In this document: piece after piece, positions 1-64,000 of the stretch
Layout of the letters: each line of letters begins with the position of its first letter
How positions within the stretch are numbered: position 1 is the first letter of the stretch
From: Pseudomonadota bacterium
GTDB lineage: Bacteria > Pseudomonadota > Gammaproteobacteria > UBA4575
Reading direction: 5' to 3'
DNA: 64,000 nt
Assembly (NCBI GenBank): GCA_039182865.1
Contig: JBCDBX010000001.1
Location: forward strand, 2,239 to 66,238
Program-made: the position numbers and the translations under genes
The notes under the pieces: generated by a model
The model's input: the letters and a program-made list of their open reading frames with translations, nothing else
What the model was told of the DNA's origin: nothing
The model's database searches: none

Positions 1-1
1 C

Positions 2-493
2 GCAAGTTGCCTAAGTACACAAGAATTTGTCGACGGAGAATTTTGCACGATCTATTTATCACCACGTGACTATCATCGCGTTCATATGGCTTATGACGCA
101 GAGCTGTTAGAAATGATCTATGTGCCAGGTCGCCTGTTTAGTGTTGCAGCTTACGCACCAAAAACAATTGATAAATTGTTTGCACGCAATGAGCGAGTAA
201 TTTCAATATTCAAATGCAAACATGGATACATGGCATCTGTCATGGTGGGAGCAGTTAATGTTGCCGCGATCGAGATGGTCTGGCAAGGTTTAATCACCCC
301 ACCACATTTAAGTACCGCCGTGCATTACAACTACACTGATAAGTCGATAAAGCTTCACAAAGGCGATCACATGGGCACATTTAATATGGGTTCGACTGTC
401 GTATTATTATTTTCAAAAGATTTCGCTAAATTTAGTGAGAATTTACATGTCGACCAAGCAGTAAAAATGGGCGAAACCATCGCAGCAAATTAA
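2..493 (+). CDS. psd: Phosphatidylserine decarboxylase proenzyme, C-terminal part; the 5' end lies upstream of the window
   Basis: The frame is open back to the window edge and reads ...IYLSPRDYHRVHMAYDAE.... That covers the Psd signature around the DYHR motif. The C-terminal FNMGSTVVLLF matches the Psd LGST self-cleavage region. Confidence 0.85.
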   Translation, partial: ASCLSTQEFVDGEFCTIYLSPRDYHRVHMAYDAELLEMIYVPGRLFSVAAYAPKTIDKLFARNERVISIFKCKHGYMASVMVGAVNVAAIEMVWQGLITPPHLSTAVHYNYTDKSIKLHKGDHMGTFNMGSTVVLLFSKDFAKFSENLHVDQAVKMGETIAAN

Positions 494-582
494 CTCAAAT
501 AATCTGCGTAAATTTAGAACTATTTCCAAATGGTGCTGTCGTATTTTATATGCACATTAATTCTACTAATAAGGAGAGCACC

Positions 583-663
583 ATGAAAGATAGCACAGCA
601 TTTCTTTATATGATCATCGCATTATTTTTAGTTGCGTTTGCTATTGGCTTTACGGCTGCGTAA
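583..663 (+). CDS. Small hydrophobic 26-aa ORF (MKDSTAFLYMIIALFLVAFAIGFTAA) with a strong Shine-Dalgarno sequence
   Basis: AAGGAGAG sits 7 nt upstream of the ATG. The ORF is a single predicted TM helix. It is too short for the ORF track. Confidence 0.3.
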   Translation: MKDSTAFLYMIIALFLVAFAIGFTAA

Positions 664-832
664 CAAAACTAACCTAATCTAGTGGGATGATTAGCATGCC
701 ACTGAATTCAATTTGAAATTTAATCCATCAAAATAAGGTCTATTTCTACAGCCAGTGCATTCACTTAGAATGCGCTGGCTTTTTGCATTATTTTCCCTAA
801 ATAGCCTTCAAATTTGTCAGAGGATTTCTGAA

Positions 833-1648
833 ATGAGTGATTGTAGTAATTCTAGCAATGTCGAAAATGATCGAGTTCGCAACAAAGTGCGTGAACGTTA
901 TGGAAAAGTCGCGGAAACTGGGCACTCAGATCTAGGAGGTTACTCTACCTCTAATTCATGTTGCGGCACACCTGATGTCGATGCCACATCAAAAGCCTTG
1001 GGTTACTCATTAGAAGAATTAGCCGCTGTGCCTGGTGGTGCAAACTTAGGCTTGGGCTGTGGCAATCCACAGGCAATCGCATCTATTAAGAATGGCGAGA
1101 CAGTACTTGATCTAGGTAGTGGTGCAGGTTTTGATGCTTTTCTAGCTGCCAAACAAGTTGGAGACGTGGGTCAAGTCATTGGTGTTGACATGACACCTTC
1201 CATGATCAGCAAGGCAAGGAACAATGCAAACGAAAGTAGTTTTACTAATGTTGATTTTCGTTTAGGAGAAATTGAAAACCTACCAGTCGCTAATGATGCA
1301 GTTGATGTGATTATTTCAAACTGCGTTATTAATTTATCGCCCAATAAACAACGAGTGTTTACGGAGGCATTTCGCGTTCTAAAACCTAAAGGACGATTAG
1401 CTATTTCTGATGTAGTGGCAACTGCCGAGCTTCCTGATGAAATGAAGAGTGATGTAGATTTATTAACGGGTTGCATGTCGGGAGCTTCGTTAATTACTGA
1501 TTTAGAATCAATGATTCAAAAGGCTGGATTCCAAGATATTAAAATTCAGCCAAAAAACGAGAGTAAAGAGTTTATAAAAGAATGGGCGTCCGAGCATAAT
1601 GTGACAGATTATGTTGTCTCCGCCACTATCGAAGCGACAAAAGCATAA
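833..1648 (+). CDS. arsM: Arsenite S-adenosylmethionine methyltransferase-like (ArsM/UbiE family)
   Basis: VRERYGKVAE N-motif; SAM-binding VLDLGSGAGFD; ArsM-type conserved cysteines (SCCG, ISNCVINLS, LTGCMSGA). The likely start is M27 of the ORF, with a GAGGA RBS upstream. The longer ORF from 755 is probably not translated. Confidence 0.6.
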   Translation: MSDCSNSSNVENDRVRNKVRERYGKVAETGHSDLGGYSTSNSCCGTPDVDATSKALGYSLEELAAVPGGANLGLGCGNPQAIASIKNGETVLDLGSGAGFDAFLAAKQVGDVGQVIGVDMTPSMISKARNNANESSFTNVDFRLGEIENLPVANDAVDVIISNCVINLSPNKQRVFTEAFRVLKPKGRLAISDVVATAELPDEMKSDVDLLTGCMSGASLITDLESMIQKAGFQDIKIQPKNESKEFIKEWASEHNVTDYVVSATIEATKA

Positions 1649-1690
1649 CAGTTATCAAACCAGTATATCTGGGAGTACTGGCTAACTTAT

Positions 1691-2383
1691 TTACTGAGCA
1701 GTAAAATACATATCACCATAATTTGCACTTGCACTTAGGCCAGTATTATCTGCATCAGTCATTACTGCTACACCATTAATTTCTTTTACATCAAAACCAA
1801 GATATTTTTTAATATCTTCATAGACATTAACTTTTTCCGTAAACCAAACTTGATGAGAATCTTCGCTTGATTTGATAGGGATCATGACTGCATTTTTTGT
1901 AAAAGCATTTGGCCAACTCTCATCAGGACTGTTATTACTTGACCAAATATAGTTTAACGCATAAGTATTCCAGGGAAATGCGCCACGCTTCATTACAACA
2001 TATACACGTGCCACATAATCATCACCTAATTTAGTCTCCTCATTCAGAGAGTTGTATTTTGAATTAGCCTTCCATGACCAATTCAGATAGGGATACTCTT
2101 GGATATTCACTTTCACTTTTTTATAAAAAGCCGAAGCTGATTGATTTGCCTCAGCTTGTAATGAGATTACGCCATCTTCATCTGAAAGTATGTACTGTGT
2201 ATTTCCTTCAAAGGATCTTGAATTCCAATCCATCAAATCATTTCCAGAAAAATTTCCAACAATAATTTTGTCATTATGTTTACTTGTACTACTAGCAGTT
2301 GGGGAAAAAATAAACAGAACCACAGCTACCAATAAGTAATAAATAAAGGCTTTCAAATATTTTTGCATTAATACTCCACTCAT
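1691..2383 (-). CDS. Secreted protein, DUF3047-like
   Basis: N-terminal signal peptide (LLVAVVLFIFSPTASS). A LNWSWKA segment resembles the DUF3047 LsWrWk motif. The family assignment is from memory only. Confidence 0.4.
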   Translation of the reverse strand: MSGVLMQKYLKAFIYYLLVAVVLFIFSPTASSTSKHNDKIIVGNFSGNDLMDWNSRSFEGNTQYILSDEDGVISLQAEANQSASAFYKKVKVNIQEYPYLNWSWKANSKYNSLNEETKLGDDYVARVYVVMKRGAFPWNTYALNYIWSSNNSPDESWPNAFTKNAVMIPIKSSEDSHQVWFTEKVNVYEDIKKYLGFDVKEINGVAVMTDADNTGLSASANYGDMYFTAQ

Positions 2384-2637
2384 TTAAGAATCACTCAGAA
2401 TAATTTTTGAACTACTAATGAGACCCGAAATATTAGAATTTGTTACAACTTATCTAATCACCATGGTTATAAAGGACTTAGTCAGTAGCAGAATTTAAGA
2501 CGAAAGATTAAATTTTTGTTACAAGTGACACTATTTTTGTCGATCCCGTCACAACTTCAAAAATATTTTGTGTCCAGGACAATATTTTCCATGCAGAATC
2601 TCAATCGATAAATTTTATTCAGAAAAAGGAAAGAGAA

Positions 2638-3396
2638 ATGCGAAAAACTATTTTTGCGCTGCTAGCATTGGCAGCATTATTAATAAGCACTGCCCAAGCG
2701 GCTACAACCCGGATTTATGATGTTACTTCTGCAGATGGTTCAGGCTCATCACATAGCCTTTGGTTTGCACCTCCAGGTGTACCAGGCTTAGGCCAAAACT
2801 TTCGATTTGATCCACCTTATTTACCTACAGGTGTTGGCACATTAGTTCTTGACGACATGGCAGAAACAGGCAAGCTAACCGGCAATGCTTTACATCCAAG
2901 CGAAGTAGGCACTGGTTGGATCATTGAATTCAACTATGACAAAAACTTCCCAGCCCCCTATGATCCGCCACAGTTTAAATCTGAAAATGGATCTGCTCCA
3001 GGCGCAGATATTGAATATTGGAACTTCTCAGGTGGCACATTGACTGGTGTCGGTTTGCTTGATGGCATCACTTTGGGTGTTTCATTATTGCCTGCGGATG
3101 GAAAATTTAACTTTCAAATTAGTTCAAGCATAGATGGTGTTAAACCAAGTGCTAACAATAAAAATACTAATTTTGGTGGCGCACATTGGGGTAAAGTCAC
3201 AAATGTAGAGATTAATCAGGACATTTGTTTTCAAAGCGCCTACTGCGAGGAAAATTTTGATGGTTTAAAAGAACTTCGCGGTCGACAAATTGATATCAAT
3301 GTGGATCTCACACCTGTCCCTGTTCCTGCTCCTCTTGCATTAATGCTTTCTGGCATTGCAGGTATGCTTGGATTTAGCCGTCGTAATAAGAGCTAA
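2638..3396 (+). CDS. Secreted protein with a C-terminal PEP-CTERM/VPLPA-CTERM-type sorting signal
   Basis: Signal peptide ending AQA-A. The C-terminus reads TPVPVPAP-LALMLSGIAGMLGF-SRRNKS, which is a Pro-rich motif, then a TM helix, then a basic tail. This is the architecture of exosortase-dependent sorting signals. Good RBS (AAAGGAAAGAG). Confidence 0.55.
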   Translation: MRKTIFALLALAALLISTAQAATTRIYDVTSADGSGSSHSLWFAPPGVPGLGQNFRFDPPYLPTGVGTLVLDDMAETGKLTGNALHPSEVGTGWIIEFNYDKNFPAPYDPPQFKSENGSAPGADIEYWNFSGGTLTGVGLLDGITLGVSLLPADGKFNFQISSSIDGVKPSANNKNTNFGGAHWGKVTNVEINQDICFQSAYCEENFDGLKELRGRQIDINVDLTPVPVPAPLALMLSGIAGMLGFSRRNKS

Positions 3397-3415
3397 ATCT
3401 ACAACTCATTTAAAC

Positions 3416-3455
3416 AAAAAAAAGCAGAGTATTTACTCTGCTTTTTTGTTTTTAG
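3416..3455. terminator. Bidirectional rho-independent terminator between convergent genes
   Basis: Perfect 8-bp stem GCAGAGTA/TACTCTGC (3424-3441), with an A-run on the left and a T6 run on the right. Confidence 0.7.
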
Positions 3456-3474
3456 CATGGCTTAATTTTTTTGC

Positions 3475-4134
3475 TTAATCTGAATTGATTTTCTGAGGTT
3501 TCCAACCGAGCTTCCAGTGGTTTTTCTTAACAATGACTGGTGGTCGACCATTATCGTAAAACCAGGAATCCACAACAAATTCTTCGTCTGATTCTTTTTC
3601 TTTAATTAGCACTGCAGTATGTGGATAACCAGCGGAGAAGCCTACTCGAGAAATGTAACCTTCTATAGTGTGCCATTTAAGCATATTTTCGCTCTCAAGT
3701 ATGCGCAAATAAGTATATGTATTTGATGATTCATCTATGCAGTCCATCTGATTGCTCTTAGATCTTTCTAACCCAAAGAGACTTGCATATGAACCCCCAA
3801 CATCAAACTGTGTATCCGTCATTCTACCCACTATAATTTCAAATTGGGCAACATATTCTGCAATTTGAATTCTTTCATGAGCAGCACTTAAATTGTTTAA
3901 CTCCCAATCAGAGGTCAACTTCTTCCATTCATTTCCAGTTAACGAGACTGATTGAATTTGCCGACAACCATGCTGATAACAAATCTTAAACTCCTCATAA
4001 CTGACTTCATTGGAAGATAAATCTAATGAGCTGTTTTGATAGCGCACAAAATTGGGCGACTTTGAAAAGACCAAAAAAGGAAAGCATAAAAGTAAAATAC
4101 TTAAAACTATGTATCGAATATTTAGTTTAAACAC
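3475..4134 (-). CDS. Periplasmic BTLCP-family (LapG-like, transglutaminase-like) cysteine protease
   Basis: Signal peptide. Cys-His-Asp triad in the characteristic BTLCP contexts and spacing: MDCIDES (versus GDCEDYA), PHTAVL (versus HAVL), VVDSW. The C-H gap is about 40 aa and the H-D gap is 16 aa. Confidence 0.55.
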   Translation of the reverse strand: MFKLNIRYIVLSILLLCFPFLVFSKSPNFVRYQNSSLDLSSNEVSYEEFKICYQHGCRQIQSVSLTGNEWKKLTSDWELNNLSAAHERIQIAEYVAQFEIIVGRMTDTQFDVGGSYASLFGLERSKSNQMDCIDESSNTYTYLRILESENMLKWHTIEGYISRVGFSAGYPHTAVLIKEKESDEEFVVDSWFYDNGRPPVIVKKNHWKLGWKPQKINSD

Positions 4135-4142
4135 TGAAATGA

Positions 4143-5135
4143 TTAATCAAGTAAATGAAGTTTTAAAAACTCTTTTGTATCAAGCAAGGCTTGGCTTGCC
4201 GCTTGCTTATTATATCCCGCCTTACCTTTGTATTGACTGCAGGCCTCTAGCACCTCAGCGACATTATCTTGGTAGATAGGCTTATTATTATAGATTTCAT
4301 AGAAATTATTTCGACTTTTTTCTTCAATCTTACAATTCGCAGGAACTTGAGCAGTGAGCGAAATTGGAAATGGGACTCTCGACAAAATAGGGTGATCAAA
4401 TGCATGTCGCGCTTTAGAATATTCTTTAATAGTAAATGTTGACTGATCTGCTTGACTAAAATCTTCAGTAATTAATTCTCTACAAGCCTTTAATGGTGTC
4501 ACAATATCTTTAGCTCCTGCCTGTATCAATACTGGTGCTCCTGTAGTCTTCATATTATTTATCGCCATTCCACACCATGGATAATAAGCAATATGTGCAT
4601 TAAATCTTAAATCAGTGTTCGTTGAAGCTGCTCTAACTTGATCAATGACTGAGTACATAGCAACAATCCCACCTTTAGAAAACCCCATAACTGCTACTTT
4701 GTTTTCATCAAACTCTGGATTAGTAGAAATATATTCGAGAGTTGCATAGGCATCTTTAATCATAGAGGCACTTGATACTAGCGTTTGATCACGTGATGTC
4801 TTACCTACATCACGTGGAGAAAAGCTATCAATTGCTAATGTAGCAATCCCCATATCTTTAAATTCGTTAGCGTATAGCCACTCTTGACTGCTTAAGCCCC
4901 ATGAACTATGCAATAGAACAATCGCAGGGTATGGAGGAGAGAAATACTGAGGATTAGGTAAGGTCAGCAATATATCGATCTCGCGTTCACTGACTGCATC
5001 ACCATAAAGCAATTGATCAATAAACTTGTAATCATGACTAACCACAGTAAAGATAGCATCGCTTTGCTCTTTAATTGGAGAACTACAAGCCACAATCAAC
5101 AATACGATGGATAATATCAGTATTCGAAAGCTCAT
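4143..5135 (-). CDS. Lipoprotein alpha/beta-hydrolase (dienelactone hydrolase / S9-like)
   Basis: Lipobox LLIVAC. Nucleophile elbow GFSKGG. His near the C-terminus (ARHAFDHP). The start codon is 2 nt after the epmA stop. Confidence 0.6.
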   Translation of the reverse strand: MSFRILILSIVLLIVACSSPIKEQSDAIFTVVSHDYKFIDQLLYGDAVSEREIDILLTLPNPQYFSPPYPAIVLLHSSWGLSSQEWLYANEFKDMGIATLAIDSFSPRDVGKTSRDQTLVSSASMIKDAYATLEYISTNPEFDENKVAVMGFSKGGIVAMYSVIDQVRAASTNTDLRFNAHIAYYPWCGMAINNMKTTGAPVLIQAGAKDIVTPLKACRELITEDFSQADQSTFTIKEYSKARHAFDHPILSRVPFPISLTAQVPANCKIEEKSRNNFYEIYNNKPIYQDNVAEVLEACSQYKGKAGYNKQAASQALLDTKEFLKLHLLD

Positions 5136-5137
5136 AT

Positions 5138-6076
5138 CTAAAAACTAAAACTAATTGAATCTTTTATATCAGACGAATTGATTATTAACATTAATACGCG
5201 ATCTAAACCCACAGCCACACCCGCACAATCAGGCAAGCCATGTTGTTGCGCTACAATGAGCCGATAATCTACGTCAATTTCGGGAAGCTTACGTTGCTTT
5301 CTAATATCCAGATCTGTTTGAAAACGATCAAGCTGTTCTTTATGATCCGTGAGCTCAACATAGCCATTCGCCAGTTCTAATTCACCACAAAAGATTTCAA
5401 ATCGCTCAGCTGTTTGCGGATTGTCTTGAGTTATTTTTGCAAGAACCGCCTGTGATGAAGGATATTGATATACTATTGTTAGTGAATTTTTATCAAAAGT
5501 TTTTGTAACACAACGTGTAAACACAAAATCTAATAATTGATCTTTAGAAAAAGACTGTTGGATTTGCAGACCATGTTCGGATGCAATAGATTTAAGTTTC
5601 TCATGAGTAAGCTCAGATAAACTTAAATCCATTACCTGCATACATGCTTGCTCATAGCTAATATAGCTGGGCTGATCTAACCTTGTAACAAGCAAACAGA
5701 TTAAGTTTGCTGCTTCTTGCATAATTTCCTGCAAAGAAAAAGTTTTTCGATACCACTCAAGCATGGTGAATTCAGGATTATGCAAAGGACCTTTTTCACT
5801 TTTACGAAATGATTTGCAGATTTGATAAATATCGGGACTTCCTGATGCAATTAAACGCTTCATAGCATATTCAGGTGAGGTTTGCAGATAATACTTTTCA
5901 TCACCTATCATCACCTCAAATGATTCGATATTGGGGTCCGTTACTGTATATCTATCAAGCAAAGGAGTTTCGACTTCTAGCAGGCCACGTTCAAGAAAAA
6001 ACTCGCGCACTTGCATAAACATTTGAGCTCGCAGCCTGAGGGTTTCTAATGTGGTATTCGGCTGCCAATTTTGCAT
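5138..6076 (-). CDS. epmA: EF-P--(R)-beta-lysine ligase (truncated class II LysRS paralog)
   Basis: 312 aa. MQNWQPNTTLETLRLRAQM...FLERGLLEVETPLL matches GenX/PoxA throughout. Confidence 0.9.
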   Translation of the reverse strand: MQNWQPNTTLETLRLRAQMFMQVREFFLERGLLEVETPLLDRYTVTDPNIESFEVMIGDEKYYLQTSPEYAMKRLIASGSPDIYQICKSFRKSEKGPLHNPEFTMLEWYRKTFSLQEIMQEAANLICLLVTRLDQPSYISYEQACMQVMDLSLSELTHEKLKSIASEHGLQIQQSFSKDQLLDFVFTRCVTKTFDKNSLTIVYQYPSSQAVLAKITQDNPQTAERFEIFCGELELANGYVELTDHKEQLDRFQTDLDIRKQRKLPEIDVDYRLIVAQQHGLPDCAGVAVGLDRVLMLIINSSDIKDSISFSF

Positions 6077-6172
6077 ATTAATTAAACTTGACGAGAGTCA
6101 CGATTTTTTAATTAAATTCTGAAACTCGATTTATTTTAGGGTCATAGCAAATATTAGTCGAGATAGAAAGAT

Positions 6173-6742
6173 CTATTCTTTTACACGCGATACATATTCA
6201 CCTGTTCGCGTGTCAATCTTGATCACTTCACCTTCTTCAACAAATAGCGGGACTTTCACCATAGCACCTGTTTCTAGCGTGGCGGGTTTTGTTGCGCCTT
6301 GGGCCGTATCCCCTTTCACCCCAGGATCGGACTGTGTGATTTTAAGTTCAACAAAATTTGGTGCACTCACGGATAGTGGTGCACCGTTATATAAAGTGAC
6401 AGTGCATACATCATTATCCTTCAACCACTTTGCAGAATCGGCTACTGCAGTGGCATCCGCTGCATGCTGTTCATAGGTCTCTGGATGCATGAAATGCCAT
6501 TGCTCGCCATCGTTATACAAGTACTGCATATCAGTTTCCATGACATCGGCACCTTCGACACTATCTCCGGACTTGAATGTGCGATCAACTACACGACCAG
6601 TTTTTAAATTGCGCACTTTCACGCGATTAAATGCCTGACCTTTACCGGGCTTGACGAATTCATTTTCGACGATTGTGTAGGGATCGCCATCCAACATGAT
6701 TTTCAAACCTGACTTGAATTCATTTGTACTGTAGCTAGCCAT
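6173..6742 (-). CDS. efp: Translation elongation factor P
   Basis: 189 aa. Near-identical motifs to E. coli EF-P, including KPGKGQAF, which carries the beta-lysylated Lys. Confidence 0.95.
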
Positions 6743-6771
6743 AGAGATACTTCTAAATTGAAAGACGCGCT

Positions 6772-7758
6772 ATGATAGCGCGCATGCAAAGCTTGGAACA
6801 TACCCCTGACTGGAAAAAAATATTCGCAAGCGAATATGTTGGCATGACTAATCTCGATTATTCATGTCTGGATATTAGTCAAGATGAACTTAAAGATATA
6901 AACACCCTCTTTCCAGTTCAACTCACGCAATCACTTTTAAGAAATCATTCCGCTAACAGCAAAGTACTGCGACAGTATTTACCAAGCAGACAAGAATTGA
7001 TTAACCCTGTTGGCTACAATATTGACCCAGTTGGTGATCAACAGGCAACTCAACAAGATGGCATCATTAAAAAGTACAAAAATCGAGTCTTGTTGATAAC
7101 AACACATACCTGTCCAGTTCATTGCAGATACTGTTTTCGAAAAGATTACCCTTATGTAAAAGATAACCCAAACTCACATCACTTTAAAAATGCTATATCT
7201 TTTATTGAAAAAGATTCCAGCATAAATGAGGTAATACTAAGTGGAGGAGACCCGCTCAGCTTACAAGATGAGATGCTCTCACAATTATTCAAGACCCTTG
7301 AAAATATTCCTCACGTAAAGACTATTCGGATACATACAAAATTTCCCTCTATCATTCCTGAAAGACTTACCAATAAATTTTTAACTATGCTAGAAAAATG
7401 TAAGATAAATACAATCTGTGTATTTCATATCAATCATCCAGAAGAAATTACTAATAAGTTTTTTATCGTAGCTAAAAATATTCAAGCAACTGGAACAATC
7501 ATGCTGAATCAGTCTGTATTATTAAAAGACGTTAACGACGATCACAAAATTTTAATTGAGCTGTCACATAAATTATTTTCTGCAGGGACACTCCCCTATT
7601 ACCTACACATGCTTGACCCAGCGCGTGGCACGCATCATTTTCACGTAGAGAAGCGACAAGCAGAAGCAATTCTAGATTGTATGAAAAAAGAACTTCCTGG
7701 CTATTTAGTGCCCAAACTTGCTCAAGAAATAGCCGGAGAAATGAGCAAAATCTATTGA
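6772..7758 (+). CDS. epmB: EF-P beta-lysylation protein, lysine 2,3-aminomutase-like radical SAM enzyme
   Basis: CPVHCRYCFR radical-SAM CxxxCxxC motif. Divergent from efp, as in E. coli. Confidence 0.9.
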   Translation: MIARMQSLEHTPDWKKIFASEYVGMTNLDYSCLDISQDELKDINTLFPVQLTQSLLRNHSANSKVLRQYLPSRQELINPVGYNIDPVGDQQATQQDGIIKKYKNRVLLITTHTCPVHCRYCFRKDYPYVKDNPNSHHFKNAISFIEKDSSINEVILSGGDPLSLQDEMLSQLFKTLENIPHVKTIRIHTKFPSIIPERLTNKFLTMLEKCKINTICVFHINHPEEITNKFFIVAKNIQATGTIMLNQSVLLKDVNDDHKILIELSHKLFSAGTLPYYLHMLDPARGTHHFHVEKRQAEAILDCMKKELPGYLVPKLAQEIAGEMSKIY

Positions 7759-7922
7759 ATCTAACTTACTATTTCTTAGATGTTTATCCAAAACTCTTAC
7801 TATCTCATCACCCAGAATTTGTTGCTTAAACCGTCATTTTTTTGTTTATCTCGATAGGCGGACAGCCTCATCCGATAGGTAGCTAAGGTTCCTGCCGCTT
7901 TTTCAAGGGTCACACTATAAAA

Positions 7923-7944
7923 TTGATGAACAGGAACACATCAA
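7923..7944 (+). promoter_or_regulatory. Inverted repeat TTGATG-N10-CATCAA 17 nt upstream of the 7961 start codon (candidate operator)
   Basis: The 6-bp arms are perfect reverse complements. It overlaps a TATAAAAT -10-like element (7916-7923), and an AAGGGAA RBS follows it. Confidence 0.3.
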
Positions 7945-7960
7945 AATTTAAGGGAATATC

Positions 7961-9706
7961 ATGCTTCTGGATATGCAAATCTATATACCAAGTCAGGACC
8001 CGTTGGCTCATGAAGATTTCGCATTGACACCTCGAAAAGTTAAAAAGTGGATTAAGTCAGCATCACTTGCTGATCCGCAAAAAGCAAGCACGGAATTAAT
8101 CGAACTTATCTCCAATAGCAACCGTGTTACATTCCCAAGCAAGCAGCGCTACGCCTCATTAGAAATATTGGCGCCAATTTGTAAATCAATTTTAGCCCAA
8201 CATAGTAAATCTTTATCTCATCAGACGTTTCCTCTATCAGGAAATGCCGTAAAAAGTCATAATTTTCAGCAATCAATTTTAGCTGAAATAGCAATCTCTT
8301 ATAAGATTATTATTGCTGAAGCTGTGCATGGTGATAACAGTCTCAATCAGAAGAAATTACTATTATCACTTTTCAAGGCTATTTGTTGTTTAAAACAAGA
8401 ATATGTTTCGAGCTTACTAACATATCAAAAAATCTCAGAAAACATCTGGCCTGATATCTGTCAGCTCTATCGTGTTGCAGAATTTTATGATTTTCAAAAT
8501 CGTGTTGTTCAAGATAGAGAGCTTTCAGAAAAAACAACAATCGCAAATATTTTTAAGTATCTATGCTCACTGACCATGATTTCATTCAATAAACTAAGGC
8601 AAGGTGAGGCAAGTGCTATTATAAAATTTTTAAACAAAAACTGTCAGCTAATCGAAATTCAAAGTAATCTTGAGACATTTACTGAAGATTATATTTATCT
8701 TGCTAATTTAGCGACTGGCAAACCGCCTTCGTACTACATACCTAGAGAAGTTCCCATATCTTCAGAGAACCGTTTTGTGCTTTATTCTTTATTCATAAAT
8801 AAACTTTCTGAATTAAAGCAAAAGTATGTGCAGTCTCATTCATACTATCTACACTCTGATGATGAGATTGATCCAGATCTTGCCAATCGTTTAATCGAAA
8901 TGATAGGCAAGCCTACACAAAGAAGCAAAAAGCGCCTAAAAAGCAATCAAAAAGTTAAAGCTATTATTTGCCTAGATAAGATTTTAGAGACTTTAAATCC
9001 TGAACAAGATGAGCCTGATCCCTTAGCTGAAGATTCTTATATTCTACATAGCATGGCCTTGTTACCGATTGAAGAAAAATCAAAAATTATTTTTGATGAA
9101 TCAAAGACAGGAGACAGTCAATGTCTAGATATCTCTCAAAATCTTTCAGATATTTGGGAACATGACTCAGAATTGAATTCTAAGAATGAACAACCTGAAG
9201 AAATAAAAAATAATGATGCCAATGAAACGGGAACCTGGAAAATCGATAACTATAGCTCAGGTGGGTTTTGCCTCACTTATGACACAGATGGAAGTTGCAA
9301 AACACGCGTTGGTGAAATCATCGCTATTCGTGACACAAACAACGCAGATCAAACCATTCAATGGTTAACCGGAACAATTCGGTGGATGCAATGTGATCCA
9401 CAGCATTCAAACCGAATTGGCGTTGAACTATTTGGTGCTGAATGCGCATTTATTACAATACATACTAATAATAATGATTCGACTAAATATCATGGTCTTT
9501 TACTTAAGAAAATTGAAGATAATGAAAAGAAATTTAGCTTGTTAGTCCCTACTCGAGTAAGTTTTGATTCAAATGACATAGTTATACGTGGCAAGAAAAG
9601 TGAACGTAGTGCGATTCTAGGACAAACACTTGAAAAGACTAGCTCTTTTACACATTTTGAAATACTTGAAATAGCGACACAGAATCAAGTTTTAAATAAT
9701 TTATAA
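7961..9706 (+). CDS. 581-aa protein: an approximately 420-aa N-terminal region of unknown function plus a C-terminal non-canonical PilZ domain
   Basis: Residues about 425-500 read KIDNYSSGGFCL ... RVGEIIAIRD ... GTIRWMQ ... RIGVELFG. This matches the PilZ (D/N)xSxxG motif and the beta-barrel core. No RxxxR sits at the canonical -20 to -30 position. The nearest is RSKKR, about 105 aa upstream. Confidence 0.55.
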   Translation: MLLDMQIYIPSQDPLAHEDFALTPRKVKKWIKSASLADPQKASTELIELISNSNRVTFPSKQRYASLEILAPICKSILAQHSKSLSHQTFPLSGNAVKSHNFQQSILAEIAISYKIIIAEAVHGDNSLNQKKLLLSLFKAICCLKQEYVSSLLTYQKISENIWPDICQLYRVAEFYDFQNRVVQDRELSEKTTIANIFKYLCSLTMISFNKLRQGEASAIIKFLNKNCQLIEIQSNLETFTEDYIYLANLATGKPPSYYIPREVPISSENRFVLYSLFINKLSELKQKYVQSHSYYLHSDDEIDPDLANRLIEMIGKPTQRSKKRLKSNQKVKAIICLDKILETLNPEQDEPDPLAEDSYILHSMALLPIEEKSKIIFDESKTGDSQCLDISQNLSDIWEHDSELNSKNEQPEEIKNNDANETGTWKIDNYSSGGFCLTYDTDGSCKTRVGEIIAIRDTNNADQTIQWLTGTIRWMQCDPQHSNRIGVELFGAECAFITIHTNNNDSTKYHGLLLKKIEDNEKKFSLLVPTRVSFDSNDIVIRGKKSERSAILGQTLEKTSSFTHFEILEIATQNQVLNNL

Positions 9707-9718
9707 GCAGTATGCAGT

Positions 9719-11794
9719 ATGGATGAAGTATTAAAATTATTAGTACTTAGCAATAATGCTAACAATGCAGATGATATTATCAGAACTGCCAAGTCTTCAG
9801 GGTTTGCAGTTCGTGATACTATTGTGTCATCCAAAGATGAGTTTTCTGACATATGCTCTTTTGTAGAACAATTCCATATTGCCATTATTTCTGATGACTT
9901 TGACCAGCTTAGCATTAATGAAGTTAGCTCTAGCCTCAAAAGTGATGAACATTATGTATCACTCATTGCACTCAGCAATAATATTGCAGAGACTCAAGCT
10001 GAATCGATGTCAAATGGAGCTGATGCCGTTATCCCTGCAGATGATAAATCACAGCTGACACATGCAATTACACAAATTGCAAAAACTGAATTATATATTC
10101 AGAATCTGCAATCCAAATCAGATGCATATGAGGATTTAAATCAACGCTACCAAAAAATTCTTAATATTTCGCAAGACGCTATTTGTTATATCCATGAAGG
10201 CTTGCACACCTATGTTAATAAATCCTACCTGAAATTATTTGGCATTGAGGATATGGAAGATGCAAGCGCTCTTTCGATTCTTGAACTTGTCAGCCCTGAG
10301 GATCATGATAACTTAAAAAATATTTTAAAAGACGTCCATAAAAATCAAAACTCAGGCGACACTAAGCTAAATTTTAAAACTCAAAATAAAACACAGATTC
10401 TTCAAGCAACTTATGACCCAGTACTTGTTGAAGGAGAAATTTGTGCACAATTTGTTATTCATTGGGAAATAGAAAGCTCTGAAGAGTTGCAGGAACAGAT
10501 TAGTTATATCTCTGAAAGAGATCTTGAGACTGGCTTCTTTCATAGAAAGTCTATCATCGATAAATTACAAGAAGTTTTAAAACCAGACCGCAGTGAATTA
10601 GTCACACACACATTTGTACAAATCGATATAGCAAACCTTGATTACATTCAAGACCAACAAGGCGTTATTGCATTGGACCAGCTTAGCACACATATTGCGG
10701 ATACACTTCAGTCATCTTGTGATGGTGAAGATCTGCTAGCAAAAATCACGGACAAGTCTTATGGCATCCTCACGGATATTACTGACAGTGAGCAGTTAAT
10801 TTTATTTGGAGAGAAATTACGTGAGAGATTTGATGATAATCCTTTAAAAGTTAATGGCATCACCATCGAGCCTAAATTTTATATTGGTGCTGTTCATTTA
10901 GATGAAATGATCGAACAAGCCTCAGATGCGCTTGCTGCCTCTAAGCAGGCTTGTGACCACGCTAGCGAGCATGACCTTAATGAACTCTATTTATATCAAA
11001 GAGACCCTGCAACACTCACAGGAACAATGCTTGATCAAAAATGGGCAAATGAATTACAAGAAGCTATTGATGAGAATCGACTTAAACTTCAATTCCAACC
11101 GATTATTAGTACCAATAACGATAATATTGATCGCTATCAAGTTTATACTCAACTAATTAGTAGAGAAGGCACCAAAATTTCAGTTGCTGGGATTTTGCCC
11201 AGTATTGAACGCTCTGGTGTCTCTTCCATGTTTGATCGATGGGTCGTTGATTTATCATTGATCAAACTTGCCGAGCATACGCAACATAATCCGAATTCAC
11301 AGTTCTTTGTTAAGTTAACCGCAGGTGCGGTATCTGATGCTTCATTTATTCCATGGCTTAGCAAAAAGTGTACTAGTCGAGGCGTTGATCCTGAGAGAGT
11401 GATATTTGATTTGCGTGAAGATGTGGCTATCAATAATTTAAAAGAAACGAGATCATTCTCTACAGAACTCAAGAAACTTGGTTTCCAAATTGCAATTGAT
11501 TCATTCGGCATTGGGCAAGACCCCAGCAAAATACTGACCATGGTTCCTGCGGCTTATTTAAAACTAAGCTTTCAGTTAGTCTCTGGGATTAAAGACAATG
11601 ATGAGGAAAAAATTCAAGCCATCAGAAATATCTGCGAGGCCGCGAGTAATTCCGGTACCAAGATAGTAGCGCAGTTTGTAGAAAACGCAGAAGTCTTATC
11701 ACAATTATGGACAATGAATATTGACTATATAAGCGGTGATTTTTTCTGCAAAGTGGGTGCAAGCTTAGAGTACGACTTTTCAAGCGCTGCCTAG
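9719..11794 (+). CDS. FimX-like degenerate c-di-GMP protein: REC-like / PAS / GGDEF-like / EAL-like
   Basis: 691 aa. REC-like N-terminus with the acidic pair replaced (LLVLSNN). PAS (ICYIHEGLHTYVNKSYLKLFGIE). GGDEF fold starting ERDLETGFFHR, with the A-site GG(D/E)EF position reading TDKSYG. EAL fold (LQFQPIIS...) with EAL replaced by QVY and DDFGTG replaced by DSFGIG. The C-terminal (V)AEGVE and QGY positions read VAQFVE and SGDFF. Confidence 0.75.
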   Translation: MDEVLKLLVLSNNANNADDIIRTAKSSGFAVRDTIVSSKDEFSDICSFVEQFHIAIISDDFDQLSINEVSSSLKSDEHYVSLIALSNNIAETQAESMSNGADAVIPADDKSQLTHAITQIAKTELYIQNLQSKSDAYEDLNQRYQKILNISQDAICYIHEGLHTYVNKSYLKLFGIEDMEDASALSILELVSPEDHDNLKNILKDVHKNQNSGDTKLNFKTQNKTQILQATYDPVLVEGEICAQFVIHWEIESSEELQEQISYISERDLETGFFHRKSIIDKLQEVLKPDRSELVTHTFVQIDIANLDYIQDQQGVIALDQLSTHIADTLQSSCDGEDLLAKITDKSYGILTDITDSEQLILFGEKLRERFDDNPLKVNGITIEPKFYIGAVHLDEMIEQASDALAASKQACDHASEHDLNELYLYQRDPATLTGTMLDQKWANELQEAIDENRLKLQFQPIISTNNDNIDRYQVYTQLISREGTKISVAGILPSIERSGVSSMFDRWVVDLSLIKLAEHTQHNPNSQFFVKLTAGAVSDASFIPWLSKKCTSRGVDPERVIFDLREDVAINNLKETRSFSTELKKLGFQIAIDSFGIGQDPSKILTMVPAAYLKLSFQLVSGIKDNDEEKIQAIRNICEAASNSGTKIVAQFVENAEVLSQLWTMNIDYISGDFFCKVGASLEYDFSSAA

Positions 11795-12675
11795 TTTTTT
11801 TCAAGAGCGGCAATTCTTTGCTCCAGTGGTGGATGCGACATCAATAAGCTTTTTAAGCCACTTGCGATTCCACCTGAAATTCCAAATGCTGCCATCTCTC
11901 CTGGCAAATCTTGAGGCTCGTGCACAGACTGTAAACGTCGCAACGCACTGATCATCTTCTGCTTACCTGCCAAACTAGCACCTCCAGCATCCGCACGAAA
12001 CTCACGTTTACGAGAGAACCAGCTCGCAATGATCGCGGCAACAATTCCCAAAATTAACTCTGCAACAATACTACCAATGAAATAACCAGGCCCAATCCCT
12101 CTCTCAACCTTAAATACGACGCGATCAACCAACATGCCAATAATGCGTGAGAAGAAAATGACGAATGTATTTAGCACACCTTGTAGTAACCCCATCGTTA
12201 CCATATCTCCGTTCGCTACATGGCTAACTTCGTGACCAAGTACTGCCTCAACTTCATCTTGATTCATGGATTGCATGAGTCCCGTACTGACTGCAACGAG
12301 TGCATCATTCTTTTTCATCCCAGTAGCAAATGCATTAGGTTGCGGTGAATCAAACACTCCAACTTCTGGCATACCGATACCTGCCTGTTCTGCTTGGGTT
12401 TTAACCGTATCTAATAACCAACGTTCAGTATTATTTTTCGGCGTTTCAATTATTTGAACACCCATGCTTTTCTTAGCCATCCATTTAGATGCTGCTAAAG
12501 AAATAAAGGACCCACCAAATCCGAAGATCAAAGCCATAATTAAGAGACCGTTCATTTGCCCCATCATGCCTTGTTCAGCAAGCCATTGATCCAAACCTAG
12601 TACGCGCGCGGAAACGCTAAGCACCGCAAGCACACTAAAGTTTGCTAATAAAAATAAGCCTATTCTTGAAAACAT
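11791..12675 (-). CDS. htpX: Zn-dependent heat-shock protease HtpX
   Basis: HEVSHVANGD HExxH motif, four TM segments, and HtpX-like throughout. Confidence 0.9.
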   Translation of the reverse strand: MFSRIGLFLLANFSVLAVLSVSARVLGLDQWLAEQGMMGQMNGLLIMALIFGFGGSFISLAASKWMAKKSMGVQIIETPKNNTERWLLDTVKTQAEQAGIGMPEVGVFDSPQPNAFATGMKKNDALVAVSTGLMQSMNQDEVEAVLGHEVSHVANGDMVTMGLLQGVLNTFVIFFSRIIGMLVDRVVFKVERGIGPGYFIGSIVAELILGIVAAIIASWFSRKREFRADAGGASLAGKQKMISALRRLQSVHEPQDLPGEMAAFGISGGIASGLKSLLMSHPPLEQRIAALEKN

Positions 12676-12752
12676 GATTGCCCCTGTAACAGATCCATAG
12701 CACTATAAGATAATGACTAAATTTTACAATTCAATAACACAGGTAGCATGGT

Positions 12753-15014
12753 TTATTCTTCATGCATATCGACAATAATGCGGTCCACTGCACGATAACC
12801 ACGTGGCAACTTCAAACCACGACGTCCCCGCTCACCTGCATACTCATCAACTTCTTCACCTTTCATCACTTTATACTTCTTACCGCAGTATAAAGTAATC
12901 GGCTCATCATCCTGTACAAGCACAACATGAGTTACGGTTTCCTCACCCGCTTTTAATTTTGCAGCGGGTATGTTGATGAATTTAATGCCTTTACCTTTAG
13001 ACATCAATGGGAACTCAGCAAGTTCTGTCACTAACATATAACCCTCAGAAGCAATTGCCACAATCCAATCATCTTCATGAGAACGAACTCTCACAGGAGG
13101 AAGTACTGTTGCGCCAGCTGGTACATTCAGCACACGCTTACCTGCTTTATTGCGTGAATATAAATCCTCTAATTTGCAGATGAATCCATAGCCAAAGTTA
13201 GTCGCTAAGAAATATAGACTGTCCGGTGCGCCTAGCATGGCTCCGACAAAAGACGCTCCATCGGCTGGATTAAAACGAGCTGTTAAAGCTTCTCCTTGCC
13301 CCCGCGCAGAAGGCAAGCTATGTGTTGCTAGCGTATAAGCTTTACCTTGTGAATCTAAAAATACGGCTTGCTGATTACTCTTGCCTAATGCATGAGCCTG
13401 GTATTCATCACCTGATTTATAATTCATTGCAAGAGGGTCAACATCATGGCCTTTTGCAGCTCTCACCCAACCACGTTGGGATAAAATAACAGTACTTAGC
13501 TCCGCTGGCATTAACTGAGTTTCGTCTAATTGTTGCGCGACAGGCCTTTGAGCTAACCCAGAACGCCTATCATCACCATAAGTCTCAGCATCTTCTAACA
13601 ACTCTGTTCGAACTAATTTTTTAAGCCTTATTTTAGAGTTTAATGTTTTCTCTAGAGTGTCTCGTTCCTCAGCGAGCTCCTTAGCTTCTGATTTAATTTT
13701 GATTTCTTCGAGTTTAGCTAGACGACGTAACTTTATTTCTAAGATTGCTTCAGTCTGGATATCACTTAATTTAAACCGCTTCATCAAGACAGGCTTTGGC
13801 TCATCTTCAGATCGTATGATAGCAATGATCTCATCTATATTGAGATAAGCGATCAATAAGCCCTCCAGAATATGCAAACGCTCATTGACACGATCCAAGC
13901 GCCATTGCAATCGACGCGTCACCGTGGCGGTACGAAACTCCAACCATTCTTTTAATAAACTGCGCAGATCTTTTACTTGTGGCCGACCATTAATACCAAT
14001 GACATTAAGATTAACGCGATAAGTTTTTTCCAGATCAGTAGTCGCAAACAAGTGCAGCATTAAAGCTTCCACATCAACACGATTGCTACGAGGTACAATG
14101 ACTAGGCGAACAGGATTTTCATGATCAGACTCATCACGCAAGTCATCCACCATAGGCAGCTTCTTAGAATTCATCTGCTGAGCAATTTGCTCTTGTACAC
14201 GCGCACCTGATACTTGATATGGCAGCGCAGTAATGACTATTCCATCAGTTTCTTTTTCGTAAATTGCACGTGCTCGCACTTGCCCTGTGCCTGTCTCATA
14301 TATAGCACGAATTTCTTCAGGGCTCGAAATGATTTCTGCTTGCGTCGGGTAATCAGGCGCCTGGATATGCTCACACAACTCTGCAATCGTGGATTTAGGT
14401 GCATCTAATAAACGCACGCAAGCCGACACAACTTCGCGAATATTATGCGGAGGAATGTCGGTCGACATACCAACTGCAATACCCATTCCTCCATTTAATA
14501 AAATATTAGGCAAGCGTGCAGGCAACACAACGGGTTCTTCTAGAGTCCCGTCAAAGTTTGGTACCCAATCAACTGTGCCTTGACCTAGTTCTTGTAACAA
14601 TGATTTTGCATAAGGCGTTAGCTTTGATTCTGTATAACGCATGGCGGCAAAAGATTTAGGATCATCCGTTGAACCCCAATTACCCTGACCATCAACTAAG
14701 GGATAACGATAAGAAAAAGGTTGCGCCATTAACACCATCGCTTCATAGCATGCAGAATCACCATGCGGATGAAACTTACCAATGACATCGCCGACTGTGC
14801 GTGCTGATTTTTTTGGCTTTGATGTGGCAGACAAACCAAGCTCAGACATTGCATACACAATTCTTCTTTGTACCGGTTTTAATCCATCTCCTATTTGCGG
14901 TAACGCGCGATCCAATATCACATACATCGAATAATCGAGGTAAGCTTTCTCAGAGAAATCACGTAATGGAAGTCGCTCTATGTCACCATAATCGAATTCT
15001 AGATTTTCACTCAT
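12753..15014 (-). CDS. parC: DNA topoisomerase IV subunit A
   Basis: 753 aa, colinear with E. coli ParC. The catalytic Tyr region is ...AAMRYTE.... Confidence 0.95.
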
Positions 15015-15032
15015 AATAATTGCTCTTTAGTT

Positions 15033-16964
<1,932 letters not shown>

Positions 16965-16993
16965 CTATCCGATAACGAAATATCTATCTAACT

Positions 16994-19900
16994 ATGTCAA
17001 TTTTAGACGCGTCAACTCACCCAAAACAAAATGCAAACATATTTGCATCGGCAGGATCAGGTAAGACATGGTTACTAATTACACGTATTTGTCGTCTATT
17101 GCTTGACGGTGTCGAACCACAGCATATTTTAGCCATTACCTTCACACGAAAAAGTGCGGCGGAAATGCGCGCAAGGCTCTTCGAAAAATTAGCCTTTTGG
17201 GCTACGTGCAATGAGCATGAATTACTAGAAGATCTGAAAAATATTGGCGAGCAGTCCCGCACGCAAAATATCATGACCGCAAGGTCTTTATATGAGAAGT
17301 GCTTATTCTACGATCAATCGATTCGTATCAGCACATTTCATTCATTTTGTGAAGAAGTCATACGAGCATTTCCACTAGAGAGCGAATTGCCCAATTCATT
17401 CGAGTTAACAGAACATTATCAGCTCTATGCTAATCAGGCATGGCAACAACTTTTAAAAGCAAGTGAAAAGAATGAAAAGCTGAAAGATGCCTTACAAACT
17501 TTATATAAATATTGTTTTGGCTTAAAAGGTGCTCAAAGAGCATTAATGTGTTTCTTGGATACTCGCAGCGAATGGCACGCGTACACACAAAGACATGAAG
17601 ACCCTGCAAACTTCGCTTACCAGACATTGTTAAGCGTGATTGGGAACGAAAAAGAAAATGAGGGTAACCTCTTCATCAGCAACAAGTGCAAAACTGATTT
17701 ACAGCGTTATCAACAGATTTTACGTACCAGCCCGACAAAAACATATTTATCTTGGGCTGATAAACTGGAACAATATTTCGATCTTAAGCTCACTGATCAG
17801 TCAGTATGCTTGAAGAAACTTACAGAAATACTTCTAACAGCCAAAAATGAATTACGCAAACTCACTATTAGCAAGAAATGGCAATCATTGTTGAGTGAGG
17901 ATGATTACTTACATCTAACAGATACGCATAGCCATATAGGCGCAATTCTACTAAATGCTATAGAAACTCAAAAACATAATGAATTACTTCATGCTAATAA
18001 AGCATGGTTTTACGCCGGCGAGCAACTACTCAAGCATTATCAACACGTCAAGTTCTCGCAAGGAGTAATTGACTTTAGCGATCTTGAATGGGAAACCTTC
18101 CGCTTATTGCAATTCGAGCATAATGTAGAATGGATACACTATAAATTAGGTCAAAGAATTCGGCATTTCTTAGTCGATGAATTTCAAGACACCAATCCGA
18201 TTCAATGGCATTTACTAAAGCCTTTAATTGAAGCCTCACAGGAGCAATACGAAGGTGACTCTAATAGTCTATTTTTAGTAGGTGATATTAAACAATCCAT
18301 CTATCGCTTTCGAGGCGCTAACCCTGAAATCCAAAGTCTTGCATCGCAGTGGTCACAATCCGCGCTGAACAGCAACGAGCTTAACAACAATCATTCCTGG
18401 CGATCCTCTCCTGCGATAATAAATCTTGTTAACGAGATATTCTCTTCTGAGTTAATGAAAAAATCTTTTCCATCTTTCCAACCTCATAGCTGTGAGCATG
18501 AGAATCGTTGGGGAATGATAAAAATCTTCCCGTTAATTCCAATTGAACAGCAACAAACTCAAGAAAAATTTCGCAATCCTTTAACGACGCCTTTTAAAGA
18601 CAACGAAGAGACCGTACATTTCCATGAAGGTTGCCTGATTGCTGAAGAAATTCAGAAATTAATTGCCGACAAAACACCAATATATGACGAAAATTCAATT
18701 TACTCAGCAAGCTATAGCGATATACTCATTCTCACACGCAATCGCTCACATCTAAAAGATATTAAAGCAGGATTGCTCCAGGCACATATTCCATTTAATA
18801 GTCGAGATGGCAATTATCTACTCGAATATCTGGAAGTCAAAGACATCTTGTCATTGCTGCAAGTATTGATAGATCCTTATAATGATTTAAAGCTTGCGCA
18901 AGTATTGCGATCCCCTATTTTTAGCATATCTGATGAAGATTTAATTGCGCTTAGAACAGCCGAAGCCGAAATCTGGATGGATAAGCTTGTACAAATTGCT
19001 GAAACGAAAGAATCAAATCATCCTCTCCACACAGCTATCTCTAAAATTAAAGACTGGCAAAATTTAGTCGACCACATTCCTGTGCATGATTTAATGAGTC
19101 ATATATTTAAATCCAGAGACATCATAAGTCGCTATCGAGATAGTGTTGATCAATTTGAAGCTGAACACGTAAGTAGTCGACTGAATCAATTGTTACATCA
19201 GTGTCTGGAGCTAGACAGTGGAAGATATTCAAGTGTTTCACGATTTCTACATAAAATAAAAATGATCAACCCTGAAGTGATACTGGATTCAGGTGAAGAT
19301 TCTATCAATAGAGTTGAAATAATGACGGTACATGGCGCTAAGGGTCTGGAAGCACCGATTGTTTTTATTGCGGATATTGGCCCTAATCACGAACGACCCG
19401 AGCAATTCAGAGCCTTATCCAACTGGCCTGCAGAATCAAATGCACCACTCTCTATCATGTTAACCACCAGCAAAAATAATATGAGTGAAGCAGCTTTATC
19501 ATTTAAAAATGCTATTGAACAAAATGATGAGGATCTAAACTTGTTGTATGTTGCACTGACACGCGCTAAACAAATCATGATTATGACCGGATCACAATCG
19601 AAAAGAGCAACTCCTTGTTGGTATGATCAACTAAGCCAGGCATTAAATCTAGCCGATGATGAAATTTACCAAAAAGAACATCTATCAAAACCGCCGCTCA
19701 CTCAAACAACACCAACAATCACTGAGAGTAAAACTATAGAAATTTCAAATAGATTACTCCAGCCTATTTCTGAGCCTTTAAAAAACAAATCTGCTATTTT
19801 GAATACAAATACATCTACACGTGAAGGCATCATTATTCATAAATTACTTGAGATACTTTCGACTACTCATGACTTAAATGACCAAGGACTACTTAACCGG

Positions 19901-20293
19901 ATTTCTCTAGACACAAACTTAGAATGCGATTTTGACGAGTTAAAAATATATAAAACTGAAGTGTTTAATTGCCTAAACGACGAAACTATTAAATCAATAT
20001 TTGAGTTAGAACCAAATCATCAGGCTTATAATGAATTTGCAATTGCTACTACTAGCAAGCATCAGAATATTAATATCATCGATCGATTAATTCTCAGCAC
20101 TGAAACTGCTTGGATTATCGATTTCAAAACTCAACATGATGTAGATGAAAATAATGTGATGGAAGTAGCTACAACTCATCAGCAACAACTTAGCCGATAT
20201 AAGACAGCGATAAGCTCACTCTATCCTAATTTATCTATTCGATGTTCTATAGTATTTACCAAAATACCCAAACTAGTTGATATCCAAATATAA
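16994..20293 (+). CDS. AddA/RecB-like SF1 helicase with a C-terminal RecB-family PD-(D/E)xK nuclease
   Basis: UvrD-family helicase motifs I (ASAGSGKT), Ia (ILAITFTRKSAAEMR), II (VDEFQDTN), III (GDIKQSIYRFRGA), V (VHGAKGLE) and VI (LLYVALTRAK). The C-terminus carries RecB nuclease motifs (IDRLILS ... IIDFKTQ ... QQQLSRYKTA). Confidence 0.8.
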   Translation: MSILDASTHPKQNANIFASAGSGKTWLLITRICRLLLDGVEPQHILAITFTRKSAAEMRARLFEKLAFWATCNEHELLEDLKNIGEQSRTQNIMTARSLYEKCLFYDQSIRISTFHSFCEEVIRAFPLESELPNSFELTEHYQLYANQAWQQLLKASEKNEKLKDALQTLYKYCFGLKGAQRALMCFLDTRSEWHAYTQRHEDPANFAYQTLLSVIGNEKENEGNLFISNKCKTDLQRYQQILRTSPTKTYLSWADKLEQYFDLKLTDQSVCLKKLTEILLTAKNELRKLTISKKWQSLLSEDDYLHLTDTHSHIGAILLNAIETQKHNELLHANKAWFYAGEQLLKHYQHVKFSQGVIDFSDLEWETFRLLQFEHNVEWIHYKLGQRIRHFLVDEFQDTNPIQWHLLKPLIEASQEQYEGDSNSLFLVGDIKQSIYRFRGANPEIQSLASQWSQSALNSNELNNNHSWRSSPAIINLVNEIFSSELMKKSFPSFQPHSCEHENRWGMIKIFPLIPIEQQQTQEKFRNPLTTPFKDNEETVHFHEGCLIAEEIQKLIADKTPIYDENSIYSASYSDILILTRNRSHLKDIKAGLLQAHIPFNSRDGNYLLEYLEVKDILSLLQVLIDPYNDLKLAQVLRSPIFSISDEDLIALRTAEAEIWMDKLVQIAETKESNHPLHTAISKIKDWQNLVDHIPVHDLMSHIFKSRDIISRYRDSVDQFEAEHVSSRLNQLLHQCLELDSGRYSSVSRFLHKIKMINPEVILDSGEDSINRVEIMTVHGAKGLEAPIVFIADIGPNHERPEQFRALSNWPAESNAPLSIMLTTSKNNMSEAALSFKNAIEQNDEDLNLLYVALTRAKQIMIMTGSQSKRATPCWYDQLSQALNLADDEIYQKEHLSKPPLTQTTPTITESKTIEISNRLLQPISEPLKNKSAILNTNTSTREGIIIHKLLEILSTTHDLNDQGLLNRISLDTNLECDFDELKIYKTEVFNCLNDETIKSIFELEPNHQAYNEFAIATTSKHQNINIIDRLILSTETAWIIDFKTQHDVDENNVMEVATTHQQQLSRYKTAISSLYPNLSIRCSIVFTKIPKLVDIQI

Positions 20294-20325
20294 AAAAGGC
20301 CGCTTGCATTCAACAAGCGGCCCTT
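20292..20325. terminator. Bidirectional rho-independent terminator
   Basis: 9-bp stem GGCCGCTTG/CAAGCGGCC with a 7-nt loop. An A6 run precedes it, which reads as a T-run on the minus strand. Confidence 0.7.
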
Positions 20326-20350
20326 AATAAAATTAATCAGCAAATTTTAA

Positions 20351-21088
20351 TTAGCTACCTTGATCAGCTTTTGCTTGATTCATGTGGTCTAAGCGTTGTG
20401 CTAGTTCTTTAGCTGGCAAGTAACCTGGCATTAATTCACCACTTTGGGTAAGAATAGCAGGCGTACCAGTTACGCCGATTTTATTCCCAATCTCAAACTG
20501 CTCAGCCACGGGGTTTTGACAAGTTTTCTCATCGATTGGCTGACCATTTTTCGCTTTAGTCAGCGCCTCTTCTTTGTCGTCACTACACCAAACATTGACT
20601 GACTTTACATAACTAGGACTATTGAGTCCATTACGCGGAAACAATAAGTAATTCACTTTAATTCCATAACTCGCATATTGATCCATCTCAGCATGTAATT
20701 TTCTGCAGTAGCCACAATCGATATCTGTAAACACGGTCACAGTATATTTGGGTTGTTTTGCGCCAAAAGAAATGGGCTCTTGATCAAAAACATCAGACAT
20801 TAGTGCTTGACGTGCACGACCTGCTGATACTTCTGTCAGGTTTCGCCTACCATCATCAAGATCCATTAATACACCTTGGAATAAATATCTCCCATCCTCT
20901 GAGATATAAATCGCCTGCGTGCCATACATGACCTCATACCATCCATCAACAGGTGACTTAGATACTGAATCAGGTGTATGCGTGGGAAATGTATCAACTA
21001 ACTTCTTCTTTAGTGCTTCTGACTCGTCTGCCTGCACAAGCAAAGGTAATATTAATAGTACGCAAAAAATCAATGTCCTTTTAAACAT
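20351..21088 (-). CDS. dsbC: Periplasmic thiol:disulfide interchange protein DsbC
   Basis: Signal peptide, CGYC active site, and a C-terminal second disulfide pair (WCSDD...TC). Adjacent to xerD, as in E. coli. Confidence 0.85.
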   Translation of the reverse strand: MFKRTLIFCVLLILPLLVQADESEALKKKLVDTFPTHTPDSVSKSPVDGWYEVMYGTQAIYISEDGRYLFQGVLMDLDDGRRNLTEVSAGRARQALMSDVFDQEPISFGAKQPKYTVTVFTDIDCGYCRKLHAEMDQYASYGIKVNYLLFPRNGLNSPSYVKSVNVWCSDDKEEALTKAKNGQPIDEKTCQNPVAEQFEIGNKIGVTGTPAILTQSGELMPGYLPAKELAQRLDHMNQAKADQGS

Positions 21089-21164
21089 GCTGATTCCTTA
21101 AATTTTAGAAAAGTAAAAAGTAGACCGGAAAAAAGTTAATTCTATCCCAAATTTAAAATTACTT

Positions 21165-22088
21165 TCATCCTCTTGGATGGTGTTCGCGATGAAGCTCCTG
21201 TAGCCGGGCTTGAGCAATATGTGTGTACACTTGAGTTGTAGACAAATCACTATGTCCAAGCAACATTTGAACAACCCTCAAATCTGCACCATGATTTAAC
21301 AAATGGGTCGCAAAAGCATGCCTTAATGTATGCGGGCTCAAATGCTTATCAATACCCACAGCTTTTGCATGGCGCTTAATAACATGCCAAAAAGCTTGTC
21401 TAGTCATCCCCAATCCACGATTAGAAATAAATAGTACACTGCAATCATGCCCTTCCTTTAGCAATGCTGGACGAGCTTGATCCAAATACCGCTCTAACCA
21501 CTCGCCGGCTTGCTCTCCAAAGGGAACTAAACGCTCTTTATTCCCTTTTCCTATAATTCTAATGACACCCGCACGAATATTGATTTGGTGTAACTGAAGA
21601 TTTATTAATTCTGAAACTCTCAAACCACAAGCATACAAGACTTCTAGCATAGTTCGATCACGAATTCCTTGAGCCTTATGAATATTTGGTGCACCTAAAA
21701 GCTTTTCAACATCATCTTCAGTCAGCACCTCGGGTAATTGACGACCTAATTTTGGAAATTCTATCTTCTCAGCCGGATCAACTTCGAGTAAGCCCTGACG
21801 TATTTGATATTTATAAAAACGTCGAATACTTGATAATAATCTTGCGCCTGACCTTGGCTGCATCCCTTTTGATACTCGAAATGCAAAATACTCTAATAAG
21901 TCCTCATGTTTAGCATCAGCTATACTCGTCTTAGATTTCCCAAGCCACTTAACTAAATTTAACAAGTCATTACGATACGCGCTTAAAGTATTTTCGCTTA
22001 AACCATATTCCATCCAGATGTTGTCTAAGAAAGATTCTACAATTGTATTGTCTTGATCAAAATGGATTGTAGCGGCATTAGCAACCAT
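21165..22088 (-). CDS. xerD: Site-specific tyrosine recombinase XerD
   Basis: The R...HxxR...Y catalytic residues are present (HTLRHAFATHLL, LGHSDLSTTQVYTH). Confidence 0.9.
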   Translation of the reverse strand: MVANAATIHFDQDNTIVESFLDNIWMEYGLSENTLSAYRNDLLNLVKWLGKSKTSIADAKHEDLLEYFAFRVSKGMQPRSGARLLSSIRRFYKYQIRQGLLEVDPAEKIEFPKLGRQLPEVLTEDDVEKLLGAPNIHKAQGIRDRTMLEVLYACGLRVSELINLQLHQINIRAGVIRIIGKGNKERLVPFGEQAGEWLERYLDQARPALLKEGHDCSVLFISNRGLGMTRQAFWHVIKRHAKAVGIDKHLSPHTLRHAFATHLLNHGADLRVVQMLLGHSDLSTTQVYTHIAQARLQELHREHHPRG

Positions 22089-22305
22089 AATTCAGTGAGT
22101 AGAGGCAAAGATAATATGAAGCGAAGTGTGTTGCGCTTTACAGAGTGAGTTCGAAACTATTTGCGAAGTATTTAAACTGTTACAATCAAGCATAGACATA
22201 TATTTTAATAACTTAACATTAGTGTAAATGTTTTTTAAACAATAATCACCTTTTTGTCAAAAATTTATACCACTCATCTATTTAAACAATAGCACCATTC
22301 AAATA

Positions 22306-22737
22306 ATGAACACCATTAACAATCCAGTTGGACTAATAAAACGTTTCATTATTATGATCTATGATGCAATCTTACTTATTGCTGTTCTATTTTTTGCAGC
22401 TATTATTATCTCGGTGCCGTTAAATATTACTTTTGGTGATCCACTATATCCACTGTTCATAATTTATATTTATTGCATAGGCTTTTTATTTCTTGGTTGG
22501 TGTTGGACTCATGGTGGACAAACTTTGGGGCTAAAAACATGGAGAATAAAGCTTGTATCGACGTCCGGCAACGAAGTCAGTTGGAAAGAAGCATTAATTC
22601 GTTATCTCGCATCGCTACTATGTTGGGCAAGTCTGGGAATTGGATTTTTATGGTGCTATACCAACAAAGAAAGATTGGCTTGGAATGATATGCTCTCTAA
22701 AACTCGTTTACAGAAAATACCAAACACTAACGTGTAA
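22306..22737 (+). CDS. RDD-family membrane protein
   Basis: 143 aa with three TM segments. RDD/YckC-like organisation (KRFIIMIYDAILLIAV...). Low-information call. Confidence 0.45.
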   Translation: MNTINNPVGLIKRFIIMIYDAILLIAVLFFAAIIISVPLNITFGDPLYPLFIIYIYCIGFLFLGWCWTHGGQTLGLKTWRIKLVSTSGNEVSWKEALIRYLASLLCWASLGIGFLWCYTNKERLAWNDMLSKTRLQKIPNTNV

Positions 22738-23803
22738 ACTTAAAAGCGAATATAGATAATCCAAAAATTATCAGAGCAGGCAAAAATGTACCAATTAATG
22801 GTGGAATCTGATAGACCACGATTGCATTATTAAAAGCTTCAATAACGACATATGCAATCAAAGCAATGACAACTCCCATAAATAACCTTTGACCTACACC
22901 CCCCAACTGACGTGGACGAAAAACTAATGGTAACGCTAACATCATCATTGCCAAGCCCGTAAGAGGCACTGCTAATTTCTTAAATAATGCGACATAATAA
23001 ACGGATGCATCCAGGTGATTTTCCTCAAGAGAGTCAATATATGAGGTCAGACGGTTTATTGAGAGTTTAAAAGGATCCGTATTAATCGACTGCAAAAAGT
23101 TAGTTAAAAATCCTTGTTGCCACTCAAGCGTCTGTTCCTGCTCAGCAATTACTTGGTCCTCAGCAAACGTAGAGCGACGAAAATTTTCTAACAACCAGTG
23201 CTGATCTTTACGTATAGCGGTATCAGCTTGTGCAATCCAACTTATTTTTCCCTGCTCGTCAAAGCTATAAATTGATACTTGATTTAATAGATCTTTAGAG
23301 ATTGCACTTCCTACATGAACAAATCGCTCATTATCTCTTACCCAGTAACTTTCATCTGACGCCATGAGTACCGAGCTATCAGTAGTTTGTTGTTCAAGTT
23401 TTAATAAATATCTATCTCCAAGCGGTGCATATATTTCAACTAAGACGCTCAATGTGATAATCACCACAAGTCCCACTAGACAAGATGTTATTCCGACGCG
23501 TAATCGGCTATAACCTCCAGCACCAATAGCTGTGAGCTCAGAATTAGCTGCAAACTGTCCCAAACTTAGCAATGTGCCGATCAATAGTCCGCTCGGTAGA
23601 AATTCAAATAATTTGAACGGGATATCTAACAAAGTAAGGGCAAAAACATCACTAAACTGACCATCGTCTTTTAAGCGACCAACTTGATAAAAAAGATCAC
23701 CCAACCAATCGATTGCCACGATGACAGTTATCGCTATCAAAACACCAAAAAATACAGAGCGCGCCAAATAAAGATCGAGCACCTTCATCATTGAGGAGCC
23801 CAT
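22727..23803 (-). CDS. lptG: LPS export ABC permease LptG
   Basis: 358 aa, YjgP/YjgQ permease topology. Paired and overlapping with lptF. Divergent from pepA, as in E. coli. Confidence 0.85.
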   Translation of the reverse strand: MGSSMMKVLDLYLARSVFFGVLIAITVIVAIDWLGDLFYQVGRLKDDGQFSDVFALTLLDIPFKLFEFLPSGLLIGTLLSLGQFAANSELTAIGAGGYSRLRVGITSCLVGLVVIITLSVLVEIYAPLGDRYLLKLEQQTTDSSVLMASDESYWVRDNERFVHVGSAISKDLLNQVSIYSFDEQGKISWIAQADTAIRKDQHWLLENFRRSTFAEDQVIAEQEQTLEWQQGFLTNFLQSINTDPFKLSINRLTSYIDSLEENHLDASVYYVALFKKLAVPLTGLAMMMLALPLVFRPRQLGGVGQRLFMGVVIALIAYVVIEAFNNAIVVYQIPPLIGTFLPALIIFGLSIFAFKFTR

Positions 23804-24873
23804 TTACGTTTAATTCCTCGTATCAAACGATCGTCATACATGAGATACGTAACAAACAAGACTAGAGCATGTACCAAAAACAATGAAACATAACCAATAG
23901 TTTCCTCACGCTTAATCCAGCTACAACTCAATACCACTAAATTCAAATACAATACATAGATTAATGCTGCTAAGCCCATGCGTGCAAAACGACTCGTATT
24001 TGGCTGCACTTTACTTAATGGGATAGCTAACAACATCAATAAAATAGTTGATATTATAATCGAATAACGCTGCCACAATTCCGCGCTGTATCTTGGATCA
24101 TCAGAATCCAATAATACATGAATATCCTGATACTCTTCGCGATTAATTTTGCGTGAGAAATCGGTTTGTGGTGGATATAAACGGTGTTCACGATAAGTCG
24201 AATTTGAATAATTTGCTTCCCCTGGAATACCCTCTAAGACACGACCATCTTCAAGCACAAATATTTGGGCCCTATCCTTATCGCGCTTGATACTTGCAAC
24301 CCTTGAAGTTTCAACAATCAATTTGCCATCTTGTTCGCGCTGCATAAAGACATCATGCAATTCATTAGTATCGGGATCTTGTGATTCAACATAAATCACC
24401 CAACCCGAGCTTTCCAATTCAAAAAACTTTCCTGGAGATAACTGTCCAAGCACCATACTTTGTTCTGTGACACTCTCAATCGTAGCCGATAATCGACTTG
24501 CCCAAGGCGACACATAGGAAACTAAAAGATATAAGACAATTATGATGGGTATTCCAATCATCATAACGCCCTGTACAAACACTTGGCTACTTGCGCCACC
24601 TGCTTTGGCCGCGTTTACTTCGCTATCCTTATACATACGACTTATCACCATAATAATGGCCATAAAAAATGAAAAAGGCAGCAAAATGACTAAATATCGA
24701 ATCAAGCCAAGCAATAAGACCGTACCCAGCATGTCGGCACTAATCGAACCATCCAACACTTTATCGAGCAACTGAATAAACAACTTGCCAAGAATAATAA
24801 GCAACAAGATGATCGCAACGGACGCAATAGCTGCCACGACATCACGCGCGATATACTTGGAGAGAATTGTCAT
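23788..24873 (-). CDS. lptF: LPS export ABC permease LptF
   Basis: 361 aa, YjgP/YjgQ family, upstream partner of lptG. Confidence 0.85.
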   Translation of the reverse strand: MTILSKYIARDVVAAIASVAIILLLIILGKLFIQLLDKVLDGSISADMLGTVLLLGLIRYLVILLPFSFFMAIIMVISRMYKDSEVNAAKAGGASSQVFVQGVMMIGIPIIIVLYLLVSYVSPWASRLSATIESVTEQSMVLGQLSPGKFFELESSGWVIYVESQDPDTNELHDVFMQREQDGKLIVETSRVASIKRDKDRAQIFVLEDGRVLEGIPGEANYSNSTYREHRLYPPQTDFSRKINREEYQDIHVLLDSDDPRYSAELWQRYSIIISTILLMLLAIPLSKVQPNTSRFARMGLAALIYVLYLNLVVLSCSWIKREETIGYVSLFLVHALVLFVTYLMYDDRLIRGIKRKWAPQ

Positions 24874-24968
24874 GTATTTTTGCTGAAGATAAGAGAAATT
24901 AAAAAGTTGAATCCAAATTTTTGAACCATGTAGAATTCATTGATACAAAACCCTATCAGGAGAATAAA

Positions 24969-26462
24969 ATGGAGTATCTCGTAAAACGCACCTCAATTAC
25001 TAGCGAAAAAACGGCTTGCGCAGTGGTCGCCGTGTTTGCAAATAAGCGTTTAAGTGACGAGGCTCAGCAATTAGACAAAAAATATCGCGGTATTATTTCA
25101 GCCGCCGTAAAAAGTGGAGATATTTCCGGCAACACTGGCCAATCCCTTTTACTTCATACGCCCAAAACTGCAACCCATAAGCGCATACTTTTGATTGGTT
25201 GCGGAAAACCAAGCGACTTAAATATTCAGAATTACAAGAAAATAATCCGCGCTTGCGCGACTAGCTTAAAAGGTTTAAGCGCAAATGATGCCATTAGTAC
25301 ATTAAATTCTCTTGCTATTAAAGACAGTGATATGGAAACACTAACACGCTTACATATCATTATTAGCGAAGATGTATTTTATCAATATGATGAGACTTTA
25401 TCGAAAAAGAAATCTGCCTCAAAACTTAAGCGAATTAAATTTTTAGCTAGCGACGCAAATCAATTAACGATAATCAAAAAAAACATCATACAAGGTAAAG
25501 CCATCGCTAGCGGAATGATGGCCACGAAAGAACTCGGCAATCTCCCAGGCAATATTTGCACACCTACTTATCTGGCTAAATGTGCTCATGAAATAAATCG
25601 AGGACAAAATAAATTATCACTACAAGTACTTGATGAAGCCGAAATGAAAAAACTAGGGATGGGTGCCTTGTTATCAGTATCCGCTGGCAGCGCACAACCC
25701 GCCAAAATGATCATCCTGAACTACAAGGGTGCTGCTAAATCTGAAAAACCCATTGTACTTGTTGGCAAAGGTATCACTTTTGATACAGGTGGCATCTCAT
25801 TGAAGCCAGGAGCTGCTATGGATGAAATGAAATTCGATATGTGCGGCGCTGCAACAGTTCTTGGCACTATGCAGGCGATTAATGAAATGGAGTTACCTCT
25901 AAATGTTGTCGGTATTGTTGCTAGTGCAGAAAATATGCCAGGTGGAAAAGCGACTAAACCGGGTGATGTTGTGACTTCAATGTCAGGACAAACAATTGAG
26001 ATTCTAAATACAGATGCTGAAGGACGTTTAGTATTATGTGATGCACTCACCTATGCAGGTCGCTTTGATCCTGATGTCGTCATTGATATGGCGACATTAA
26101 CAGGCGCTTGCCTTGTCGCATTAGGTCTTGAATGTAGTGGTTTAATGAGTAATTCCGATGAACTGAGTGAAGATTTAATCAGCGCAGGTCAGACCACTGG
26201 AGATCGCACCTGGCGTCTCCCTATTTGGGATGAATATCAACCGCTAATTGATAGCAACTTTGCAGATATAGCGAATATTGGAGGCCGTTGGGCAGGTACG
26301 ATCACTGCAGCATGTTTTCTTGCACGCTTCACCAAGGAATATAATTGGGCTCATTTAGATATTGCCGGCGTGGCTTGGAACATGGGCGGAAAAAACAAAG
26401 GGGCTACTGGACGACCTGTCCCCATGCTGACGGAATACTTGATGCAACGCGCTAAAGACTAG
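24969..26462 (+). CDS. pepA: Leucyl aminopeptidase (M17)
   Basis: MEYLVKRTSITSEKTACAVVAVF parallels the E. coli PepA N-terminus. NTDAEGRL M17 signature. The start is taken at the internal Met, which has a CAGGAGAA RBS. Confidence 0.9.
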   Translation: MEYLVKRTSITSEKTACAVVAVFANKRLSDEAQQLDKKYRGIISAAVKSGDISGNTGQSLLLHTPKTATHKRILLIGCGKPSDLNIQNYKKIIRACATSLKGLSANDAISTLNSLAIKDSDMETLTRLHIIISEDVFYQYDETLSKKKSASKLKRIKFLASDANQLTIIKKNIIQGKAIASGMMATKELGNLPGNICTPTYLAKCAHEINRGQNKLSLQVLDEAEMKKLGMGALLSVSAGSAQPAKMIILNYKGAAKSEKPIVLVGKGITFDTGGISLKPGAAMDEMKFDMCGAATVLGTMQAINEMELPLNVVGIVASAENMPGGKATKPGDVVTSMSGQTIEILNTDAEGRLVLCDALTYAGRFDPDVVIDMATLTGACLVALGLECSGLMSNSDELSEDLISAGQTTGDRTWRLPIWDEYQPLIDSNFADIANIGGRWAGTITAACFLARFTKEYNWAHLDIAGVAWNMGGKNKGATGRPVPMLTEYLMQRAKD

Positions 26463-26881
26463 TGCCCCAAGTAGATTTTTATGTAGTAGAAGACAACGCG
26501 CATAACGCGTGGCTGCGTTATGCATGTCGTCTTATAGAAAAAGCTTATACTATGGGTTTACATATCCACATTCAAACACCTGACGAATCTATGACAAAGC
26601 AAATGGATGATTTGCTTTGGACTTTTCGTGATCGCAGTTTTATACCTCACCAAAGTGCCTGTGAAGCAAATGAGCTCTGCGCTGTCACACTTAATCATGA
26701 AACTCCAAATGAAACTCGTGAGGTACTTGTTAATCTATGCCCCAACGTTCCTGACAATTTCCAACTCTACAAACGAATTGTCGAAGTCGTCGCCAATAAT
26801 GACGCCATGAAACAAACCGCGCGCGAAAGATTTAGATTCTATAAAGATCATGGTGAAGCACCAACACACCATCAGGTCTAA
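26462..26881 (+). CDS. holC: DNA polymerase III chi subunit
   Basis: 139 aa, HolC-like. GTG start overlapping the pepA stop (TAGTG). pepA-holC-valS synteny. Confidence 0.75.
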   Translation: MPQVDFYVVEDNAHNAWLRYACRLIEKAYTMGLHIHIQTPDESMTKQMDDLLWTFRDRSFIPHQSACEANELCAVTLNHETPNETREVLVNLCPNVPDNFQLYKRIVEVVANNDAMKQTARERFRFYKDHGEAPTHHQV

Positions 26882-26915
26882 CTAGTTCATAAATGCTCAC
26901 CAAATATTTCAGATA

Positions 26916-27542
26916 ATGAATCGTCGTCATTTTTTAAAAGCAGGCGTTATTGCAGGTTTAGGATTTACAGATGCCTCTGCAAATCGCAGCTATCATCCCA
27001 CACCTGCCGAGGTCAAAGGTCCCTTCTACCCTCTCGCCGGTCAGAAAGATAAAGACTTTGACCTCACAAGAATTGGCGATACTAATAAAACTGCATCAGG
27101 ACAACATATCACTGTCATAGGCTGTGTGTTGAATGCAAATGGAGAGCCTGTTGAGGAAGCGATGGTTGATATATGGCAAGCCAATGCAGCAGGCAAATAT
27201 GCTCACTCTTTTGATTCAAACCCTGCACCAGTTGATAGTAATTTCCAGGGTTGGGCCATCGTGTCTAGCGGTAAACGCGGAGAGTTTAAATTCAAAACTG
27301 TTTACCCTGGCGCCTATCCTGCAAGCCATAATTGGACACGACCGCCTCATATACACTTCAAAATATTTAAACAAGGTTATAAAGAATTAATCACGCAAAT
27401 GTATTTCCCTAATCACCCCCTAAATGATATCGATCGACTACTTCAAGCAAAGACTCTTGAGCAACAACAACTCATGATTGCCGAAAAGTCTATCGGCTTA
27501 CCCCATACTTACCATTATCAAGTCGTCATACAAAAAGCATAA
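26916..27542 (+). CDS. Tat-exported intradiol ring-cleavage dioxygenase-like protein
   Basis: Twin-arginine signal NRRHFLKAGVIAGLG. Dioxygenase_C-like core (EVKGPFYP ... GCVLNANGEPVEEAMVDIWQANAAGKY ... RPPHIHFKI). Confidence 0.65.
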   Translation: MNRRHFLKAGVIAGLGFTDASANRSYHPTPAEVKGPFYPLAGQKDKDFDLTRIGDTNKTASGQHITVIGCVLNANGEPVEEAMVDIWQANAAGKYAHSFDSNPAPVDSNFQGWAIVSSGKRGEFKFKTVYPGAYPASHNWTRPPHIHFKIFKQGYKELITQMYFPNHPLNDIDRLLQAKTLEQQQLMIAEKSIGLPHTYHYQVVIQKA

Positions 27543-27675
27543 AAGTTAGTGACTATATATAACCTATCTTATACTTAATCGCTAAAAAATTGGTTTAATC
27601 TCATCTAGCACATATTGCGCTTAAACTATAAAATACTCTTACAAGAAAAAATAAAACAAGGAAGAATGCCTCACT

Positions 27676-30435
27676 GTGGAAAAAGTCTACCAACCACACG
27701 ACATTGAAAAGCACTGGTATCAGGAATGGAAATCAAAAGGATATTTCCAACCTGGCAAAGAAAGTACTCAAAAATATTGCATCATGATTCCGCCACCGAA
27801 TGTGACGGGTACCTTGCACATGGGTCATGCTTTTAATAACACCGTAATGGATAGTTTATCTCGTTATCACCGAATGTGTGGTGACGATACGCTATGGCAA
27901 CCAGGCACTGACCATGCGGGAATCGCGACTCAAATGGTGGTTGAACGTCAACTTAATGCCGCCGGTACTTCACGTGTAGATCTTGGGCGTGAGAAATTTC
28001 TTGATAAAGTATGGGAATGGAAATCGGAATCCGGCAACTCGATTTCACAACAGCTCGAACGCTTAGGATCTTCAGTTGACTGGTCGCGTGAACGTTTCAC
28101 TATGGACGAAGGTTTATCAGAAGCTGTGCGCGAGGTCTTTGTTCGCTTATATGAGGAAGACTTAATTTATCGCGGTAAACGTTTAGTCAATTGGGACCCT
28201 GTTTTACACACCGCAGTGTCCGATCTCGAAGTTATCGCCAAAGAAGAAAATGGCCACCTTTGGCATATGCGCTACCCTCTTGCAGATGGTAGTGGGCAAT
28301 TAGAGGTAGCAACTACACGCCCCGAAACTATGCTAGGTGATACCGCGGTTGCAGTTCACCCAGAAGATGAGCGTTATAAGCACCTGGTTGGAAAATTTAT
28401 AAAGTTGCCATTATGTAACCGTGAAATACCTATAATTGCAGATGACTATGTCGACCCTGAATTTGGCTCTGGCTGTGTCAAGATTACGCCTGCACACGAT
28501 TTTAATGACTATGAAATGGGTAAACGACATGATTTACCTATGATAAATATATTAACGGACGATGCTAAGTTAAATGAAAATGCCCCTAGTGAATTTCAAA
28601 ACTTAGACCGTTACGATGCACGCAAGAAGATTATTACAAAGCTACAAGAACAGAACCTACTAGAAAAAATCGTCGATCATAAATTAATGGTGCCACGTGG
28701 CGATCGCTCGGGCACAGTCGTCGAACCTTATTTGACTGATCAGTGGTATGTAAAAATTGAACCTCTTGCTCAACCTGCGATAGAAGCGGTTGAAAAAGGC
28801 ATGATACGTTTTATTCCTGAGAGCTGGAGCAATACTTATTTTGAATGGATGCGCAACATACAAGACTGGTGTATCAGTAGACAGCTCTGGTGGGGGCATC
28901 GCATTCCTGCATGGTATGATGATCAAGGCAATATCTATGTTGCCCGCAATGAAGAGGAAGTGCGCACCAAACATCAACTAACTTCAGATATTAAATTAAA
29001 GCAAGATGAAGACGTGCTCGATACTTGGTTTTCTTCTGCATTATGGCCCTTCTCAACTTTAGGTTGGCCCAAGCAAACAGCCGAATTAAAGGCGTTTTAC
29101 CCCACATCAGTTTTAGTTACAGGTTTCGATATCATATTTTTCTGGGTCGCACGTATGATCATGATGGGATTGAAATTCATGGATGACATTCCATTCCATG
29201 ATATTTATATCCATGGGCTAGTGCGTGATGCTGATGGGCAGAAGATGTCAAAATCTAAAGGCAATGTATTAGACCCCATAGACTTGATTGATGGCATCAC
29301 ACTTGAAGCACTTGTTGAAAAGCGCACTAAAGGTTTAATGCAACCACAAATGGCCACAAATATTGAAGCATCCACTCGTAAACAATACCCAGATGGAATT
29401 CCTGCTTTTGGCACTGATGCATTGCGTTTTACTTTTGCAGCACTTGCTTCAACAGGTCGCGACGTAAAATTCGATTTACACCGTATTGAAGGTTATCGAA
29501 ACTTTTGTAATAAACTTTGGAACGCTTCGCGTTTCGCATTAATGAACTGTGAAGAAAAAGAAATCCCAGATGCCATTAATTTTGCAACCTTATCTGTCAC
29601 AGATAGATGGATTCTAAGCAGACAACAAGAATTAATTGATATAGTACATCATGATTTTCAAAACTATCGTTTCGATCTCGCAGCAAAAGCACTATATGAG
29701 TTCACCTGGAACGAATTTTGTGATTGGTACCTTGAACTTATCAAACCTACATTATTCTCAAATGATGAGGCAGCAAAGCAACAAACCTTACGTGTTTTAC
29801 TAGAAGTACTCGAAAATCTTTTAAGACTGTTACACCCCATCATCCCGTTTATTACCGAGGAAATCTGGCAAGCCATAGCACCAAAATTAGATAGAGCTCA
29901 TGGCTCTATCATGCTACAGCCTTATCCTCGAAGTTGTAATGACATTGTCGACGTCGAAAGCGCAAGCAGTATTGATTGGTTAAAAGAATTTATTATAGGT
30001 GTTCGCAAAATTCGTTCTGAACAGGATATTGCACCCAAAAAAGAAGTGCCTATTATTTTGCAAAAATGCTCTAACAAAGACTTAGAGTATCTAGATATCC
30101 ATCGAACTGCGCTGATGAAATTGGCTAAGCTAGAAAGTATTAGTGTGATAAAAAATGAAGAACCTCCCGAAGCCGCACTAGCTCTGGTTGGTGAAATGAA
30201 AGTCATGATCCCGCTAGCAGGTTTAATCGATAAGGAAGCAGAACTTGCCAGACTGAATAAAGATATCAGTAAGCTTGAATCAAATATCGAAAAAACACGC
30301 AATAAGCTCAACAATCCTAACTTTAAAGATAAGGCTCCTGCTGACGTCGTCAATAAAGAAGAGGAAAGATTAGCCGAACAGGAACAAGCTCTAAGAGAAT
30401 TAATACAGCAAAGAGTTAAAATAGATAAACTATAA
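27676..30435 (+). CDS. valS: Valyl-tRNA synthetase
   Basis: 919 aa. HMGH and KMSKS motifs, C-terminal coiled coil. GTG start with an AAGGAAG RBS. Confidence 0.95.
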
Positions 30436-30444
30436 CTACTCTAG

Positions 30445-30531
30445 TTAGCCTGTTACGATAATAACTCCTATAGCCAAAGCAAGTAGTACTAGCACGATTC
30501 CCATAGCAACAAATAGTAGGTCATCAGTCAT
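30445..30531 (-). CDS. Small hydrophobic 28-aa ORF (MTDDLLFVAMGIVLVLLALAIGVIIVTG), convergent on the valS 3' end
   Basis: Single TM helix. Weak AAGG RBS 9 nt upstream. Below the ORF-track length cut-off. Confidence 0.3.
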   Translation of the reverse strand: MTDDLLFVAMGIVLVLLALAIGVIIVTG

Positions 30532-30649
30532 ATTAATACCTTTTATATGTATATAACAATAAAGATTTTATCACCTATAAGATTTCGATCTATTCAGATA
30601 ATCCTATCTCACACATATAATTTATTTATTATTCCCTTAAAATTTTGAC

Positions 30650-31270
30650 ATGGGCGACATCACCAATATTATTTACTTTATAGTCGCTTCTTTCCTTTTC
30701 ACAATTGCCCCTGGTCCTGATATGATTTTTCTAGTCACCCAAACCTTTACCCATGGCCCCAGGGCAGGCGTTCCTACCGCAGTTGGTTTAACTTGTGGAA
30801 ACTTAATACACACATTGGCTGCAGTATTGGGTGTATCACTCATCTTTCAAACATCTGAGCTTGCTTTTGACATTGTCAAAGTTCTAGGTGCTTGTTATTT
30901 ACTGTATCTGGCTTATGAAATTATTTTTAAACAGAATACATCGTCGAGTAAAAGCAAAAATTTAACTAAACACTCTTTAGTCGTGCGTGGCATGCTAATG
31001 AATGTATTAAATCCCAAGGTTATGCTTTTCTATATCGCATTCCTGCCGCAGTTTGTTTCACCTAACTCTCAACAAATAGAGTTAGAAATGCTTTTTTTTG
31101 GTGTACTATTTTCAATAATTGTACTGATAACATTTGGAAGTATTGGTTTATTTGCGGGATATTTTCGAAATATCACACCAAATAAATTACTTACAACACC
31201 TTCTTTCAAATGGATCTTAGCAATAATCTATATGTTATTGGCTACTCGTCTAGTGTTTGAATCCATCTGA
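30650..31270 (+). CDS. LysE/RhtB-family amino-acid exporter
   Basis: 206 aa with six TM segments. N-terminal PGPD motif typical of the LysE family. Confidence 0.7.
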   Translation: MGDITNIIYFIVASFLFTIAPGPDMIFLVTQTFTHGPRAGVPTAVGLTCGNLIHTLAAVLGVSLIFQTSELAFDIVKVLGACYLLYLAYEIIFKQNTSSSKSKNLTKHSLVVRGMLMNVLNPKVMLFYIAFLPQFVSPNSQQIELEMLFFGVLFSIIVLITFGSIGLFAGYFRNITPNKLLTTPSFKWILAIIYMLLATRLVFESI

Positions 31271-31452
31271 GTTTTATCTCCGTCTATCTGTGTTATTAGC
31301 TCTTATGCCCAAAATTAATGTGAAATCCATCACAACATTTTGATTTAAATCGAAATAAATTAGCCCTCTTAATTGAGACTTTGAATCACTTCATAATTTA
31401 GAAATACAGGATTTGTACAATAGATATGAAGCTTTAGATCAGGGATATATTT

Positions 31453-33159
31453 ATGAAACTGCTACTTCCATTGTTACTAGTATCACTCTTATCGTCTGCT
31501 GCATTTGCCGACAAGAATAAGCACTCTACTAAAGAATTATTAGAAGAGGCAGAGCAGACTATGCAAAGCCCAGAAGTTTCACCTGTGCGAAGAATCGAAC
31601 CTAAATTCAACAAGAATAAAAATAAACAGCACAATATTATTTATCGGAATATTGATGGTAGTTTCAACAATATTATCGATGATCAAATGAATGTCACAGA
31701 TACACAATTGATACGAGTCGCTGATGAAACTTACGGTGATGGTATCAGTGCTATGGGAGGAACTGATCGACCAAACCCAAGAGCAATCAGTAATGCGGCG
31801 TTATCTCAGACAGAATTATCATTCGCAAGTACAGGGGCAAGTGATTTTTTATGGCAATGGGGTCAATTTTTGGATCATGATATTGATTTGACCGAGGGCG
31901 TACACCCTGCCGAAGAAGTCCCTATCTCCATTCCTGCTGGTGATATACATTTCGACCCAAATAATATGGGCAATGTCGTCTTAGCATTCAACCGTTCAAT
32001 ATATGATACAAATACGGGAACAGATTCCAGTAATCCGCGTCAGCAAAAAAATGAAATTACGGGTTGGATTGATGCTTCGAATGTATATGGCTCGGATGAT
32101 GAACGCGCTCAAGCTTTGCGCAGATTGGATGGTTCAGGAAAGCTAAAAACTAGCGATGGTCGCCTTCTACCATTTAATACTGATGGCTTAATTAATGCAG
32201 GCGGTCCTAGTGCTGAATTTTTCTTGGCAGGCGACCCTCGTGCGAATGAACAAATAGGCTTAACCGTCATGCATACTCTGTTCGTGCGAGAACATAACCG
32301 TCTTGCAAGAATAATCGCTAAAAAGAATCCATTTTACAGCGGCGAAAGAATTTATCAGACAGCTCGTCGAATCGTAGCGGCTCAAATGCAAGTCATCACT
32401 TACAATGAATTTTTACCGATACTACTTGGCAAAAATGCAATTCCTAAATATGAAGGCTATGATCCTAATATAGACGCACGTATTGCAAACGAATTTTCAA
32501 CAGCGGCGTACCGACTCGGCCATAGTTTGCTATCACCACAAATTCTACGTATATATAAAAAACGTAAAAATTTCGACAATAGTGAAATCTCTTTACGCGA
32601 AGCTTTCTTTGCACCATTTCTTCTGACCAAAAAGAATAACATTGGCTCTATATTGCGCGGCTTAGCTTCTCAACAGTGTCAAGAACTTGATGTGTTCGTT
32701 ATTGATGACGTACGTAATTTCTTGTTTGGTCAGCCCGGAAGCGGAGGCTTTGATCTTGCTTCATTAAACATTCAACGTGGGCGAGATCATGGTCTTGGAA
32801 GCTACAATCAAACACGTATTGCACTTGGTTTACCTGCTGCTACTTCATTTGAAGATATTTCTTCTGACCCTGACATCCAAGCTAGACTTTCCAATGCTTA
32901 CGACAACGTAGACTTAATCGACCTCTGGGTGGGGGGATTAGCTGAAGATAAAGTTGATGGCGCCATGGTCGGACCCGTATTTTATGAGATTCTTAGAGAT
33001 CAATTCATACGCTTACGTGACGGAGATCGATTTTGGTACGAAAACGATATGAGTAAGAAAGAAATAAGGAACATTAAGAAAACAACTTTAGCAAAAATAA
33101 TTCGGCGCAATACAGGAGTTGGCAGAGAATTACAAAACAATGTTTTCTTGGTTAAGTAA
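31453..33159 (+). CDS. Secreted animal-type heme peroxidase (peroxidase-cyclooxygenase superfamily)
   Basis: Signal peptide. Distal His/Asp motif WGQFLDHDID. RANEQ heme-linking Glu motif. Proximal His in TLFVREHNRLA. Distal Arg in FSTAAYRLGHS. Confidence 0.8.
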   Translation: MKLLLPLLLVSLLSSAAFADKNKHSTKELLEEAEQTMQSPEVSPVRRIEPKFNKNKNKQHNIIYRNIDGSFNNIIDDQMNVTDTQLIRVADETYGDGISAMGGTDRPNPRAISNAALSQTELSFASTGASDFLWQWGQFLDHDIDLTEGVHPAEEVPISIPAGDIHFDPNNMGNVVLAFNRSIYDTNTGTDSSNPRQQKNEITGWIDASNVYGSDDERAQALRRLDGSGKLKTSDGRLLPFNTDGLINAGGPSAEFFLAGDPRANEQIGLTVMHTLFVREHNRLARIIAKKNPFYSGERIYQTARRIVAAQMQVITYNEFLPILLGKNAIPKYEGYDPNIDARIANEFSTAAYRLGHSLLSPQILRIYKKRKNFDNSEISLREAFFAPFLLTKKNNIGSILRGLASQQCQELDVFVIDDVRNFLFGQPGSGGFDLASLNIQRGRDHGLGSYNQTRIALGLPAATSFEDISSDPDIQARLSNAYDNVDLIDLWVGGLAEDKVDGAMVGPVFYEILRDQFIRLRDGDRFWYENDMSKKEIRNIKKTTLAKIIRRNTGVGRELQNNVFLVK

Positions 33160-33167
33160 TAGTATAT

Positions 33168-33584
33168 TTAGTGAGATATAAAAATATACTGAGAATCACG
33201 AAAACTCTTGAATTCCAAATAGTTCTGGCTGGGGTCTTGAATAAAAAAGGTTCTTTGTTCGCCAACTTGATCCTTAAAGCGGGTATAGGGTTCGATATAA
33301 AATTCAATATGATATGAACGCACTCGCTTAACAAGTTGGTGCCAGTCTTCCCAAGCTAGTATTGCGCCGAAATGTCTTGTGGGGACTGCTCTATTGTCCA
33401 CCTGATTGTAATTTTTACTCTCATCTTCTGCTAGATGGGCCGTGATTTGATGACCAAAGAAATTAAAATCAATCCAGCGCTCATCCTCTCTTCCAACATC
33501 ACAACCTAAAATTTCCACATAAAACCTTCGTGTTGACTTGATACTTTGGACGGGAAATGCCAAATGAAAGGGTGGAATACTCAT
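33168..33584 (-). CDS. VOC-family (glyoxalase / bleomycin resistance / dioxygenase) protein
   Basis: 138 aa. HLAFPVQSIKSTRRFYVEILGC N-terminal VOC motif. Confidence 0.65.
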   Translation of the reverse strand: MSIPPFHLAFPVQSIKSTRRFYVEILGCDVGREDERWIDFNFFGHQITAHLAEDESKNYNQVDNRAVPTRHFGAILAWEDWHQLVKRVRSYHIEFYIEPYTRFKDQVGEQRTFFIQDPSQNYLEFKSFRDSQYIFISH

Positions 33585-34258
33585 TATTTTTGATACGTGA
33601 CGTTATTTCTCAAATAAACTGGAAGTATATTTGAGGCGCCAAGCATTTCTCCAGACATTACTTTCTTTCGACCTAACAAGGCGGTGACTTTAGCCCTAGG
33701 TAATGCTTCAGCATTAATACATTCTTGATCTAAACGAGTTTTTTTTTGCAATATTGCAAAATAAGTTCCCCAGCCTGATCCCAGTCCAGACACAATGGAT
33801 CCCGCATTTACCTCAATCATCTCAGGCGCTTGTACTTTTTCTTCCACTACAAGCTCAACATCGAAATCAGATTTTTTTCGATAGACTGCCCAGTAAACTT
33901 CATTCATACGCGCATCAATCGCAGGTAAAACTAGTTCATCGCTAACAGTATCTACTTGGCATGCAAGATTGGCTAAAGTCGATATCGAAACTGCTGGCAA
34001 GTCATGCGCAAATGCGATTCCTTGAGCAACACCTGCAGCAATGCGTACTCCGGTAAATGCCCCAGGCCCACAACCAAACGCTATTGCATCCAATTGAGTT
34101 AGACTTACTTCTGACTCAGCCAGCACCTTTTCACACATGGGTAGTAGTAATTCATTATGTTGGCGTGGCGCTACTTGATACTGCTCAATGACCTCACCAT
34201 CAATTAATACCGCAGCAGAACACGCCTCGGTCGCAGCCTCAATTGCAAGTAATTTCAT
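33584..34258 (-). CDS. tsaB: tRNA t6A37 threonylcarbamoyladenosine biosynthesis protein TsaB (YeaZ)
   Basis: YeaZ-like N-terminus (MKLLAIEAATEACSAAV). Adjacent to yoaA, as in E. coli. Confidence 0.85.
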   Translation of the reverse strand: MKLLAIEAATEACSAAVLIDGEVIEQYQVAPRQHNELLLPMCEKVLAESEVSLTQLDAIAFGCGPGAFTGVRIAAGVAQGIAFAHDLPAVSISTLANLACQVDTVSDELVLPAIDARMNEVYWAVYRKKSDFDVELVVEEKVQAPEMIEVNAGSIVSGLGSGWGTYFAILQKKTRLDQECINAEALPRAKVTALLGRKKVMSGEMLGASNILPVYLRNNVTYQK

Positions 34259-36179
34259 GTTTTTTTATCCCATGTAAAAATGAAATAATTTGAAGTTCAT
34301 CTTCAGAAATTGTCATGGCTGGCAAACTTTTTAAAAACGATTTTCCATAGGCTTTTGTTTTAATTCTTGGATCCATCAACACAACAACACCACGGTCTTG
34401 CTCACCACGAATTAATCTTCCTACACCTTGCTTTAAGTTTAAGATTGCTTGAGGTATTTGATAAATCATAAATGGATTCTCTCCAGCCTCTTGCAATAGC
34501 CTAGAACGCGCTTGAACTAGTGGGTCACCTGGCGACATAAAAGGTAGCTTATCGATTATGACCAAGCGAAGTCGATGACCTTTAACATCGACACCTTCCC
34601 AAAAACTTTGCGTCCCTAGAAGCACACAATTTTCGGTGCTTTGAAATTGCTTAAGCAACTCTCGCTTGGCAGCATCTCCTTGAACTAGAACATTAAATGC
34701 TTCATCTTTCATTAAAGAAGCAGCACAATTTAAGGCTCTATGGCTTGTGAATAGCATAAATGCATTACCCTCGCTTGCTTTTAGCAACGGTAAAGCTCTC
34801 GCTATCACTTCATCAGTATAATTCGTTTCATTGGGTTGACAATTTAAATCGGGTAAATACAGTCTGGATTGAGTTTGGTAATCAAAAGGACTGTCGCACA
34901 TAACACATTCTGCATCTTGCAAGCCCAACTGATCGATAAAATGATTAAAACTTAGCCTAGCGGTTAATGTTGCCGAAGTGTATATCCATGAGCAATGAAA
35001 ATCTTTTGTTGCTTTCTGAAATGGCACTGCGGCATCTAAAGGAATACTTCCTAAGCGAAAACGCCTCCTACCTAACTCTACCCATTGTATGGTTTTATTA
35101 GTTGAATTGAGAAAATCATCTAATAAGCCATTAGCGCTACTCAATCGCTTATAGCATTGAGCCAATCCTGGCGATTCACCTGCAACTGACACTAATCGCT
35201 CTTCTAGAATAAGCAAAGAACTTATAAGCTTGGTGAACCCTTTATCGACATTTTTATCGCCAAGAATTTCTTGCCATAGTGAGCGTTGTTCATGCATTTT
35301 TTTAACTAACGCACTATTAAGTGCTTGGATATAATCCAATACTGCATAATAACTTTTACTTATTGTTTTAGAACTTGTAACTTGGGTCAGTTCTTTACTG
35401 ATATCATTAATCAAGTCTTGTAATTGACGGCTACCAATACTTTGTCCAAAGAAATTCGGTAGGATATCGGCAAACTGATGCGCTTCATCAATAACGAAAA
35501 CATCAACAGATGGAAGCAGTTCCCCAAACCCCTCTTCTTTGAGTACTAAATCAGCACCTAAAAGATGATGATTTATGACGACCAGATCTGCTTCTTGTGC
35601 ACGCTTGCGCGCTTTTAAGACATGGCATTTATTGTAGTCCGGGCATTCACCTCCCAAACAGTTATCGCGCGTTGATGTGACATGCGACCAAATACTCGAT
35701 TGCTCAGAGACCTCGTTGACCTCAGCGACATCTCCCGTGTTAGTCAGCTTAGACCATTCTTTAATTTCAATATATGGCTTGGTAAATTTAGGATAATCAG
35801 GTAACTCATACTCAAAATGCTCAAAGCGATATTTACATAAATAATTTGAACGTCCTTTTAAAATTGCTGCTTTAAGATTTAACCCTATTGCATTTTGCAG
35901 CACCGGCAGATCAGTATAATAAAGCTGGTCTTGCAGATGACGTGTCCCTGTGGAAACAATCACTTTCATGCCTGATAACATAGCAGGAACTAAATAAGCA
36001 AAAGTCTTGCCGACACCTGTCCCAGCTTCAACTACAAGTGTACTGGCATCATGAATAGTTCTTTCAACGGCTGACGCCATATCAAGTTGTTGAGGTCGAA
36101 ACTTAAATCCTTCGATATTTTTAGCAAGTTCACCTTGCTCAGAAAAATAATCATAGGTGCTGAGGTCTTCAACAGACAA
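34239..36179 (-). CDS. yoaA: DinG/YoaA-family ATP-dependent 5'-3' DNA helicase with an Fe-S cluster
   Basis: Walker A VEAGTGVGKTFAYLVP, DEAH box VIDEAHQ, and a four-Cys Fe-S insertion (CLGGECPDYNKCH). Confidence 0.85.
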   Translation of the reverse strand: MSVEDLSTYDYFSEQGELAKNIEGFKFRPQQLDMASAVERTIHDASTLVVEAGTGVGKTFAYLVPAMLSGMKVIVSTGTRHLQDQLYYTDLPVLQNAIGLNLKAAILKGRSNYLCKYRFEHFEYELPDYPKFTKPYIEIKEWSKLTNTGDVAEVNEVSEQSSIWSHVTSTRDNCLGGECPDYNKCHVLKARKRAQEADLVVINHHLLGADLVLKEEGFGELLPSVDVFVIDEAHQFADILPNFFGQSIGSRQLQDLINDISKELTQVTSSKTISKSYYAVLDYIQALNSALVKKMHEQRSLWQEILGDKNVDKGFTKLISSLLILEERLVSVAGESPGLAQCYKRLSSANGLLDDFLNSTNKTIQWVELGRRRFRLGSIPLDAAVPFQKATKDFHCSWIYTSATLTARLSFNHFIDQLGLQDAECVMCDSPFDYQTQSRLYLPDLNCQPNETNYTDEVIARALPLLKASEGNAFMLFTSHRALNCAASLMKDEAFNVLVQGDAAKRELLKQFQSTENCVLLGTQSFWEGVDVKGHRLRLVIIDKLPFMSPGDPLVQARSRLLQEAGENPFMIYQIPQAILNLKQGVGRLIRGEQDRGVVVLMDPRIKTKAYGKSFLKSLPAMTISEDELQIISFLHGIKKHEITCN

Positions 36180-36195
36180 TCAAGACACCTTCAAT

Positions 36196-36606
36196 CTATT
36201 TAGATGTAGTAGGACTTCGAAACACAATCCACTTTGATAAACAGAAAGTCACAATAACCGCAAAAAACGACCCAACAGCAACAGCGAGAAATGGCCATGT
36301 CTGCCAAAACACATCGTGTTCAATTAAACTTAGATAGATACCAATATTAAGCGTATGACTTATTACTTGGGTGACAACGTAAGTGAACTGTTGATATAAA
36401 ATTGAACTTTCTTTTGAATGCGCAAAAGTCCATCTGCGATGCCAATAAATAGCAAAAAAAGTTGCCGCACCAATCGCAACCAAACGCGCATAAAAGGGAT
36501 CAACTTCAAAGCCTTTAAACAGTAATGTTACTAATCCAGCATCGATAAGAAATGCCAGCCCACCCACTATAGCAAAGCGAAATACTTCTCTGCGCAAATT
36601 CTTCAT
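36196..36606 (-). CDS. GtrA-family membrane protein
   Basis: 136 aa, four TM segments, GtrA-like N-terminus (FRFAIVGGLAFLIDAGL). Confidence 0.6.
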   Translation of the reverse strand: MKNLRREVFRFAIVGGLAFLIDAGLVTLLFKGFEVDPFYARLVAIGAATFFAIYWHRRWTFAHSKESSILYQQFTYVVTQVISHTLNIGIYLSLIEHDVFWQTWPFLAVAVGSFFAVIVTFCLSKWIVFRSPTTSK

Positions 36607-36626
36607 GACTCAATACTTATTATAAT

Positions 36627-37100
36627 TCAAATATTATTTAACAGAGCAATTGCCATGGCTGCAATTCCTTCTTGCCTTCCAACAAATCCCATTTGTTCTG
36701 TCGTTGTTGCTTTAATATTAACCTGTGAAATATCGATATCTAAATCTTTGGCAATATTCTTACGCATTTGCAAGATATAAGGTGCCAGTTTAGGGGTTTG
36801 TAAGATTACCGTAATATCGACATTACTTACAAATAAATCATGGGCTTTTATCATTTCCAATGATTTAACAATAAATTCACGTGAATTACGGTTCTTATTG
36901 GTATCATCTTGATCTGAGAAATGAGTCCCAATATCACCCAGACCTGCTGCGCCTAGTAATGCATCACATAAAGCATGCAGCAAAACATCTCCATCCGAAT
37001 GTGCATCAATAGTTTTTTCATGCGGAATGGTGACTCCTCCAAGGATGATTTCGCTACCTTCGACAAAACGATGTGCATCAAAGCCTTGACCAATTCTCAT
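36627..37100 (-). CDS. ispF: 2-C-methyl-D-erythritol 2,4-cyclodiphosphate synthase
   Basis: MRIGQGFDAHRF...SDGDVLLHAL is a canonical IspF sequence. Confidence 0.95.
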   Translation of the reverse strand: MRIGQGFDAHRFVEGSEIILGGVTIPHEKTIDAHSDGDVLLHALCDALLGAAGLGDIGTHFSDQDDTNKNRNSREFIVKSLEMIKAHDLFVSNVDITVILQTPKLAPYILQMRKNIAKDLDIDISQVNIKATTTEQMGFVGRQEGIAAMAIALLNNI

Positions 37101-37113
37101 TTATTACACTCTA

Positions 37114-37812
37114 TTATTCAACACTCAGAAATTTTTCGGCAATTTTAAGATCTTGAGGTATGGTAATTTTAACTTTGGCTGAGTCCCCTCGCAAAACATT
37201 TACTTTTAAACCGATTTCCTCAATTGCACTCGCCTCGTCAGTAATTGAAATATTCTTATCAATACATTTTTTCAAAGCAGTAAATAATAAGTGATAGCGG
37301 AACATTTGCGGAGTGTAAGCATGCCATAAATCCGAACGATCTATGGTTTCAACGATAGTATTACCCTCAACTCTCTTAACAGTATCAGCGACGGGGCCTG
37401 CCAGAATACTGCCAACACCTAAATCAATTGTATTTTCGATCAATGCATTCAAGTCTTGATGACTTAAGCATGGTCGCGCAGCGTCATGCACTAATACAAA
37501 GTCACTCCTATCTAGCAGATTTTCAATCTCTATAAGCGCATTCAATACCGAATGAGCTCTTGTTTCACCACCTACTGTAGTTATGAATTGCTTGCTTGTC
37601 TTTATCTGTAAATTTGAAAAGTGATCGTCATGACTATTTAAAGCAACCGCAACACCCGTTATATTTTCATTTGTTAAAAATGGCTTTAATGCATGTTCTA
37701 AAATTGTTTTATCTGCAATTTTTACATACTGTTTTGGAATATTAGAACCGAAACGTTCACCAATTCCCGCAGCAGGAAGTATTGCCCAACAAGCAGTTTC
37801 ATTATTCATCAC
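37114..37812 (-). CDS. ispD: 2-C-methyl-D-erythritol 4-phosphate cytidylyltransferase
   Basis: AILPAAGIGERFG N-terminal motif. Upstream of ispF. Confidence 0.9.
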   Translation of the reverse strand: MMNNETACWAILPAAGIGERFGSNIPKQYVKIADKTILEHALKPFLTNENITGVAVALNSHDDHFSNLQIKTSKQFITTVGGETRAHSVLNALIEIENLLDRSDFVLVHDAARPCLSHQDLNALIENTIDLGVGSILAGPVADTVKRVEGNTIVETIDRSDLWHAYTPQMFRYHLLFTALKKCIDKNISITDEASAIEEIGLKVNVLRGDSAKVKITIPQDLKIAEKFLSVE

Positions 37813-38098
37813 TTTGTTTAGAATCAGACTTCTCTATGAACTGGAAAAATGTTTCACCGTGACGAATCATGCCAAGTTCCATTCGAGCGCGCTCTTCAAT
37901 CGCATCATAACCGGATTTCAGATCTTCCACTTCTGCAGCAAGCAGTTCATTACGTTCATACATATGTTGGTTTCTTGCTTGCTGATCTTCTATACGATCA
38001 TTTAGATGTATTAAACGTATGATACCGTCGTCATCTATCCATAACTTATATTGCAAGCCAATCAATACTACGACTAAGACTAGTACGAATGGCTTCAT
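37802..38098 (-). CDS. ftsB: Cell division protein FtsB
   Basis: 98 aa, N-terminal TM helix plus a coiled coil. ftsB-ispD-ispF synteny. Confidence 0.75.
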   Translation of the reverse strand: MKPFVLVLVVVLIGLQYKLWIDDDGIIRLIHLNDRIEDQQARNQHMYERNELLAAEVEDLKSGYDAIEERARMELGMIRHGETFFQFIEKSDSKQSDE

Positions 38099-38119
38099 GC
38101 TTGAGTTATAGCGGCCTTG

Positions 38120-40241
<2,122 letters not shown>

Positions 40242-40252
40242 TTTTGAGTGCC

Positions 40253-41998
<1,746 letters not shown>

Positions 41999-42032
41999 TC
42001 AAATGGAGCCAAAGCTCTCAATCCACGATTCG

Positions 42033-43304
42033 TTAATATCCTTCTTGAATCCAATATCCCCATACAAAGATTAGTGATTCATTTCTGTACAACAATGGAA
42101 TTCTATCTCTTAGCCAGGGCTCGACAGAAGCTTCCTGAAATAAGGTTTTAAGATCTTTGTGACAACCACGACCTCTAGGCTTGATAGTCTCTCCACCTTG
42201 ACGGAATTTCACCAGCAAGGTTTCTAATTGGTCACACTTCACACCATGTTCAAGCAGTTTTTCTTGCGTCAAAGTTAAACCTAATGAATCTATCTGCAGT
42301 GGCAGTTCAATATTCCACTCATACATCTGGTTTGAGTCATGCGCATTAAGTTGCTCCAGCAGATATAGTTTATTGCGATACTTTCTACATTCACAATGCT
42401 GCCATCTCACGCATGCTTCAGAATCTTGCGAACTGTTTATCACATCTGAAATGATGTGGTTAAGGATTTGAGCACTGGGCATAGGAAATTTATTTTCTCG
42501 CATCCACCAACGCAAAGCATTTTTCATGCTTGTGCTATCTAAGCATTTCAATTTTTTAATTGGGATTGGATTTTCTAGGACATCTGAAAATTCTAAATCT
42601 TGTTTTGCTAGACGATCCAATAAATAGGAAGACTCAGTTTGCCACTGACTCGATCTAGCAATCGTTTCACGTAATCCATGCCAACGCATATTTATTAAGG
42701 GTAACACTTCATGTCGCAAAAAATTTCGATCGTACTGAATTGATTTATTTGAAGGATCTTCTAACCAACTTAATTCATACGACTTCGCATATTCTTCTAT
42801 TTGTTGACGCGAAACTTCCAACAATGGTCTCAACATTTGTGCTTTACCCAAATCACGTTGCATGGCACAACCCGTTAGACCCTGAACGCCCGCACCACGA
42901 AATAATTGTAATAAAATCGTTTCAACTTGATCATCAGCATGATGCGCAGTCAATAAAATATCCTCAGACTCTAAAATATCTTCAAAAGCCTGATAACGAG
43001 CAATTCGCGCTGAGCCCTCAACACCTAATTCGGAAACATATTTTAGTTCTACAGAAATAGATCGATAAAAAACTGAAAGAATCCGGCATTGATTTTTACA
43101 AAACTCTGACCATTCTTTAGAGTCCTTATGAATCTGATGATCTATGTGAATCGCTTTTACTGTATGACCAGTATCTTTTGCAACTGAAGTTACCGCATGT
43201 AATAGAACTGCAGAATCAATACCACCACTAAATGCGATCCAAATAGTATTATTTTGATCGATTCGATCAAGTGCTGTTGTGATTTTTTTAATAATGACAG
43301 ACAT
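42033..43304 (-). CDS. tilS: tRNA(Ile)-lysidine synthetase
   Basis: PP-loop SGGIDS near the N-terminus, 423 aa. Confidence 0.9.
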   Translation of the reverse strand: MSVIIKKITTALDRIDQNNTIWIAFSGGIDSAVLLHAVTSVAKDTGHTVKAIHIDHQIHKDSKEWSEFCKNQCRILSVFYRSISVELKYVSELGVEGSARIARYQAFEDILESEDILLTAHHADDQVETILLQLFRGAGVQGLTGCAMQRDLGKAQMLRPLLEVSRQQIEEYAKSYELSWLEDPSNKSIQYDRNFLRHEVLPLINMRWHGLRETIARSSQWQTESSYLLDRLAKQDLEFSDVLENPIPIKKLKCLDSTSMKNALRWWMRENKFPMPSAQILNHIISDVINSSQDSEACVRWQHCECRKYRNKLYLLEQLNAHDSNQMYEWNIELPLQIDSLGLTLTQEKLLEHGVKCDQLETLLVKFRQGGETIKPRGRGCHKDLKTLFQEASVEPWLRDRIPLLYRNESLIFVWGYWIQEGY

Positions 43305-43320
43305 ACTTCTGCCAGAAGCA

Positions 43321-44277
43321 TTAATCTTTAAATACGCCGTAGGTTGTTAAACGAGTATACCGTTGCTCAAGCAATTGGCTAACATCTAGTTTACTAAAGC
43401 GCGAGATATTTTCTTGCAGGGAAACACGCAAGTTTTCACACGTTTTATCGAGATCACGATGCGCTCCAGACATAGGCTCCTCAATCACTTCATCAATTAA
43501 CTCTAATTCTAAGAGACGATCTGAAGTGATGCCTAATGCTTCTGCTGCATCTTTTGCTTTGTCTGCATTTTTCCAAAGAATTGAAGCACAACCCTCAGGA
43601 GAAATAACGGAATAAGTGCTATAACTTAACATGGCGAGATGGTCGCTCACGCCGATCGCCAAAGCACCGCCAGAGCCACCTTCTCCAATGACAGTTGAGA
43701 TGATGGGAGTCTTAAGTTCTGCCATACGATAAAGGTTCATCGCTATGGCTTGTGCTTGACCTCGTTCTTCTGCCCCGACTCCTGGATAAGCGCCTGGAGT
43801 GTCAATAAACGTTAATATCGGCAATTGAAATTTTTCTGCTGTTCCCATCACCCTTAACGCTTTTCGATAACCCTCAGGTCTTGGCATACCAAAATTACGT
43901 TTCAAATTTTCCTTAGTATTTCGACCTTTTTGATGGCCAATGATCGCAACAGGTTTTTGATTAAAACGTGCGATTCCACAAATAATTGCTGAATCGTCAG
44001 CAAATGCTCGATCCCCATGTAGCTCTTCAAAATCCGTAAATAACTTTGCAACATAATCAAGTGTATAGGGACGGCGGGGGTGGCGGGCGATTTGTGCGAC
44101 CTGCCAGGCTGAAAGGTTTTTATAAATTGATTCGGTCAAAGACTGACATTTAGCCTTCAATTTGGCGATTTCTTCGCCCAGTTGCATTTCATTATCAGAT
44201 TCTACACGACGCAGCTCTTCGATTTTTGCCTCTAACTCAGCAATTGGCTGTTCAAATTCTAAATAATCGGAAATCAT
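43321..44277 (-). CDS. accA: Acetyl-CoA carboxylase carboxyltransferase alpha subunit
   Basis: 318 aa, canonical AccA. Confidence 0.95.
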
Positions 44278-44344
44278 AGTCTAATAATTAAATTTTTAAT
44301 ATTATAGTCGGACTGGCGAACGATTTCAGAAAAGACTGCATTAA

Positions 44345-47300
44345 TTAGTACACCACGCGCGCTTCTCTAACTCCATTAAGTGTGCTCAAGCGGCGCAACA
44401 AATCTCGTTGCGGAACAACACTCCATTGTTTACCTAGCCGATATTGAGCTTCTACATTATCTGATTTATAACGAATATGTACTCGACACTCTCCATCTCG
44501 ATAGGGCTGTAACGTACTTTCTAGCTCTCCCAACAATGACTGCCTAGCGTCATCCACGCTTATAATAATACCTCTGCCATATTCAATTCGCGCATCCTCA
44601 AGACGCGTGATATTTTTTGCACGCACGCGTGGTTTACCATTGTAATCGTCAATGCTGATAACCCCTTCAACAATCAAAATTTGATCTTTGACTAACAAAT
44701 TTTTGAATTGGCTATAAGAATCAGCAAATACAGCGACATGAATACGAGCGGTATTATCATCTAGTGTTAAAAACGCAATGCGACCAGAAGGACTATTACG
44801 CAATCGCATCTCCACTAATAAGCCACCGACTTTAATTGAGTTAGAATCTCTATTGCGATAATTGTTTTCTACTGGTGCGATAGGAGTAGACAATCTATCT
44901 TTTAAAGTCTTACCCACAATGCTAATGAGTTCATCACGATACTGGTCAACAGGATGTCCAGAAAAATACAAACCTAAAGTTTCACGCTCAGCTGCCAGCA
45001 ATGTATCGTCGTCCCATTCAGGTTTTTCTTCAACTTTAGCTTCACGCGCAATCAATTTACCACCGCCAAACATATCATTCTGACCTAGGTCATCATTACG
45101 TTGATGTTGTTCTGCTGCTTGCAACGCACGTGGTAAATGATGCATTAAACTTGCGCGCGTGTGATTAAAACTGTCCAAAGCACCTGAACGAATCATAGCT
45201 TCCATACTGCGACGATTAAATTTTTGTGTTTCTAAACGCAAACACAAATCATGCAAGGATTTATAATTTCCTTGTTGTTCGCGATTTTGAATTAAGGATT
45301 CAATGGCCGACTCACCTACTCCTTTAATAGCTCCTAAACCATAAACAATCTTCTGATCTTTTGTTACAGTAAACCCATACTCAGACTCATTGGCATCAGG
45401 CGGCAATACATTCAGACCCATGGTTTTACATTCTTCTCGCAAATGAACCACCTTATCCGTATTATCCATATCCGCCGATAGCACTGATGCCATAAATTCT
45501 GCAGGATAATGCGACTTTAACCAGGCAGTTTGATAAGACAACATGGCATAAGCCACTGAATGTGATTTATTGAAGCCATAACCAGCGAATTTTTCCATTA
45601 GATCGAAAATATAGTTTGCTTTATTATCATCCACCCCACGTTCCGTCGAACCTTTTACAAATACCGATCGTTGCTTTGCCATTTCTTCAGGTTTCTTTTT
45701 CCCCATCGCACGACGCAAAAGATCTGCACCACCCAAGGTATAACCTGCTAAGACCTGTGCGATCTGCATTACTTGTTCTTGATAAAGAATGACACCATAA
45801 GTTTCACTTAGAATGGCTTCTAAATCTGGATGTGGATATTCGATACGCGCACCATGTTTACGATCGATAAAATCATCAACCATGCCGGACTGCAAAGGTC
45901 CAGGACGATATAGCGCTACCATCGCAACCACATCATCAAACTTGTCTGGCTTAAGACGACCCAAGATATCTTTAAGTCCTTCAGACTCTAATTGAAATAC
46001 AGCGGTCGTCTGTTGATTTTGTAACAACTTATAAGTGGCTTCGTCATCAAGGGGCAATGCATTTAAGTCCACAGGTTTTTGTCCTTCTTGGCTGCGACGT
46101 GCATTCACGCTTTTTAAAGTACGATCAATTATCGTTAATGTTCTTAATCCAAGAAAATCAAACTTCACTAAGCCTATAGCTTCAACATCATCCTTATCTA
46201 ACTGTGTAACAACATTAGCCCCACCTGCTTCACAATAGAGCGGTGTAAAGTCAGTTAACTTGGAAGGTGCAATCACGACACCACCTGCATGCTTTCCAGC
46301 ATTTCTAGCCATGCCTTCCAACTTCAAAGCCATGTCCATTAATGTCCCAACCTCTTCTTCTTCATCTACCATTTGTTTGAAATCTTTTTCACGCTCGAGA
46401 GCTTTCTCAAGCGTCATACCAACCTCAAATGGAATCATTTTGGCAATTCTGTCGACAAAACCATATGGATGCCCTAGCACACGACCCACATCACGCACCA
46501 CCGCTTTTGCTGCCATACTTCCATAAGTAATGATCTGACTCACTTTTTCACGGCCATAACGCTTAGCGACATAATCAATCACTCGATCACGACCCGCCAT
46601 GCAAAAATCGATATCAAAGTCAGGCATTGAGACACGTTCTGGATTTAGGAATCTCTCAAAAAGTAAATCGTATTGCATTGGATCGATATCAGTAATCCCT
46701 AAAGCATAAGCGACTAAAGAACCTGCACCTGAACCACGCCCAGGCCCTACCGGCACCTCATTATCACGTGACCACTGAGTGAAATCTGCAACAATTAAGA
46801 AGTAACCGGAATAACCCATGTTTTCTATGACGCCCAACTCAACTTCTAAACGCTGCTTATACTCTTCTTCATTAATATCTAAATTAATTGCACGTAATTG
46901 ACGAATACGATCTTGTAAGCGCTTTTCCGATTGTTGGCGTAAAAATTCATCTGTCGTTAAATCCCCAGTTGGAAATTCAGGCAAAACATTTTTACCAAAT
47001 TCCAATCTCACGTTGCAACGTTTAGCAATTTCAATAGTATTTGATATTGCAGATGGCACATCTTCGTAAAGCTCAATCATTTCCTCGGCGGATCGTAAAT
47101 ACTGCTCTTCACTGTACATTCTTGGACGACGCGGATCAGACAAAACACGACCTTGATTGATACATACGCGCACCTCATGTGCTTCAAACTCCTCCGGAAG
47201 CAAGAAGCGAACATCATTAGTTGCAACCACAGGCACTTGTTTTATTTCTGCCAAATTTAGCGCAAAATTATTATAGGCATCTTCTCTTTCACGGCCCGTT

Positions 47301-47809
47301 CTTTGCAGCTCAATATAATAACGATCTTCAAAATGATCCAACCATGCGATTAAACATTCCTCACTACGCTGACTATCTTCTTTGATTAGTAATTTACCTA
47401 AATCACCATCCGTGCCACCCGAGAGCGTGATTAATCCTGCATTACGTTCAAATATCCAGTCACGTTTTAAAGTAGGCAACCCCCCATGTTGGCCGTCGAT
47501 GTAAGCAAGTGTGAGTAACTCTGTTAAATTACGGTAGCCCTCATTATTCATGCATAATAAAGCCACTCTAAATTGGTCTTGATACTGAGGATCTGAGACC
47601 AATACATCGGCACCAATAATGGGTTTAATACCTTTCGCTAAAGCGCCACGATAAAATTTGACCAAAGCAAATAAGTTAGAAAAATCGGTTAGCGCAATTG
47701 CAGGCATTTGTAACTCAACCGCTTTATCCATCAACGCGGGAATACGCACTAACCCATCGACGATAGAATATTCGCTATGAATACGTAGGTGAATAAAGTT
47801 TGGATCCAT
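44345..47809 (-). CDS. dnaE: DNA polymerase III alpha subunit
   Basis: 1154 aa with PHP, pol III alpha core and OB domains. Confidence 0.97.
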   Translation of the reverse strand: MDPNFIHLRIHSEYSIVDGLVRIPALMDKAVELQMPAIALTDFSNLFALVKFYRGALAKGIKPIIGADVLVSDPQYQDQFRVALLCMNNEGYRNLTELLTLAYIDGQHGGLPTLKRDWIFERNAGLITLSGGTDGDLGKLLIKEDSQRSEECLIAWLDHFEDRYYIELQRTGREREDAYNNFALNLAEIKQVPVVATNDVRFLLPEEFEAHEVRVCINQGRVLSDPRRPRMYSEEQYLRSAEEMIELYEDVPSAISNTIEIAKRCNVRLEFGKNVLPEFPTGDLTTDEFLRQQSEKRLQDRIRQLRAINLDINEEEYKQRLEVELGVIENMGYSGYFLIVADFTQWSRDNEVPVGPGRGSGAGSLVAYALGITDIDPMQYDLLFERFLNPERVSMPDFDIDFCMAGRDRVIDYVAKRYGREKVSQIITYGSMAAKAVVRDVGRVLGHPYGFVDRIAKMIPFEVGMTLEKALEREKDFKQMVDEEEEVGTLMDMALKLEGMARNAGKHAGGVVIAPSKLTDFTPLYCEAGGANVVTQLDKDDVEAIGLVKFDFLGLRTLTIIDRTLKSVNARRSQEGQKPVDLNALPLDDEATYKLLQNQQTTAVFQLESEGLKDILGRLKPDKFDDVVAMVALYRPGPLQSGMVDDFIDRKHGARIEYPHPDLEAILSETYGVILYQEQVMQIAQVLAGYTLGGADLLRRAMGKKKPEEMAKQRSVFVKGSTERGVDDNKANYIFDLMEKFAGYGFNKSHSVAYAMLSYQTAWLKSHYPAEFMASVLSADMDNTDKVVHLREECKTMGLNVLPPDANESEYGFTVTKDQKIVYGLGAIKGVGESAIESLIQNREQQGNYKSLHDLCLRLETQKFNRRSMEAMIRSGALDSFNHTRASLMHHLPRALQAAEQHQRNDDLGQNDMFGGGKLIAREAKVEEKPEWDDDTLLAAERETLGLYFSGHPVDQYRDELISIVGKTLKDRLSTPIAPVENNYRNRDSNSIKVGGLLVEMRLRNSPSGRIAFLTLDDNTARIHVAVFADSYSQFKNLLVKDQILIVEGVISIDDYNGKPRVRAKNITRLEDARIEYGRGIIISVDDARQSLLGELESTLQPYRDGECRVHIRYKSDNVEAQYRLGKQWSVVPQRDLLRRLSTLNGVREARVVY

Positions 47810-48420
47810 TAAATAACTTCTGCGACCGGTTTAAAGCTTCTTCTATGATATTGGCATGCACCATATTGTTTTAAGGCAGCTAAATGTTGTGCTGTCGGAT
47901 ACCCTTTATGCTGAGCGAAACCATACTGCGGGAATGATTTGTCAAGATTAATCATTTCCGCATCGCGTGTAACTTTAGCAATTATAGAAGCGGCTCCAAT
48001 GGCGGGTACATGTTGGTCACCCTTGATTACCGCATAGGACTCAACGGATAACTCTGGACTAAACTTTCCATCCACTAATACCAATTCTATCTGTGTATCA
48101 AGCCCATCAAAAGCGCGTTGCATGGCAAGCAAACTCGCATTGAAGATATTATACCGATCTATTTCACATGCATTACACTGACCAATTGACCAAGACAGTG
48201 CATGTTCTTTGATCAGATTTGATAATTTTTCACGTTTTGCAGGTGATAATTTTTTTGAATCCTGAACTTCGTCCCAGCTCAAAGTATCGCCAAGCACGAC
48301 TGCCGCTGCAATAACTGAACCTGCCAGTGGCCCACGCCCTGCCTCATCAATACCCACATAAGTATTGATATCAACACTTATGCTTGAAAAATTAATAACC
48401 TTAGAGTGCTTCTTAATCAA
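47809..48420 (-). CDS. rnhB: Ribonuclease HII
   Basis: VGIDEAGRGPLAGSV catalytic motif. The true start is probably a non-ATG codon (TTG or GTG) near 48390-48420, not the long ATG-initiated ORF that runs to 48510. Confidence 0.85.
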   Translation of the reverse strand: MIKKHSKVINFSSISVDINTYVGIDEAGRGPLAGSVIAAAVVLGDTLSWDEVQDSKKLSPAKREKLSNLIKEHALSWSIGQCNACEIDRYNIFNASLLAMQRAFDGLDTQIELVLVDGKFSPELSVESYAVIKGDQHVPAIGAASIIAKVTRDAEMINLDKSFPQYGFAQHKGYPTAQHLAALKQYGACQYHRRSFKPVAEVI

Positions 48421-48510
48421 AATTCTTATCTGAATAATCTCAATCAAACTGCCAACAAATGCAATAGAATACGTATACTTAGAATTTTTATAACACATTA
48501 CGACAAGCAA

Positions 48511-49434
48511 ATGGGAATAATAAAAGCGGGAGTAGTTGGAGTCGGCTACTTAGGGAAATTTCATGCTGAAAAATACAACTCGCTCAAAAATTGTCACCTG
48601 TTGGGTGTCGTCGACACTAATGAATCCACAGCTATCAATGTAGCTAGAGATCTAACTAATGTTAGCGCATTTAAAAATTATCTAGATATTCTCGATCAAG
48701 TTGATGCGGTAAGTATTGTCACGACAACACCGGCACATTATGAAATTGCACGCGCTTTTCTATCTAAAGGAAAACATGTCTTACTCGAAAAGCCTATTAC
48801 ATCAACAACAGAACAGGCAGAAGAATTAATCTCTCTAGCCGATCAAAATAATTGCATTTTACAAATTGGACATATTGAACGTTTTAACCCTGCAGTACTG
48901 GCGATGGATGTATATCTACAGTCACCAAAATTTATCGAATCCCATCGCTTGTCGCCCTTTCGAGAGCGTGGAACAGACGTTGACGTTGTACTAGACCTCA
49001 TGATCCATGATATTGATATTATTCTTAGCATTGTGAATAGCGATATAGAAGACATACAAGCATCAGGCATGTGTGTATTGTCTGATGCAATTGATATCGC
49101 TAATGCGCGCATTACATTTAAAAATAATTGTGTTGCAAATGTAACAGCCAGTCGCGTAAGTAACAAAACCGAACGTAAACTACGTTTGTTTCAAGAAAAT
49201 GCTTACTTTTCAGCTGATTTAGCAAGTCATGATTTAAAAATTTATACTAGAGAAGAAAAAAAGATTGACTCACATAGCCTCACCTATGATAAATCTGATG
49301 CTTTACTCACGGAAATCAGTCAATTTTTAGATTGCATAGAGTCTAACTCTCAACCGTTAGTGACTGGCGCTGACGGGCTGCGTGCTTTGAGAACAGCCGA
49401 TATAATCAACCAAAAGATTCAACCTCAAAATTAA
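48511..49434 (+). CDS. gnnA: Gfo/Idh/MocA NAD-dependent oxidoreductase, GnnA-like (UDP-GlcNAc 3-dehydrogenase)
   Basis: N-terminal Rossmann motif MGIIKAGVVGVGYLGKFH. The start is placed at this Met, not the upstream ORF extension. Immediately followed by a DegT-family aminotransferase and lpxB. Confidence 0.7.
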   Translation: MGIIKAGVVGVGYLGKFHAEKYNSLKNCHLLGVVDTNESTAINVARDLTNVSAFKNYLDILDQVDAVSIVTTTPAHYEIARAFLSKGKHVLLEKPITSTTEQAEELISLADQNNCILQIGHIERFNPAVLAMDVYLQSPKFIESHRLSPFRERGTDVDVVLDLMIHDIDIILSIVNSDIEDIQASGMCVLSDAIDIANARITFKNNCVANVTASRVSNKTERKLRLFQENAYFSADLASHDLKIYTREEKKIDSHSLTYDKSDALLTEISQFLDCIESNSQPLVTGADGLRALRTADIINQKIQPQN

Positions 49435-50543
49435 TGTCTATGCCGATAACACCAATCCCTATGGTTGACTTGCGTACGCAATATCACACCTTAAAAGATG
49501 AAATCCAATCAGCCTTAAATGATACGCTAGAAAGTACTGCTTTCATTATGGGGCCTAATGTTCAAGCCTTTGAGAACGAAGCTGCAAAATATTTAAACTG
49601 CCAACATGCTTTAGGGTGTGCTTCAGGCACTGATGCATTGCATCTGGCTTTACGCGCACTTGAGATAACAAAGGATGATGAAGTAATTGTACCCTCATTT
49701 ACATTTGCTGCGACGGCAGAAGCAATTCGCTATGTCGGTGCAACACCCGTATTTGTAGACATTGAACTAGACTCACTCAATATCAATCCAGAAAAAATAG
49801 AACAAGCAATTAGTGATAAAACCAAAGCTATCATCGCAGTACATCTATTTGGATTGCCTGCCGATATTGGCGCTATTCAATCTATTATTGATGGCAAAGA
49901 TATTTATTTAATTGAAGATTGTGCGCAATCCTTTGGTGCAGAGTATAAAAAGAAAAAAACAGGAATACTAGGAGACATGGGATGCTTCAGTTTCTTTCCT
50001 AGCAAAAATTTAGGTTGTTATGGCGATGGTGGCATGGTCAGCACCGATAATGATGAACTTGCAGAAAAAGTTAAATTGTTTCGCAATCATGGCAGTCCTG
50101 TCAGATACGAGCATAGTATTATTGGTTTCAATAGTCGTCTTGATGAAATACAAGCAACAGTACTACGTATAAAATTAAAGTATATAGACAAATATAATCA
50201 AAATCGAAACCTAGCAGCAAAGAGATACACCCTGAAGCTTTCTGAATTAGGCATACAAACCCCTATTGAAAAATCTGAAAGCAGCCACGTTTTTCATCAA
50301 TACACTCTTTTAGATTTACGTCGCGACTCAATTTTTAAAGCGCTACAAAGAAATAATATAGCCTGCGCTATCTATTACCCCAAAGGCTTGCACGCTCAAG
50401 AAGCTTTCAAAGACAATTCTGTTATTAAAGACTTAGCCATCACAGAATATGCCACCTCTAACTGCTTATCACTTCCCATGTTTCCTGAACTATCAGAACA
50501 ACAGATAGATCGAGTTGTTGATATAATAAAAGAAGCTATCTAA
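49434..50543 (+). CDS. gnnB: DegT/DnrJ/EryC1-family PLP aminotransferase, GnnB-like
   Basis: 369 aa, DegT-family fold with the PLP lysine region (FSFFPSKNLG). Start overlaps the gnnA stop. Confidence 0.7.
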   Translation: MSMPITPIPMVDLRTQYHTLKDEIQSALNDTLESTAFIMGPNVQAFENEAAKYLNCQHALGCASGTDALHLALRALEITKDDEVIVPSFTFAATAEAIRYVGATPVFVDIELDSLNINPEKIEQAISDKTKAIIAVHLFGLPADIGAIQSIIDGKDIYLIEDCAQSFGAEYKKKKTGILGDMGCFSFFPSKNLGCYGDGGMVSTDNDELAEKVKLFRNHGSPVRYEHSIIGFNSRLDEIQATVLRIKLKYIDKYNQNRNLAAKRYTLKLSELGIQTPIEKSESSHVFHQYTLLDLRRDSIFKALQRNNIACAIYYPKGLHAQEAFKDNSVIKDLAITEYATSNCLSLPMFPELSEQQIDRVVDIIKEAI

Positions 50544-50549
50544 ACCTAA

Positions 50550-51656
50550 ATGGAAATCGTCATAAGCGCAGGTGAATCTTCAGGTGATATTCTTGGAGGA
50601 AAGCTTTGCGAAGAATTGCGACAGCTCGATAAAAATATCTCTCTCAGCGGTATTGGTGGACAAGCTATGCGCAAAGCCGGAGTTGATACATTGCATGATG
50701 TGAGTGAAACCGCAGTCATAGGCATCTATGAAGTTTTAAAACATTACCCTCGTCTACATAAAATATTATCCAATCTGAAAAGACACATCCAGCAAACACA
50801 ACCAAAGTTATTAATTTTAATAGACTATCCTGAATTTAACCTAAAACTCGCGGCTTATGCTAAATCTCTAAATATAAAAGTAATGTTTTATGTCAGCCCT
50901 CAAATTTGGGCCTGGCGTACAGGGAGGGTCAAAAAGATTAAACAGCGAGTTGACTTAATGGCAGTACTTTTCCCTTTTGAATTAGATTTTTACCGCAAAG
51001 AAAATATAAATAGTTGTTTAGTTAGACATCCATTATTACAGGAAGTTGAAAAATACATTCCTGTCAATTCGCTGCAAATGATGACTGTCGCCTTAGCACC
51101 GGGAAGCCGCAAAAGTGAAGTTAAAAAACTTTTTCCCATCATGTTAAAGGCTGCGGTTCTTCTGCATGATGAAAATCCCTCATTGAGGTTTATTGTACCC
51201 GTTGCACCTGGCTTCAATAAAAGCGACTTGATCAAACAATTAGACAACCTAAATATACCTATCACATTCGAAGAGAGTGATTTTTACAGCACTATTGATA
51301 AAAGCGATGTTGTAATGATTGCATCTGGCACCGCCTCTCTTCAAACCGCGCTAATGGGCAAAGCTATGGTAATAGTTTATAAGATTTCACCTATCACCTA
51401 TAGATTATTTGGTCATATGATAAAAGTTAAGCATATTAGTCTTGCGAATATTATTCTGAACAAGCGAGTCTTCACAGAACTACTGCAAAAAGAGGTGTCT
51501 CCAGAAAACCTTTACGAAGAAATAAAAATGCTACTCGATGACAATCAGAGACAGGACAAAATGAATGAGGTTCAAACACAGCTTTATAACATGCTTAATC
51601 AAGGATGCAACTCAAAGGAATTGGCAGAAAAAGCTATGCAACTAGCTGTTAACTAA
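50550..51656 (+). CDS. lpxB: Lipid-A-disaccharide synthase
   Basis: ISAGESSGDILGG ... SPQIWAWR ... PFE motifs match LpxB. Confidence 0.9.
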   Translation: MEIVISAGESSGDILGGKLCEELRQLDKNISLSGIGGQAMRKAGVDTLHDVSETAVIGIYEVLKHYPRLHKILSNLKRHIQQTQPKLLILIDYPEFNLKLAAYAKSLNIKVMFYVSPQIWAWRTGRVKKIKQRVDLMAVLFPFELDFYRKENINSCLVRHPLLQEVEKYIPVNSLQMMTVALAPGSRKSEVKKLFPIMLKAAVLLHDENPSLRFIVPVAPGFNKSDLIKQLDNLNIPITFEESDFYSTIDKSDVVMIASGTASLQTALMGKAMVIVYKISPITYRLFGHMIKVKHISLANIILNKRVFTELLQKEVSPENLYEEIKMLLDDNQRQDKMNEVQTQLYNMLNQGCNSKELAEKAMQLAVN

Positions 51657-52438
51657 CGAACCGTTCCTCGTTCACTATTCTCAATAAAATCGACCAGTAC
51701 GCGAACCTCTTCATACTCTTCGATCAAATCTGAAATTTTCTCTAGCTGCTCTGCTCTGGGGTTTTTAGAGATAATTAATTCTTTATACGCTTTATGTAAG
51801 ACCTGAATAAGTTTTTCATCAAAGCCTCTACGCCTTAAACCTTCCTTATTTAAACCGTAAGCCTTTGCCAAGTTGCCTGATGCTATTAGATAAGGAGGCA
51901 GATCTTTATTTAATGCAGAACCCATCCCACAAAATGAATGCATTCCGATGTGACAAAATTGATGGACTAAGGTGAATCCACCAAGCACAGCATAATCATC
52001 TACGACTACATGCCCAGCAATAGAGGCACCATTTGAAAAGATAGTATTGTTAGCAACAATGCAATCATGGGCAATATGCACATAAGCCATAATCCAGTTG
52101 CTATCACCAATTGTGGTCGCGCCCTCACCAAGCTCTGTGCCACGATTTATCGTACAAAATTCTCTAATTGTATTATTATCACCAATAATTAGTTTACTTT
52201 TTTCTCCTGCATATTTCTTATCTTGAGGTATCTCGCCAAGTGATGAAAATTGAAAAAGATGATTTTTTTTACCAATTTTAGTCGGACCCTGTATGACAAC
52301 ATGTGGCCCAATTTCTGTACCCTCATCTATTTCAACATAGGGGCCAATGATGCTATAGGGCCCAACCGTCACATTACTCGCCAACTCGGCACTCGGATCA
52401 ATAACAGCAGTTGAATGAATTTTATTTGAAGAAGACAT
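51653..52438 (-). CDS. lpxA: UDP-N-acetylglucosamine (or UDP-GlcNAc3N) acyltransferase
   Basis: Left-handed beta-helix hexapeptide repeats. The start is trimmed to the Met that gives the classic TAATG overlap with fabZ. Confidence 0.9.
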   Translation of the reverse strand: MSSSNKIHSTAVIDPSAELASNVTVGPYSIIGPYVEIDEGTEIGPHVVIQGPTKIGKKNHLFQFSSLGEIPQDKKYAGEKSKLIIGDNNTIREFCTINRGTELGEGATTIGDSNWIMAYVHIAHDCIVANNTIFSNGASIAGHVVVDDYAVLGGFTLVHQFCHIGMHSFCGMGSALNKDLPPYLIASGNLAKAYGLNKEGLRRRGFDEKLIQVLHKAYKELIISKNPRAEQLEKISDLIEEYEEVRVLVDFIENSERGTVR

Positions 52439-52887
52439 TAGAGATCTTTGAACATACACTTGAGTTCAGCACTTGCAGCCAACTCGTCACCCACGTATGC
52501 GTAGGTATCAAAGACACCATAATTTCTTTTCATGCGAGATAATTTCGATTCCAATCTCAATTGATCGCCTGGAACAACTGGACGTTTAAAGCGCGCATTA
52601 TCAATCCCAACAAACAGGAAAAGGCTCTCGTTTTCAGGTCGAGAATCGGGGTCACTCAGCACTAAAATACCTGATGCTTGAGCTAATGCTTCCAGAATTA
52701 AGACACCGGGGAAAACAGGTGTTTTTGGAAAGTGACCTTGAAAGAAGGCTTCATTAATCGAAACATTCTTGAGTCCAACTATCGATTCACCATGCTTACA
52801 CTCAAGCACACGATCAACTAATAAAAAAGGATAGCGGTGGGGAAGATACTGCATTATTTCATCAACGGACATTATATTGTTTTCCAT
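52438..52887 (-). CDS. fabZ: 3-hydroxyacyl-ACP dehydratase
   Basis: LPHRYPFLLVDRVLE hot-dog motif. Confidence 0.95.
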   Translation of the reverse strand: MENNIMSVDEIMQYLPHRYPFLLVDRVLECKHGESIVGLKNVSINEAFFQGHFPKTPVFPGVLILEALAQASGILVLSDPDSRPENESLFLFVGIDNARFKRPVVPGDQLRLESKLSRMKRNYGVFDTYAYVGDELAASAELKCMFKDL

Positions 52888-52890
52888 TTA

Positions 52891-53919
52891 TTATCCTTTT
52901 CGCTTGTCCGAAATATGCTTTTCTAAAGCCAATAATCTTTTAGCTATACTATCTAATTCTTTAAAACGCATTGCGTTTCTAATCCACTGCTTATTATCTT
53001 GTGCAGCTGTACCCGATGTGTAGACGCCAGGCTTATCAATAGATTGACTTATTTTAGTCATACCCATTACTTGAACGCCATCAGTAATTTCAATATGACC
53101 TTGAATACCTGCACCACCACCAATGGCGCAATATTTACCTATGATGGCGCTACCAGCAATTCCGACACATCCCGCAATTGCAGTATGTGCACCGATTTTT
53201 ACATTATGCGCAATTTGTATTTGATTATCGAGTTTCACTCCATCTTCTATGATGGTATCTTGTAAAGCGCCACGATCAATTGTGGTATTAGCACCGATCT
53301 CAACATCATTTCCAATTAAGACACGGCCTATCTGAGGAATTTTTTCCCATACACCATTATCATTGGCCAGACCAAATCCATCACTTCCAATCACAACACC
53401 AGGATGCACGATTACTCTTTTACCAATTAAGGTTGGACCTATAATTGTTACTCGCGGTAAAAATCTTGTGTTTGCGCCTATCCTGCAGCTTGCAGAAATC
53501 ACACTATTGGCGCCAATATAGACTTTACTTTCTATCTCACATTTCTCACTAATGACAACATTTGGTCCAATATAAACATTCTCAGAAATATTACATTCTG
53601 GATGAATAACTGCTGATGCATCTATACCTGGAACAAACTCTTCTTGCGGATAAAGCAACTGTGCTGCTCTCGCAAAGCTAAGGTAAGGATTTTTAGAAAC
53701 TAATTTAATTGCATTACCATAATTTTTTAATTCTGGAGTAACTATTACAGCAGTTGCATTAGTATGATTAAGACTATGTCTATATCGGGCAGAAACTGCA
53801 AAAGACAAAGCGCCTTGTCCCGCTTGATCAAGCTCAGCTATATGAGTTATTTCATGCTTTCCATCACCAATAATTTCAAGATCAATTTCATGAGCTAGCT
53901 CATCAATCGTATATGCCAT
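52891..53919 (-). CDS. lpxD: UDP-3-O-acylglucosamine N-acyltransferase
   Basis: 342 aa, hexapeptide repeats, lpxD-fabZ-lpxA order. Confidence 0.9.
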   Translation of the reverse strand: MAYTIDELAHEIDLEIIGDGKHEITHIAELDQAGQGALSFAVSARYRHSLNHTNATAVIVTPELKNYGNAIKLVSKNPYLSFARAAQLLYPQEEFVPGIDASAVIHPECNISENVYIGPNVVISEKCEIESKVYIGANSVISASCRIGANTRFLPRVTIIGPTLIGKRVIVHPGVVIGSDGFGLANDNGVWEKIPQIGRVLIGNDVEIGANTTIDRGALQDTIIEDGVKLDNQIQIAHNVKIGAHTAIAGCVGIAGSAIIGKYCAIGGGAGIQGHIEITDGVQVMGMTKISQSIDKPGVYTSGTAAQDNKQWIRNAMRFKELDSIAKRLLALEKHISDKRKG

Positions 53920-53933
53920 TTGTATACTTAATT

Positions 53934-54434
53934 TTATTTAGCATTTAATCTCTGTAAAACTTGATCAGTGATATCAACTGCTGGACTTGCATATAAAACA
54001 GGTTGTGTAAGCACTAAATCATATTTCTGTTGTTCTGCAAACTGTTTAATCACCTCATAGACTTTGTTTTGCAATGCACCAACTTCTTCGTTACGCCGAA
54101 TATTAATATCTTCACGATACTCATCTCGTTGACGATTATGATCACGCTTTTTCTGCAGGATATCCCGCTCAAGCTTGACACGATTTGCCTCGCTCATAAT
54201 ACTGCCATCATTTCTTAGCTTTTCTTCCATTTTTAAAATTGCATCACGTGACGATGCCAATTGTCTATCACGACTTGCAAATTCAGTTTCTAAAGCTTGC
54301 CTTACTGCCTGTCCTTGGGACGACTGCTCCATCAACTTTCCGAAATTAACATAACCAATCTTGGACTCAGCATATGCTGAGGAAGAAAATGATAATGTGA
54401 GTATAAATAAAATTAAAATATAAAATTTGTTCAA
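53934..54434 (-). CDS. skp: Periplasmic chaperone Skp (OmpH)
   Basis: 166 aa, signal peptide, coiled-coil rich. Between bamA and lpxD. Confidence 0.85.
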   Translation of the reverse strand: MNKFYILILFILTLSFSSSAYAESKIGYVNFGKLMEQSSQGQAVRQALETEFASRDRQLASSRDAILKMEEKLRNDGSIMSEANRVKLERDILQKKRDHNRQRDEYREDINIRRNEEVGALQNKVYEVIKQFAEQQKYDLVLTQPVLYASPAVDITDQVLQRLNAK

Positions 54435-54449
54435 GATGTTCCTCCTGAG

Positions 54450-56732
54450 TTAAAAGCTTGTTCCAAAATCAAACTGGAATAGTTGAGTATCGTCATCGTC
54501 ACCTTCATTCAATGGTGCCGCAAGACTCGCTGTAATGCCGCCTAAGCCAGTTATTAAATTCAGCTCTAAGCCAACGCTACCTCTAAGTTCGCTAGTTTCA
54601 AAATCTTCATATTTTGCAAAAACGTTACCCCAATCTGTAAAAAACCCCATTCTAAAACGTGAGCCATCTAGGAGTGATGGTATAGGGAAGTAAACCTGAG
54701 CACTAGCCGTTGTTAAAAAATTTCCTCCAAAAGGATCATCATTAGAGTCTCTAGGACCTAAAGTATTATCCTGATATCCTCTTACTGATCCAGCTCCACC
54801 CGCTCTAAATTTCTCAAAAAACGGCAAATCGGTCGTATCTCCAAACTTATCGCCATATCCTAGTTCTGAACGAGCCGAAAAAGTAAATGTATCCGAGAGC
54901 GGATAAAGCCAGATATTTCTGAAATCAAACTTATAAAACTCTAAATCGCTCAAAGGCATTGTAAATTCAATACTCGCTCGCTGGAAATAACCTTCAGTTC
55001 CAAAAGTTCGCCGATTTCTAGAATCATGTAAATGCGTGCCAATTATATTGAAATCAGTAAAGTCATCTCCATTCTCCTCAATAAATTCTTCAATTTCATT
55101 AGAAAAGTCGTCTCCTCTAATTGAGGTTTTACGAAGATCTAATGCCGCACTAACTCGATCGACCTCTGTAAGCGGTATCCCATAGTTAGTTCGAATACTA
55201 AACTGTTCTGAGTCAAAGTCCGACACGTCCGCCTCTCCAGCATTAGTATTAATATAACTAAAGCCAAAACCGCGACTAACACCATCAATGGTATAGTAAG
55301 GATTTGTATAAGAAAGATCATATATAGTAGTCACCTTACTTGTGTTTATTTCAAATGCAACGGACTTTCCAGTTCCCAAAAAGTTTTCCTGATCAACACT
55401 TGTCGTTAGAACAATACCTTGTGCATCAGAAAAACCAGCACCTATAGAAAAGCTTCCCGCAAGCCTTTCAACAACTGAGATCCTGAGATCAACAAAATCC
55501 TCTTCCTCAGGCAGTCTTATCGTTTCTATGTCTACTTCATCAACAAAGGGTAGTCTCTGAATTCGAAAACGGGTTGCTGTGACACCCGATTCAGAATACC
55601 ATCCACCTTCCAACTGTCTTAACTCTCTTCTATAGACTTCATCAATACTATAAGTATTACCTACTATCTCTATTCTTCGCACATAGACGCGTTTACCTGG
55701 ATCAATAAAATACGTCAGACTGACTGTTTTCGACTCTTCATCCACCGTCGGAACAGGATTTACTCTTGCAAATGCGTATCCGTCATTGCCAAAACGATTT
55801 GATATACGCTCTGATGAGGCAACTACTCGACTCCGTGAAAATATTTCTCCACTATTAACTTCAATTAAATCCCGTATTTCTTGTTCTGGAATATCGAAGT
55901 TACCTGCAATCTTTATCTCCGATAACCTATACTGATCACCTTCATCAACATTAATAGTAATAAAAATATCTTTTTTATCAGGAGTTATTGATACCTGTGT
56001 AGAGTCAATAGCAAAATTTAAATACCCTGTATCTAAATATTCAGAACGTAATGTTTCCAAATCACCTGACAAACTTTGTTTTGAATACTGGTCAGCACTA
56101 GACCAAAATTTCCACCAAGGTTTATTGCCTGATTCAAAGTCTTTCTTGAGTCTCTTATCAGTATAGATAGTATTACCAACAATATTGATATTTTGTATTT
56201 TAGCAGGCTTGCCTTCAGCAATTTGAATCTCCACGTCCACACGATTGCGATCCATTTCAGTCAAGATCGTATTAATCTGTACATTATATTTTCCACGCGC
56301 AAAATATTGTTGAAGTAACTCATTTTCCAGCCGATCTAATACGGATCGATTTAAAACTCTACCAGGAGCAACCCCAATATCGGTTAGTGCCTCAATTAAC
56401 TGTTCATCAGGAATATCTTTATTACCAATAATATCTAGAGATGCGATGCCAGGACGTTCTTTTACGACGACGATAAGGGCATTATCTTCACGTCTTAATT
56501 GAACGTCACTAAAAAGCTCAGTCTTGTATAATTCACGAATAATTGATGCCGAATCAGATGGACTAAACTCATCACCTACTTTAACTGTTATGTATGTAAA
56601 GACAGTACCTGGCTCAATTCGATCCAAGCCTTCAATTATTATATCGTCAATTTTAAATTCGTCCGCACTTGCAGATGTTGCAATCAAACTAAAAGTAATA
56701 ATGAATAGTAAATTTATTATTTTTATTATCAC
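54450..56732 (-). CDS. bamA: Outer membrane protein assembly factor BamA
   Basis: 760 aa, POTRA repeats plus a C-terminal beta-barrel ending in F. Confidence 0.95.
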   Translation of the reverse strand: MIIKIINLLFIITFSLIATSASADEFKIDDIIIEGLDRIEPGTVFTYITVKVGDEFSPSDSASIIRELYKTELFSDVQLRREDNALIVVVKERPGIASLDIIGNKDIPDEQLIEALTDIGVAPGRVLNRSVLDRLENELLQQYFARGKYNVQINTILTEMDRNRVDVEIQIAEGKPAKIQNINIVGNTIYTDKRLKKDFESGNKPWWKFWSSADQYSKQSLSGDLETLRSEYLDTGYLNFAIDSTQVSITPDKKDIFITINVDEGDQYRLSEIKIAGNFDIPEQEIRDLIEVNSGEIFSRSRVVASSERISNRFGNDGYAFARVNPVPTVDEESKTVSLTYFIDPGKRVYVRRIEIVGNTYSIDEVYRRELRQLEGGWYSESGVTATRFRIQRLPFVDEVDIETIRLPEEEDFVDLRISVVERLAGSFSIGAGFSDAQGIVLTTSVDQENFLGTGKSVAFEINTSKVTTIYDLSYTNPYYTIDGVSRGFGFSYINTNAGEADVSDFDSEQFSIRTNYGIPLTEVDRVSAALDLRKTSIRGDDFSNEIEEFIEENGDDFTDFNIIGTHLHDSRNRRTFGTEGYFQRASIEFTMPLSDLEFYKFDFRNIWLYPLSDTFTFSARSELGYGDKFGDTTDLPFFEKFRAGGAGSVRGYQDNTLGPRDSNDDPFGGNFLTTASAQVYFPIPSLLDGSRFRMGFFTDWGNVFAKYEDFETSELRGSVGLELNLITGLGGITASLAAPLNEGDDDDTQLFQFDFGTSF

Positions 56733-56753
56733 GAGACCTAAAAAGTTGGTGAA

Positions 56754-58118
56754 CTAGCTAAACAAGCGCTGAAAGTCGTTAAAAAACGCTAACGTCATTA
56801 AACCAGCCAACATAAATATACCTATCTTTTGTCCTGCAAGCTGAGTAGCTTCGGACACGGGACTTCCTTTTATCATCTCAATAATGTAGTACATTAAATG
56901 CCCACCATCGAGAATAGGAACTGGTAATAAATTAAGTATACCAATACTGATACTTATAATCGCTAAAGTGCTTAAAAAAGTCGCTAGTCCCAATTGTGCA
57001 GATATTCCAGCATACTCTGCAATAGTTATTGGACCACTAATGTTTTTTAGCGAAGCATCACCTACAATAAGTCTACCAAGTAGCTTGACAGTTAAGATGC
57101 TCATCTCATATGTCTTGACTGCACCTGCAGTTAAAGCAGGCCATAATCCCATAGTAACCGTGACCTGATATTTATCGACTTCGTCTTGATCAATCCATGG
57201 ATACACACCTATTCTTCCAATCGTACTTCCATTCAATTCAGCGACTTCAGGGACTAATTGAAGATTTAATCTTTCCGAACCTCGCAATACTGTAACGTTT
57301 ATAAGTTCATTAGGGTGGGCCTGAACTAATTCTACCCAACTTCTCCAGTCATTAATTAACTGATCATCAGCGAATAAGATTTCATCTCCTTCAAGGAAGC
57401 CTTGTTCTTTTGCAGCGCTATTGCCCACAAACTTCCCTAATTTTGCAGGAGGATTATAACGCCAAGGAGTAATACCGACTTTCTCTAGAGGACTACCTTC
57501 ATCTAACAAAGATTTAGTATCAGAAAGGTCAAGTATGGTATCTTTAACATTGCCCTGCTGGTCTTTAACTTTTAATCCAACTTCCCCTGTCTTTAATCCT
57601 TCATCAATAAGACGAATGCTCGCATCCTCCCAAGTATTAACCTGAGTATCATTTATTTGAAGAATAACATCACCATCAGACAATCCAGCTTGATATGCAA
57701 TGCTGTCATTATCAACTTTACCAATTTGAGGAACAATGCCTTGCACTCCTACAAAATACATCATTGCATAAGCAATAATGGCAAATATAAAATTAAACAT
57801 TGGACCGGCTGCTACTACAGCAAATCTGGTAGAGACAGGTTTTCGATTAAATGCACACTCAATTTCCTCAGGTGCAACTTCACCTTCACGCTCATCAAGC
57901 ATTTTCACATAACCACCCAAAGGAATGGCAGCTAAGACATACTCAATCCTACTTTTAGCAGACACATGTTTTATAAGAGGCTTACCAAAACCTACAGAGA
58001 AACGCAATACACGCACACCTAATGAACGCGCGACAATAAAATGACCAAATTCATGAACAGTTACTATTATGCCAACAGCAACGATGAAAGAGATAAGACT
58101 AATTAAAAACGTTTCCAT
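56754..58118 (-). CDS. rseP: RIP zinc metalloprotease RseP
   Basis: HEFGHF HExxH motif in TM1, PDZ domain, C-terminal LDGG motif. Confidence 0.9.
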   Translation of the reverse strand: METFLISLISFIVAVGIIVTVHEFGHFIVARSLGVRVLRFSVGFGKPLIKHVSAKSRIEYVLAAIPLGGYVKMLDEREGEVAPEEIECAFNRKPVSTRFAVVAAGPMFNFIFAIIAYAMMYFVGVQGIVPQIGKVDNDSIAYQAGLSDGDVILQINDTQVNTWEDASIRLIDEGLKTGEVGLKVKDQQGNVKDTILDLSDTKSLLDEGSPLEKVGITPWRYNPPAKLGKFVGNSAAKEQGFLEGDEILFADDQLINDWRSWVELVQAHPNELINVTVLRGSERLNLQLVPEVAELNGSTIGRIGVYPWIDQDEVDKYQVTVTMGLWPALTAGAVKTYEMSILTVKLLGRLIVGDASLKNISGPITIAEYAGISAQLGLATFLSTLAIISISIGILNLLPVPILDGGHLMYYIIEMIKGSPVSEATQLAGQKIGIFMLAGLMTLAFFNDFQRLFS

Positions 58119-58124
58119 ATTTAA

Positions 58125-59330
58125 TTAATGCGTCAAAGCCGAAATTTTCATTCTAGTTAATTCACGAGCTTGCTGATCAACAGCCAGAATCGTTTCGATA
58201 CTGTCAATGCTAACTGGTTCCATTGAATCTACAACATCAGAAACTATATGATGAATATCGGTGAATTTGATTTGTTGAGCTAAAAACTCCTGTACGGCAA
58301 CTTCATTTGCAGCATTCATAACCGCTGGCATTGACCGTCCTATCTGTAGCACTCTCATCGCAAGCTGTAAACATGGAAAACGTTGCAAATCAGGAGGGTA
58401 AAATTCCAAATTAGTACATTGCGTAATGTCTAACACTTCAACACCTGATTCAATTCTTTCTGGCCATGCTATTGCGTGTGCAATCGGGACTCGCATATCT
58501 GGAAAACCCATGTGTGCAACAACAGACCCATCTTTATATGAAACCATTGCATGAACAATAGATTGAGGGTGAATAACCACATTAACTTTCGAGATATTCA
58601 AATCAAATAACAGACAAGCTTCAATTAATTCTAATCCTTTATTCATCATTGTAGCGGAATCAATAGAAATTTTTCGACCCATATTCCAATTAGGGTGGGC
58701 ACAAGCTTGGATTGGCGTGACGGTTTTAAGGTCTTCTATCGGTGTATTTAAAAAAGGGCCACCCGAAGCCGTAAGCGTTACTTGATTAACACCACTTTTT
58801 GTATACTCATCTGGATTATTTGCCATACACTGAAAAACTGCATTATGTTCACTATCAATAGGTAATAAAGTTGCATTATTCTCATGCGCAACTCGAATCA
58901 ACAAATCACCAGACATCACCAATGCCTCTTTATTAGCAAGCAAAATGACTTTACCTGATCTTGCTGCCTGCAATGTGGAAGATAAGCCTGCAGCCCCAAC
59001 AATCGCTGCCATCACGCAGTCCACTTCCTTTAGTGATGCAATTTTTTCCAAGCCATGGTCACCGATTAATATATGCGGCGAATAATCTAGTTGATTGACA
59101 GATGATAAAAATTTTTCTGCAGCGTCCGAGTCAGTGATAGCAACATAAGACGGTTTAAATCGTTTTGTTTGATCAAGTAGCACATCAACAGATTTACATG
59201 CGCCCAATGCAACTACGCTAAACAAATCAGCATTTCTGGCAACCACATCCAAGGTATTTCGACCTACACTTCCAGTTGAACCAAGAATTGCTATATTTTT
59301 CTGTTTAGTATGCATATTTAATTGAGCCAA
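58125..59330 (-). CDS. dxr: 1-deoxy-D-xylulose 5-phosphate reductoisomerase
   Basis: ILGSTGSVG N-terminus, 401 aa. Confidence 0.95.
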   Translation of the reverse strand: MAQLNMHTKQKNIAILGSTGSVGRNTLDVVARNADLFSVVALGACKSVDVLLDQTKRFKPSYVAITDSDAAEKFLSSVNQLDYSPHILIGDHGLEKIASLKEVDCVMAAIVGAAGLSSTLQAARSGKVILLANKEALVMSGDLLIRVAHENNATLLPIDSEHNAVFQCMANNPDEYTKSGVNQVTLTASGGPFLNTPIEDLKTVTPIQACAHPNWNMGRKISIDSATMMNKGLELIEACLLFDLNISKVNVVIHPQSIVHAMVSYKDGSVVAHMGFPDMRVPIAHAIAWPERIESGVEVLDITQCTNLEFYPPDLQRFPCLQLAMRVLQIGRSMPAVMNAANEVAVQEFLAQQIKFTDIHHIVSDVVDSMEPVSIDSIETILAVDQQARELTRMKISALTH

Positions 59331-60136
59331 TACATACCAAGCGCAAACCCTGGCGCTGCCGCTATAATACTATCTACTCGATCAAGCACTCCTCCATGTC
59401 CAGGTATTAATGATCCACTATCCTTCGCACCAGCATTACGTTTTAACAGACTTTCAAATAAGTCACCCACCACAGAAATTAATGCGGTTAACACTGACAA
59501 AAATACAAAGTAAAGTGCCTGCATGAATGTAAGCTCAAACCACCAGGCTCCAACTAATGCTAAACATATTGTTCCAATTACTGCGCCTAATAAACCTTCT
59601 CGTGTTTTACCGGGACTTAATTGTTCGGCAAGTTTGCTTTTACCAAATCTTTTCCCAACAAAATAAGCTGCGGTATCTGCCATCCATGCAATTAAAAATA
59701 AAAATAATAGCAAAGCAGGCTTTTGTTGGTTCAATTTCACCATAGCTAACCAAGCAATGACAATAACAAAGTAGCCACTGTAATTTAAAAAACTTTGTAA
59801 CATATAATTGCCCAACCAATTAGGCTGGTAGAAAGCTAACATTAATAGCACCAACACCCAGAAAGCACTACCCATCAACATTAAAAAACGCACATGTTCT
59901 TCTGGCAATAAATTACCTGCCGCGAGAATTAATAAAACACAAATCAATACATAGATAAATTTAGTGATTAGCTTATCATCGACCAAAGACGCCCATTCCC
60001 ATGCCGCGGCACAAGCCACAAGTGCAATAAATATCGCAATCCAAAAACTTGGTAAATATAGCAAGGCAAGCACTACACTTGGCGCCATAATCAGACTCGC
60101 TATGACCCTTAACTTAAGCACTAGCTTTTCCATCAA
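59318..60136 (-). CDS. cdsA: Phosphatidate cytidylyltransferase
   Basis: 272 aa, multi-TM, C-terminal CdsA signature (SLLKRNAGAKDSGSLIPGHGGVLDRVDS). Confidence 0.9.
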   Translation of the reverse strand: MMEKLVLKLRVIASLIMAPSVVLALLYLPSFWIAIFIALVACAAAWEWASLVDDKLITKFIYVLICVLLILAAGNLLPEEHVRFLMLMGSAFWVLVLLMLAFYQPNWLGNYMLQSFLNYSGYFVIVIAWLAMVKLNQQKPALLLFLFLIAWMADTAAYFVGKRFGKSKLAEQLSPGKTREGLLGAVIGTICLALVGAWWFELTFMQALYFVFLSVLTALISVVGDLFESLLKRNAGAKDSGSLIPGHGGVLDRVDSIIAAAPGFALGMYWLN

Positions 60137-60854
60137 CCTGATCTTGCGTCAGACCAAACTTACGTTTGCGTTGACTATAACTGCTTAATGCCATGAGTAA
60201 TTGCTTCTCATCGAAGTCTGGCCATAAAGTGTCGGTGAAATATAGTTCGGTATAAGCAAGCTGCCATAGCAAAAAATTACTGATGCGCTCTTCACCTGCA
60301 GTGCGAATGAACAAGTCGGGCTCAGGTAATGGGTAGGTGCTGATAGCTTGCGAAAATACTTCTTCATTAATGTCTTGTATTGAGATGTTGTTATTTTGTA
60401 CGTTTCTACATATTTCTCTACATGCCTTAACAATATCCCAGCGACCACCATAGTTAGCAGCAATGTTTAAGACAAAATCAGAATTATTTTGCGTAAGCGC
60501 TATAGATTCTTTTATTTTAGCGACTAGCTTTTTATCAAACTGGTCTTGATCACCAATAAAATTTAGCTTTACACCATTCTTATTGAGTGTTTGGATTTCA
60601 TTTTCCAATGATGAGACAAAGATATTCATTAGTGCCGATACTTCAGCTTTAGGACGATTCCAGTTTTCGCTGCTAAACGCGAAAAGTGTCAGTATTTTTA
60701 CGCCTGATTTACCCGAAGCTTCGATAATATTTTTTGCGGCTTTGACACCTTCACGATGTCCTGCGGCCCTAGGCAGAAATCTTTTGTTCGCCCAACGACC
60801 ATTTCCATCCATTACGATTGCAATGTGTTTAGGTATTTGATCCTTTTTTGACAT
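60114..60854 (-). CDS. uppS: Undecaprenyl diphosphate synthase
   Basis: HIAIVMDGNGRWA motif. Confidence 0.95.
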   Translation of the reverse strand: MSKKDQIPKHIAIVMDGNGRWANKRFLPRAAGHREGVKAAKNIIEASGKSGVKILTLFAFSSENWNRPKAEVSALMNIFVSSLENEIQTLNKNGVKLNFIGDQDQFDKKLVAKIKESIALTQNNSDFVLNIAANYGGRWDIVKACREICRNVQNNNISIQDINEEVFSQAISTYPLPEPDLFIRTAGEERISNFLLWQLAYTELYFTDTLWPDFDEKQLLMALSSYSQRKRKFGLTQDQVDGKASA

Positions 60855-60875
60855 AAGCGAAGAATTATAAAAATA

Positions 60876-61439
60876 CTAGATTTCCATTAATTCTTTTTCT
60901 TTATCTGCTAGCATCTCGTCGATTATCTTGATGTGCTTATCCGTCAACTTCTGAACAAAATCTAATGCAGCATGCTCATCATCTTCCGAGATTTCTTTTT
61001 CTTTAACTAATTCTTTGAAGTCTGCATTAGCATCTCTTCGGATGTTACGAACTGCAACACGCCCTTGTTCTGCCTCCTGACGCACTAGTTTGACAAAATC
61101 TTTACGACGTTCTTCTGTTAACGCTGGCAGAGGTACTCGAATGACCTCGCCAGAAGTAACAGGATTCAAGCCCATATCGGAACTCATAATTGCTTTTTCG
61201 ATAGCAGGAACTAGAGATTTTTCCCAAGGCGAAACACTTAAAGTACGAGCATCTTCCACGGACACAGTAGCAGCTTGAGCAATGGGTACTTCAGAGCCAT
61301 AGTATTCCACCATCACATGATCGAGAAGGCTTACATTAGCCCGTCCAGTTCGGATCTTTGTTAACTCATTCTTTAATGAATCAATACTCTTACCCATCCT
61401 AATTTCAGCATCTTTTTTAATATCTTCTATCATATTCAA
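60876..61439 (-). CDS. frr: Ribosome recycling factor
   Basis: 187 aa, canonical RRF. Confidence 0.95.
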
Positions 61440-62155
61440 TCACTCACAACAGCGGTTCCGACATCTTCTCCCAGCGCAATACGCTTGAGATCACCCGGAT
61501 TAAACATATTAAATACGCGCAACGGTATTTTATTATCTCTACACATTACAATTGCAGTAGCATCCATTACACCCAATTTATCCTGCAAAACTTGATCATA
61601 AGTCAGTTGCTGATAACGTTTTGCATTCGGATCTTTTTTAGGATCCATATCATAAACACCATCTACCTTGGTAGCTTTCAGCATTAAATCAGCATTAATC
61701 TCTGTAGCACGCAAACTTGCGGCAGAGTCAGTCGTAAAATATGGGTTACCCGTTCCTGCAGCAAATACCACGACGCGACTTTTCTCCAGATGTCTAACAG
61801 CACGTCGTCGAATATAATCTTCACATACTTGATTTATTTTGATGGCTGACATCACACGACAATATTTACCTTCACGCTCAATGGCATCTTGTAATGCCAA
61901 ACAATTTATAACGGTTGCCAACATGCCCATTTGATCGGCAGTGACTCGATCGACACCACCTTGCGCTAGCCCAGCACCACGAAAAATGTTGCCAGCACCA
62001 ATCACAACTGCGACTTCAACTTTTAATTCAATCAACTCAATTATTTCTTTAGCAACGCGCGATATGACAGCAGGATCTATTCCGTAATCATACTCTCCCA
62101 TTAAAGCTTCACCACTTAATTTAAGCAGGATACGTTTATATTTAATGTCTTGCAT
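61436..62155 (-). CDS. pyrH: UMP kinase
   Basis: [13 protein letters not shown]-terminus. Confidence 0.95.
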
Positions 62156-62161
62156 AATATT

Positions 62162-62190
62162 GATAGAGTTAAATGAAAAACGGGGGCTAA
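62162..62190 (-). terminator. Rho-independent terminator after tsf, on the minus strand
   Basis: GC-rich 7-bp stem ACGGGGG/CCCCCGT with a 5-nt loop. On the transcribed strand it is followed by TTTTTCATTT. Confidence 0.65.
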
Positions 62191-62211
62191 GCCCCCGTAA
62201 TTGTTAAAATC

Positions 62212-63102
62212 CTAACTTTGGCTTACTTGTGCCATCACTTCTTCGGCAAAGTTCTCAGATTTCTTTTCAATCCCTTCACCTACTTCGTATCTTAAGAACG
62301 AAAGCACAGTTGCTGAATGTTCTTTCAATAACTTCTCAACACTCTTGTCAGGATCTTTAACAAAAGGCTGTCCCAGCAAAGTAACATCTCCAAGGAATTT
62401 CTTAAGCTTGCCTTGCACCATCTTTTCGATGATATCTGCAGGCTTTCCACTATCTTGTGCTTGTGCAATAAAAATCTCTTTCTCTTTCTCGAGCATTTCT
62501 GCAGGAACACTGTTTTCGTCGACACAAACGGGGCGACTCGCGGCAACATGCATCGCAATATCTTTACTGAGGTCATCGCTACCGTTTTCTAACTCAACTA
62601 AAACACCAATGCGGCTACCATGCATGTATTTACCTAAAGCACCGTTATCAGATGAAACTCGTGTAAATCTACGCACCTGTATGTTTTCGCCAATTTTACT
62701 CACCAGAGCTAAACGTGTAGCTTCAACCGTCTCCGAATCAGTTAATGCACGATTCATTAATGCTTCTACATCTGCTGGAGACTCATTCAGTACAACATTT
62801 GCAACATCGTTACTAAACTTTAGAAAGTTTTCATCTTTAGCAACAAAGTCAGTTTCACAATTGACTTCAAGTATGACACCTTGCTTACTATCGTCACTCA
62901 TTAAGATAACTATTGTGCCCTCAGCTGCAACACGAGACGCTTTTTTATCTGCTTTTGCTTGACCAGACTTACGCATCAACTCAATTGCAGCATCCATATC
63001 ACCACTGCATTCGCTTAATGCTTTTTTGCATTCCATCATGCCGGCGCCTGTTCTCTCGCGCAGCTCCTTAACCATTGACGCTGTTATTTGCATTTCAATC
63101 AC
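62212..63102 (-). CDS. tsf: Elongation factor Ts
   Basis: [24 protein letters not shown] matches the EF-Ts N-terminus. Confidence 0.95.
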
Positions 63103-63121
63103 CTATAAAAAATTTGAAAAT

Positions 63122-64000
63122 CTATTCTTCGGCGGTTCCAGTATCACCAGCTGATGTATCTTCTTTAGGAGCGCTTTCTTCAGCTGCTTCGGTGGCATCT
63201 TCAGAGGCAGCCACTGCTTCAGCCTTAGGTTTGGCACGTGAACCCGCTTTCTTCTTAACAACTGCTTTCTTTTTAGCAGCTTTCTTTTTAGGTGCTTTAG
63301 CTGCAGGCGCCTCATTGACTTCAACGAACTCATCTTCATCACCCGTTAGTGTTGTTGCACTTGCTTTAGCTTCAATAATCGCATCTGCAACATTGGAAGC
63401 ATATAACTGGATTGAGCGAATCGCGTCATCATTCCCGGGGATAACATAATCAACACCATGTAGTGGATTGTTTGTGTCCACGACAGCAACGACTGGGATT
63501 CCTAACTTTACTGCCTCTTTGACCGCGATTTCTTCATAACCGACATCAACAACAAATAAAACATCCGGCAAAATGTTCATTTCTTTAATACCACCCAAAC
63601 TACGATGTAATTTTTCAAGTTCGCGTCTAAGTTGAAGAATTTCTCTCTTACCTAAACGCTCAGTGCCATTACCATCTAGCATTTGTTCAAGGTCATTAAG
63701 TCGTTTGATCGATTGTTTGACTGTGTGGAAGTTCGTCAACATGCCGCCCAACCAACGATTATTCACATAGGGCATACCACAGCGTTCTGCTTCACTTTTG
63801 ATTGTGTCGCGTGCCGAACGTTTCGTGCCGACAAATAATACTTTGCCGCCATTGGCTGCCAACTTTCCGAGATAATTAAGTGCATCGCCAAACATAGGTA
63901 ATGACTTTTCAAGATTGATAATATGGATCTTATTGCGCTCCCCAAAAATATAGGGGGCCATTTTTGGATTCCAATAACGGGTTTGATGCCCAAAGTGCAC
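63122..64000 (-). CDS. rpsB: 30S ribosomal protein S2, with its N-terminus beyond the window edge; carries a low-complexity KA-rich/acidic C-terminal extension
   Basis: [13 protein letters not shown]...IINLEKS matches the S2 N-terminal region, about 15 aa after the expected start. About 55 extra C-terminal residues read [20 protein letters not shown]...EE. Confidence 0.9.

Follow-up and report, generated by a model that had tools for sequence, protein, structure and literature searches.

The closest described counterparts of the tail considered here belong to two classes of C-terminal sorting signal: the PEP-CTERM class (TIGR02595/PF07589), which goes with the exosortases XrtA and XrtB, and the VPLPA-CTERM class (TIGR03370), which goes with XrtD and is best known from Rhodobacterales. 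XrtD is real and widespread: many Rhodobacterales plasmids encode it, in EPS loci where VPLPA-CTERM genes are present as well. As a rule PEP-CTERM genes lie scattered through the genome, each forming an operon of its own behind a long upstream region (Haft 2006, PMC1569441), and in Methylophaga a c-di-GMP riboswitch precedes VPLPA- and PEP-CTERM genes (PMC12530212). One PEP-CTERM protein, PepA, binds exopolysaccharide to cells in Aquincola (PMC9850573). Further tails – LPXTG with sortase, GlyGly-CTERM with rhombosortase and MYXO-CTERM with myxosortase – share the same logic, in which a motif, a transmembrane helix and a basic cluster are paired with a dedicated membrane enzyme.

The gene described here lies in a 64-kb stretch of DNA, the whole of which was analysed (the window), from a genome of 39% GC that is syntenic with gammaproteobacteria-like contigs. 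It is a genuine and complete open reading frame on the forward strand (2638..3396, stop codon included) that starts with ATG and encodes a secreted protein of 252 aa with a C-terminal sorting tail; the product is identical to NCBI MEM8843414.1, 'MAG: hypothetical protein AAGB35_00035 [Pseudomonadota bacterium]', which is encoded by a contig of 100 kb. A Sec-type signal peptide is predicted for residues 1-21 (2638..2700), with the cut after AQA in accordance with the AXA rule: the N-terminus, read from the sequence as MRKTIFALLALAALLISTAQA/ATT (the slash marking the cut), combines a hydrophobic core at residues 3-19 with the AQA site, and a signal-like N-terminus is found in every aligned member of the protein's family. 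Residues 22-224 (2701..3309) make up a globular domain, a closed beta-barrel of eight strands that belongs to an unnamed family and whose last strand bears the conserved motif GxQxDINVDL. The remainder (3310..3396) translates as TPVPVPAPLALMLSGIAGMLGFSRRNKS, followed by the stop codon. An earlier, sequence-only reading had seen in it a tripartite tail of Pro-rich motif, 14 hydrophobic residues and basic end, and this is what the translation contains: the tail runs TPVPVPAP-LALMLSGIAGMLGF-SRRNKS and ends immediately 5' of the stop codon, at the extreme C-terminus as in PEP-CTERM proteins. The signature motif VPVPAP (residues 227-232; 3316..3333) corresponds to VPEP in PEP-CTERM tails and to VPLPA in VPLPA-CTERM tails; the hydrophobic membrane-spanning segment LALMLSGIAGMLGF (residues 233-246; 3334..3375) lies within a helix that spans residues 232-249 in the structural model; and the basic cluster SRRNKS (residues 247-252; 3376..3393) contains an arginine, R248, that is invariant in the 7 closest homologs. 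All of these features are on the forward strand. Hydropathy scanning revealed one further hydrophobic segment (residues 137-152), which the model resolves into beta-strands and not a transmembrane helix; the protein thus has, as PEP-CTERM proteins do, a signal peptide and no internal transmembrane segment.

Measured against curated models the tail is a narrow miss. TIGR02595 aligns over all of its positions (1-24 of 24), beginning at V227, and gives 15.7 bits against a cutoff of 16 (E 0.02 for this single protein), while PF07589 gives 15.5 bits against a cutoff of 20.7; the annotation 'hypothetical protein' follows from scores just under the curated cutoffs. Eight family-specific PEP-CTERM models match the protein, in each case over the last 30-40 residues only. 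In place of the Pro-Glu-Pro signature the motif reads P-V-P, with Val where Glu would stand. The VPLPA-CTERM model TIGR03370 (cutoff 25.35 bits) returned no match to the window protein at E<=1; the arrangement of V-P-(hydrophobic)-P-A, transmembrane helix and Arg-rich end is nonetheless there (V227-P-V-P-A231, helix, SRRNKS). Among the homologs two exceed the TIGR03370 cutoff (P0005 with 33.2 bits and P0007 with 29.4) and three fall below it (P0003 with 22.7, P0006 with 14.8 and P0002 with 10.2).

Short signals score close to noise, and a match of 15.7 bits with an E-value of 0.02 in one protein could in principle arise by chance, from a Pro-rich linker and a hydrophobic C-terminus that together mimic a sorting signal. 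If this were so the tail should not be kept in register over hundreds of homologs, as it is. A tail-only HMM was also built from 112 family members (consensus VPLPAAGLLLLAGLGGLGAARRRRKAA), from which the window protein and its three closest relatives were excluded. When 287 ORF segments from all six frames of the window were scored with this model, the window tail stood out with 28.5 bits (E 1.9e-8), whereas nothing else exceeded 1.1 bits. Family conservation and the tail-only score together effectively refute chance resemblance, the probability of which we put close to nil. On sequence comparison, the tail is homologous to genuine VPLPA- and PEP-CTERM sorting tails. Neither inspection of the ORFs nor the tail-only HMM revealed a second tail-bearing ORF in the 64-kb window.

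The window protein belongs to a large unnamed family of sorting-tail proteins and is unexceptional within it. A word-indexed search found seven relatives. With a family profile, 1.84 billion representatives yielded 557 matches at E<=1e-3, of which 160 reached E<=1e-10, the majority of the 557 being proteins of 220-260 aa that align from signal peptide through tail. In an alignment of 122 sequences seeded with the window protein, C-termini consist of a conserved strand, GDINVDL, followed by one of several types of sorting tail: at E<1e-3, 87 members match VPLPA-CTERM (TIGR03370), 11 match PEP-CTERM (TIGR02595) and one matches VPDSG-CTERM, and nine of ten VPEP-type members checked singly pass the TIGR02595 cutoff. 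Only eleven columns reach at least 90% conservation, among them those of the two motif prolines (P228, P230) and of D219 and N221, with W184 being invariant. The window protein has the full set of family features – homology over its full length, W184 and the GDINVDL strand before the tail. Its best family match in the genome collection is 43% identical, and a tblastn search for the family on plasmids gave no match.

The same module, often repeated, occurs within proteins of 0.4-3 kaa, several of them from Flavobacteriales. In at least one giant protein (P0058) it is accompanied by pAdhesive_15, HYR and SprB domains as well as by a T9SS sorting domain, and in the Flavobacteriales giant proteins the T9SS tail takes the place of the exosortase-type tail. 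Since the module is found with differing tails, it is best seen as an extracellular passenger that acquires various sorting signals; and since VPLPA-, PEP- and VPDSG-CTERM tails all occur on it, different flavours of exosortase signal are carried by one module. That P0005 and P0007 pass the VPLPA-CTERM cutoff, and that 87 of 122 members match this model, counts in favour of the window protein being an exosortase substrate. Family members whose tail is of the standard VPLPA type (VPLPATAMLLMSGL...) are encoded on three metagenome contigs of 39-41% GC (L055, L056 and L060), and thus the class is not restricted to high-GC Rhodobacterales. On two Rhodobacterales-like contigs (L006, 211-876 reverse and 1989-2714 forward; L062, 235-945 reverse and 1901-2740 forward) the family gene is accompanied, at a distance of no more than ~1-2 kb, by another, different ORF with a VPxPA-type tail, from which it follows that tail-bearing genes can cluster in some genomes.

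An AlphaFold2 model computed from the 122-sequence alignment (pLDDT 93.4, pTM 0.85) shows a closed eight-stranded barrel with the C-terminal helix directly after it. Fold matches could be read as pointing to an outer-membrane barrel; we rejected this reading, and take the barrel to be soluble, since giant adhesin-like proteins that are soluble contain the module as well. The regions of the protein differ in their degree of conservation. Compared with P0004, the window protein has 85% identity in the tail, 38% in the domain and about 50% in the signal peptide; for the syntenic ortholog P0006 the corresponding values are 77%, 38% and about 50%. A segment required only to be hydrophobic would be expected to evolve like the signal peptide: the excess conservation of the tail, over both domain and signal peptide, thus suggests that it is recognised by its specific sequence and not for mere hydrophobicity.

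These values bear directly on the reading that the tail is a relic, that is, that the lineage lost or never had an exosortase and that the tail now serves as a plain inner-membrane anchor holding the barrel on the periplasmic face. Such a history would be consistent with a sole tail-bearing ORF in 64 kb, a score under the cutoff and a motif that has lost its Glu, and there is precedent in genomes that lack EpsH but encode one or two PEP-CTERM proteins, considered to be possible remnants (Haft 2006, PMC1569441). But a plain anchor needs hydrophobicity alone, whereas here the tail has changed far less than domain or signal peptide between diverged orthologs and the motif prolines are near-invariant throughout the family; moreover, Val or Leu in place of Glu defines the functional VPLPA-CTERM class and is not a mark of decay. 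We therefore regard a relic anchor as unlikely.

The organization of the locus is that of a single gene. The upstream intergenic region of 254 bp (2384..2637) is common to a divergent DUF3047 gene and ends in a ribosome-binding stretch, AAGGAAAGAGA(A) (2626-2637, forward strand), which is conserved in two contigs of a related lineage (L002 and L003), the remaining upstream sequence being poorly conserved. Downstream, a hairpin resembling a bidirectional intrinsic terminator (3418..3447; 13-bp stem, T runs on both strands) precedes a convergent ORF of 219 aa (3475..4134, reverse strand). Bounded in this way by a divergent gene and a terminator, the gene is monocistronic; together with the long upstream region this is the typical PEP-CTERM layout, and counts for an exosortase substrate. 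A sigma-54 -24/-12 site, as in XrtA-type promoters, is absent from 2384-2637 (counts across the window are at chance level), no match to a sigma-70-like consensus was found in the same interval, and no Rfam family, the c-di-GMP riboswitch included, was detected in the window or in the loci of five low-GC relatives.

Comparison with L002 and L003 (GC 44-46%; EF-P 93%, EpmA 61% and EpmB 63% identical) shows the gene in a syntenic position with other surroundings. In both contigs the ortholog P0006 occupies the same slot, directly between psd and epmA-efp-epmB, with no methyltransferase, DUF3047, 219-aa or DLH gene beside it. The interval between psd and epmA is thus a variable spot (755-5135 in the window; 9249-10785 in L002; 5558-7094 in L003), and in the window it has gained four genes: the methyltransferase, the DUF3047 gene, the 219-aa ORF and a DLH lipoprotein hydrolase. 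The sequence-only reading had placed the gene in a small cluster of secreted proteins, together with DUF3047, a BTLCP protease and a lipoprotein hydrolase. Two of these neighbors are what they were said to be – DUF3047 matches PF11249 with E 4.8e-50, and the lipoprotein hydrolase is confirmed as one of the DLH family – but the BTLCP label found no support in Pfam, NCBIfam or PDB sequences: the secreted 219-aa product of 3475..4134 gave no above-noise Pfam or NCBIfam match and no PDB-sequence match, and the ORF is missing in the syntenic relatives. The cluster itself does not survive the comparison. The DUF3047 gene is divergent, a bidirectional terminator separates the gene from its downstream neighbor, and the neighbors are absent from L002 and L003; synteny and transcription units together rule out a functional cluster, and because the neighbors are missing in L002 and L003 the group is better regarded as a lineage-specific accretion than as a system. 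Nor does DUF3047 accompany family members elsewhere: it occurs in none of 23 fetched loci that carry one.

Two other loci in the window deserve mention in their own right. An ORF of 568 aa (31453-33159, forward strand) matches PF03098 (animal haem peroxidase) over almost its whole length (E 3.4e-162), a family that is not common among bacteria. Directly upstream of lpxB (50550-51656) lie genes for a GFO/IDH/MocA oxidoreductase and a DegT-family aminotransferase (48406-50543, forward strand), a pair that resembles, and may correspond to, GnnA/GnnB, which make lipid A of the GlcN3N type.

If the protein is an exosortase substrate, then an exosortase is expected somewhere in the genome. The claim that none is encoded in the window holds: a tblastn search with two real exosortases was negative, and ORFs with at least four predicted transmembrane segments all belong to other families (HtpX/M48, LptF, LptG, LysE, CdsA, GtrA, RDD and RseP, the last labelled from gene position only). 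The 10 kb past the window end contain housekeeping genes and no exosortase. The juxtaposition of GtrA and a large protein recalls a pair in the xrtD locus of Thioclava; this candidate was discarded, the 646-aa neighbor of GtrA in the window being a DinG-type helicase. Flanks of family genes are similar: none of the 23 fetched loci (about 14 distinct contexts) includes an exosortase, and multi-TM neighbors there are transporters. Because PEP-CTERM genes are dispersed (PMC1569441), and because none of these family loci has the enzyme nearby, its local absence is uninformative. For the same reasons a lone tail gene with no enzyme at hand, which the sequence-only reading thought unusual, is the typical state of affairs.

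Reference exosortases were taken from plasmids (pDV xrt, several xrtD, xrtA and xrtB). The Cys, Arg and His to be expected in the catalytic core are invariant across seven aligned exosortases. Searched against a set of 5.8 billion proteins, the exosortase profile gave 7586 matches, the best 120 of which are all XrtD of the Rhodobacterales type; among the exosortase matches listed, P0222, an NCBI+Logan match, comes from a different sample than the window. On Roseobacter and Jannaschia plasmids xrtD has neighboring genes for VPLPA-CTERM proteins, and with these proteins the family profile aligns in the tail only, with 96-97% probability.

A further reading has VPVPAP processed by another membrane enzyme, for example a rhomboid-family or other intramembrane protease, by analogy with rhombosortase and myxosortase. 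Rhomboid-family protease genes are indeed present within the xrtD/EPS loci of two Rhodobacterales plasmids (Roseobacter denitrificans pTB2, L052 1-542; Thioclava p3, L065 3228-3812), and the tail variant VPVPAPLALMLSG is also seen in P0087, a more distant member of the family encoded by another organism, and may therefore represent a distinct subclass. However, no scan produced a GlyGly-CTERM match, models for MYXO-CTERM, LPXTG and similar signals gave only weak, sub-cutoff matches in two homologs, the best tail matches are all to models of the PEP-CTERM class, and no gene for a rhomboid or other candidate enzyme lies within the window. Processing by such an enzyme seems to us very improbable.

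P0087 (L070 564-1304) shares the start of the tail (VPVPAPLALMLSGIA). Its contig has a GC content of 56.5% and must therefore come from a different organism than the window; it derives from SRR22824308, a sister sample of SRR22824305, the Logan source of the window. The VPVPAPLALMLSG...RR tail is thus conserved at 77-85% in low-GC gammaproteobacteria-like lineages and present also in an unrelated 56% GC organism. From this it might be argued that the tail constitutes a distinct subclass of sorting signal, used by an undescribed subtype of exosortase or by none, and that the protein is its sole substrate or one of very few, encoded at a conserved housekeeping locus, psd–X–epmA-efp-epmB; we consider this combination quite unlikely.

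We think it probable that an exosortase processes the protein, as an unremarkable substrate of the VPLPA/PEP-CTERM class with a VPVPAP motif slightly off consensus, and that this enzyme is encoded elsewhere in the genome. Of the two explanations that the sequence-only reading had offered, an exosortase elsewhere fits much better than a different route of C-terminal processing. Against an exosortase substrate count the lack of an exosortase gene in the window and the 10 kb beyond its end, scores under every curated cutoff with no VPLPA-CTERM match at E<=1, Val in the position of PEP's Glu, the lack of a second tail-bearing ORF in 64 kb, and an upstream region free of the sigma-54 site or c-di-GMP riboswitch that precede some PEP-CTERM genes. 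From established knowledge of PEP-CTERM proteins and exosortases we infer the cleavage, the presence and identity of the enzyme, and the final location and role of the protein as follows. The signal peptide would direct Sec export of the precursor, which the C-terminal helix and basic cluster would anchor in the inner membrane so that the VPVP motif faces the periplasm. The motif would then be recognised by a polytopic exosortase encoded elsewhere, most likely an XrtD-like enzyme, which would cut off the anchor and hand on the beta-barrel domain for placement at the cell surface or in the exopolysaccharide matrix. There the domain would probably serve structure or adhesion within the matrix, as does the distantly related PepA.

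The significance for biology at large is small. A 'hypothetical protein' becomes a probable exosortase substrate, missed by curated models by a fraction of a bit, and its passenger domain falls into an unnamed beta-barrel family of some size, with 557 representative clusters, whose module is found also in giant adhesin-like proteins. This passenger family and the narrowly missed tail variant are new, if only modestly so. Annotation would be improved by a family-level model and by a slightly broader VPLPA/PEP-CTERM model. Should the organism be shown to be without any exosortase, the conserved tail would be a useful test case for use of the signal independent of exosortases.

How, then, does the locus compare with known systems? 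LPXTG, GlyGly-CTERM and MYXO-CTERM are furthest from it: they rely on other motifs and enzymes, and none of their models scores the window protein. PepA (NF033554; flocculation-associated; Aquincola and Zoogloea; PMC9850573) is, like the window protein, a small secreted protein with a sorting tail; unlike the window gene, pepA is RpoN-dependent and adjoins prsT. NF033554 matches 65 of 122 family members, several across most of the domain (residues 13-273 of P0150 align to model positions 5-260). Against the equivalog cutoff of 80 bits the members reach at most 47.8 and the window protein 27.2, the latter over residues 213-251 only; it is not a PepA equivalog, and any kinship with PepA, traced through other members of the family, would be distant at best. 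The extended matches suggest a distant relationship and a similar matrix-binding role: they are a lead, and not membership.

VPLPA-CTERM/XrtD offers a like tripartite tail with a hydrophobic residue for PEP's Glu, V-P-L-P-A where the window protein has V-P-V-P-A. The host, of 39% GC and with gammaproteobacteria-like synteny, is not one of the Rhodobacterales, and whereas in plasmid xrtD loci – a sample biased by the use of xrt genes in the search – there are VPLPA-CTERM genes no more than a few kb away, the window has no xrtD or EPS locus. PEP-CTERM (PMC1569441) is alike in tail architecture, extreme C-terminal position, signal peptide, single-gene operon and a passenger without Pfam domains. 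It differs in that the window motif has Val for Glu and lies 0.3 bits under the TIGR02595 cutoff, and in that the window lacks a sigma-54 promoter upstream of the gene, PrsK/PrsR/PrsT and XrtA-associated EPS genes. In the tail itself the likeness is close: VPVPAPLALMLSGIAGM of the window protein aligns, position by position, with VPEPATLALLGLGLAGL, the typical PEP-CTERM form in the model consensus.

Follow-up and report, generated by a model that had tools for sequence, protein, structure and literature searches.

A putative fimW-fimX gene pair in an uncultured marine gammaproteobacterium, very probably orthologous to PA4958-PA4959 of Pseudomonas aeruginosa

Two neighbouring genes on the forward strand were examined in a 64-kb stretch of DNA (the window). 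The upstream gene is fimW-like (7961..9706; identified from its ORF and by BLASTP, hhalign and Pfam FimW_N) and encodes a protein of 581 aa, here protein A. The downstream gene is fimX-like (9719..11794; matched end to end by BLASTP, with 4j40 as its best PDB match) and encodes protein B, of 691 aa. The intergenic spacer, read directly off the same strand, is 12 nt long (9707..9718), so that the two closely spaced ORFs are present as an earlier, sequence-only reading of this DNA had described them. A search for a terminator-like site between the two genes found none, and they are probably co-transcribed. The gene order in the window is epmA, efp, epmB, A, B, htpX, parC, parE, and the ORFs scanned in it included neither a pil gene nor an ATPase, in agreement with the earlier description of a pair lying between epmB and htpX with no pil genes nearby.

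Protein A is an exact match to NCBI MEM8843420.1, and its precomputed Pfam record (P0001) includes FimW_N (PF27104). Thus, the N-terminal region of about 420 aa that had been thought unrecognisable falls within a named family. BLASTP aligned A over its full length (residues 3-567) with the 607-aa ORF that immediately precedes P. paraeruginosa fimX (E=4e-27), and a profile of the A family compared with P. paraeruginosa FimW gave an hhalign probability of 100% (E=1.2e-41, 555 columns); the C-terminal region of A was also aligned to FimW by hhalign. FimW_C (PF27125) is absent from the precomputed Pfam matches of A itself but is listed for its relatives P0002, P0004, P0034 and P0043, sometimes as a weak match; the A family carries Pfam FimW_N, and FimW_C is seen in some members. 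In P. aeruginosa, FimW is PA4958 and FimX is PA4959 (PMC10335732). The FimW_N match, the full-length homology, the two motifs with a long linker and the adjacency to fimX all place A in the FimW family. We also considered, and rejected, the idea that A is an enlarged form of the small type IV pilus (T4P) PilZ adaptor of the PA2960 / XAC1133 type; A has 581 aa, two domains and both motifs, which are invariant in its family, whereas we take that adaptor to be about 117 aa long and to be devoid of RxxxR and D/NxSxxG.

The PilZ signature of A is split. The FimW N-terminal helical domain (aa 1-345; 7961..8995, forward strand, as are all features given here) carries an RxxxR motif, R321-S-K-K-R325 (8921..8935), in which neither R321 nor R325 varies across 28 family members. 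A disordered acidic linker, rich in E, D and S (aa 350-423; 9008..9229; pLDDT 25-35), leads from RxxxR to the C-terminal PilZ-type beta-barrel (aa 424-572; 9230..9676), which contains N430-Y-S-S-G-G435 and R474-W475. The linker is variable in sequence and is missing in the short family members (about 505-530 aa). RxxxR and NxSxxG, the two parts of this split signature, are both invariant in the family alignment and in A lie some 105 aa apart. The spacing is the same in P. paraeruginosa FimW (R324-T-F-Q-R328 and N435-G440), and both RxxxR and D/NxSxxG occur at the FimW-typical distance in 131 of the 147 family representatives. The earlier claim that A lacks a properly spaced RxxxR therefore holds for the canonical distance, as no RxxxR lies 20-30 aa from N430-x-S-x-x-G435, but fails for the protein as a whole, where the invariant R321-R325 is found far upstream. 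The Pfam PilZ HMM (PF07238) gave no match at E<=10 to A, to its C-terminus alone, to a linker-deleted construct or to P. paraeruginosa FimW, and the relative P0045 scored 16 bits, under the cut-off of 22.5. We attribute the failure of PilZ profiles to detect FimW to the long disordered linker, which splits the signature in most family members. Although the HMM is silent, the six-stranded barrel with its D/NxSxxG strand identifies the C-terminus of A as a PilZ domain, as the sequence-only reading had proposed. Since A keeps an invariant RxxxR at the distance typical of FimW, it looks, from its sequence, like a c-di-GMP binder and not like a motif-less adaptor.

Protein B aligned with P. paraeruginosa FimX (L001 5224-7299) over residues 3-690 with 25% identity (BLASTP E=1e-77), and the FimX length of 691 aa given in the sequence-only reading for P. 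aeruginosa agrees with that of this protein. In the PDB, the top sequence match was FimX 4j40 (E=7e-44), ahead of RbdA, which is PA0861 (PMC10335732). Four domains can be assigned: a degenerate receiver (REC-like) domain (aa 1-120; 9719..10078), a PAS domain (aa 142-240; 10142..10438; Pfam PAS at aa 143-240, E=5e-9, PAS_8 E=5e-5), a degenerate GGDEF domain (aa 267-417; 10517..10969; Pfam E=3e-9, a weak match of 37 bits) and a degenerate EAL domain (aa 444-678; 11048..11752; Pfam E=3e-46, 158 bits). Pfam Response_reg found no match in B, and the first of these assignments comes from structure and profile comparison. AlphaFold models the N-terminal 135 aa as a (beta-alpha)5 fold (pLDDT 90), the Foldseek matches of this model are all receiver domains, and a clade profile of the B N-terminus matched the FimX N-terminus in hhalign (97.4%, E=1e-11).

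The residues that define activity in these domains have been replaced. In the receiver, the acidic pair is replaced by S11-N12-N13, I105 occupies the position of the conserved Lys, and D59, located after beta3, varies within the clade. GGDEF has become T344-D-K-S-Y348, which aligns to GDSIF of FimX; EAL has become Q474-V-Y476 (EVLxR to Q474-V-Y-T-Q478), DDFG has become D594-S-F-G597 and QGY has become S672-G-D674. The substitutions noticed from the letters alone (NN, TDKSYG, QVY and DSFG) are thus all present and, in a motif table of about 45 clade members, they are conserved. With a REC-PAS-GGDEF-EAL architecture of about 690 aa, end-to-end homology and the loss of both the phospho-acceptor residues of REC and the catalytic residues of GGDEF and EAL, B belongs to the FimX family, and its earlier description as a degenerate, four-domain FimX-like protein is borne out.

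The setting of the pair is also shared with Pseudomonas. There the order is psd-fimW-fimX-serB...parC, with no pil genes adjacent, and in relatives of this MAG it is psd...fimW-fimX-htpX-parC-parE. The gene order of the window itself is repeated in four loci (L081, L084, L085 and L089), and in L082, where FimW is only 24% identical, fimW-fimX...parC-parE is nevertheless kept. Co-conservation, which the sequence-only reading had suggested as a check on the pair, is clear: fimW lies directly upstream of fimX in the window, in the loci L081, L082, L084, L085, L088 and L089, and in 79 of 80 Pseudomonadaceae loci. Conservation of the pair, and of the psd and parC genes around it, extends from Pseudomonas to the marine MAG clade, and the suggestion that the genomic context here is a different one must be withdrawn.

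We conclude that A and B are very probably orthologues of fimW and fimX in an uncultured marine gammaproteobacterium and so, judging from homology, represent a known system. In A, the RxxxR at the end of the helical domain and the NxSxxG on the barrel, joined by a disordered linker of roughly 75 residues, would be expected to hold c-di-GMP between them in a clamp, in the manner of other PilZ receptors. B is very probably an enzymatically dead REC-PAS-GGDEF-EAL protein. FimX of Pseudomonas and Xanthomonas binds c-di-GMP via its EAL domain and activates PilB, the ATPase of pilus extension, either directly or via the small PilZ protein. Here, the pair most likely tunes T4P extension in response to c-di-GMP. 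For this organism we infer the binding of c-di-GMP, the pilus output and any contact between A and B. The earlier reading had named no output; the model organism, whose gene pair is equally free of pil neighbours, uses it for T4P assembly, and by analogy the output may be the same here.

A rival model built on the sequence-only reading is a FimX-PilZ-type pair in which A would be an enlarged, c-di-GMP-blind adaptor that bridges the EAL domain of B to some non-pilus output. The PilZ barrel at the end of A, the spacer of just 12 nt before a FimX-like gene and the lack of pil genes in the window fit such a scheme, and a possible direct contact between FimW and FimX would fit the conserved pairing. 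However, it is FimW (PA4958), and not the adaptor, to which A is related from end to end, and A keeps both invariant motifs, whereas the known PilZ adaptor of Pseudomonas and Xanthomonas does not bind c-di-GMP (PMC8389850). Furthermore, the same pil-free context accompanies a T4P output in Pseudomonas, and we regard the adaptor model as very unlikely. It is scarcely credible that B is an active diguanylate cyclase or phosphodiesterase and A an unrelated neighbour. Pfam does find GGDEF and EAL domains in B, and NCBI labels it an 'EAL domain-containing protein', but the GGDEF to TDKSY, EAL Glu to Gln and DDFG to DSFG changes all argue against catalysis. The closest solved relative of B is the FimX GGDEF-EAL fragment 4j40, and the GGDEF and EAL domains of FimX have neither cyclase nor phosphodiesterase activity (PMC8389850). 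The adjacency of A and B across distant lineages also speaks against a chance neighbour.

A more searching question is whether the EAL domain of B keeps its contacts with c-di-GMP. The published contacts in FimX are L477, R479, D507, E654 and Y673, and E475, the EAL Glu, coordinates Mg in the pGpG complex (PMC3527489). The residues of B equivalent to the five contacts are Y, Q, D, E and D, so that three of the five differ. B retains D506, E655 and the Q-P loop. All of the roughly 45 clade members have Q-V-(Y/F)-(T/S)-Q for EVLxR and SGDFF for QGY, and conservation as strict as this points to selection, not decay. With the EVLxR Arg lost and the positions of L477 and Y673 changed, c-di-GMP binding by B is uncertain. 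These changes, together with the canonical binding motifs kept by FimW, would suit a version of the fimW-fimX orthology in which the FimX of this clade is blind to c-di-GMP, FimW is the only sensor and FimX serves as a scaffold or answers a different input via its PAS domain. However, Xanthomonas FimX differs at two of the five contact positions and binds c-di-GMP (PMC8389850), although its EAL reads QAF and its GYY reads GDF; since it keeps the Arg, only the Arg-to-Gln change is specific to the B clade. The Gln may still form a hydrogen bond to the ligand, and position 472, nearby, is invariably R or K. On balance, we consider a c-di-GMP-blind FimX rather unlikely. The more specific proposal that FimX of this clade has lost c-di-GMP sensing, with FimW as sole sensor and the conserved operon reflecting a direct FimW-FimX partnership, seems to us unlikely, and slightly more so.

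As orthologues of a described Pseudomonas pair, with Pfam families already named after FimW, these genes add little that is new. Nevertheless, the pairing and the psd/parC neighbourhood persist far outside Pseudomonas, at 21-25% protein identity, and such deep conservation gives comparative support to the view that FimW and FimX are functionally linked. Furthermore, a whole clade of FimX orthologues in which the c-di-GMP-contacting Arg has been replaced amounts to a natural test of what that Arg contributes.

Among PilZ proteins, the canonical c-di-GMP receptors (PA0012, YcgR, Alg44, BcsA and VCA0042) usually carry RxxxR 20-30 aa from NxSxxG, whereas A has about 105 aa and a disordered insert between the two, with a 345-aa helical domain in front. 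P. aeruginosa FimW has the same layout as A (helical N domain, RxxxR, a linker of ~105 aa, NxSxxG and PilZ barrel), and its gene is likewise directly upstream of fimX. The two proteins are 21% identical; A lacks the C-terminal tail of FimW ending in DFDSLWKSL, and 12 nt separate the gene from fimX here, against about 65 nt in Pseudomonas. FimW of P. aeruginosa is a c-di-GMP effector that promotes T4P assembly (Laventie et al. 2019, cited in both PMC11656802 and PMC10212136); c-di-GMP draws it to the poles, and it stimulates the assembly of T4P (PMC10212136). The phenotypes reported for fimW mutants differ from study to study. Reviews see no experimental evidence so far for an interaction of FimW with FimX, and according to a 2024 review (PMC11656802) direct evidence for a functional link between the two is lacking.

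P. aeruginosa FimX, a c-di-GMP receptor with degenerate REC-PAS-GGDEF-EAL domains, binds PilB (PMC5595344; structures 4j40, 3hv8). It shares with B a length of 691 aa, the four domains, the degenerate REC, GGDEF and EAL motifs and a C-terminal YDFSS motif. From FimX to B, EVLLR becomes QVYTQ, with loss of both the Glu and the c-di-GMP-contacting Arg, QGYY becomes SGDF and GDSIF becomes TDKSY. In the FimX-PilZ-PilB system of Xanthomonas citri (PMC8389850; 4f48, 7lkq), FimX is, like B, a degenerate c-di-GMP receptor in its architecture, and both have Gln in place of the EAL Glu (QAF and QVY) as well as GDF; Xanthomonas FimX retains the Arg (QAFLR), whereas B does not. Finally, the adaptor in that system is a small single-domain PilZ protein, whereas A is a 581-aa member of the FimW family with intact binding motifs.

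Two plus-strand genes in the window, at 7961–9706 (A, 581 aa) and 9719–11794 (B, 691 aa), are fimW–fimX orthologues in an uncultured marine gammaproteobacterium, and the pair is real but ordinary. The genes lie 12 nt apart, and a promoter and terminator scan of 7600–12000 found no terminator-like site in this spacer and promoter-like sites only at chance level. Upstream are genes for a dienelactone hydrolase, epmA, efp and epmB; downstream are htpX, parC, parE and a UvrD-like helicase gene. Among the other window ORFs scanned with Pfam there was no pilus gene or secretion ATPase. As the two ORFs, their flanks and the lack of nearby pilus genes are all as the sequence-only reading had described them, its descriptive part was correct. 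The genes fimX (+) and htpX (−) converge and share 4 nt at their stop-codon ends (11791–11794), and the terminator scan saw no terminator-like hairpin at this junction. Elsewhere in the window, a plus-strand ORF (31453–33159, 568 aa) matches the whole Pfam profile An_peroxidase, the animal haem peroxidases (E = 3.4e-162), and is flanked by a LysE-type exporter gene (30650–31270) and a TsaB-like gene (33584–34258); for the ORFs at 2638–3396 (+, 252 aa) and 3475–4134 (−, 219 aa), Pfam gave nothing at E ≤ 1e-5.

In P. aeruginosa, PA4958 encodes FimW and PA4959 encodes FimX (PMC10335732); rising c-di-GMP sends FimW to the poles, and FimW stimulates type IV pilus assembly (PMC10212136). Protein A had no match in scans of NCBIfam and of a Pfam set without FimW models, and PDB sequence searches returned nothing for A or for the profile of its family; no solved structure of the FimW family is detectable in this way. 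A large protein search, however, recovered 49 relatives; almost all come from uncultured gammaproteobacteria, and they carry the precomputed Pfam families PF27104 (FimW_N) and PF27125 (FimW_C). The P. paraeruginosa ORF directly upstream of fimX (607 aa; locus L001, 3336–5159) aligns with A over its whole length by BLASTP (E = 4e-27, 21% identity), and a 28-member profile of the A family matches it with a probability of 100% (E = 1.2e-41, 555 columns). A is thus a FimW-family protein, and its N-terminal region, in which no motif had been recognized, belongs to a described family. The family is large: clustered at 50% identity, it comprises 4,750 clusters at E ≤ 1e-3 and 1,939 at E ≤ 1e-30.

The AlphaFold model of A (pLDDT 75, pTM 0.72) is confidently helical as far as about residue 345, disordered and acidic from 350 to 423, and all-beta in the domain 425–572. 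In the family alignment R321 and R325 of the RSKKR segment are invariant, as are G435 of NYSSGG and R474-W475. A, which had been thought to lack a properly spaced RxxxR, therefore does have this motif, 105 residues upstream of NxSxxG, and the spacing is identical in P. paraeruginosa FimW, where the motifs stand at 324–328 and 435–440. Among the best 147 family representatives, the D/NxSxxG...(R/K)W signature occurs in 132 and the upstream RxxxR in 131, with a median spacing of about 110 residues in the long forms. The Pfam PilZ HMM matched neither A, its C-terminus alone, a linker-deleted A nor Pseudomonas FimW, so A fails formal membership of the PilZ profile; nevertheless, fold and motifs agree with PilZ, as had been proposed for the C-terminus. 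A carries an intact but split PilZ signature. In one relative's locus (L088, a closed 2.76-Mb contig; 6102–7804), fimW is divided precisely at the linker: one ORF, of 389 aa, contains FimW_N and KRLEKR, and the other, of 178 aa, which shares 4 nt with it, contains the PilZ barrel and NASNGG. A FimX orthologue 36% identical to B lies downstream. This could be a c-di-GMP site naturally divided over two polypeptides, or a frameshift error in what is apparently a long-read assembly.

In protein B, Pfam found a PAS domain (143–240), a weak GGDEF match (267–417) and a strong EAL match (444–678). The top solved-structure match in a PDB sequence search was the P. aeruginosa FimX GGDEF-EAL fragment 4j40 (E = 7e-44), and Xanthomonas FimX entries were likewise among the top matches. 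By BLASTP, residues 3 to 690 align with P. paraeruginosa FimX (691 aa; E = 1e-77, 25% identity), and this end-to-end homology bears out the earlier FimX-like reading and places B in the FimX family. Pfam detected no Response_reg domain, but when the N-terminal 135 residues were analysed on their own, three lines of evidence agreed on the REC domain that had been read there: an AlphaFold model with (beta-alpha)5 receiver topology (pLDDT 90), Foldseek PDB matches that were receiver domains without exception, and a match between the FimX N-terminus and a profile of this region from B's clade (hhalign 97.4%, E = 1e-11). The receiver is degenerate: S11-N12-N13 follows beta1 at the acidic-pair site, I105 occupies the conserved Lys position, and relatives in the clade carry E, N, T or I in place of D59, the Asp after beta3. 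The receiver NN, TDKSY for GGDEF, QVY for EAL and DSFG for DDFG are all as first read and are kept in about 45 homologues; on the last three motifs, the reading of B as an active enzyme was rejected. At the extreme C-terminus (window 11771–11794), (L/M)(E/D/N)YDF(S/T) is kept from the clade to a distant relative (L082) and Pseudomonas FimX, with Y685, D686 and F687 invariant among the homologues compared; Xanthomonas FimX has a similar NYEF. This conservation suggests a partner-binding or structural role.

Co-occurrence of the pair was assessed in six non-Pseudomonas loci and in the FimX loci collected from 80 Pseudomonadaceae genomes. Four loci of A relatives (L081, L084, L085 and L089; 36–52% identity) have the gene order of the window, plus psd upstream: psd, epmA, efp, epmB, fimW, fimX, htpX, parC, parE. 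In L082, where FimW is 24% identical, the order is psd ... fimW, fimX, an extra GGDEF-EAL gene, then parC and parE. That extra gene (10355–12154, minus strand, 599 aa) is convergent to fimX and occupies, between fimX and parC, the site of htpX in the window. Among the Pseudomonadaceae, fimW lies directly upstream of fimX in 79 of 80 loci, the last contig being too short to judge, and the P. paraeruginosa neighbourhood reads rhodanese, psd, fimW, fimX, serB ... parC. The pairing, whose conservation had been put forward as a check, and part of its neighbourhood are thus ancestral, and this speaks for orthology. It does not hold everywhere, however: short FimW-like genes (503–515 aa, without the long linker) stand alone. 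These (L083, 8001–9512; L086, 6001–7548) encode FimW_N and FimW_C, have no FimX-like neighbour and share a conserved context unlike that of the window (ahpC-like, fimW-like, thioredoxin, rho, rpmE); one of the two proteins is named 'cyclic-di-GMP-binding protein' by JGI.

A fimW–fimX locus normally has no pil genes beside it, and their absence here is no distinguishing feature; the context, which had been called different, is that of Pseudomonas (psd, parC, and pil genes not adjacent). The sequence-only reading, then, recognized FimX and the PilZ fold, but missed the FimW identity, the split PilZ signature and this Pseudomonas-like context. Given the demonstrated homology, folds, motifs and synteny of A and B, the best-supported reading is a mechanism of three steps, in which the binding of ligand and the output through pili, like any contact between A and B, are inferences. 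A would hold c-di-GMP between its RxxxR segment and the PilZ barrel, B would act as a FimX without enzymatic activity, and the two, jointly or in parallel, would promote the extension of type IV pili, as the Pseudomonas proteins do.

FimX contacts c-di-GMP through L477, R479, D507, E654 and Y673 (PMC3527489), and the equivalent residues in B are Y, Q, D, E and D, with Q also at the EAL Glu position. Both Q-V-(Y/F)-(T/S)-Q and SGDFF are kept throughout B's clade, which argues that these residues are under selection and are not decaying. A sister clade (P0099–P0103) has Ala at the site of the Arg. Like B, Xanthomonas FimX, which binds c-di-GMP (PMC8389850), carries Gln (QAF) and GDF at the matching sites, but it retains the Arg. 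The Arg-to-Gln change is therefore the only one specific to B's clade and is the one unusual feature of the pair.

Follow-up and report, generated by a model that had tools for sequence, protein, structure and literature searches.

The window, by which we mean the whole stretch of 64,000 nucleotides analysed here, carries on its plus strand a gene for a 581-residue protein, followed 13 nt past its stop codon by a gene whose product combines PAS, GGDEF and EAL domains. The 581-residue protein is identical to GenBank MEM8843420.1, which is annotated as a 'hypothetical protein' of a Pseudomonadota MAG, and it begins with the N-terminus MLLDMQIY that it has in common with its homologues. A minus-strand reading frame at the junction of the two genes (9685..9939) was rejected as an overlap artefact. 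The features of the locus are as follows.

7961..9706, plus strand: fimW-like gene, 581 aa, taken from the list of open reading frames
7961..8860, plus strand: N-terminal domain, mostly helical, about aa 1-300, FimW_N
8921..8935, plus strand: RxxxR motif, R321-S-K-K-R325, on a predicted flexible loop; R321 and R325 in 106 of 106 relatives
8951..8968, plus strand: aa 331-336 (KVKAII), predicted as a strand in both models and assigned as beta1 of the barrel; then a short helix, aa 338-345
8975..9232, plus strand: lineage-variable acidic insert between beta1 and beta2, aa 339-424, low pLDDT; lacking in short-linker relatives
9149..9157, plus strand: D-x-W motif within the insert, D397-I-W399, conserved in long-linker sequences
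9233..9466, plus strand: PilZ-like beta-barrel, beta2 to beta7, aa 425-502; contains the interval 9233-9460 flagged at the outset
9248..9265, plus strand: (D/N)xSxxG motif, N430-Y-S-S-G-G435, conserved; in hhalign register with DLSLGG (non-significant)
9473..9679, plus strand: second C-terminal beta-barrel-like module, aa 505-573, five more strands, then a short helix
9719..11794, plus strand: FimX-like gene, 691 aa, with receiver-like N-terminus, PAS, degenerate GGDEF and degenerate EAL (Pfam PAS, GGDEF, EAL)

The interval 9233-9460 is in frame with the open reading frame 7961..9706 and encodes residues 425-500 (TWKIDNYSSGGFCL...AFITI). The initial annotation had described it as having an intact (D/N)xSxxG motif, with the only RxxxR about 105 residues upstream. 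This description holds: NYSSGG (aa 430-435) is intact and conserved in the family, RSKKR (aa 321-325) is the sole RxxxR of the whole protein, and 104 residues lie between R325 and N430. The numbering R321/R325 was exact, whereas N429/S431 was one position off and has to read N430/S432. Another match to [DN]xSxxG, DESKTG (aa 379), was rejected as a second motif, since it sits in the insert and is unconserved. By themselves, the presence of RxxxR and NxSxxG is weak evidence and not beyond chance. When the 581-residue protein was shuffled 20,000 times, 18% of the shuffles contained [DN]xSxxG, 45% contained RxxxR, and 2% had the two motifs correctly ordered within 130 residues. We take the motifs as real because they are conserved across the family and not because of their mere occurrence. 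An alignment of 106 members was assembled from 83 loci and 23 database proteins. Every member has R321, R325 and G435; position 430 is occupied by N in 102 sequences and by D in four, and position 432 by S in 90 and by N in 16. The same picture emerges from 150 diverse representatives, chosen at no more than 50% mutual identity: none departs from R325 or G435, and conservation reaches at least 90% at R321, N430 and S432. Few positions elsewhere in the protein match the conservation of these residues.

Several searches connect the protein with the FimW family. Searching 5.8 billion proteins yielded 49 relatives, among them the identical MAG protein, and PF27104 (FimW_N) is precomputed on all of these except two fragmentary matches. 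This includes the identical database entry (P0001), and some relatives also carry PF27125 (FimW_C). For the exact protein no PF27125 is recorded, while close relatives (P0002, P0004, P0034 and P0043) have it; despite the missing record, the C-terminal half is collinear with FimW in BLASTP. Our own scan against NCBIfam and a Pfam version that lacks FimW_N and FimW_C gave no match for the 581-residue protein or for the Pseudomonas and other orthologues, and phmmer with the whole protein found no match among PDB sequences. A profile built from 23 relatives recovered 4,749 cluster representatives at E<=1e-3; at the stricter cutoff of E<=1e-30 there were 1,943. When one genome per species was scanned, 232 loci with a relative were found, and the best 80 of the 232 are mostly from Pseudomonas, with tblastn alignments in the Pseudomonas loci among these 80 that cover residues ~2-575 (E 1e-26 to 1e-33). 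P. aeruginosa itself is not in the best 80 of the 232 loci, and the Pseudomonas comparison is therefore one with other orthologues that have fimX downstream. The Pseudomonas relatives are mostly named 'molecular chaperone' or 'hypothetical protein'; the name 'cyclic-di-GMP receptor FimW' occurs in one record. With this record, BLASTP gives a collinear alignment over aa 5-567 (E=3e-29, 22% identity), in which RSKKR lies over RAFQR and NYSSGG over NHSPGG. Full-length collinear homology thus goes together with the FimW_N domain, with both motifs at a spacing within the family range (104 residues here, 99-103 in Pseudomonas) and with a position adjacent to a fimX-like gene. We conclude that the open reading frame 7961..9706 probably encodes a distant orthologue of FimW, that is, a c-di-GMP receptor-type protein with split PilZ motifs. 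Judged by sequence homology, the 581-residue protein is a new, divergent member of this known family, and the annotation 'hypothetical protein' is to be corrected to fimW-like.

FimW is the product of PA4958 (PMC10335732). [quoted passage not shown] Upon c-di-GMP binding the protein dimerises (PMC10212136), and a 2025 review counts FimW with the PilZ-domain effectors (PMC12564702). The protein of the window resembles P. aeruginosa FimW (PA4958; PF27104, PF27125) in its collinear order: a helical N-terminus comes first, then RxxxR, which an insert of about 100 residues separates from NxSxxG, and finally the barrels at the C-terminus. There are also clear differences. Identity to the Pseudomonas FimW orthologues is about 22%, RSKKR stands where Pseudomonas FimW has RSFQR, and the insert is more acidic, with D-x-W as the sole insert element common to both. 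Furthermore, C337 occupies a position at which Gly is near-invariant in the FimW family, and the host belongs to an uncultured gammaproteobacterial lineage of low GC content (39%).

Structure prediction, which had been suggested for the flagged region, was run with AlphaFold2 on the full-length protein (model 1, 23-sequence alignment, mean pLDDT 74.5) and on residues 312-581 alone (model 2); the predicted model that carries the fold evidence has a mean pLDDT of 71. In model 1, residues 1 to ~300 are confident and mostly helical, while pLDDT is below 50 in the RxxxR loop (320-323) and in the insert (349-423). Residues 331-336 form a strand and residues 338-345 a helix, and eleven strands extend across 426-572 before a terminal helix. 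Model 2 agrees with model 1 and assigns a pLDDT of ~91 to the segment 331-340. What is predicted is a PilZ-type barrel whose first strand is preceded by the RxxxR loop in the usual way, and beta1 (331-336) would pair with this barrel. In a Foldseek search the eight best matches were two-barrel PilZ proteins, namely MotI (E=3e-4, probability 0.99), MrkH and YcgR. The PilZ-like character proposed at the outset is hence borne out by the predicted fold, which matches PilZ domains best. Since the alignment with MotI, MrkH and YcgR runs over ~195 columns, two barrels in tandem are suggested for the C-terminal half; unlike in YcgR, the one that bears the motifs comes first.

Canonical PilZ domains (PF07238) are found in YcgR, VCA0042/PlzD, BcsA, Alg44 and PA4608. 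Like these, the protein described here has both RxxxR (RSKKR, 321-325) and (D/N)xSxxG (NYSSGG, 430-435). It is predicted to form the six-stranded split beta-barrel, with RxxxR on a flexible loop before beta1 and (D/N)xSxxG at the turn between beta2 and beta3. In contrast to canonical PilZ proteins, the barrel has a large helical domain on one side and a further barrel on the other. Sequence statistics give less, and no sequence-based method attains significance for PilZ. PF07238 finds no match in the 581-residue protein even at E<=1, and its gathering score is not reached. When 82 diverse family members were scanned singly against Pfam, PF07238 appeared below threshold in 12 of them (best E 5e-4), and it was the sole recurrent weak match, every other family appearing in at most three members; one distant relative gave a PilZ match at E=0.016. 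An HMM from 12 natural short-linker C-terminal domains retrieved no PilZ chain from the PDB, only a chance match (E=0.58). Likewise, hhalign of FimW C-terminal profiles against YcgR, either as single sequence or as an alignment of 101 enterobacterial sequences, stayed below 1% probability. In both runs NxSxxG came to lie in register with DLSLGG of YcgR, a non-significant alignment to a YcgR set that is too narrow for a fair PilZ profile. Because of the fold matches, the motif positions and the weak PF07238 matches, we take the motif-bearing barrel to be a divergent PilZ domain, with the predicted structure outweighing the sequence statistics as the basis for this assignment.

The most conspicuous deviation from canonical PilZ domains is the distance between the motifs, 104 residues here compared to 26 in YcgR and ~20-30 in canonical members generally. 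Within the FimW family this distance is the norm. Pseudomonas orthologues have gaps of 99-103 residues and members of the window's clade gaps of 102-110, and over 150 representatives the gap varies continuously from 36 to 158 with a mode at ~100-115. A short-linker subfamily of proteins with 503-541 aa has gaps of 36-65 residues. In the alignment, the extra length falls after the KVKAIICLD segment (usually ending in G-L) and before the strand W-x-[IV]-x-N-x-S-x-G-G. In E. coli YcgR, eight residues lead from RRYFR to beta1, after which come beta2 and DLSLGG; in the 581-residue protein, five residues lead from RSKKR to a strand, and the insert and another strand come before NYSSGG. As the strand five residues past RxxxR parallels YcgR, we assign it as beta1 and place the insert in the beta1-beta2 loop, which on PilZ topology would be its simplest location. 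The motifs are thus far apart in sequence because an insert of ~85 residues fills the loop between the first two strands of the barrel. This insert is predicted to be disordered except for one short helix, and 19 of 74 residues are D/E as opposed to five K/R. The natural short-linker relatives keep the motifs, which shows that the spacing results from insertion and that the motifs have not decayed. An atypically long linker had been offered initially as the second choice, and this was essentially right, the extra length being an insertion past the strand that follows RxxxR; it is the word 'atypical' that does not apply to this family. There is also a more general point: neither a spacing rule that expects RxxxR 20-30 residues ahead of DxSxxG nor Pfam's PilZ model picks up this family of thousands of proteins.

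The first choice had been an adaptor-type PilZ protein, similar to PA2960 or XAC1133, in which c-di-GMP binding is lost and protein-protein contacts are all that remains. There are reasons to consider this. The motif spacing is about four times the canonical one, the Pfam PilZ model misses the domain, and the adjoining gene is FimX-like, while FimX of Xanthomonas works with a non-binding PilZ protein (10.1101/814665). Adaptor PilZ proteins are likewise linked to type IV pilus control. However, in the adaptors (PA2960; XAC1133/XC1028) the RxxxR loop and the second motif are lost and the N-terminal strand is remodelled (10.1101/814665), whereas the 581-residue protein retains both motifs. As motifs they are invariant in the 106 relatives, conserved in the 150 representatives and among the best-conserved positions of the protein. 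Moreover, Pseudomonas orthologues of FimW, reported to be a c-di-GMP receptor, have equally long spacing, and the existence of natural short-linker relatives speaks for insertion and against decay. The adaptor interpretation is therefore very improbable, and we do not retain it. A further reading would question homology to PilZ altogether: the C-terminal barrel might be a generic split beta-barrel, with motifs conserved for some other reason and c-di-GMP bound via another site. We consider such a generic barrel highly unlikely.

Interruption of a PilZ barrel has a precedent in the tPilZ proteins (XCC6012, PA2989, PlzB), which carry a 57-aa two-helix insertion between beta1 and beta2 (PMC3131395). 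Members with intact motifs, for example PA2989, still bind c-di-GMP (10.1101/814665), which shows that an insert of this kind does not preclude ligand binding. The FimW-like barrel is interrupted at the same inferred place. However, tPilZ proteins (PF16823) are stand-alone proteins with a tetramerising insert of ~60 aa made of two heptad-repeat helices, while the insert here is predicted to be disordered and is part of a multidomain protein. Neither the 581-residue protein nor any of the 82 family members matched PilZ_2, and the survey of PilZ variants (10.1101/814665) does not mention FimW or PA4958.

The FimX-like neighbour carries TDKSY at the GGDEF site and QVY at the EAL site, both degenerate. 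It can be aligned to the products of the genes that lie next to fimW on the downstream side in Pseudomonas-lineage loci. There the respective motifs are GDDVF and EVL, as expected for FimX; QVY is even more degenerate than EVL, which counts against the overall reading. Of 83 loci, 18 have a FimX-like gene after the fimW homologue, including loci from the clade of the window, from two distant MAGs and from Pseudomonas and Aquipseudomonas species. In the clade of the window L009 is the sole exception, and L004 is cut at the end of the gene. Most other Pseudomonas loci among the 83 have no FimX-like gene downstream, and adjacency is hence not universal in the family.

The results show homology, conserved motifs, an insert of variable length, synteny and, by prediction, a PilZ fold, and on this footing a mechanism can be proposed for the FimW-like protein. 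It would consist of three modules, the helical FimW_N domain, the flexible RxxxR loop with the PilZ-type beta-barrel, and a second small barrel. In the folded protein RxxxR would stand directly before beta1 and NxSxxG at the beta2/beta3 turn with the insert looped out, and both motifs together would form a c-di-GMP site of canonical style, the proximity and geometry of which we infer from PilZ topology. With the motifs placed as in canonical PilZ domains, such a site should be capable of c-di-GMP binding. [quoted passage not shown] Sensing of c-di-GMP for the control of type IV pili is most likely the function by this analogy, from which a pilus-related output may also be expected in this organism. 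Identification of fimW together with a fimX-like gene predicts a Pseudomonas-style control of type IV pili by c-di-GMP in an uncultured gammaproteobacterium.

Two leads on the mechanism of FimW emerge, the site of the variable insert, which is common with tPilZ, and the D-x-W motif conserved within it. D397 and W399 (LSDIWE) are matched by D and W in 98 of 100 long-linker sequences, the equivalent of W399 is found in 113 of 127 long-linker representatives, and D-x-W is absent from short-linker members. In the model of the C-terminal part, W399 is the sole residue between 357 and 420 that reaches a pLDDT of at least 50. D-x-W may serve as ligand contact, as dimerisation latch or as a motif for docking of a partner. 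One could go further and regard the insert as a regulatory module, with D-x-W as third ligand contact or as a latch for dimerisation or docking, and with a three-part site unlike that of canonical PilZ domains. The conservation of D397 and W399 inside an otherwise variable stretch, and the confidence of W399 amid low-confidence residues, are in line with a regulatory insert. So are the role of the tPilZ insert, which mediates oligomerisation from the same site (PMC3131395), and the dimerisation of FimW upon c-di-GMP binding (PMC10212136). On the other hand, short-linker members retain RxxxR and NxSxxG without D-x-W and the stretch is predicted to be disordered, and we put this forward as a tentative proposal, rather doubtful at present, that refines the interpretation as a FimW orthologue with split PilZ motifs rather than competing with it. 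In the same speculative vein, and with as little confidence, FimW-type proteins could form a distinct 'split PilZ' class. In this class the insert of ~100 residues would be functional, D-x-W folding onto the barrel or onto c-di-GMP upon binding, either as a third binding element or as a latch through which ligand binding leads to dimerisation and to recruitment to the pole. The short-linker subfamily would then work differently; in the two of its loci that were examined (L001, L002) there is no linkage to fimX.

Among the 21 open reading frames of the window that were scanned against Pfam, no type IV pilus genes were found, and this counts against the proposed function. The pair is preceded by efp, epmA-like and epmB-like genes and followed by genes for an M48 peptidase, parC and parE. 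FimW loci share this arrangement, in which the fimW-like gene immediately precedes a FimX-like gene and parC and parE are close by. At the distant locus L003, a parC-type gene is located two genes past the fimX-like gene.

The insert that separates RxxxR (aa 321-325) from NxSxxG (aa 430-435) in the 581-aa FimW-like protein is variable and predicted to be disordered for most of its length, however one short element within it is strongly conserved.

8969-8971: Cys at aa 337, in an alignment column that is Gly in other family members
9149-9157: D-x-W motif (LSDIWE), aa 397-399, in the insert 8975-9232
9473-9679: second beta-barrel-like module, aa 505-573, C-terminal to the PilZ-like barrel
9719-11794, forward strand: FimX-like gene, both catalytic sites degenerate

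Sequence comparison recovered D-x-W in 98 of 100 relatives with the long linker, and its Trp is kept in 113/127 long-linker representatives. In the same comparison, the motif was absent from the short-linker relatives.

Short-linker FimW relatives (database relative P0047), motif spacing 45 aa: locus L001, 6001-7548; locus L002, 94-1641

At both of these loci thioredoxin and rho adjoin the short-linker gene, and neither has a fimX neighbour. These neighbourhoods hint that the short-linker relatives form a functionally separate branch.

The family alignment has Gly at aa 337 in 105 of 106 relatives, as part of a conserved G-L that closes the strand following RxxxR, while the window protein carries Cys. 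Foldseek matched its predicted model to MotI, MrkH and YcgR, which have two barrels each, in alignments of about 195 columns, but here the barrel with the motif is the first of the two.

The FimX-like neighbour reads TDKSY at the GGDEF site and QVY at the EAL site, whereas Pseudomonas FimX orthologues have GDDVF and EVL, respectively. The protein probably acts in sensing or as an adaptor rather than as an enzyme.

Pseudomonas FimW orthologues (loci L014, L044, L054, L061, L072, L077 and L079) are named "molecular chaperone" or "hypothetical protein" in RefSeq/GenBank; only one record among the named orthologues reads "cyclic-di-GMP receptor FimW", and NCBIfam holds no model covering the family.

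5138-7758: EF-P modification cluster, just upstream of the fimW-like gene
31453-33159, forward strand: 568-aa ORF

The EF-P cluster, comprising a class II tRNA-synthetase paralogue (epmA-like), efp and a radical-SAM gene (epmB-like), is ordinary housekeeping surroundings. The 568-aa ORF matches Pfam "animal haem peroxidase" over its full length (E=3e-162), a family match that is unusual for a bacterial genome.

Follow-up and report, generated by a model that had tools for sequence, protein, structure and literature searches.

A gammaproteobacterial addA between parE and dsbC, probably the AddA half of a split AddAB operon

AddAB is a 1:1 complex in which AddA is a 3'->5' SF1A helicase motor that also cuts the 3' strand with its RecB-type nuclease, and AddB supplies the 5'-strand nuclease and, in studied enzymes, Chi recognition. 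The window, by which we mean the whole 64-kb stretch of DNA that was analysed, encodes an AddA-like protein whose gene (16994..20293, + strand) has no partner gene beside it. This raises the question of whether the gene belongs to a housekeeping AddAB enzyme whose other half is encoded elsewhere in the genome, to an enzyme that has come to act without AddB, to an accessory paralogue, or to an anti-phage system.

The addA gene and its product

The addA reading frame is single and intact. It starts with ATG and encodes 1099 amino acids, with an upstream stop just 6 codons before the start and an M1 that is aligned to the start of 12 homologues. The product combines an SF1A (UvrD-type) helicase, matched by the Pfam families UvrD-helicase (8e-52) and UvrD_C (1e-29), with a C-terminal RecB-type PD-(D/E)xK nuclease. 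Helicase motifs I-VI are intact: across 114 full-length homologues the invariant positions include G21, G23, K24, and T25 of the Walker A sequence, or motif I (ASAGSGKT, residues 18-25; 17045..17068, +), all of motif II (DEFQDT, residues 395-400; 18176..18193, +), R440 of motif III, R470 of motif IV, G784 and E786 of motif V, and R857 of motif VI. The nuclease domain occupies approximately residues 940-1099 (19811..20290, +) and contains the segments GIIIHKLLE, IIDRLI, IIDFKT, and QQLSRY. Its catalytic H, D, D-x-K, and Q..Y elements are all there, and G945, H949, E1014, D1030, D1043, K1045, Q1065, and Y1069 are likewise invariant in the 114 full-length homologues. Pfam did not call this domain in full-length AddA; when the C-terminal 172 amino acids were scanned alone, PDDEXK_1 (PF12705) matched with 21.5 bits (E 2.6e-4), a marginal call given the gathering score of 22. 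Both the full set of UvrD-type motifs and the C-terminal nuclease that an earlier note on this DNA had described were thus confirmed. An antisense ORF at 17017-17274 was rejected as a gene, its conservation arising only from overlap with the Walker A region.

We compared the protein with family models and found that addA_alphas of NCBIfam (TIGR02784) scored it at 569 bits, versus 220 for recB (TIGR00609), 182 for pcrA, and 172 for uvrD. The same model gave 590 bits for the AddA of Thiogranum, whose start is overlapped by addB, and 552-611 bits for further gammaproteobacterial relatives, and the score of the window AddA is indistinguishable from that of its addB-linked Thiogranum counterpart. 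The curated cut-off of TIGR02784, 860.75 bits, is missed by the window AddA and by all gammaproteobacterial relatives tested, addB-linked ones included, which we attribute to the alphaproteobacterial seed of the model rather than to non-membership. As they fall below this alphaproteobacterial threshold, such AddAs are under-called by annotation pipelines as 'UvrD-helicase domain-containing protein'. The nearest solved structure is that of Bacillus subtilis AddA (3U44_A, E 5e-45), and over its full length the window protein is 32-37% identical to AddAs with addB directly upstream. This identity, together with shared downstream synteny, supports orthology with addA genes that share an operon with addB. 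Membership of the RecB family is disfavoured by the 220 bits of TIGR00609 against 569 for AddA, and the scan of window ORFs turned up neither RecC nor RecD. Judged from these sequence comparisons, the gene is assigned to the proteobacterial-type AddA family; its earlier description as an AddA/RecB-like helicase-nuclease was correct, with AddA the best-matching of the models compared and the best solved relative.

Neighbours of addA and intergenic signals

As the earlier note had stated, addA lies between parE (15033-16919, -; TIGR01055, parE_Gneg, 992 bits) and dsbC (20351-21088, -) without an adjoining partner, and we found no AddB, RecC, or RecD among the large ORFs of the window. On the upstream side, an htpX-parC-parE block (11791..16919, -; parC_Gneg 1057 bits, HtpX 424 bits) takes the place that fdxA-addB has in addB-linked relatives. 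On the downstream side, dsbC-xerD (20351..22088, -) is convergent with addA, a synteny common to the addB-linked relatives.

The 74-bp spacer between parE and addA contains a promoter-like site for parE (TAGATA-17-TAGAAT; 16962..16990, -), predicted by consensus match only. Its -10 element, ATTCTA on the + strand, is kept in 6 relatives, and no other block of the spacer is conserved among 7 related loci, while the consensus scan returned no match for addA comparable to that for parE. The divergent promoter proposed earlier was therefore recovered on the parE side and not on the addA side. At the other end of the gene, a GC-rich 13-pair hairpin with TTTTATATTT after it on the - strand (20295..20325, -) lies 1 nt past the addA stop and is a predicted intrinsic terminator of dsbC. 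The T-run is present only in the dsbC direction; the + strand has AATAAAAT after the stem, so that the hairpin would be at best a weak terminator for addA. Of the shared terminator previously suggested, the dsbC half holds, with no T-run toward addA.

These surroundings bear on whether the protein could serve in anti-phage defence as a stand-alone helicase-nuclease, as had also been proposed, or be the cargo of a mobile element. PADLOC models of GajB (UvrD-helicase) match it with up to 162 bits, and methyltransferase, Endonuclease_7, and AbiJ-like genes lie close to the addA of one relative (L007). However, the identical models give just as good a match (142 bits) to the addB-linked AddA of Thiogranum, which indicates that they report only the shared UvrD fold. 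Beyond these generic GajB matches we found no specific defence model, cognate partner, or defence island, and no GajA-like or other defence partner adjoins addA. The neighbours are instead housekeeping genes (htpX, parC, parE, dsbC, xerD, lptFG, pepA, holC, and valS) that are kept from 63% to approximately 35% protein identity, the G+C content of addA is the same as that of its surroundings, and relatives on plasmids or phages are at most 31% identical, the best being addA genes on chromids. The proposed defence role is thus unsupported, and we consider it very improbable.

Gene order in relatives and the search for addB

In about 40 related gammaproteobacterial loci the AddB ORF ends at or overlaps the start of addA. 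The ancestral order, (mutS)-fdxA-addB-addA, is retained in these loci, often with dsbC-xerD next; fdxA lies directly upstream of addB in approximately 27 of the 29 loci with enough sequence, frequently preceded by mutS, and the linked AddB carries the cysteines of an Fe-S 'iron staple' (CPYxFF ... CxxCxxxGLCR). About 34 related loci share the arrangement of the window, in which htpX-parC-parE and addA are divergent and addA and dsbC-xerD convergent, and these parE-type loci, with approximately 8 in other contexts, make up the solitary addA genes among 90 loci. In both arrangements addA is followed by dsbC-xerD(-RDD-lptGF-pepA-holC-valS). Set against the approximately 40 loci with the linked order, the window appears to hold the addA half of a broken operon. 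The other half was found in a related lineage, where one contig (L170) carries an intact mutS-fdxA-addB followed by an opposite-strand gene, with no remnant of addA, indicating that splitting does not entail loss. Neighbour-joining trees of AddA and of XerD+DsbC both place the parE-type clusters apart, so that either the parE-addA junction has more than one origin or these trees do not resolve the deep branching; a single origin was considered, and given this placement we make no claim for it.

This shared position also speaks to the possibility that RecBCD or another system repairs breaks in this organism, with AddA retained as a paralogue in a UvrD/Rep-like accessory role. Some gammaproteobacteria do have AddAB-like pairs alongside RecBCD, but the gene occupies the position orthologous to that of addA in relatives with a linked addB, and it has kept a nuclease active site that a pure accessory helicase would not need. 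We regard such a role as improbable.

In the reading that we favour, with a probability of roughly 0.6, the protein is a housekeeping AddA and its partner is encoded at an unlinked site in the same genome. The protein would then form part of an AddAB enzyme of the proteobacterial type, which resects double-strand breaks. A rearrangement in the window lineage would have broken the ancestral operon between addB and addA, leaving addA beside dsbC-xerD and now facing parE, with addB expected elsewhere, most plausibly still behind mutS-fdxA. We infer that addB is still present in this genome and that its product would join AddA in the usual complex. The dispersed addA envisaged in the earlier note fits the orthology and synteny of the gene, the undiminished constraint described below, and the solitary addB locus, with the addB of this particular genome supplied by inference. 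If the partner is merely elsewhere, the gene would be a routine housekeeping addA. More broadly, the addB-addA junction appears broken in many gammaproteobacterial lineages, which is a warning against concluding from gene adjacency that AddAB is missing, and the position downstream of mutS-fdxA offers a definite site at which to seek the partner.

A maximum-sensitivity AddB HMM found no AddB in any frame of the 64-kb window, and no addB was found in the 8 kb that follow the window on its 3' side, nor up to 10 kb from addA in the approximately 34 parE-type loci. A protein search with the AddB of locus L168 yielded 120 listed matches, all at least 52% identical, and a profile built from them listed 150 lineages among 50%-identity representatives with a cut at 735 bits, a level below which, according to our calibration, the AddB partners of the window clade would probably score. 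Among 30 representatives checked, none of the retrieved AddBs was placed on a closed or large contig carrying a solitary addA, divergence like that of the window clade being beyond the reach of the search. A profile of the most divergent AddB representatives recovered just a small Thiotrichales AddB lineage. One candidate partner of the window clade, P0386, was rejected when it proved to be addB-linked, adjoining an AddA in L171. Pairing AddB with AddA by 'mirror' distance profiles gave a median rank of 2 on 20 local linked pairs but failed an independent control, in which, among 141, the L171 AddA adjacent to P0386 itself came 24th by rmsd and 74th by correlation. Because of this failure, the pairing of the solitary AddB P0294 with parE-type cluster 2 was dropped and the L170 addB was not tied to any parE-type genome.

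Constraint on AddA and comparison with known systems

If addB had instead been lost in the clade, AddA would be a single-motor helicase-nuclease, acting by itself or together with some unrelated protein. It would either resect the 3' strand or unwind ends, leaving the 5' strand to another nuclease, such as RecJ. We consider this unlikely, though less so than the accessory and defence roles. It is consistent with the lack of addB in all the regions around addA named above and with how common solitary addA is among the 90 loci. The AddAs of the window clade and of Porisulfidus (L010) are also the most divergent of the set, and residues 211-330 and linker residues 901-930 looked slightly less conserved in the window clade, an unreliable difference as the 'outgroup' of the comparison included parE-type sequences, P0073 among them. 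On the other hand, AddAs of the window clade have diverged to 35-40% identity and yet are still of full length, keep the linker, and have lost none of the catalytic residues. At 207 sites that are at least 95% conserved in addB-linked AddAs, they deviate at 9-20%, no more than the 16% and 21% of equally divergent addB-linked betaproteobacterial AddAs, suggesting that constraint on the protein is not relaxed. The intact solitary addB in the family likewise argues against loss, and nearly every genome with one of AddA and AddB has the other as well, AddA without AddB being rare in the genomes surveyed (PMC1193525).

It is similarly doubtful that a large, mostly uncultured gammaproteobacterial radiation, comprising the lineages in which addA faces parE and others such as 'Ca. 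Porisulfidus', is without AddB and resects breaks by a solitary AddA. Were this so, the enzyme would be a minimal one-subunit relative of AddAB and RecBCD with both active sites kept, and in a clade truly without addB it would become directly testable how the work is divided between the two nuclease and Chi-recognition subunits.

The favoured reading, a housekeeping AddA with an unlinked partner, can be set beside systems that have been studied. Proteobacterial ('alpha-type') AddAB has been studied in Rhizobium etli (cited in PMC1193525) and in Coxiella burnetii (Mertens et al. 2008, cited in PMC4647677), and the window AddA has the same domain order, length, and complete helicase and nuclease motifs as this type, but its gene has htpX-parC-parE in place of an adjacent addB. 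B. subtilis AddA (PDB 3U44/3U4Q/4CEH) has the same helicase-plus-nuclease architecture, although the two proteins are similar in sequence only across the helicase core, residues 347-870, and Firmicute AddB is not clearly orthologous to proteobacterial AddB (PMC1193525). RecB of RecBCD shares the SF1A helicase, the C-terminal RecB nuclease, and the long linker, but is a far weaker match (TIGR00609, 220 bits; PDB 1W36_B, 2e-16), and recC and recD are not nearby. With Gabija GajB and other defence-associated UvrD-like helicases the window AddA has the UvrD core in common (PADLOC, at most 162 bits), whereas these matches span only part of the helicase core and the gene stands in a housekeeping context without GajA. 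In Helicobacter pylori addA and addB are unlinked and yet form a functional AddAB, a precedent for dispersed genes that differs from the window in that the partner has been located there. We take H. pylori AddA to belong to another subfamily, the 'RecB-like helicase' of NCBIfam (PRK13909), a model that scores the window AddA at 258-262 bits versus 569 for addA_alphas.

An intact addA gene between parE and dsbC

The gene at 16994-20293 (+) is one long ORF of 1099 aa with an ATG start, its frame open for just six codons 5' of the ATG, and residue 1 aligned with M1 in twelve homologues. Pfam assigned UvrD-helicase (8e-52) and UvrD_C (1e-29) domains to the product, and all helicase signature residues checked were invariant across 114 aligned full-length homologues, bearing out the UvrD-type helicase motifs reported in the earlier note. 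The C-terminal RecB-type nuclease described there also stands: Pfam made no nuclease call in full-length AddA and PF12705 was marginal on the last 172 residues alone (21.5 bits versus a cut-off of 22), while the RecB-nuclease motifs GIIIHKLLE, IIDRLI, IIDFKT and QQLSRY are readable in the sequence and residues G945, H949, E1014, D1030, D1043, K1045, Q1065 and Y1069 are invariant in the 114 homologues. The protein scored 569 bits against the NCBIfam model addA_alphas (TIGR02784), followed by addA_Gpos (293), the epsilonproteobacterial 'RecB-like helicase' (258-262), recB (220), pcrA (182) and uvrD (172). The first score falls short of the curated cut-off (860), as do those of AddA from Thiogranum longum (590 bits), whose start is overlapped by a 964-aa AddB gene, and of other relatives (552-611 bits); because these proteins fail too, the height of the cut-off can be put down to the model's alphaproteobacterial seed. 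Among solved structures, B. subtilis AddA matches best (3U44_A; 5e-45), ahead of UvrD, PcrA and RecB. An 85-aa antisense ORF within addA (17017-17274, -) was rejected as a gene, as it reverse-translates the strongly conserved Walker A region and finds 'homologues' in related loci for that reason alone.

The neighbours are as previously named, with parE, parC and htpX upstream and divergent, and dsbC and xerD downstream and convergent, followed by RDD, lptG, lptF, pepA, holC and valS. The 74-bp parE-addA spacer carries a TAGATA-17-TAGAAT consensus match on the parE strand, the -10 hexamer of which (16962-16967, CATTCTAT on the + strand) is the sole conserved block of the spacer across seven loci (the window, L003, L004, L008, L091, L092 and L110). 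No comparable match was found in the spacer in the addA direction, so that the proposed divergent promoter would hold for parE only. Similarly, the terminator said to be shared is well predicted for dsbC, as the hairpin at 20295-20325 has a T-run on the - strand, but lacks one in the addA direction.

Several further features of the window were observed. The 581-aa ORF at 7961-9706 (+) has no Pfam or NCBIfam match, and in two related loci (L006, L089) a Pfam FimW_N gene occupies the corresponding place upstream of the same genes; a PAS-GGDEF-EAL protein follows (9719-11794, +), and this pair precedes htpX-parC-parE in several relatives with the parE arrangement. Downstream, holC (26462-26881, +; DNA polymerase III chi subunit by Pfam) lies 7 kb from a gene for the DinG-family repair helicase YoaA (34239-36179, -; NCBIfam 786 bits); HolC and YoaA are known partners in E. 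coli. A 568-aa ORF (31453-33159, +) matches Pfam 'Animal haem peroxidase' nearly end to end (E 3e-162) with no NCBIfam match; it encodes a member of the peroxidase-cyclooxygenase superfamily, here in a gammaproteobacterium with a small genome.

Ancestral gene order and the break between addB and addA

The order htpX-parC-parE <> addA >< dsbC-xerD is kept in homologues from 63% to about 35% identity, several of which sit on closed or megabase contigs. At least 160 further loci from genome and metagenome scans were annotated with an AddB HMM and by BLAST comparison with the proteins of the window. A full-length AddA of the window's gammaproteobacterial family was present in 90 loci. In 40 of these an AddB ORF ends at or overlaps the addA start, in 34 the parE arrangement lies upstream, about eight have another upstream context and in eight the contig ends too near addA to tell. 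The other contexts include a PAS-GGDEF-EAL gene (L162) and, in a 2.02-Mb 'Ca. Porisulfidus' contig (L010; OZ220480.1, 5307-13372), ftsH-glmM-tpiA upstream of a solitary addA that is followed by the same series as in the window, dsbC-xerD-RDD-lptGF-pepA-holC-valS; this is a second deep gammaproteobacterial lineage with solitary addA.

Directly upstream of addB lies fdxA (DUF3470 ferredoxin) in about 27 of the 29 addB-linked loci with enough sequence, often with mutS 5' of it, and both arrangements continue into dsbC-xerD after addA; L128 is among the addB-linked loci that have addB-addA >< dsbC-xerD, the window order except for the upstream gene. The shared flanks give an ancestral order (mutS)-fdxA-addB-addA, often then dsbC-xerD. 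This order was broken between addB and addA, and the window holds what lay on the addA side. The window, like every solitary-addA locus, is devoid of both fdxA and mutS.

In neighbour-joining trees of AddA and of XerD+DsbC, the parE-type loci fall into two or more clusters set apart by addB-linked lineages, so that either the parE-addA junction has multiple origins or the deep branches of the trees are poorly resolved. In one addB-linked locus (L119; JGI Ga0256832_1000012, 6581-15784), parE lies immediately downstream in the order addB-addA >< parE with no adjoining parC, making parE and addA neighbours in a second, different arrangement. A closed relative (L007; ERZ26050812 ctg28279, 1-5700 and 14466-15801) has acquired foreign-looking genes around addA: an N6_N4 methyltransferase and an Endonuclease_7/His-Me nuclease between dsbC and xerD, and an AbiJ_NTD4 protein with another methyltransferase upstream of parC, replacing htpX.

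Constraint on AddA and the defence reading

AddB identity closely tracks AddA identity in linked pairs (r = 0.95). Of 207 sites with a conservation of 95% or more among addB-linked AddAs, 9-20% differ in the window clade, against 16% and 21% in addB-linked betaproteobacterial AddAs of equal overall divergence and 2-6% in parE-type AddAs nearer the linked set. The length and linker of the window AddA are also preserved relative to homologues, and nothing in these comparisons suggests its release from the constraints of the AddAB complex.

The earlier note had also raised a single-protein helicase-nuclease of the anti-phage class. PADLOC did return matches to the GajB 'UvrD helicase', and nothing else, for the window AddA; these were equal for the addB-linked Thiogranum AddA. 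In tblastn searches of plasmids and phages identity did not exceed 31%, the best matches being addA genes on Ralstonia and rhizobial chromids, and the G+C content of addA is that of its surroundings. With defence matches this generic, plasmid and phage relatives this remote and matching G+C, we find nothing that points to an origin in defence or in mobile elements, and a defence role is very unlikely.

A probable AddB partner of the window AddA

As the earlier note had it, addA lacks an adjacent partner: no AddB, RecC or RecD is encoded among the large ORFs of the window, and an HMM built from ten addA-adjacent AddBs, run with all filters off, had no match in any frame. The 8 kb past the 3' end hold map, glnD, dapC/D/E and a TonB-dependent receptor, and no addB. 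When the AddB protein of a related locus (L168) was used as query, the matches listed were all at least 52% identical; an AddB profile run against 50%-identity representatives covered at least 150 lineages, with partners of the window clade expected by calibration to score near or below its cut. Thirty AddB representatives and a further profile search placed none on contigs carrying solitary addA.

The search did recover a solitary AddB (P0294; L170, Logan SRR33230236, 1-6897) in the order mutS-fdxA-addB; the next gene, PrcB_C-like and on the opposite strand, lies 253 bp further on, and the locus bears no remnant of addA. This AddB is intact (CPYAFF, GRIDRID, IDYKTG and CRYCAFDGLCRK), and its locus is the counterpart of the window: in a related lineage, it retains the addB portion of a split operon in the ancestral setting. 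A second candidate (P0386) lies in a mutS-fdxA-addB-addA locus of the ordinary kind, and the distance-profile method by which P0294 was to be paired with parE-type AddAs passed a local test, failed an independent control and is not used as evidence.

Taken together, the window gene is a genuine, intact addA, inherited vertically and set among housekeeping genes, and an old rearrangement has separated it from addB in this lineage. An AddA that has dispensed with AddB would be the interesting outcome; we consider it improbable, and AddA and AddB co-occur near-universally (PMC1193525). The most likely state, with a probability of roughly 0.6, is a dispersed AddAB whose partner gene is unlinked, in line with that co-occurrence. 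The same arrangement has a precedent in H. pylori, where AddAB is dispersed and addA and addB lie apart on the chromosome.

Follow-up and report, generated by a model that had tools for sequence, protein, structure and literature searches.

A gene for a heme peroxidase, predicted to be exported, of the family that Pfam names 'Animal haem peroxidase' lies between valS and tsaB in a gammaproteobacterial chromosome, and raises the question of whether it was recently taken up from a eukaryote or is a bacterial gene of long standing. A sequence-only reading of the 64-kb stretch of DNA analysed here (the window) favored the first possibility. We find that the peroxidase is an ordinary member of a large, anciently bacterial family with characterised bacterial members, and no recent eukaryote-like import. 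Our preferred reading, to which we give a probability of about 0.8, is that the gene encodes a short, single-domain bacterial peroxidase of the LPO-like type that would work by the mechanism set out below, belongs to an old, vertically inherited cassette, and would be expressed from its own promoter with a CRP-family site. The features of the locus are collected in Table 1.

Table 1. Features of the peroxidase locus, in coordinates of the window
Feature	Position	Strand	Description
valS	27676..30435	+	Left boundary of the insertion site
Mini-ORF MTDDLLFVAMGIVLVLLALAIGVIIVTG	30445..30531	-	Candidate 28-aa single-helix membrane mini-protein in the valS-LysE spacer; status uncertain
LysE/RhtB-family exporter	30650..31270	+	PF01810, E 1.7e-28; second gene of the two-gene cassette
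CRP-family-type palindrome TGTGAAATCCATCACA	31319..31334	.	Centred 126 bp upstream of the start codon of the peroxidase gene; candidate operator of a peroxidase-specific promoter
Peroxidase gene	31453..33159	+	568-aa precursor; MEM8843436.1, 'MAG: peroxidase family protein [Pseudomonadota bacterium]'
Predicted Sec-type signal peptide MKLLLPLLLVSLLSSAAFA	31453..31509	+	Residues 1-19, cleavage before D20; heuristic
SPVRRIE motif	31579..31599	+	Residues 43-49, between signal peptide and peroxidase domain
Peroxidase-cyclooxygenase domain	31642..33147	+	Residues 64-565, Pfam envelope
VOC/glyoxalase-fold gene	33168..33584	-	PF00903, E 1e-8; right boundary, outside the cassette
tsaB	33584..34258		TIGR03725, E 5e-54

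The peroxidase and its active site

The gene is, as first described, a real and intact ORF, running uninterrupted from ATG to stop over 568 codons in the ORF list. PF03098 (An_peroxidase) was matched from end to end (model positions 1-530 of 530) with E 3.4e-162 and 541 bits, the cut-off being 25 bits; the profile search detected no other domain in the 568-aa protein, and the C-terminus (…NNVFLVK) comes directly after the domain. The best PDB match is 8s6c, CyanoPOX (E 4e-164; 53.5% identity), with lower significance for Dictyostelium PoxA (2e-98; 37.5%) and for MPO and LPO (~1e-75; 34.8% for human MPO). With only 20 close homologues AF2 did not produce a usable model (pLDDT 44.7), and a run with an alignment of 90 sequences (pLDDT 88.1) was used instead. 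This model superposes on 8s6c at 1.7 A (TM 0.85/0.92, Foldseek), and the top Foldseek matches, namely 8s6c, 6erc, LPO, MPO and DUOX, each have a probability of 1.00, which argues for the mainly alpha-helical peroxidase fold. The sequence data support the assignment of the product as an intact heme peroxidase of the peroxidase-cyclooxygenase superfamily with a predicted signal peptide.

Catalytic residues were mapped by sequence alignment onto CyanoPOX's crystal structure, with MPO also compared. In CyanoPOX the distal residues are H81 and R199, the Asp/Glu pair is D80/E202, the proximal residues are H294 and N376, and the Ca2+ site is made up of D82, T140, W142, D144 and S146 (PMC11776367). 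The window protein has distal Q138, H142 and R263, both predicted heme-ester residues (D141 and E266), and a proximal H357 (in YRLGHSLL) with N439 and R442, of which H357 and N439 align to CyanoPOX H294 and N376; its Ca2+ ligands D143, T203, W205, D207 and S209 correspond one by one to those of CyanoPOX. The WGQFLDHD and RANEQ motifs that had been pointed out are present, as residues 136-143 and 263-267. The histidine of REHNR (H281), which had been taken for the proximal ligand, is conserved, but the proximal histidine is H357. Distal, proximal, ester and Ca2+ residues are invariant or nearly so in 90 homologues, with H357 and N439 invariant. The only cysteine is C409. Q267 occupies the position of MPO Met243, where LPO presumably also carries Gln. 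The X-R-X-X-E-X motif, as defined previously (PMC4420034), and the distal Gln-His-Arg set are supplied by Q138, H142, R263 and E266.

The proposed signal peptide is also borne out, by a heuristic call. The N-terminus, MKLLLPLLLVSLLSSAAFA followed by DK, shows n-, h- and c-regions with A-x-A at -3/-1 (Sec/signal peptidase I type), the mean Kyte-Doolittle hydropathy is 1.9-2.9 in windows 1-9, and a hydrophobic leader opens 19 of the 19 aligned orthologues. In a Gram-negative cell, a Sec signal predicts delivery to the periplasm only.

Between the leader and the domain lies the SPVRRIE motif, in which S43 is invariant and P44, R46 and I48 are at least 90% conserved across 90 sequences. The motif is kept in the ~55-60% identical representatives P0244 and P0245 and is missing in more distant ones, and the match to CyanoPOX starts only at residue 65 of the query. 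Since residues 1-60 of the AF2 model are of low confidence even with 90 sequences, the segment cannot be placed in the structure. On a speculative reading, rated unlikely below, SPVRRIE may act as a pro-peptide or sorting signal of a kind not described before and hold the enzyme latent until export.

Family, insertion site and inheritance

The gene had been called eukaryote-like and sporadic in bacteria. The family comprises 14,647 clusters at 50% identity, and we confirmed 428 relatives in species-representative genomes, which span many marine bacterial phyla. The best 120 matches are all 55-75% identical to the peroxidase and about 570 aa long. In the neighbor-joining tree, as are all trees here built on corrected p-distances, the peroxidase is nested among 83 bacterial sequences, CyanoPOX branches beside the bacterial radiation that holds it, and MPO and DdPoxA sit on long separate branches; neither description is supported by this comparison, and the gene falls within an all-bacterial radiation, not in a eukaryotic clade. 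Others have placed the roots of PF03098 in bacteria and called the 'animal' name misleading (PMC4420034). A bacterial gene that matches 'Animal haem peroxidase' is no evidence of eukaryote-to-bacterium transfer, and the copy described here is old and vertically inherited.

The host had been thought to belong to the Legionellales, a label that neither the 120 closest ValS clusters nor the 80 closest peroxidase loci carry. The only names attached to those ValS clusters (70-100% identity) are Gammaproteobacteria, Pseudomonadota or Proteobacteria bacterium, where a cluster has a name at all, and related MAGs with a GTDB classification (L008 and L009) fall in o__UBA4575 only. The clade of cassette carriers is probably GTDB order UBA4575, an assignment that rests on membership in the clade of a second peroxidase paralogue (B) and on two MAGs with both copies, in which MAG chimerism is possible. 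Coral and other host-derived metagenomes are the source of several relatives.

The flanking genes (LysE, VOC, valS and tsaB) are as first described, with the LysE matches to NCBIfam RhtB/LeuE-type models falling under the equivalog cut-offs; what changes is the extent of the inserted block. In three related loci (L086, L087 and L088), VOC-tsaB lies directly downstream of valS without LysE and without the peroxidase, and valS ends 33-50 bp from the next, convergent gene. It follows that valS and tsaB are natural neighbors in this clade, so that their place on either side of the block, which had been read as a sign of insertion, reflects the native junction. Nor is there a three-gene islet, as the VOC gene is present beside tsaB where the cassette is missing. 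VOC, with a 1-nt overlap between its start and the stop of tsaB, is the native last gene of the tsaB-dinG operon, and the cassette consists of LysE and the peroxidase only. The proposal of an insertion at this site nevertheless stands, since the sister lineage has neither LysE nor the peroxidase.

The peroxidase is found at the tsaB site in seven other lineages, with valS beside it in six, and LysE lies upstream of it in all syntenic loci, adjacent and co-oriented in all eight with the peroxidase at this site. One relative, L089, has kept LysE and is without the peroxidase, and the L011 copy has a frameshift and an in-frame stop and may be a pseudogene. Homologues of the mini-ORF, with matching position and strand, occur in L002, L006 and L007, giving four loci with the window; the mini-ORF was not detected in L005, L011, L013 or the empty sites. 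A ~130-aa signal-peptide protein between peroxidase and VOC was considered as a further part of the cassette and rejected, since its homologues adjoin VOC in L087 and L088, where the peroxidase is missing.

The block holds no integrase or transposase in the ORF list or the profile search, and an Rfam scan of the whole window returned no match, tRNA families included, hence no rRNA and no riboswitch near the gene. Repeats in 30300..33700 were examined as att-like or terminal elements and rejected as short, AT-rich and at chance level; the best pair flanking the cassette (I6) is 21 nt long and 71% complementary. The remainder of the window is ordinary core chromosome.

A recent horizontal acquisition is likewise hard to reconcile with the composition and divergence of the gene. 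Compared with 51 genes of the window, the peroxidase is native in GC (0.404, z 0.36), GC3 (0.315, z 0.10) and codon log-likelihood (z -0.74). Its identity to relatives (66-72%) is in the range of its neighbors (TsaB 55-68%, DinG 67-73%, IspF 64-73%, LptG 58-75%, HolC 59-73%, PepA 75-80%, ValS 79-85% and Eno 78-82%), showing that it diverges no faster than these housekeeping genes, and LysE (41-64%) is far more diverged than the peroxidase. The syntenic peroxidase copies are monophyletic with 100% support. In the concatenated housekeeping tree, which leaves out L085 and L003 (they have no genes in common, and their pairing is an artefact), L086 branches as the sister of the clade that bears the cassette (95-100%), and L089 falls inside that clade (100%). 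Peroxidase and housekeeping trees agree on the pairing of the window with L002 (100% in both) and on L005, L007 and L011 (85-100%). They conflict locally, and with good support, joining L005 with L011 (99%) or L007 with L011 (99.5%) and placing L013 differently, so some recombination among close relatives or paralogues is possible. Paralogue B, which lies elsewhere in some of these genomes without a LysE neighbor, is as ancient as the tsaB-site copy; among the paralogues L090 pairs with L010, just as L089 pairs with L007 among the species. A vertically inherited bacterial clade with conserved synteny, the outcome that the sequence-only reading had itself set against recent import, is largely what we found, at a depth of only roughly genus to family as estimated from the 79-85% ValS identity.

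The presence of the cassette in the window and seven further lineages and its absence from L086-L088 make this an old polymorphism. In our model, the LysE-peroxidase pair entered the convergent junction between valS and VOC-tsaB in the ancestor of an uncultured marine gammaproteobacterial clade, and was then inherited vertically in at least eight lineages, including that of the window, with secondary loss of the peroxidase in L089. The cassette could stem from a duplication inside the lineage or, alternatively, have come from another bacterium by an old transfer. With close lineages in four states (cassette, LysE only, possible pseudogene and empty site), the locus constitutes a natural experiment.

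The peroxidase also appears, from sequence patterns, to have its own promoter with a conserved candidate CRP-family site. The palindrome TGTGAAATCCATCACA is the sole perfect TGTGA-N6-TCACA in the 64-kb window, and all seven syntenic LysE-peroxidase spacers examined, which are otherwise unalignable, contain a match of at least 8/10 to the CRP-type pattern (shuffle P <=0.01 in five of the seven). Across the window the pattern, with up to one mismatch, is not enriched (3 matches against 2.69 expected), and so the weight of the palindrome comes only from its conservation across loci. Consensus scans for promoters and terminators around the cassette gave counts close to those of shuffled sequence (13 against 12.0, and 3 against 2.1) and are given no weight.

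Predicted chemistry and alternative readings

By homology with characterised enzymes, the peroxidase should oxidise halides and pseudohalides, a substrate preference that is extrapolated from enzymes 35-54% identical to it. In the proposed sequence of events, the precursor would be exported by Sec and lose its 19-residue signal peptide, and the mature protein would take up heme b together with a distal Ca2+. Ester links between the heme and residues D141 and E266 would form when the protein first meets H2O2. CyanoPOX as isolated has non-covalent heme (PMC11776367), and ester formation in the window protein is thus not guaranteed. H2O2 reacting at H142/R263 would yield Compound I, which iodide, thiocyanate and probably bromide would reduce in one two-electron step to give HOI, HOSCN and HOBr, or which phenolic donors would alternatively reduce in two one-electron steps. 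Enzymes with two ester bonds (LPO, EPO, LspPOX and peroxidasin) oxidise I-, SCN- and Br-, and Cl- is oxidised only by MPO, with its sulfonium link (PMC5787809). Because residue 267 is Gln and not the sulfonium-forming Met of MPO, oxidation of chloride is not expected. CyanoPOX, which retains the Asp/Glu pair, turns over iodide with a kcat of 885 per s and also accepts guaiacol, ABTS and 2,6-DMP (PMC11776367).

The net effect would be the consumption of H2O2 outside the cytoplasm, coupled to the output of short-lived oxidants. The most likely physiological role, we infer, is H2O2 removal together with competitive or defensive chemistry at the cell surface. Hypohalous acids made in a cell's own periplasm would be a hazard to that cell. 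No source of H2O2 is encoded near the gene, and among 80 peroxidase loci no H2O2-generating oxidase or other partner recurs beside it; only two-component systems do. To our knowledge, few of the thousands of short bacterial members of the superfamily have been studied, and those only as recombinant enzymes. Short bacterial peroxidases may add to marine iodine and bromine oxidation.

How does this reading fare against others? That the gene is a recent eukaryote-derived addition to a host-associated member of the Legionellales, part of a three-gene islet whose secreted enzyme would act on host matrix or produce oxidants, is very improbable. The Pfam name, the significant matches to MPO and LPO (E about 1e-75), the cassette-less sister lineage L086 and the relatives from coral and host-derived metagenomes could all be cited in its favor, but eukaryotic homologues are only 35-38% identical where bacterial ones reach 55-75%, and the tree position is bacterial, within a large family rooted in bacteria. 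Both VOC and the valS/tsaB junction are native, the composition is native, mobility signatures are missing, gene and flanks have been passed on together in at least eight lineages, and the rest of the window is ordinary core chromosome from an organism whose classified relatives are UBA4575 and whose close relatives do not bear the Legionellales label. Scarcely credible, too, is the notion of a decaying remnant, either a pseudo-peroxidase or a gene heading for loss. The gene is dispensable, given its loss in L089 and the frameshift and in-frame stop in L011, and the peroxidase domains of DUOX show that the fold can lose catalysis (PMC4420034), yet the ORF of the window is uninterrupted, the catalytic residues are invariant across 90 homologues, and divergence is not above that of the housekeeping neighbors.

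Other alternatives concern what the enzyme does. A role like that of MopA, in extracellular Mn(II) oxidation and/or NADH-dependent superoxide production instead of halide oxidation, would suit a marine organism: peroxidase-cyclooxygenases oxidise Mn(II) in Aurantimonas, Erythrobacter, Roseobacter AzwK-3b and Pseudomonas putida GB-1, and superoxide production has been proposed for the Roseobacter enzyme (PMC6247904). We consider it improbable, as MopA proteins are 'long peroxicins', the one from Erythrobacter having 2,138 aa, PERCAL motifs and also a hemolysin-type Ca-binding domain (PMC6247904), whereas the window protein has 568 aa, PF03098 only and a predicted Sec signal, its nearest characterised relative is the LPO-like CyanoPOX, and the halide-associated Gln138 is retained, as are the two ester-forming residues. 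It is also unlikely that LysE and the peroxidase work as a module, in which an exported amino-acid derivative or thiol would be oxidised in the periplasm as an H2O2 sink or to give a bioactive product. In all eight loci with the peroxidase at this site, LysE and the peroxidase sit side by side in the same orientation, both are missing from the empty sites, and a conserved mini-ORF accompanies them in four; however, LysE was retained in L089 after loss of the peroxidase, is much more diverged (41-64% identity), and stands beside the peroxidase in none of ~70 loci of other lineages, where two-component systems are recurrent. The peroxidase moreover has its own conserved candidate operator upstream, begins 152-197 bp downstream of LysE, and in the form of paralogue B does without a LysE neighbor. 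A more elaborate version, in which the mini-ORF, LysE, the peroxidase and the CRP-type operator form a nutritionally regulated extracytoplasmic oxidant system of a UBA4575-like marine order, with SPVRRIE as pro-peptide or sorting signal, is speculative and in our estimate rather unlikely. If true, such a system could, for example, yield HOI or HOBr from seawater iodide or bromide and ambient or host-derived H2O2, with a part in interference competition or in halogen cycling.

Comparison with known peroxidases

Among the characterised members of the superfamily, the mammalian enzymes LPO and MPO (Family 1) are alike in fold and in catalytic, ester-forming and Ca-binding residues. They differ in sequence, at ~35% identity to MPO, and in the disulfides, insertions and longer termini that are missing from the window protein. 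The bacterial tree position, the one cysteine (C409) and Q267 at the position of Met243 place the window protein outside Family 1 (MPO/EPO/LPO/TPO). The MopA long peroxicins (Family 5) are Ca-dependent members of PF03098 that work outside the cytoplasm of marine bacteria (PMC6247904), as is predicted for the window protein, but are around 2,000 aa long and carry PERCAL and hemolysin-type repeats, of which the window protein has none.

DdPoxA of Dictyostelium discoideum (PDB 6erc) is closer, being a secreted single-domain member of Family 6 and the second-best match in both sequence and structure. DdPoxA, which has an antibacterial role, oxidises both I- and SCN- (PMC5787809). In DdPoxA an Ile replaces the ester-forming Asp, resulting in one ester bond and poor bromide oxidation, whereas the window protein keeps D141. 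LspPOX of Lyngbya sp., a bacterial member known from work on the protein, forms two heme ester bonds, has an Fe(III)/Fe(II) potential of -0.158 V and has been demonstrated to oxidise bromide (PMC5787809; PMC4420034); its likeness to the window protein is drawn from the literature and from the common ester-forming residues.

The closest counterpart is CyanoPOX of Cyanobacterium sp. TDX16 (PDB 8s6c; PMC11776367). Like the window protein, it has a single PF03098 domain of ~500 residues without disulfides, the distal His/Arg, the proximal His/Asn/Arg and the Asp/Glu ester pair, and the distal Ca2+ sites are identical. CyanoPOX differs in host phylum and genomic context and in the PEP-CTERM sorting motif at its end, where the window protein stops after the domain, and the window protein in turn has a ~45-residue linker with SPVRRIE that the CyanoPOX chain does not match. 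By sequence, structure, tree position and Ca2+ site, with CyanoPOX standing for the type, the window protein fits the short bacterial LPO-like type (CyanoPOX/LspPOX, Family 6).

The peroxidase and its family

The peroxidase, which a sequence-only reading had taken for a eukaryote-like gene in an inserted three-gene islet, is a bacterial enzyme of known kind that was acquired long ago and inherited vertically. Its open reading frame has the extent proposed in that reading, and the Pfam profile PF03098 (An_peroxidase) matches over its entire model (E 3.4e-162). A basic n-region, a core of strong hydrophobicity and an A-x-A cleavage motif can be recognised at the N-terminus, MKLLLPLLLVSLLSSAAFA/DK, and a hydrophobic leader opens 19 of 19 aligned orthologues. 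The signal peptide claimed to precede the peroxidase domain is thus upheld, as a heuristic call of the Sec type, and predicts a periplasmic location. Between this leader and the domain lies an SPVRRIE motif whose S43 is invariant in 90 homologues spanning several phyla; the motif is missing in more distant family members, falls outside the region to which CyanoPOX aligns, and coincides with low confidence in the AF2 model.

Among solved structures the best match is PDB 8s6c (E 4e-164), with much weaker matches to Dictyostelium PoxA (DdPoxA, 2e-98) and the mammalian myelo- and lactoperoxidases MPO and LPO (about 1e-75). The enzyme in this entry, CyanoPOX, is a 'bacterial lactoperoxidase' of a cyanobacterium for which a crystal structure and activity assays are published (PMC11776367). 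Local-alignment identity is 53.5% to CyanoPOX, 37.5% to DdPoxA and 34.8% to MPO, and an AlphaFold model built with 90 sequences (pLDDT 88.1) superposes on 8s6c at 1.7 Å (TM 0.85/0.92). Transfer of the published CyanoPOX residues by pairwise alignment gave distal Q138, H142 and R263; ester-forming D141 and E266; proximal H357 with N439, R354 and R442; and a distal Ca2+ site of D143, T203, W205, D207 and S209, all invariant or nearly invariant across the 90 homologues. The histidine of REHNR, H281, had been named as the proximal ligand; it is conserved, yet that role falls to H357, within YRLGHSLL.

The labels 'eukaryote-like' and 'sporadic in bacteria' fail on family size, spread and tree placement. 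A word-indexed search with the peroxidase returned at least 8,000 matching proteins, the best 120 of which all share 55-75% identity and a length near 570 aa. Searched exhaustively, a set of 1.84 billion representatives at 50% identity yielded 14,647 clusters at E<=1e-3, of which 3,810 also pass E<=1e-30. With no more than two short peptide patterns, 428 confirmed relatives were recovered from species-representative genomes, among them Gammaproteobacteria (Halieaceae, Alteromonadaceae, Cellvibrionaceae, Marinicella, Woeseia, Methylococcaceae), Acidobacteriota (Sulfidibacter, Acanthopleuribacter), Myxococcota, Thermodesulfobacteriota, Kordiimonas, Nitrospinaceae, Dadabacteria and Spirochaetaceae. 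In a neighbour-joining tree of 83 bacterial sequences with CyanoPOX, DdPoxA and MPO, the protein sits deep within the bacterial radiation, and DdPoxA and MPO lie outside on long branches. According to the Zamocky review (PMC4420034), all domains of life contain PF03098 members, the superfamily is anciently rooted in prokaryotes and the epithet 'animal' misleads; for Family 6 it raises the possibility that early eukaryotes received the gene from marine bacteria. One bacterial-type copy lies in a MAG labelled 'uncultured Halobacteria archaeon' (MFD03551.bin.2.20) and groups with that of a gammaproteobacterial MAG belonging to the same series of samples; mis-binning or transfer between domains could explain this.

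The locus and the history of the cassette

Features of the window discussed in the text
Feature	Coordinates	Strand	Remarks
ORF, 252 aa	2638..3396	+	no Pfam match at E<=1e-3
ORF, 219 aa	3475..4134	-	no Pfam match at E<=1e-3
ORF, 581 aa	7961..9706	+	no Pfam match at E<=1e-3
Dioxygenase_C (protocatechuate-dioxygenase-like) gene	26916..27542	+	between holC and valS; twin-arginine signal MNRRHFLKAG…
valS	27676..30435	+	left of cassette
Hydrophobic mini-ORF, 28 aa	30445..30531	-	MTDDLLFVAMGIVLVLLALAIGVIIVTG; within valS-LysE spacer
LysE/RhtB-family exporter	30650..31270	+	
CRP-type palindrome	31319..31334		TGTGAAATCCATCACA; 126 bp upstream of peroxidase start
Peroxidase ORF	31453..33159	+	568 codons, ATG start, stop at end
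SPVRRIE motif	31579..31599		residues 43-49
VOC/glyoxalase-fold protein	33168..33584	-	
tsaB	33584..34258	-	
GtrA-like membrane protein gene	36196..36606	-	between dinG and ispF
Gfo/Idh/MocA oxidoreductase and DegT-type aminotransferase	48406..50543	+	between rnhB and lpxB

Six other genomes (L002, L005, L006, L007, L011 and L013) share the order lptF-lptG-pepA-holC-valS-LysE-POX-VOC-tsaB, which runs on into dinG-ispF-ispD-ftsB-eno in the five whose locus is long enough; a further locus, L003, reads LysE-POX-VOC-tsaB-dinG-ispF. The peroxidase is 66-72% identical to its syntenic copies, within the range shown by its neighbours in the same relatives (TsaB 55-68%, LptG 58-75%, HolC 59-73%, IspF 64-73%, DinG 67-73%, PepA 75-80%, Eno 78-82%, ValS 79-85%). 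The syntenic copies form one neighbour-joining clade with 100% support, and the peroxidase and housekeeping trees agree in their main groupings, with two local conflicts. All trees here are distance-based rather than maximum-likelihood, and MAGs, from which such loci come, can be chimeric. One syntenic copy (L011, about 10000..11700) is interrupted by a frameshift, located at a poly-A run past the linker, and by an in-frame stop (…KMNG*GKLKTS…), and is either a pseudogene or an assembly error.

Cassette-less sites were sought by sampling valS neighbourhoods at falling ValS identity. In L086 (ValS 79%), the convergent VOC-tsaB-dinG-ispF-ispD-ftsB-eno genes begin 33 bp past valS, with neither LysE nor peroxidase. 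L087 and L088 (72% and 71%) likewise lack both and have a few small ORFs between valS and VOC-tsaB, L087 also with a 4HBT thioesterase at the junction. This layout makes valS and tsaB natural neighbours in the clade, VOC the native terminal gene of the tsaB operon, and LysE plus peroxidase the only variable cassette; the proposed islet thus shrinks to two genes, and the argument for insertion from valS and tsaB being apart in model gammaproteobacteria falls. A concatenated housekeeping tree places L086 as the sister (95-100%) of the clade that carries the cassette and L087 and L088 outside, so that the simplest history is one cassette gain preceding the diversification of eight or more lineages. 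L089 (GCA_033344735.1, ValS 83%) is nested within that clade at 100% support and reads valS-LysE-130aa-VOC-tsaB, with the site (12027..12729) reduced to LysE and a 78-bp spacer, which indicates secondary loss of the peroxidase.

Insertion at the site therefore stands, the cassette being missing from L086-L088; recent acquisition does not, given native composition, conserved synteny and matching divergence. The peroxidase differs little from 51 window genes (GC z 0.36, GC3 z 0.10, codon log-likelihood z -0.74), so composition gives no signal, and we found no tRNA or other Rfam match in the window and no mobility genes or credible flanking repeats at the cassette. A eukaryote-derived islet in a Legionellales bacterium is made very unlikely by this composition and synteny together with the bacterial tree placement and the labels of relatives. 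A second paralogue exists: non-syntenic copies L001, L008, L009, L010 and L090 form the sister group of the syntenic clade (100%). L010 shares a MAG with syntenic L007, and L090 (7001..8758, GCA_033344735.1) sits on the chromosome of L089, some 200 kb away from its valS site. L090 and L010 are sisters at 100%, mirroring how their species are related, which makes both paralogues old residents of the lineage. Within 7 kb around L090 are PALP, GFA, formate/nitrite-transporter, luciferase-like and AhpC genes.

Other parts of the neighbourhood also vary. A protein of ~130 aa with a signal peptide lies between peroxidase and VOC in six loci (e.g. L003 9744..10139, L006 11778..12167); it has conserved His-rich motifs (…HHPHVNEQPFTRY…CNHGHES), and no Pfam match was recorded for the called gene products. 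It is native, since homologues occur beside VOC in peroxidase-less L087 and L088, and is lost in the window, L002 and L086. The Dioxygenase_C gene is missing in every syntenic relative examined and so looks more recently inserted than the peroxidase; the GtrA-like gene is likewise window-only among them. Mini-ORF homologues occupy the same position in L002, L006 and L007, and searches of L005, L011, L013 and the empty sites showed none. In L085, an IS-like pair (HTH_28 and rve integrase core, 11896..12629) directly follows valS; synteny to tsaB is broken there and pmbA/tldD come next.

The LysE-peroxidase spacers (152-197 bp) are otherwise unalignable, and all seven syntenic spacers examined match TGTGA-N6-TCACA at 8/10 positions or better (shuffle P <=0.01 in 5/7). 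The window copy is the only perfect match in 64 kb. This conserved palindrome points to a putative separate peroxidase promoter under CRP-family control. LysE is not an obligate partner, because it is kept without peroxidase in L089, is more diverged (41-64% identity) and never adjoins the peroxidase in any other lineage. Elsewhere (loci L015-L084), recurrent neighbours are, in 23 loci, a sensor histidine kinase and, in 19, a response regulator of the OmpR type, as in other phyla at L027 11762..13255 and L084 9191..9889, which suggests regulation by a cognate two-component system in those loci.

Host lineage and the rest of the window

None of the 120 closest ValS clusters (70-100% identity) is labelled Legionellales, the host order previously assumed; labels are only Gammaproteobacteria, Pseudomonadota or Proteobacteria bacterium, or none, and one cluster is from Tara Oceans. 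Classified related MAGs, those behind L008 and L009, are o__UBA4575, f__UBA4575, of 2.5-2.7 Mb and 38-46% GC (supplement of PMC9868349); window GC is about 40%. UBA4575, an order without cultured members, falls in the 'CMS clade' alongside Cycloclasticaceae and Methylophagaceae and has been recorded in North Sea blooms, sponges and coral skeleton. The organism probably belongs in or near this order, the link being indirect.

Otherwise the window holds ordinary core-chromosome genes (parC/parE, xerD, dsbC, eno, kdsA, pyrG, tilS, accA, dnaE, rnhB, lpxBAD, bamA, rseP, dxr, cdsA). The oxidoreductase-aminotransferase pair inserted before lpxB resembles the GnnA/GnnB pair, which supplies Legionella, Leptospira and others with 2,3-diamino sugars for lipid A. 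This likeness may have encouraged the Legionellales guess.

Proposed function and comparison with known enzymes

All claims on function rest on homology. Once mature, the protein would bind heme b and Ca2+, its Asp and Glu ester links to heme would form autocatalytically with H2O2, and it would then oxidise iodide, thiocyanate and probably bromide, along with phenolic donors. The kcat of CyanoPOX for iodide is 885 per s (PMC11776367). I-, SCN- and Br- are substrates of the enzymes that have two ester bonds, and Cl- is oxidised only by MPO, with its sulfonium link (PMC5787809). Residue 267, at the position of MPO Met243, is Gln, so chloride oxidation is not expected. The protein has a single Cys and therefore no disulfides, as is also reported for CyanoPOX (PMC11776367). 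CyanoPOX carries a PEP-CTERM tail that the window protein lacks, and MopA-type Mn(II) oxidases are built differently, as very long proteins.
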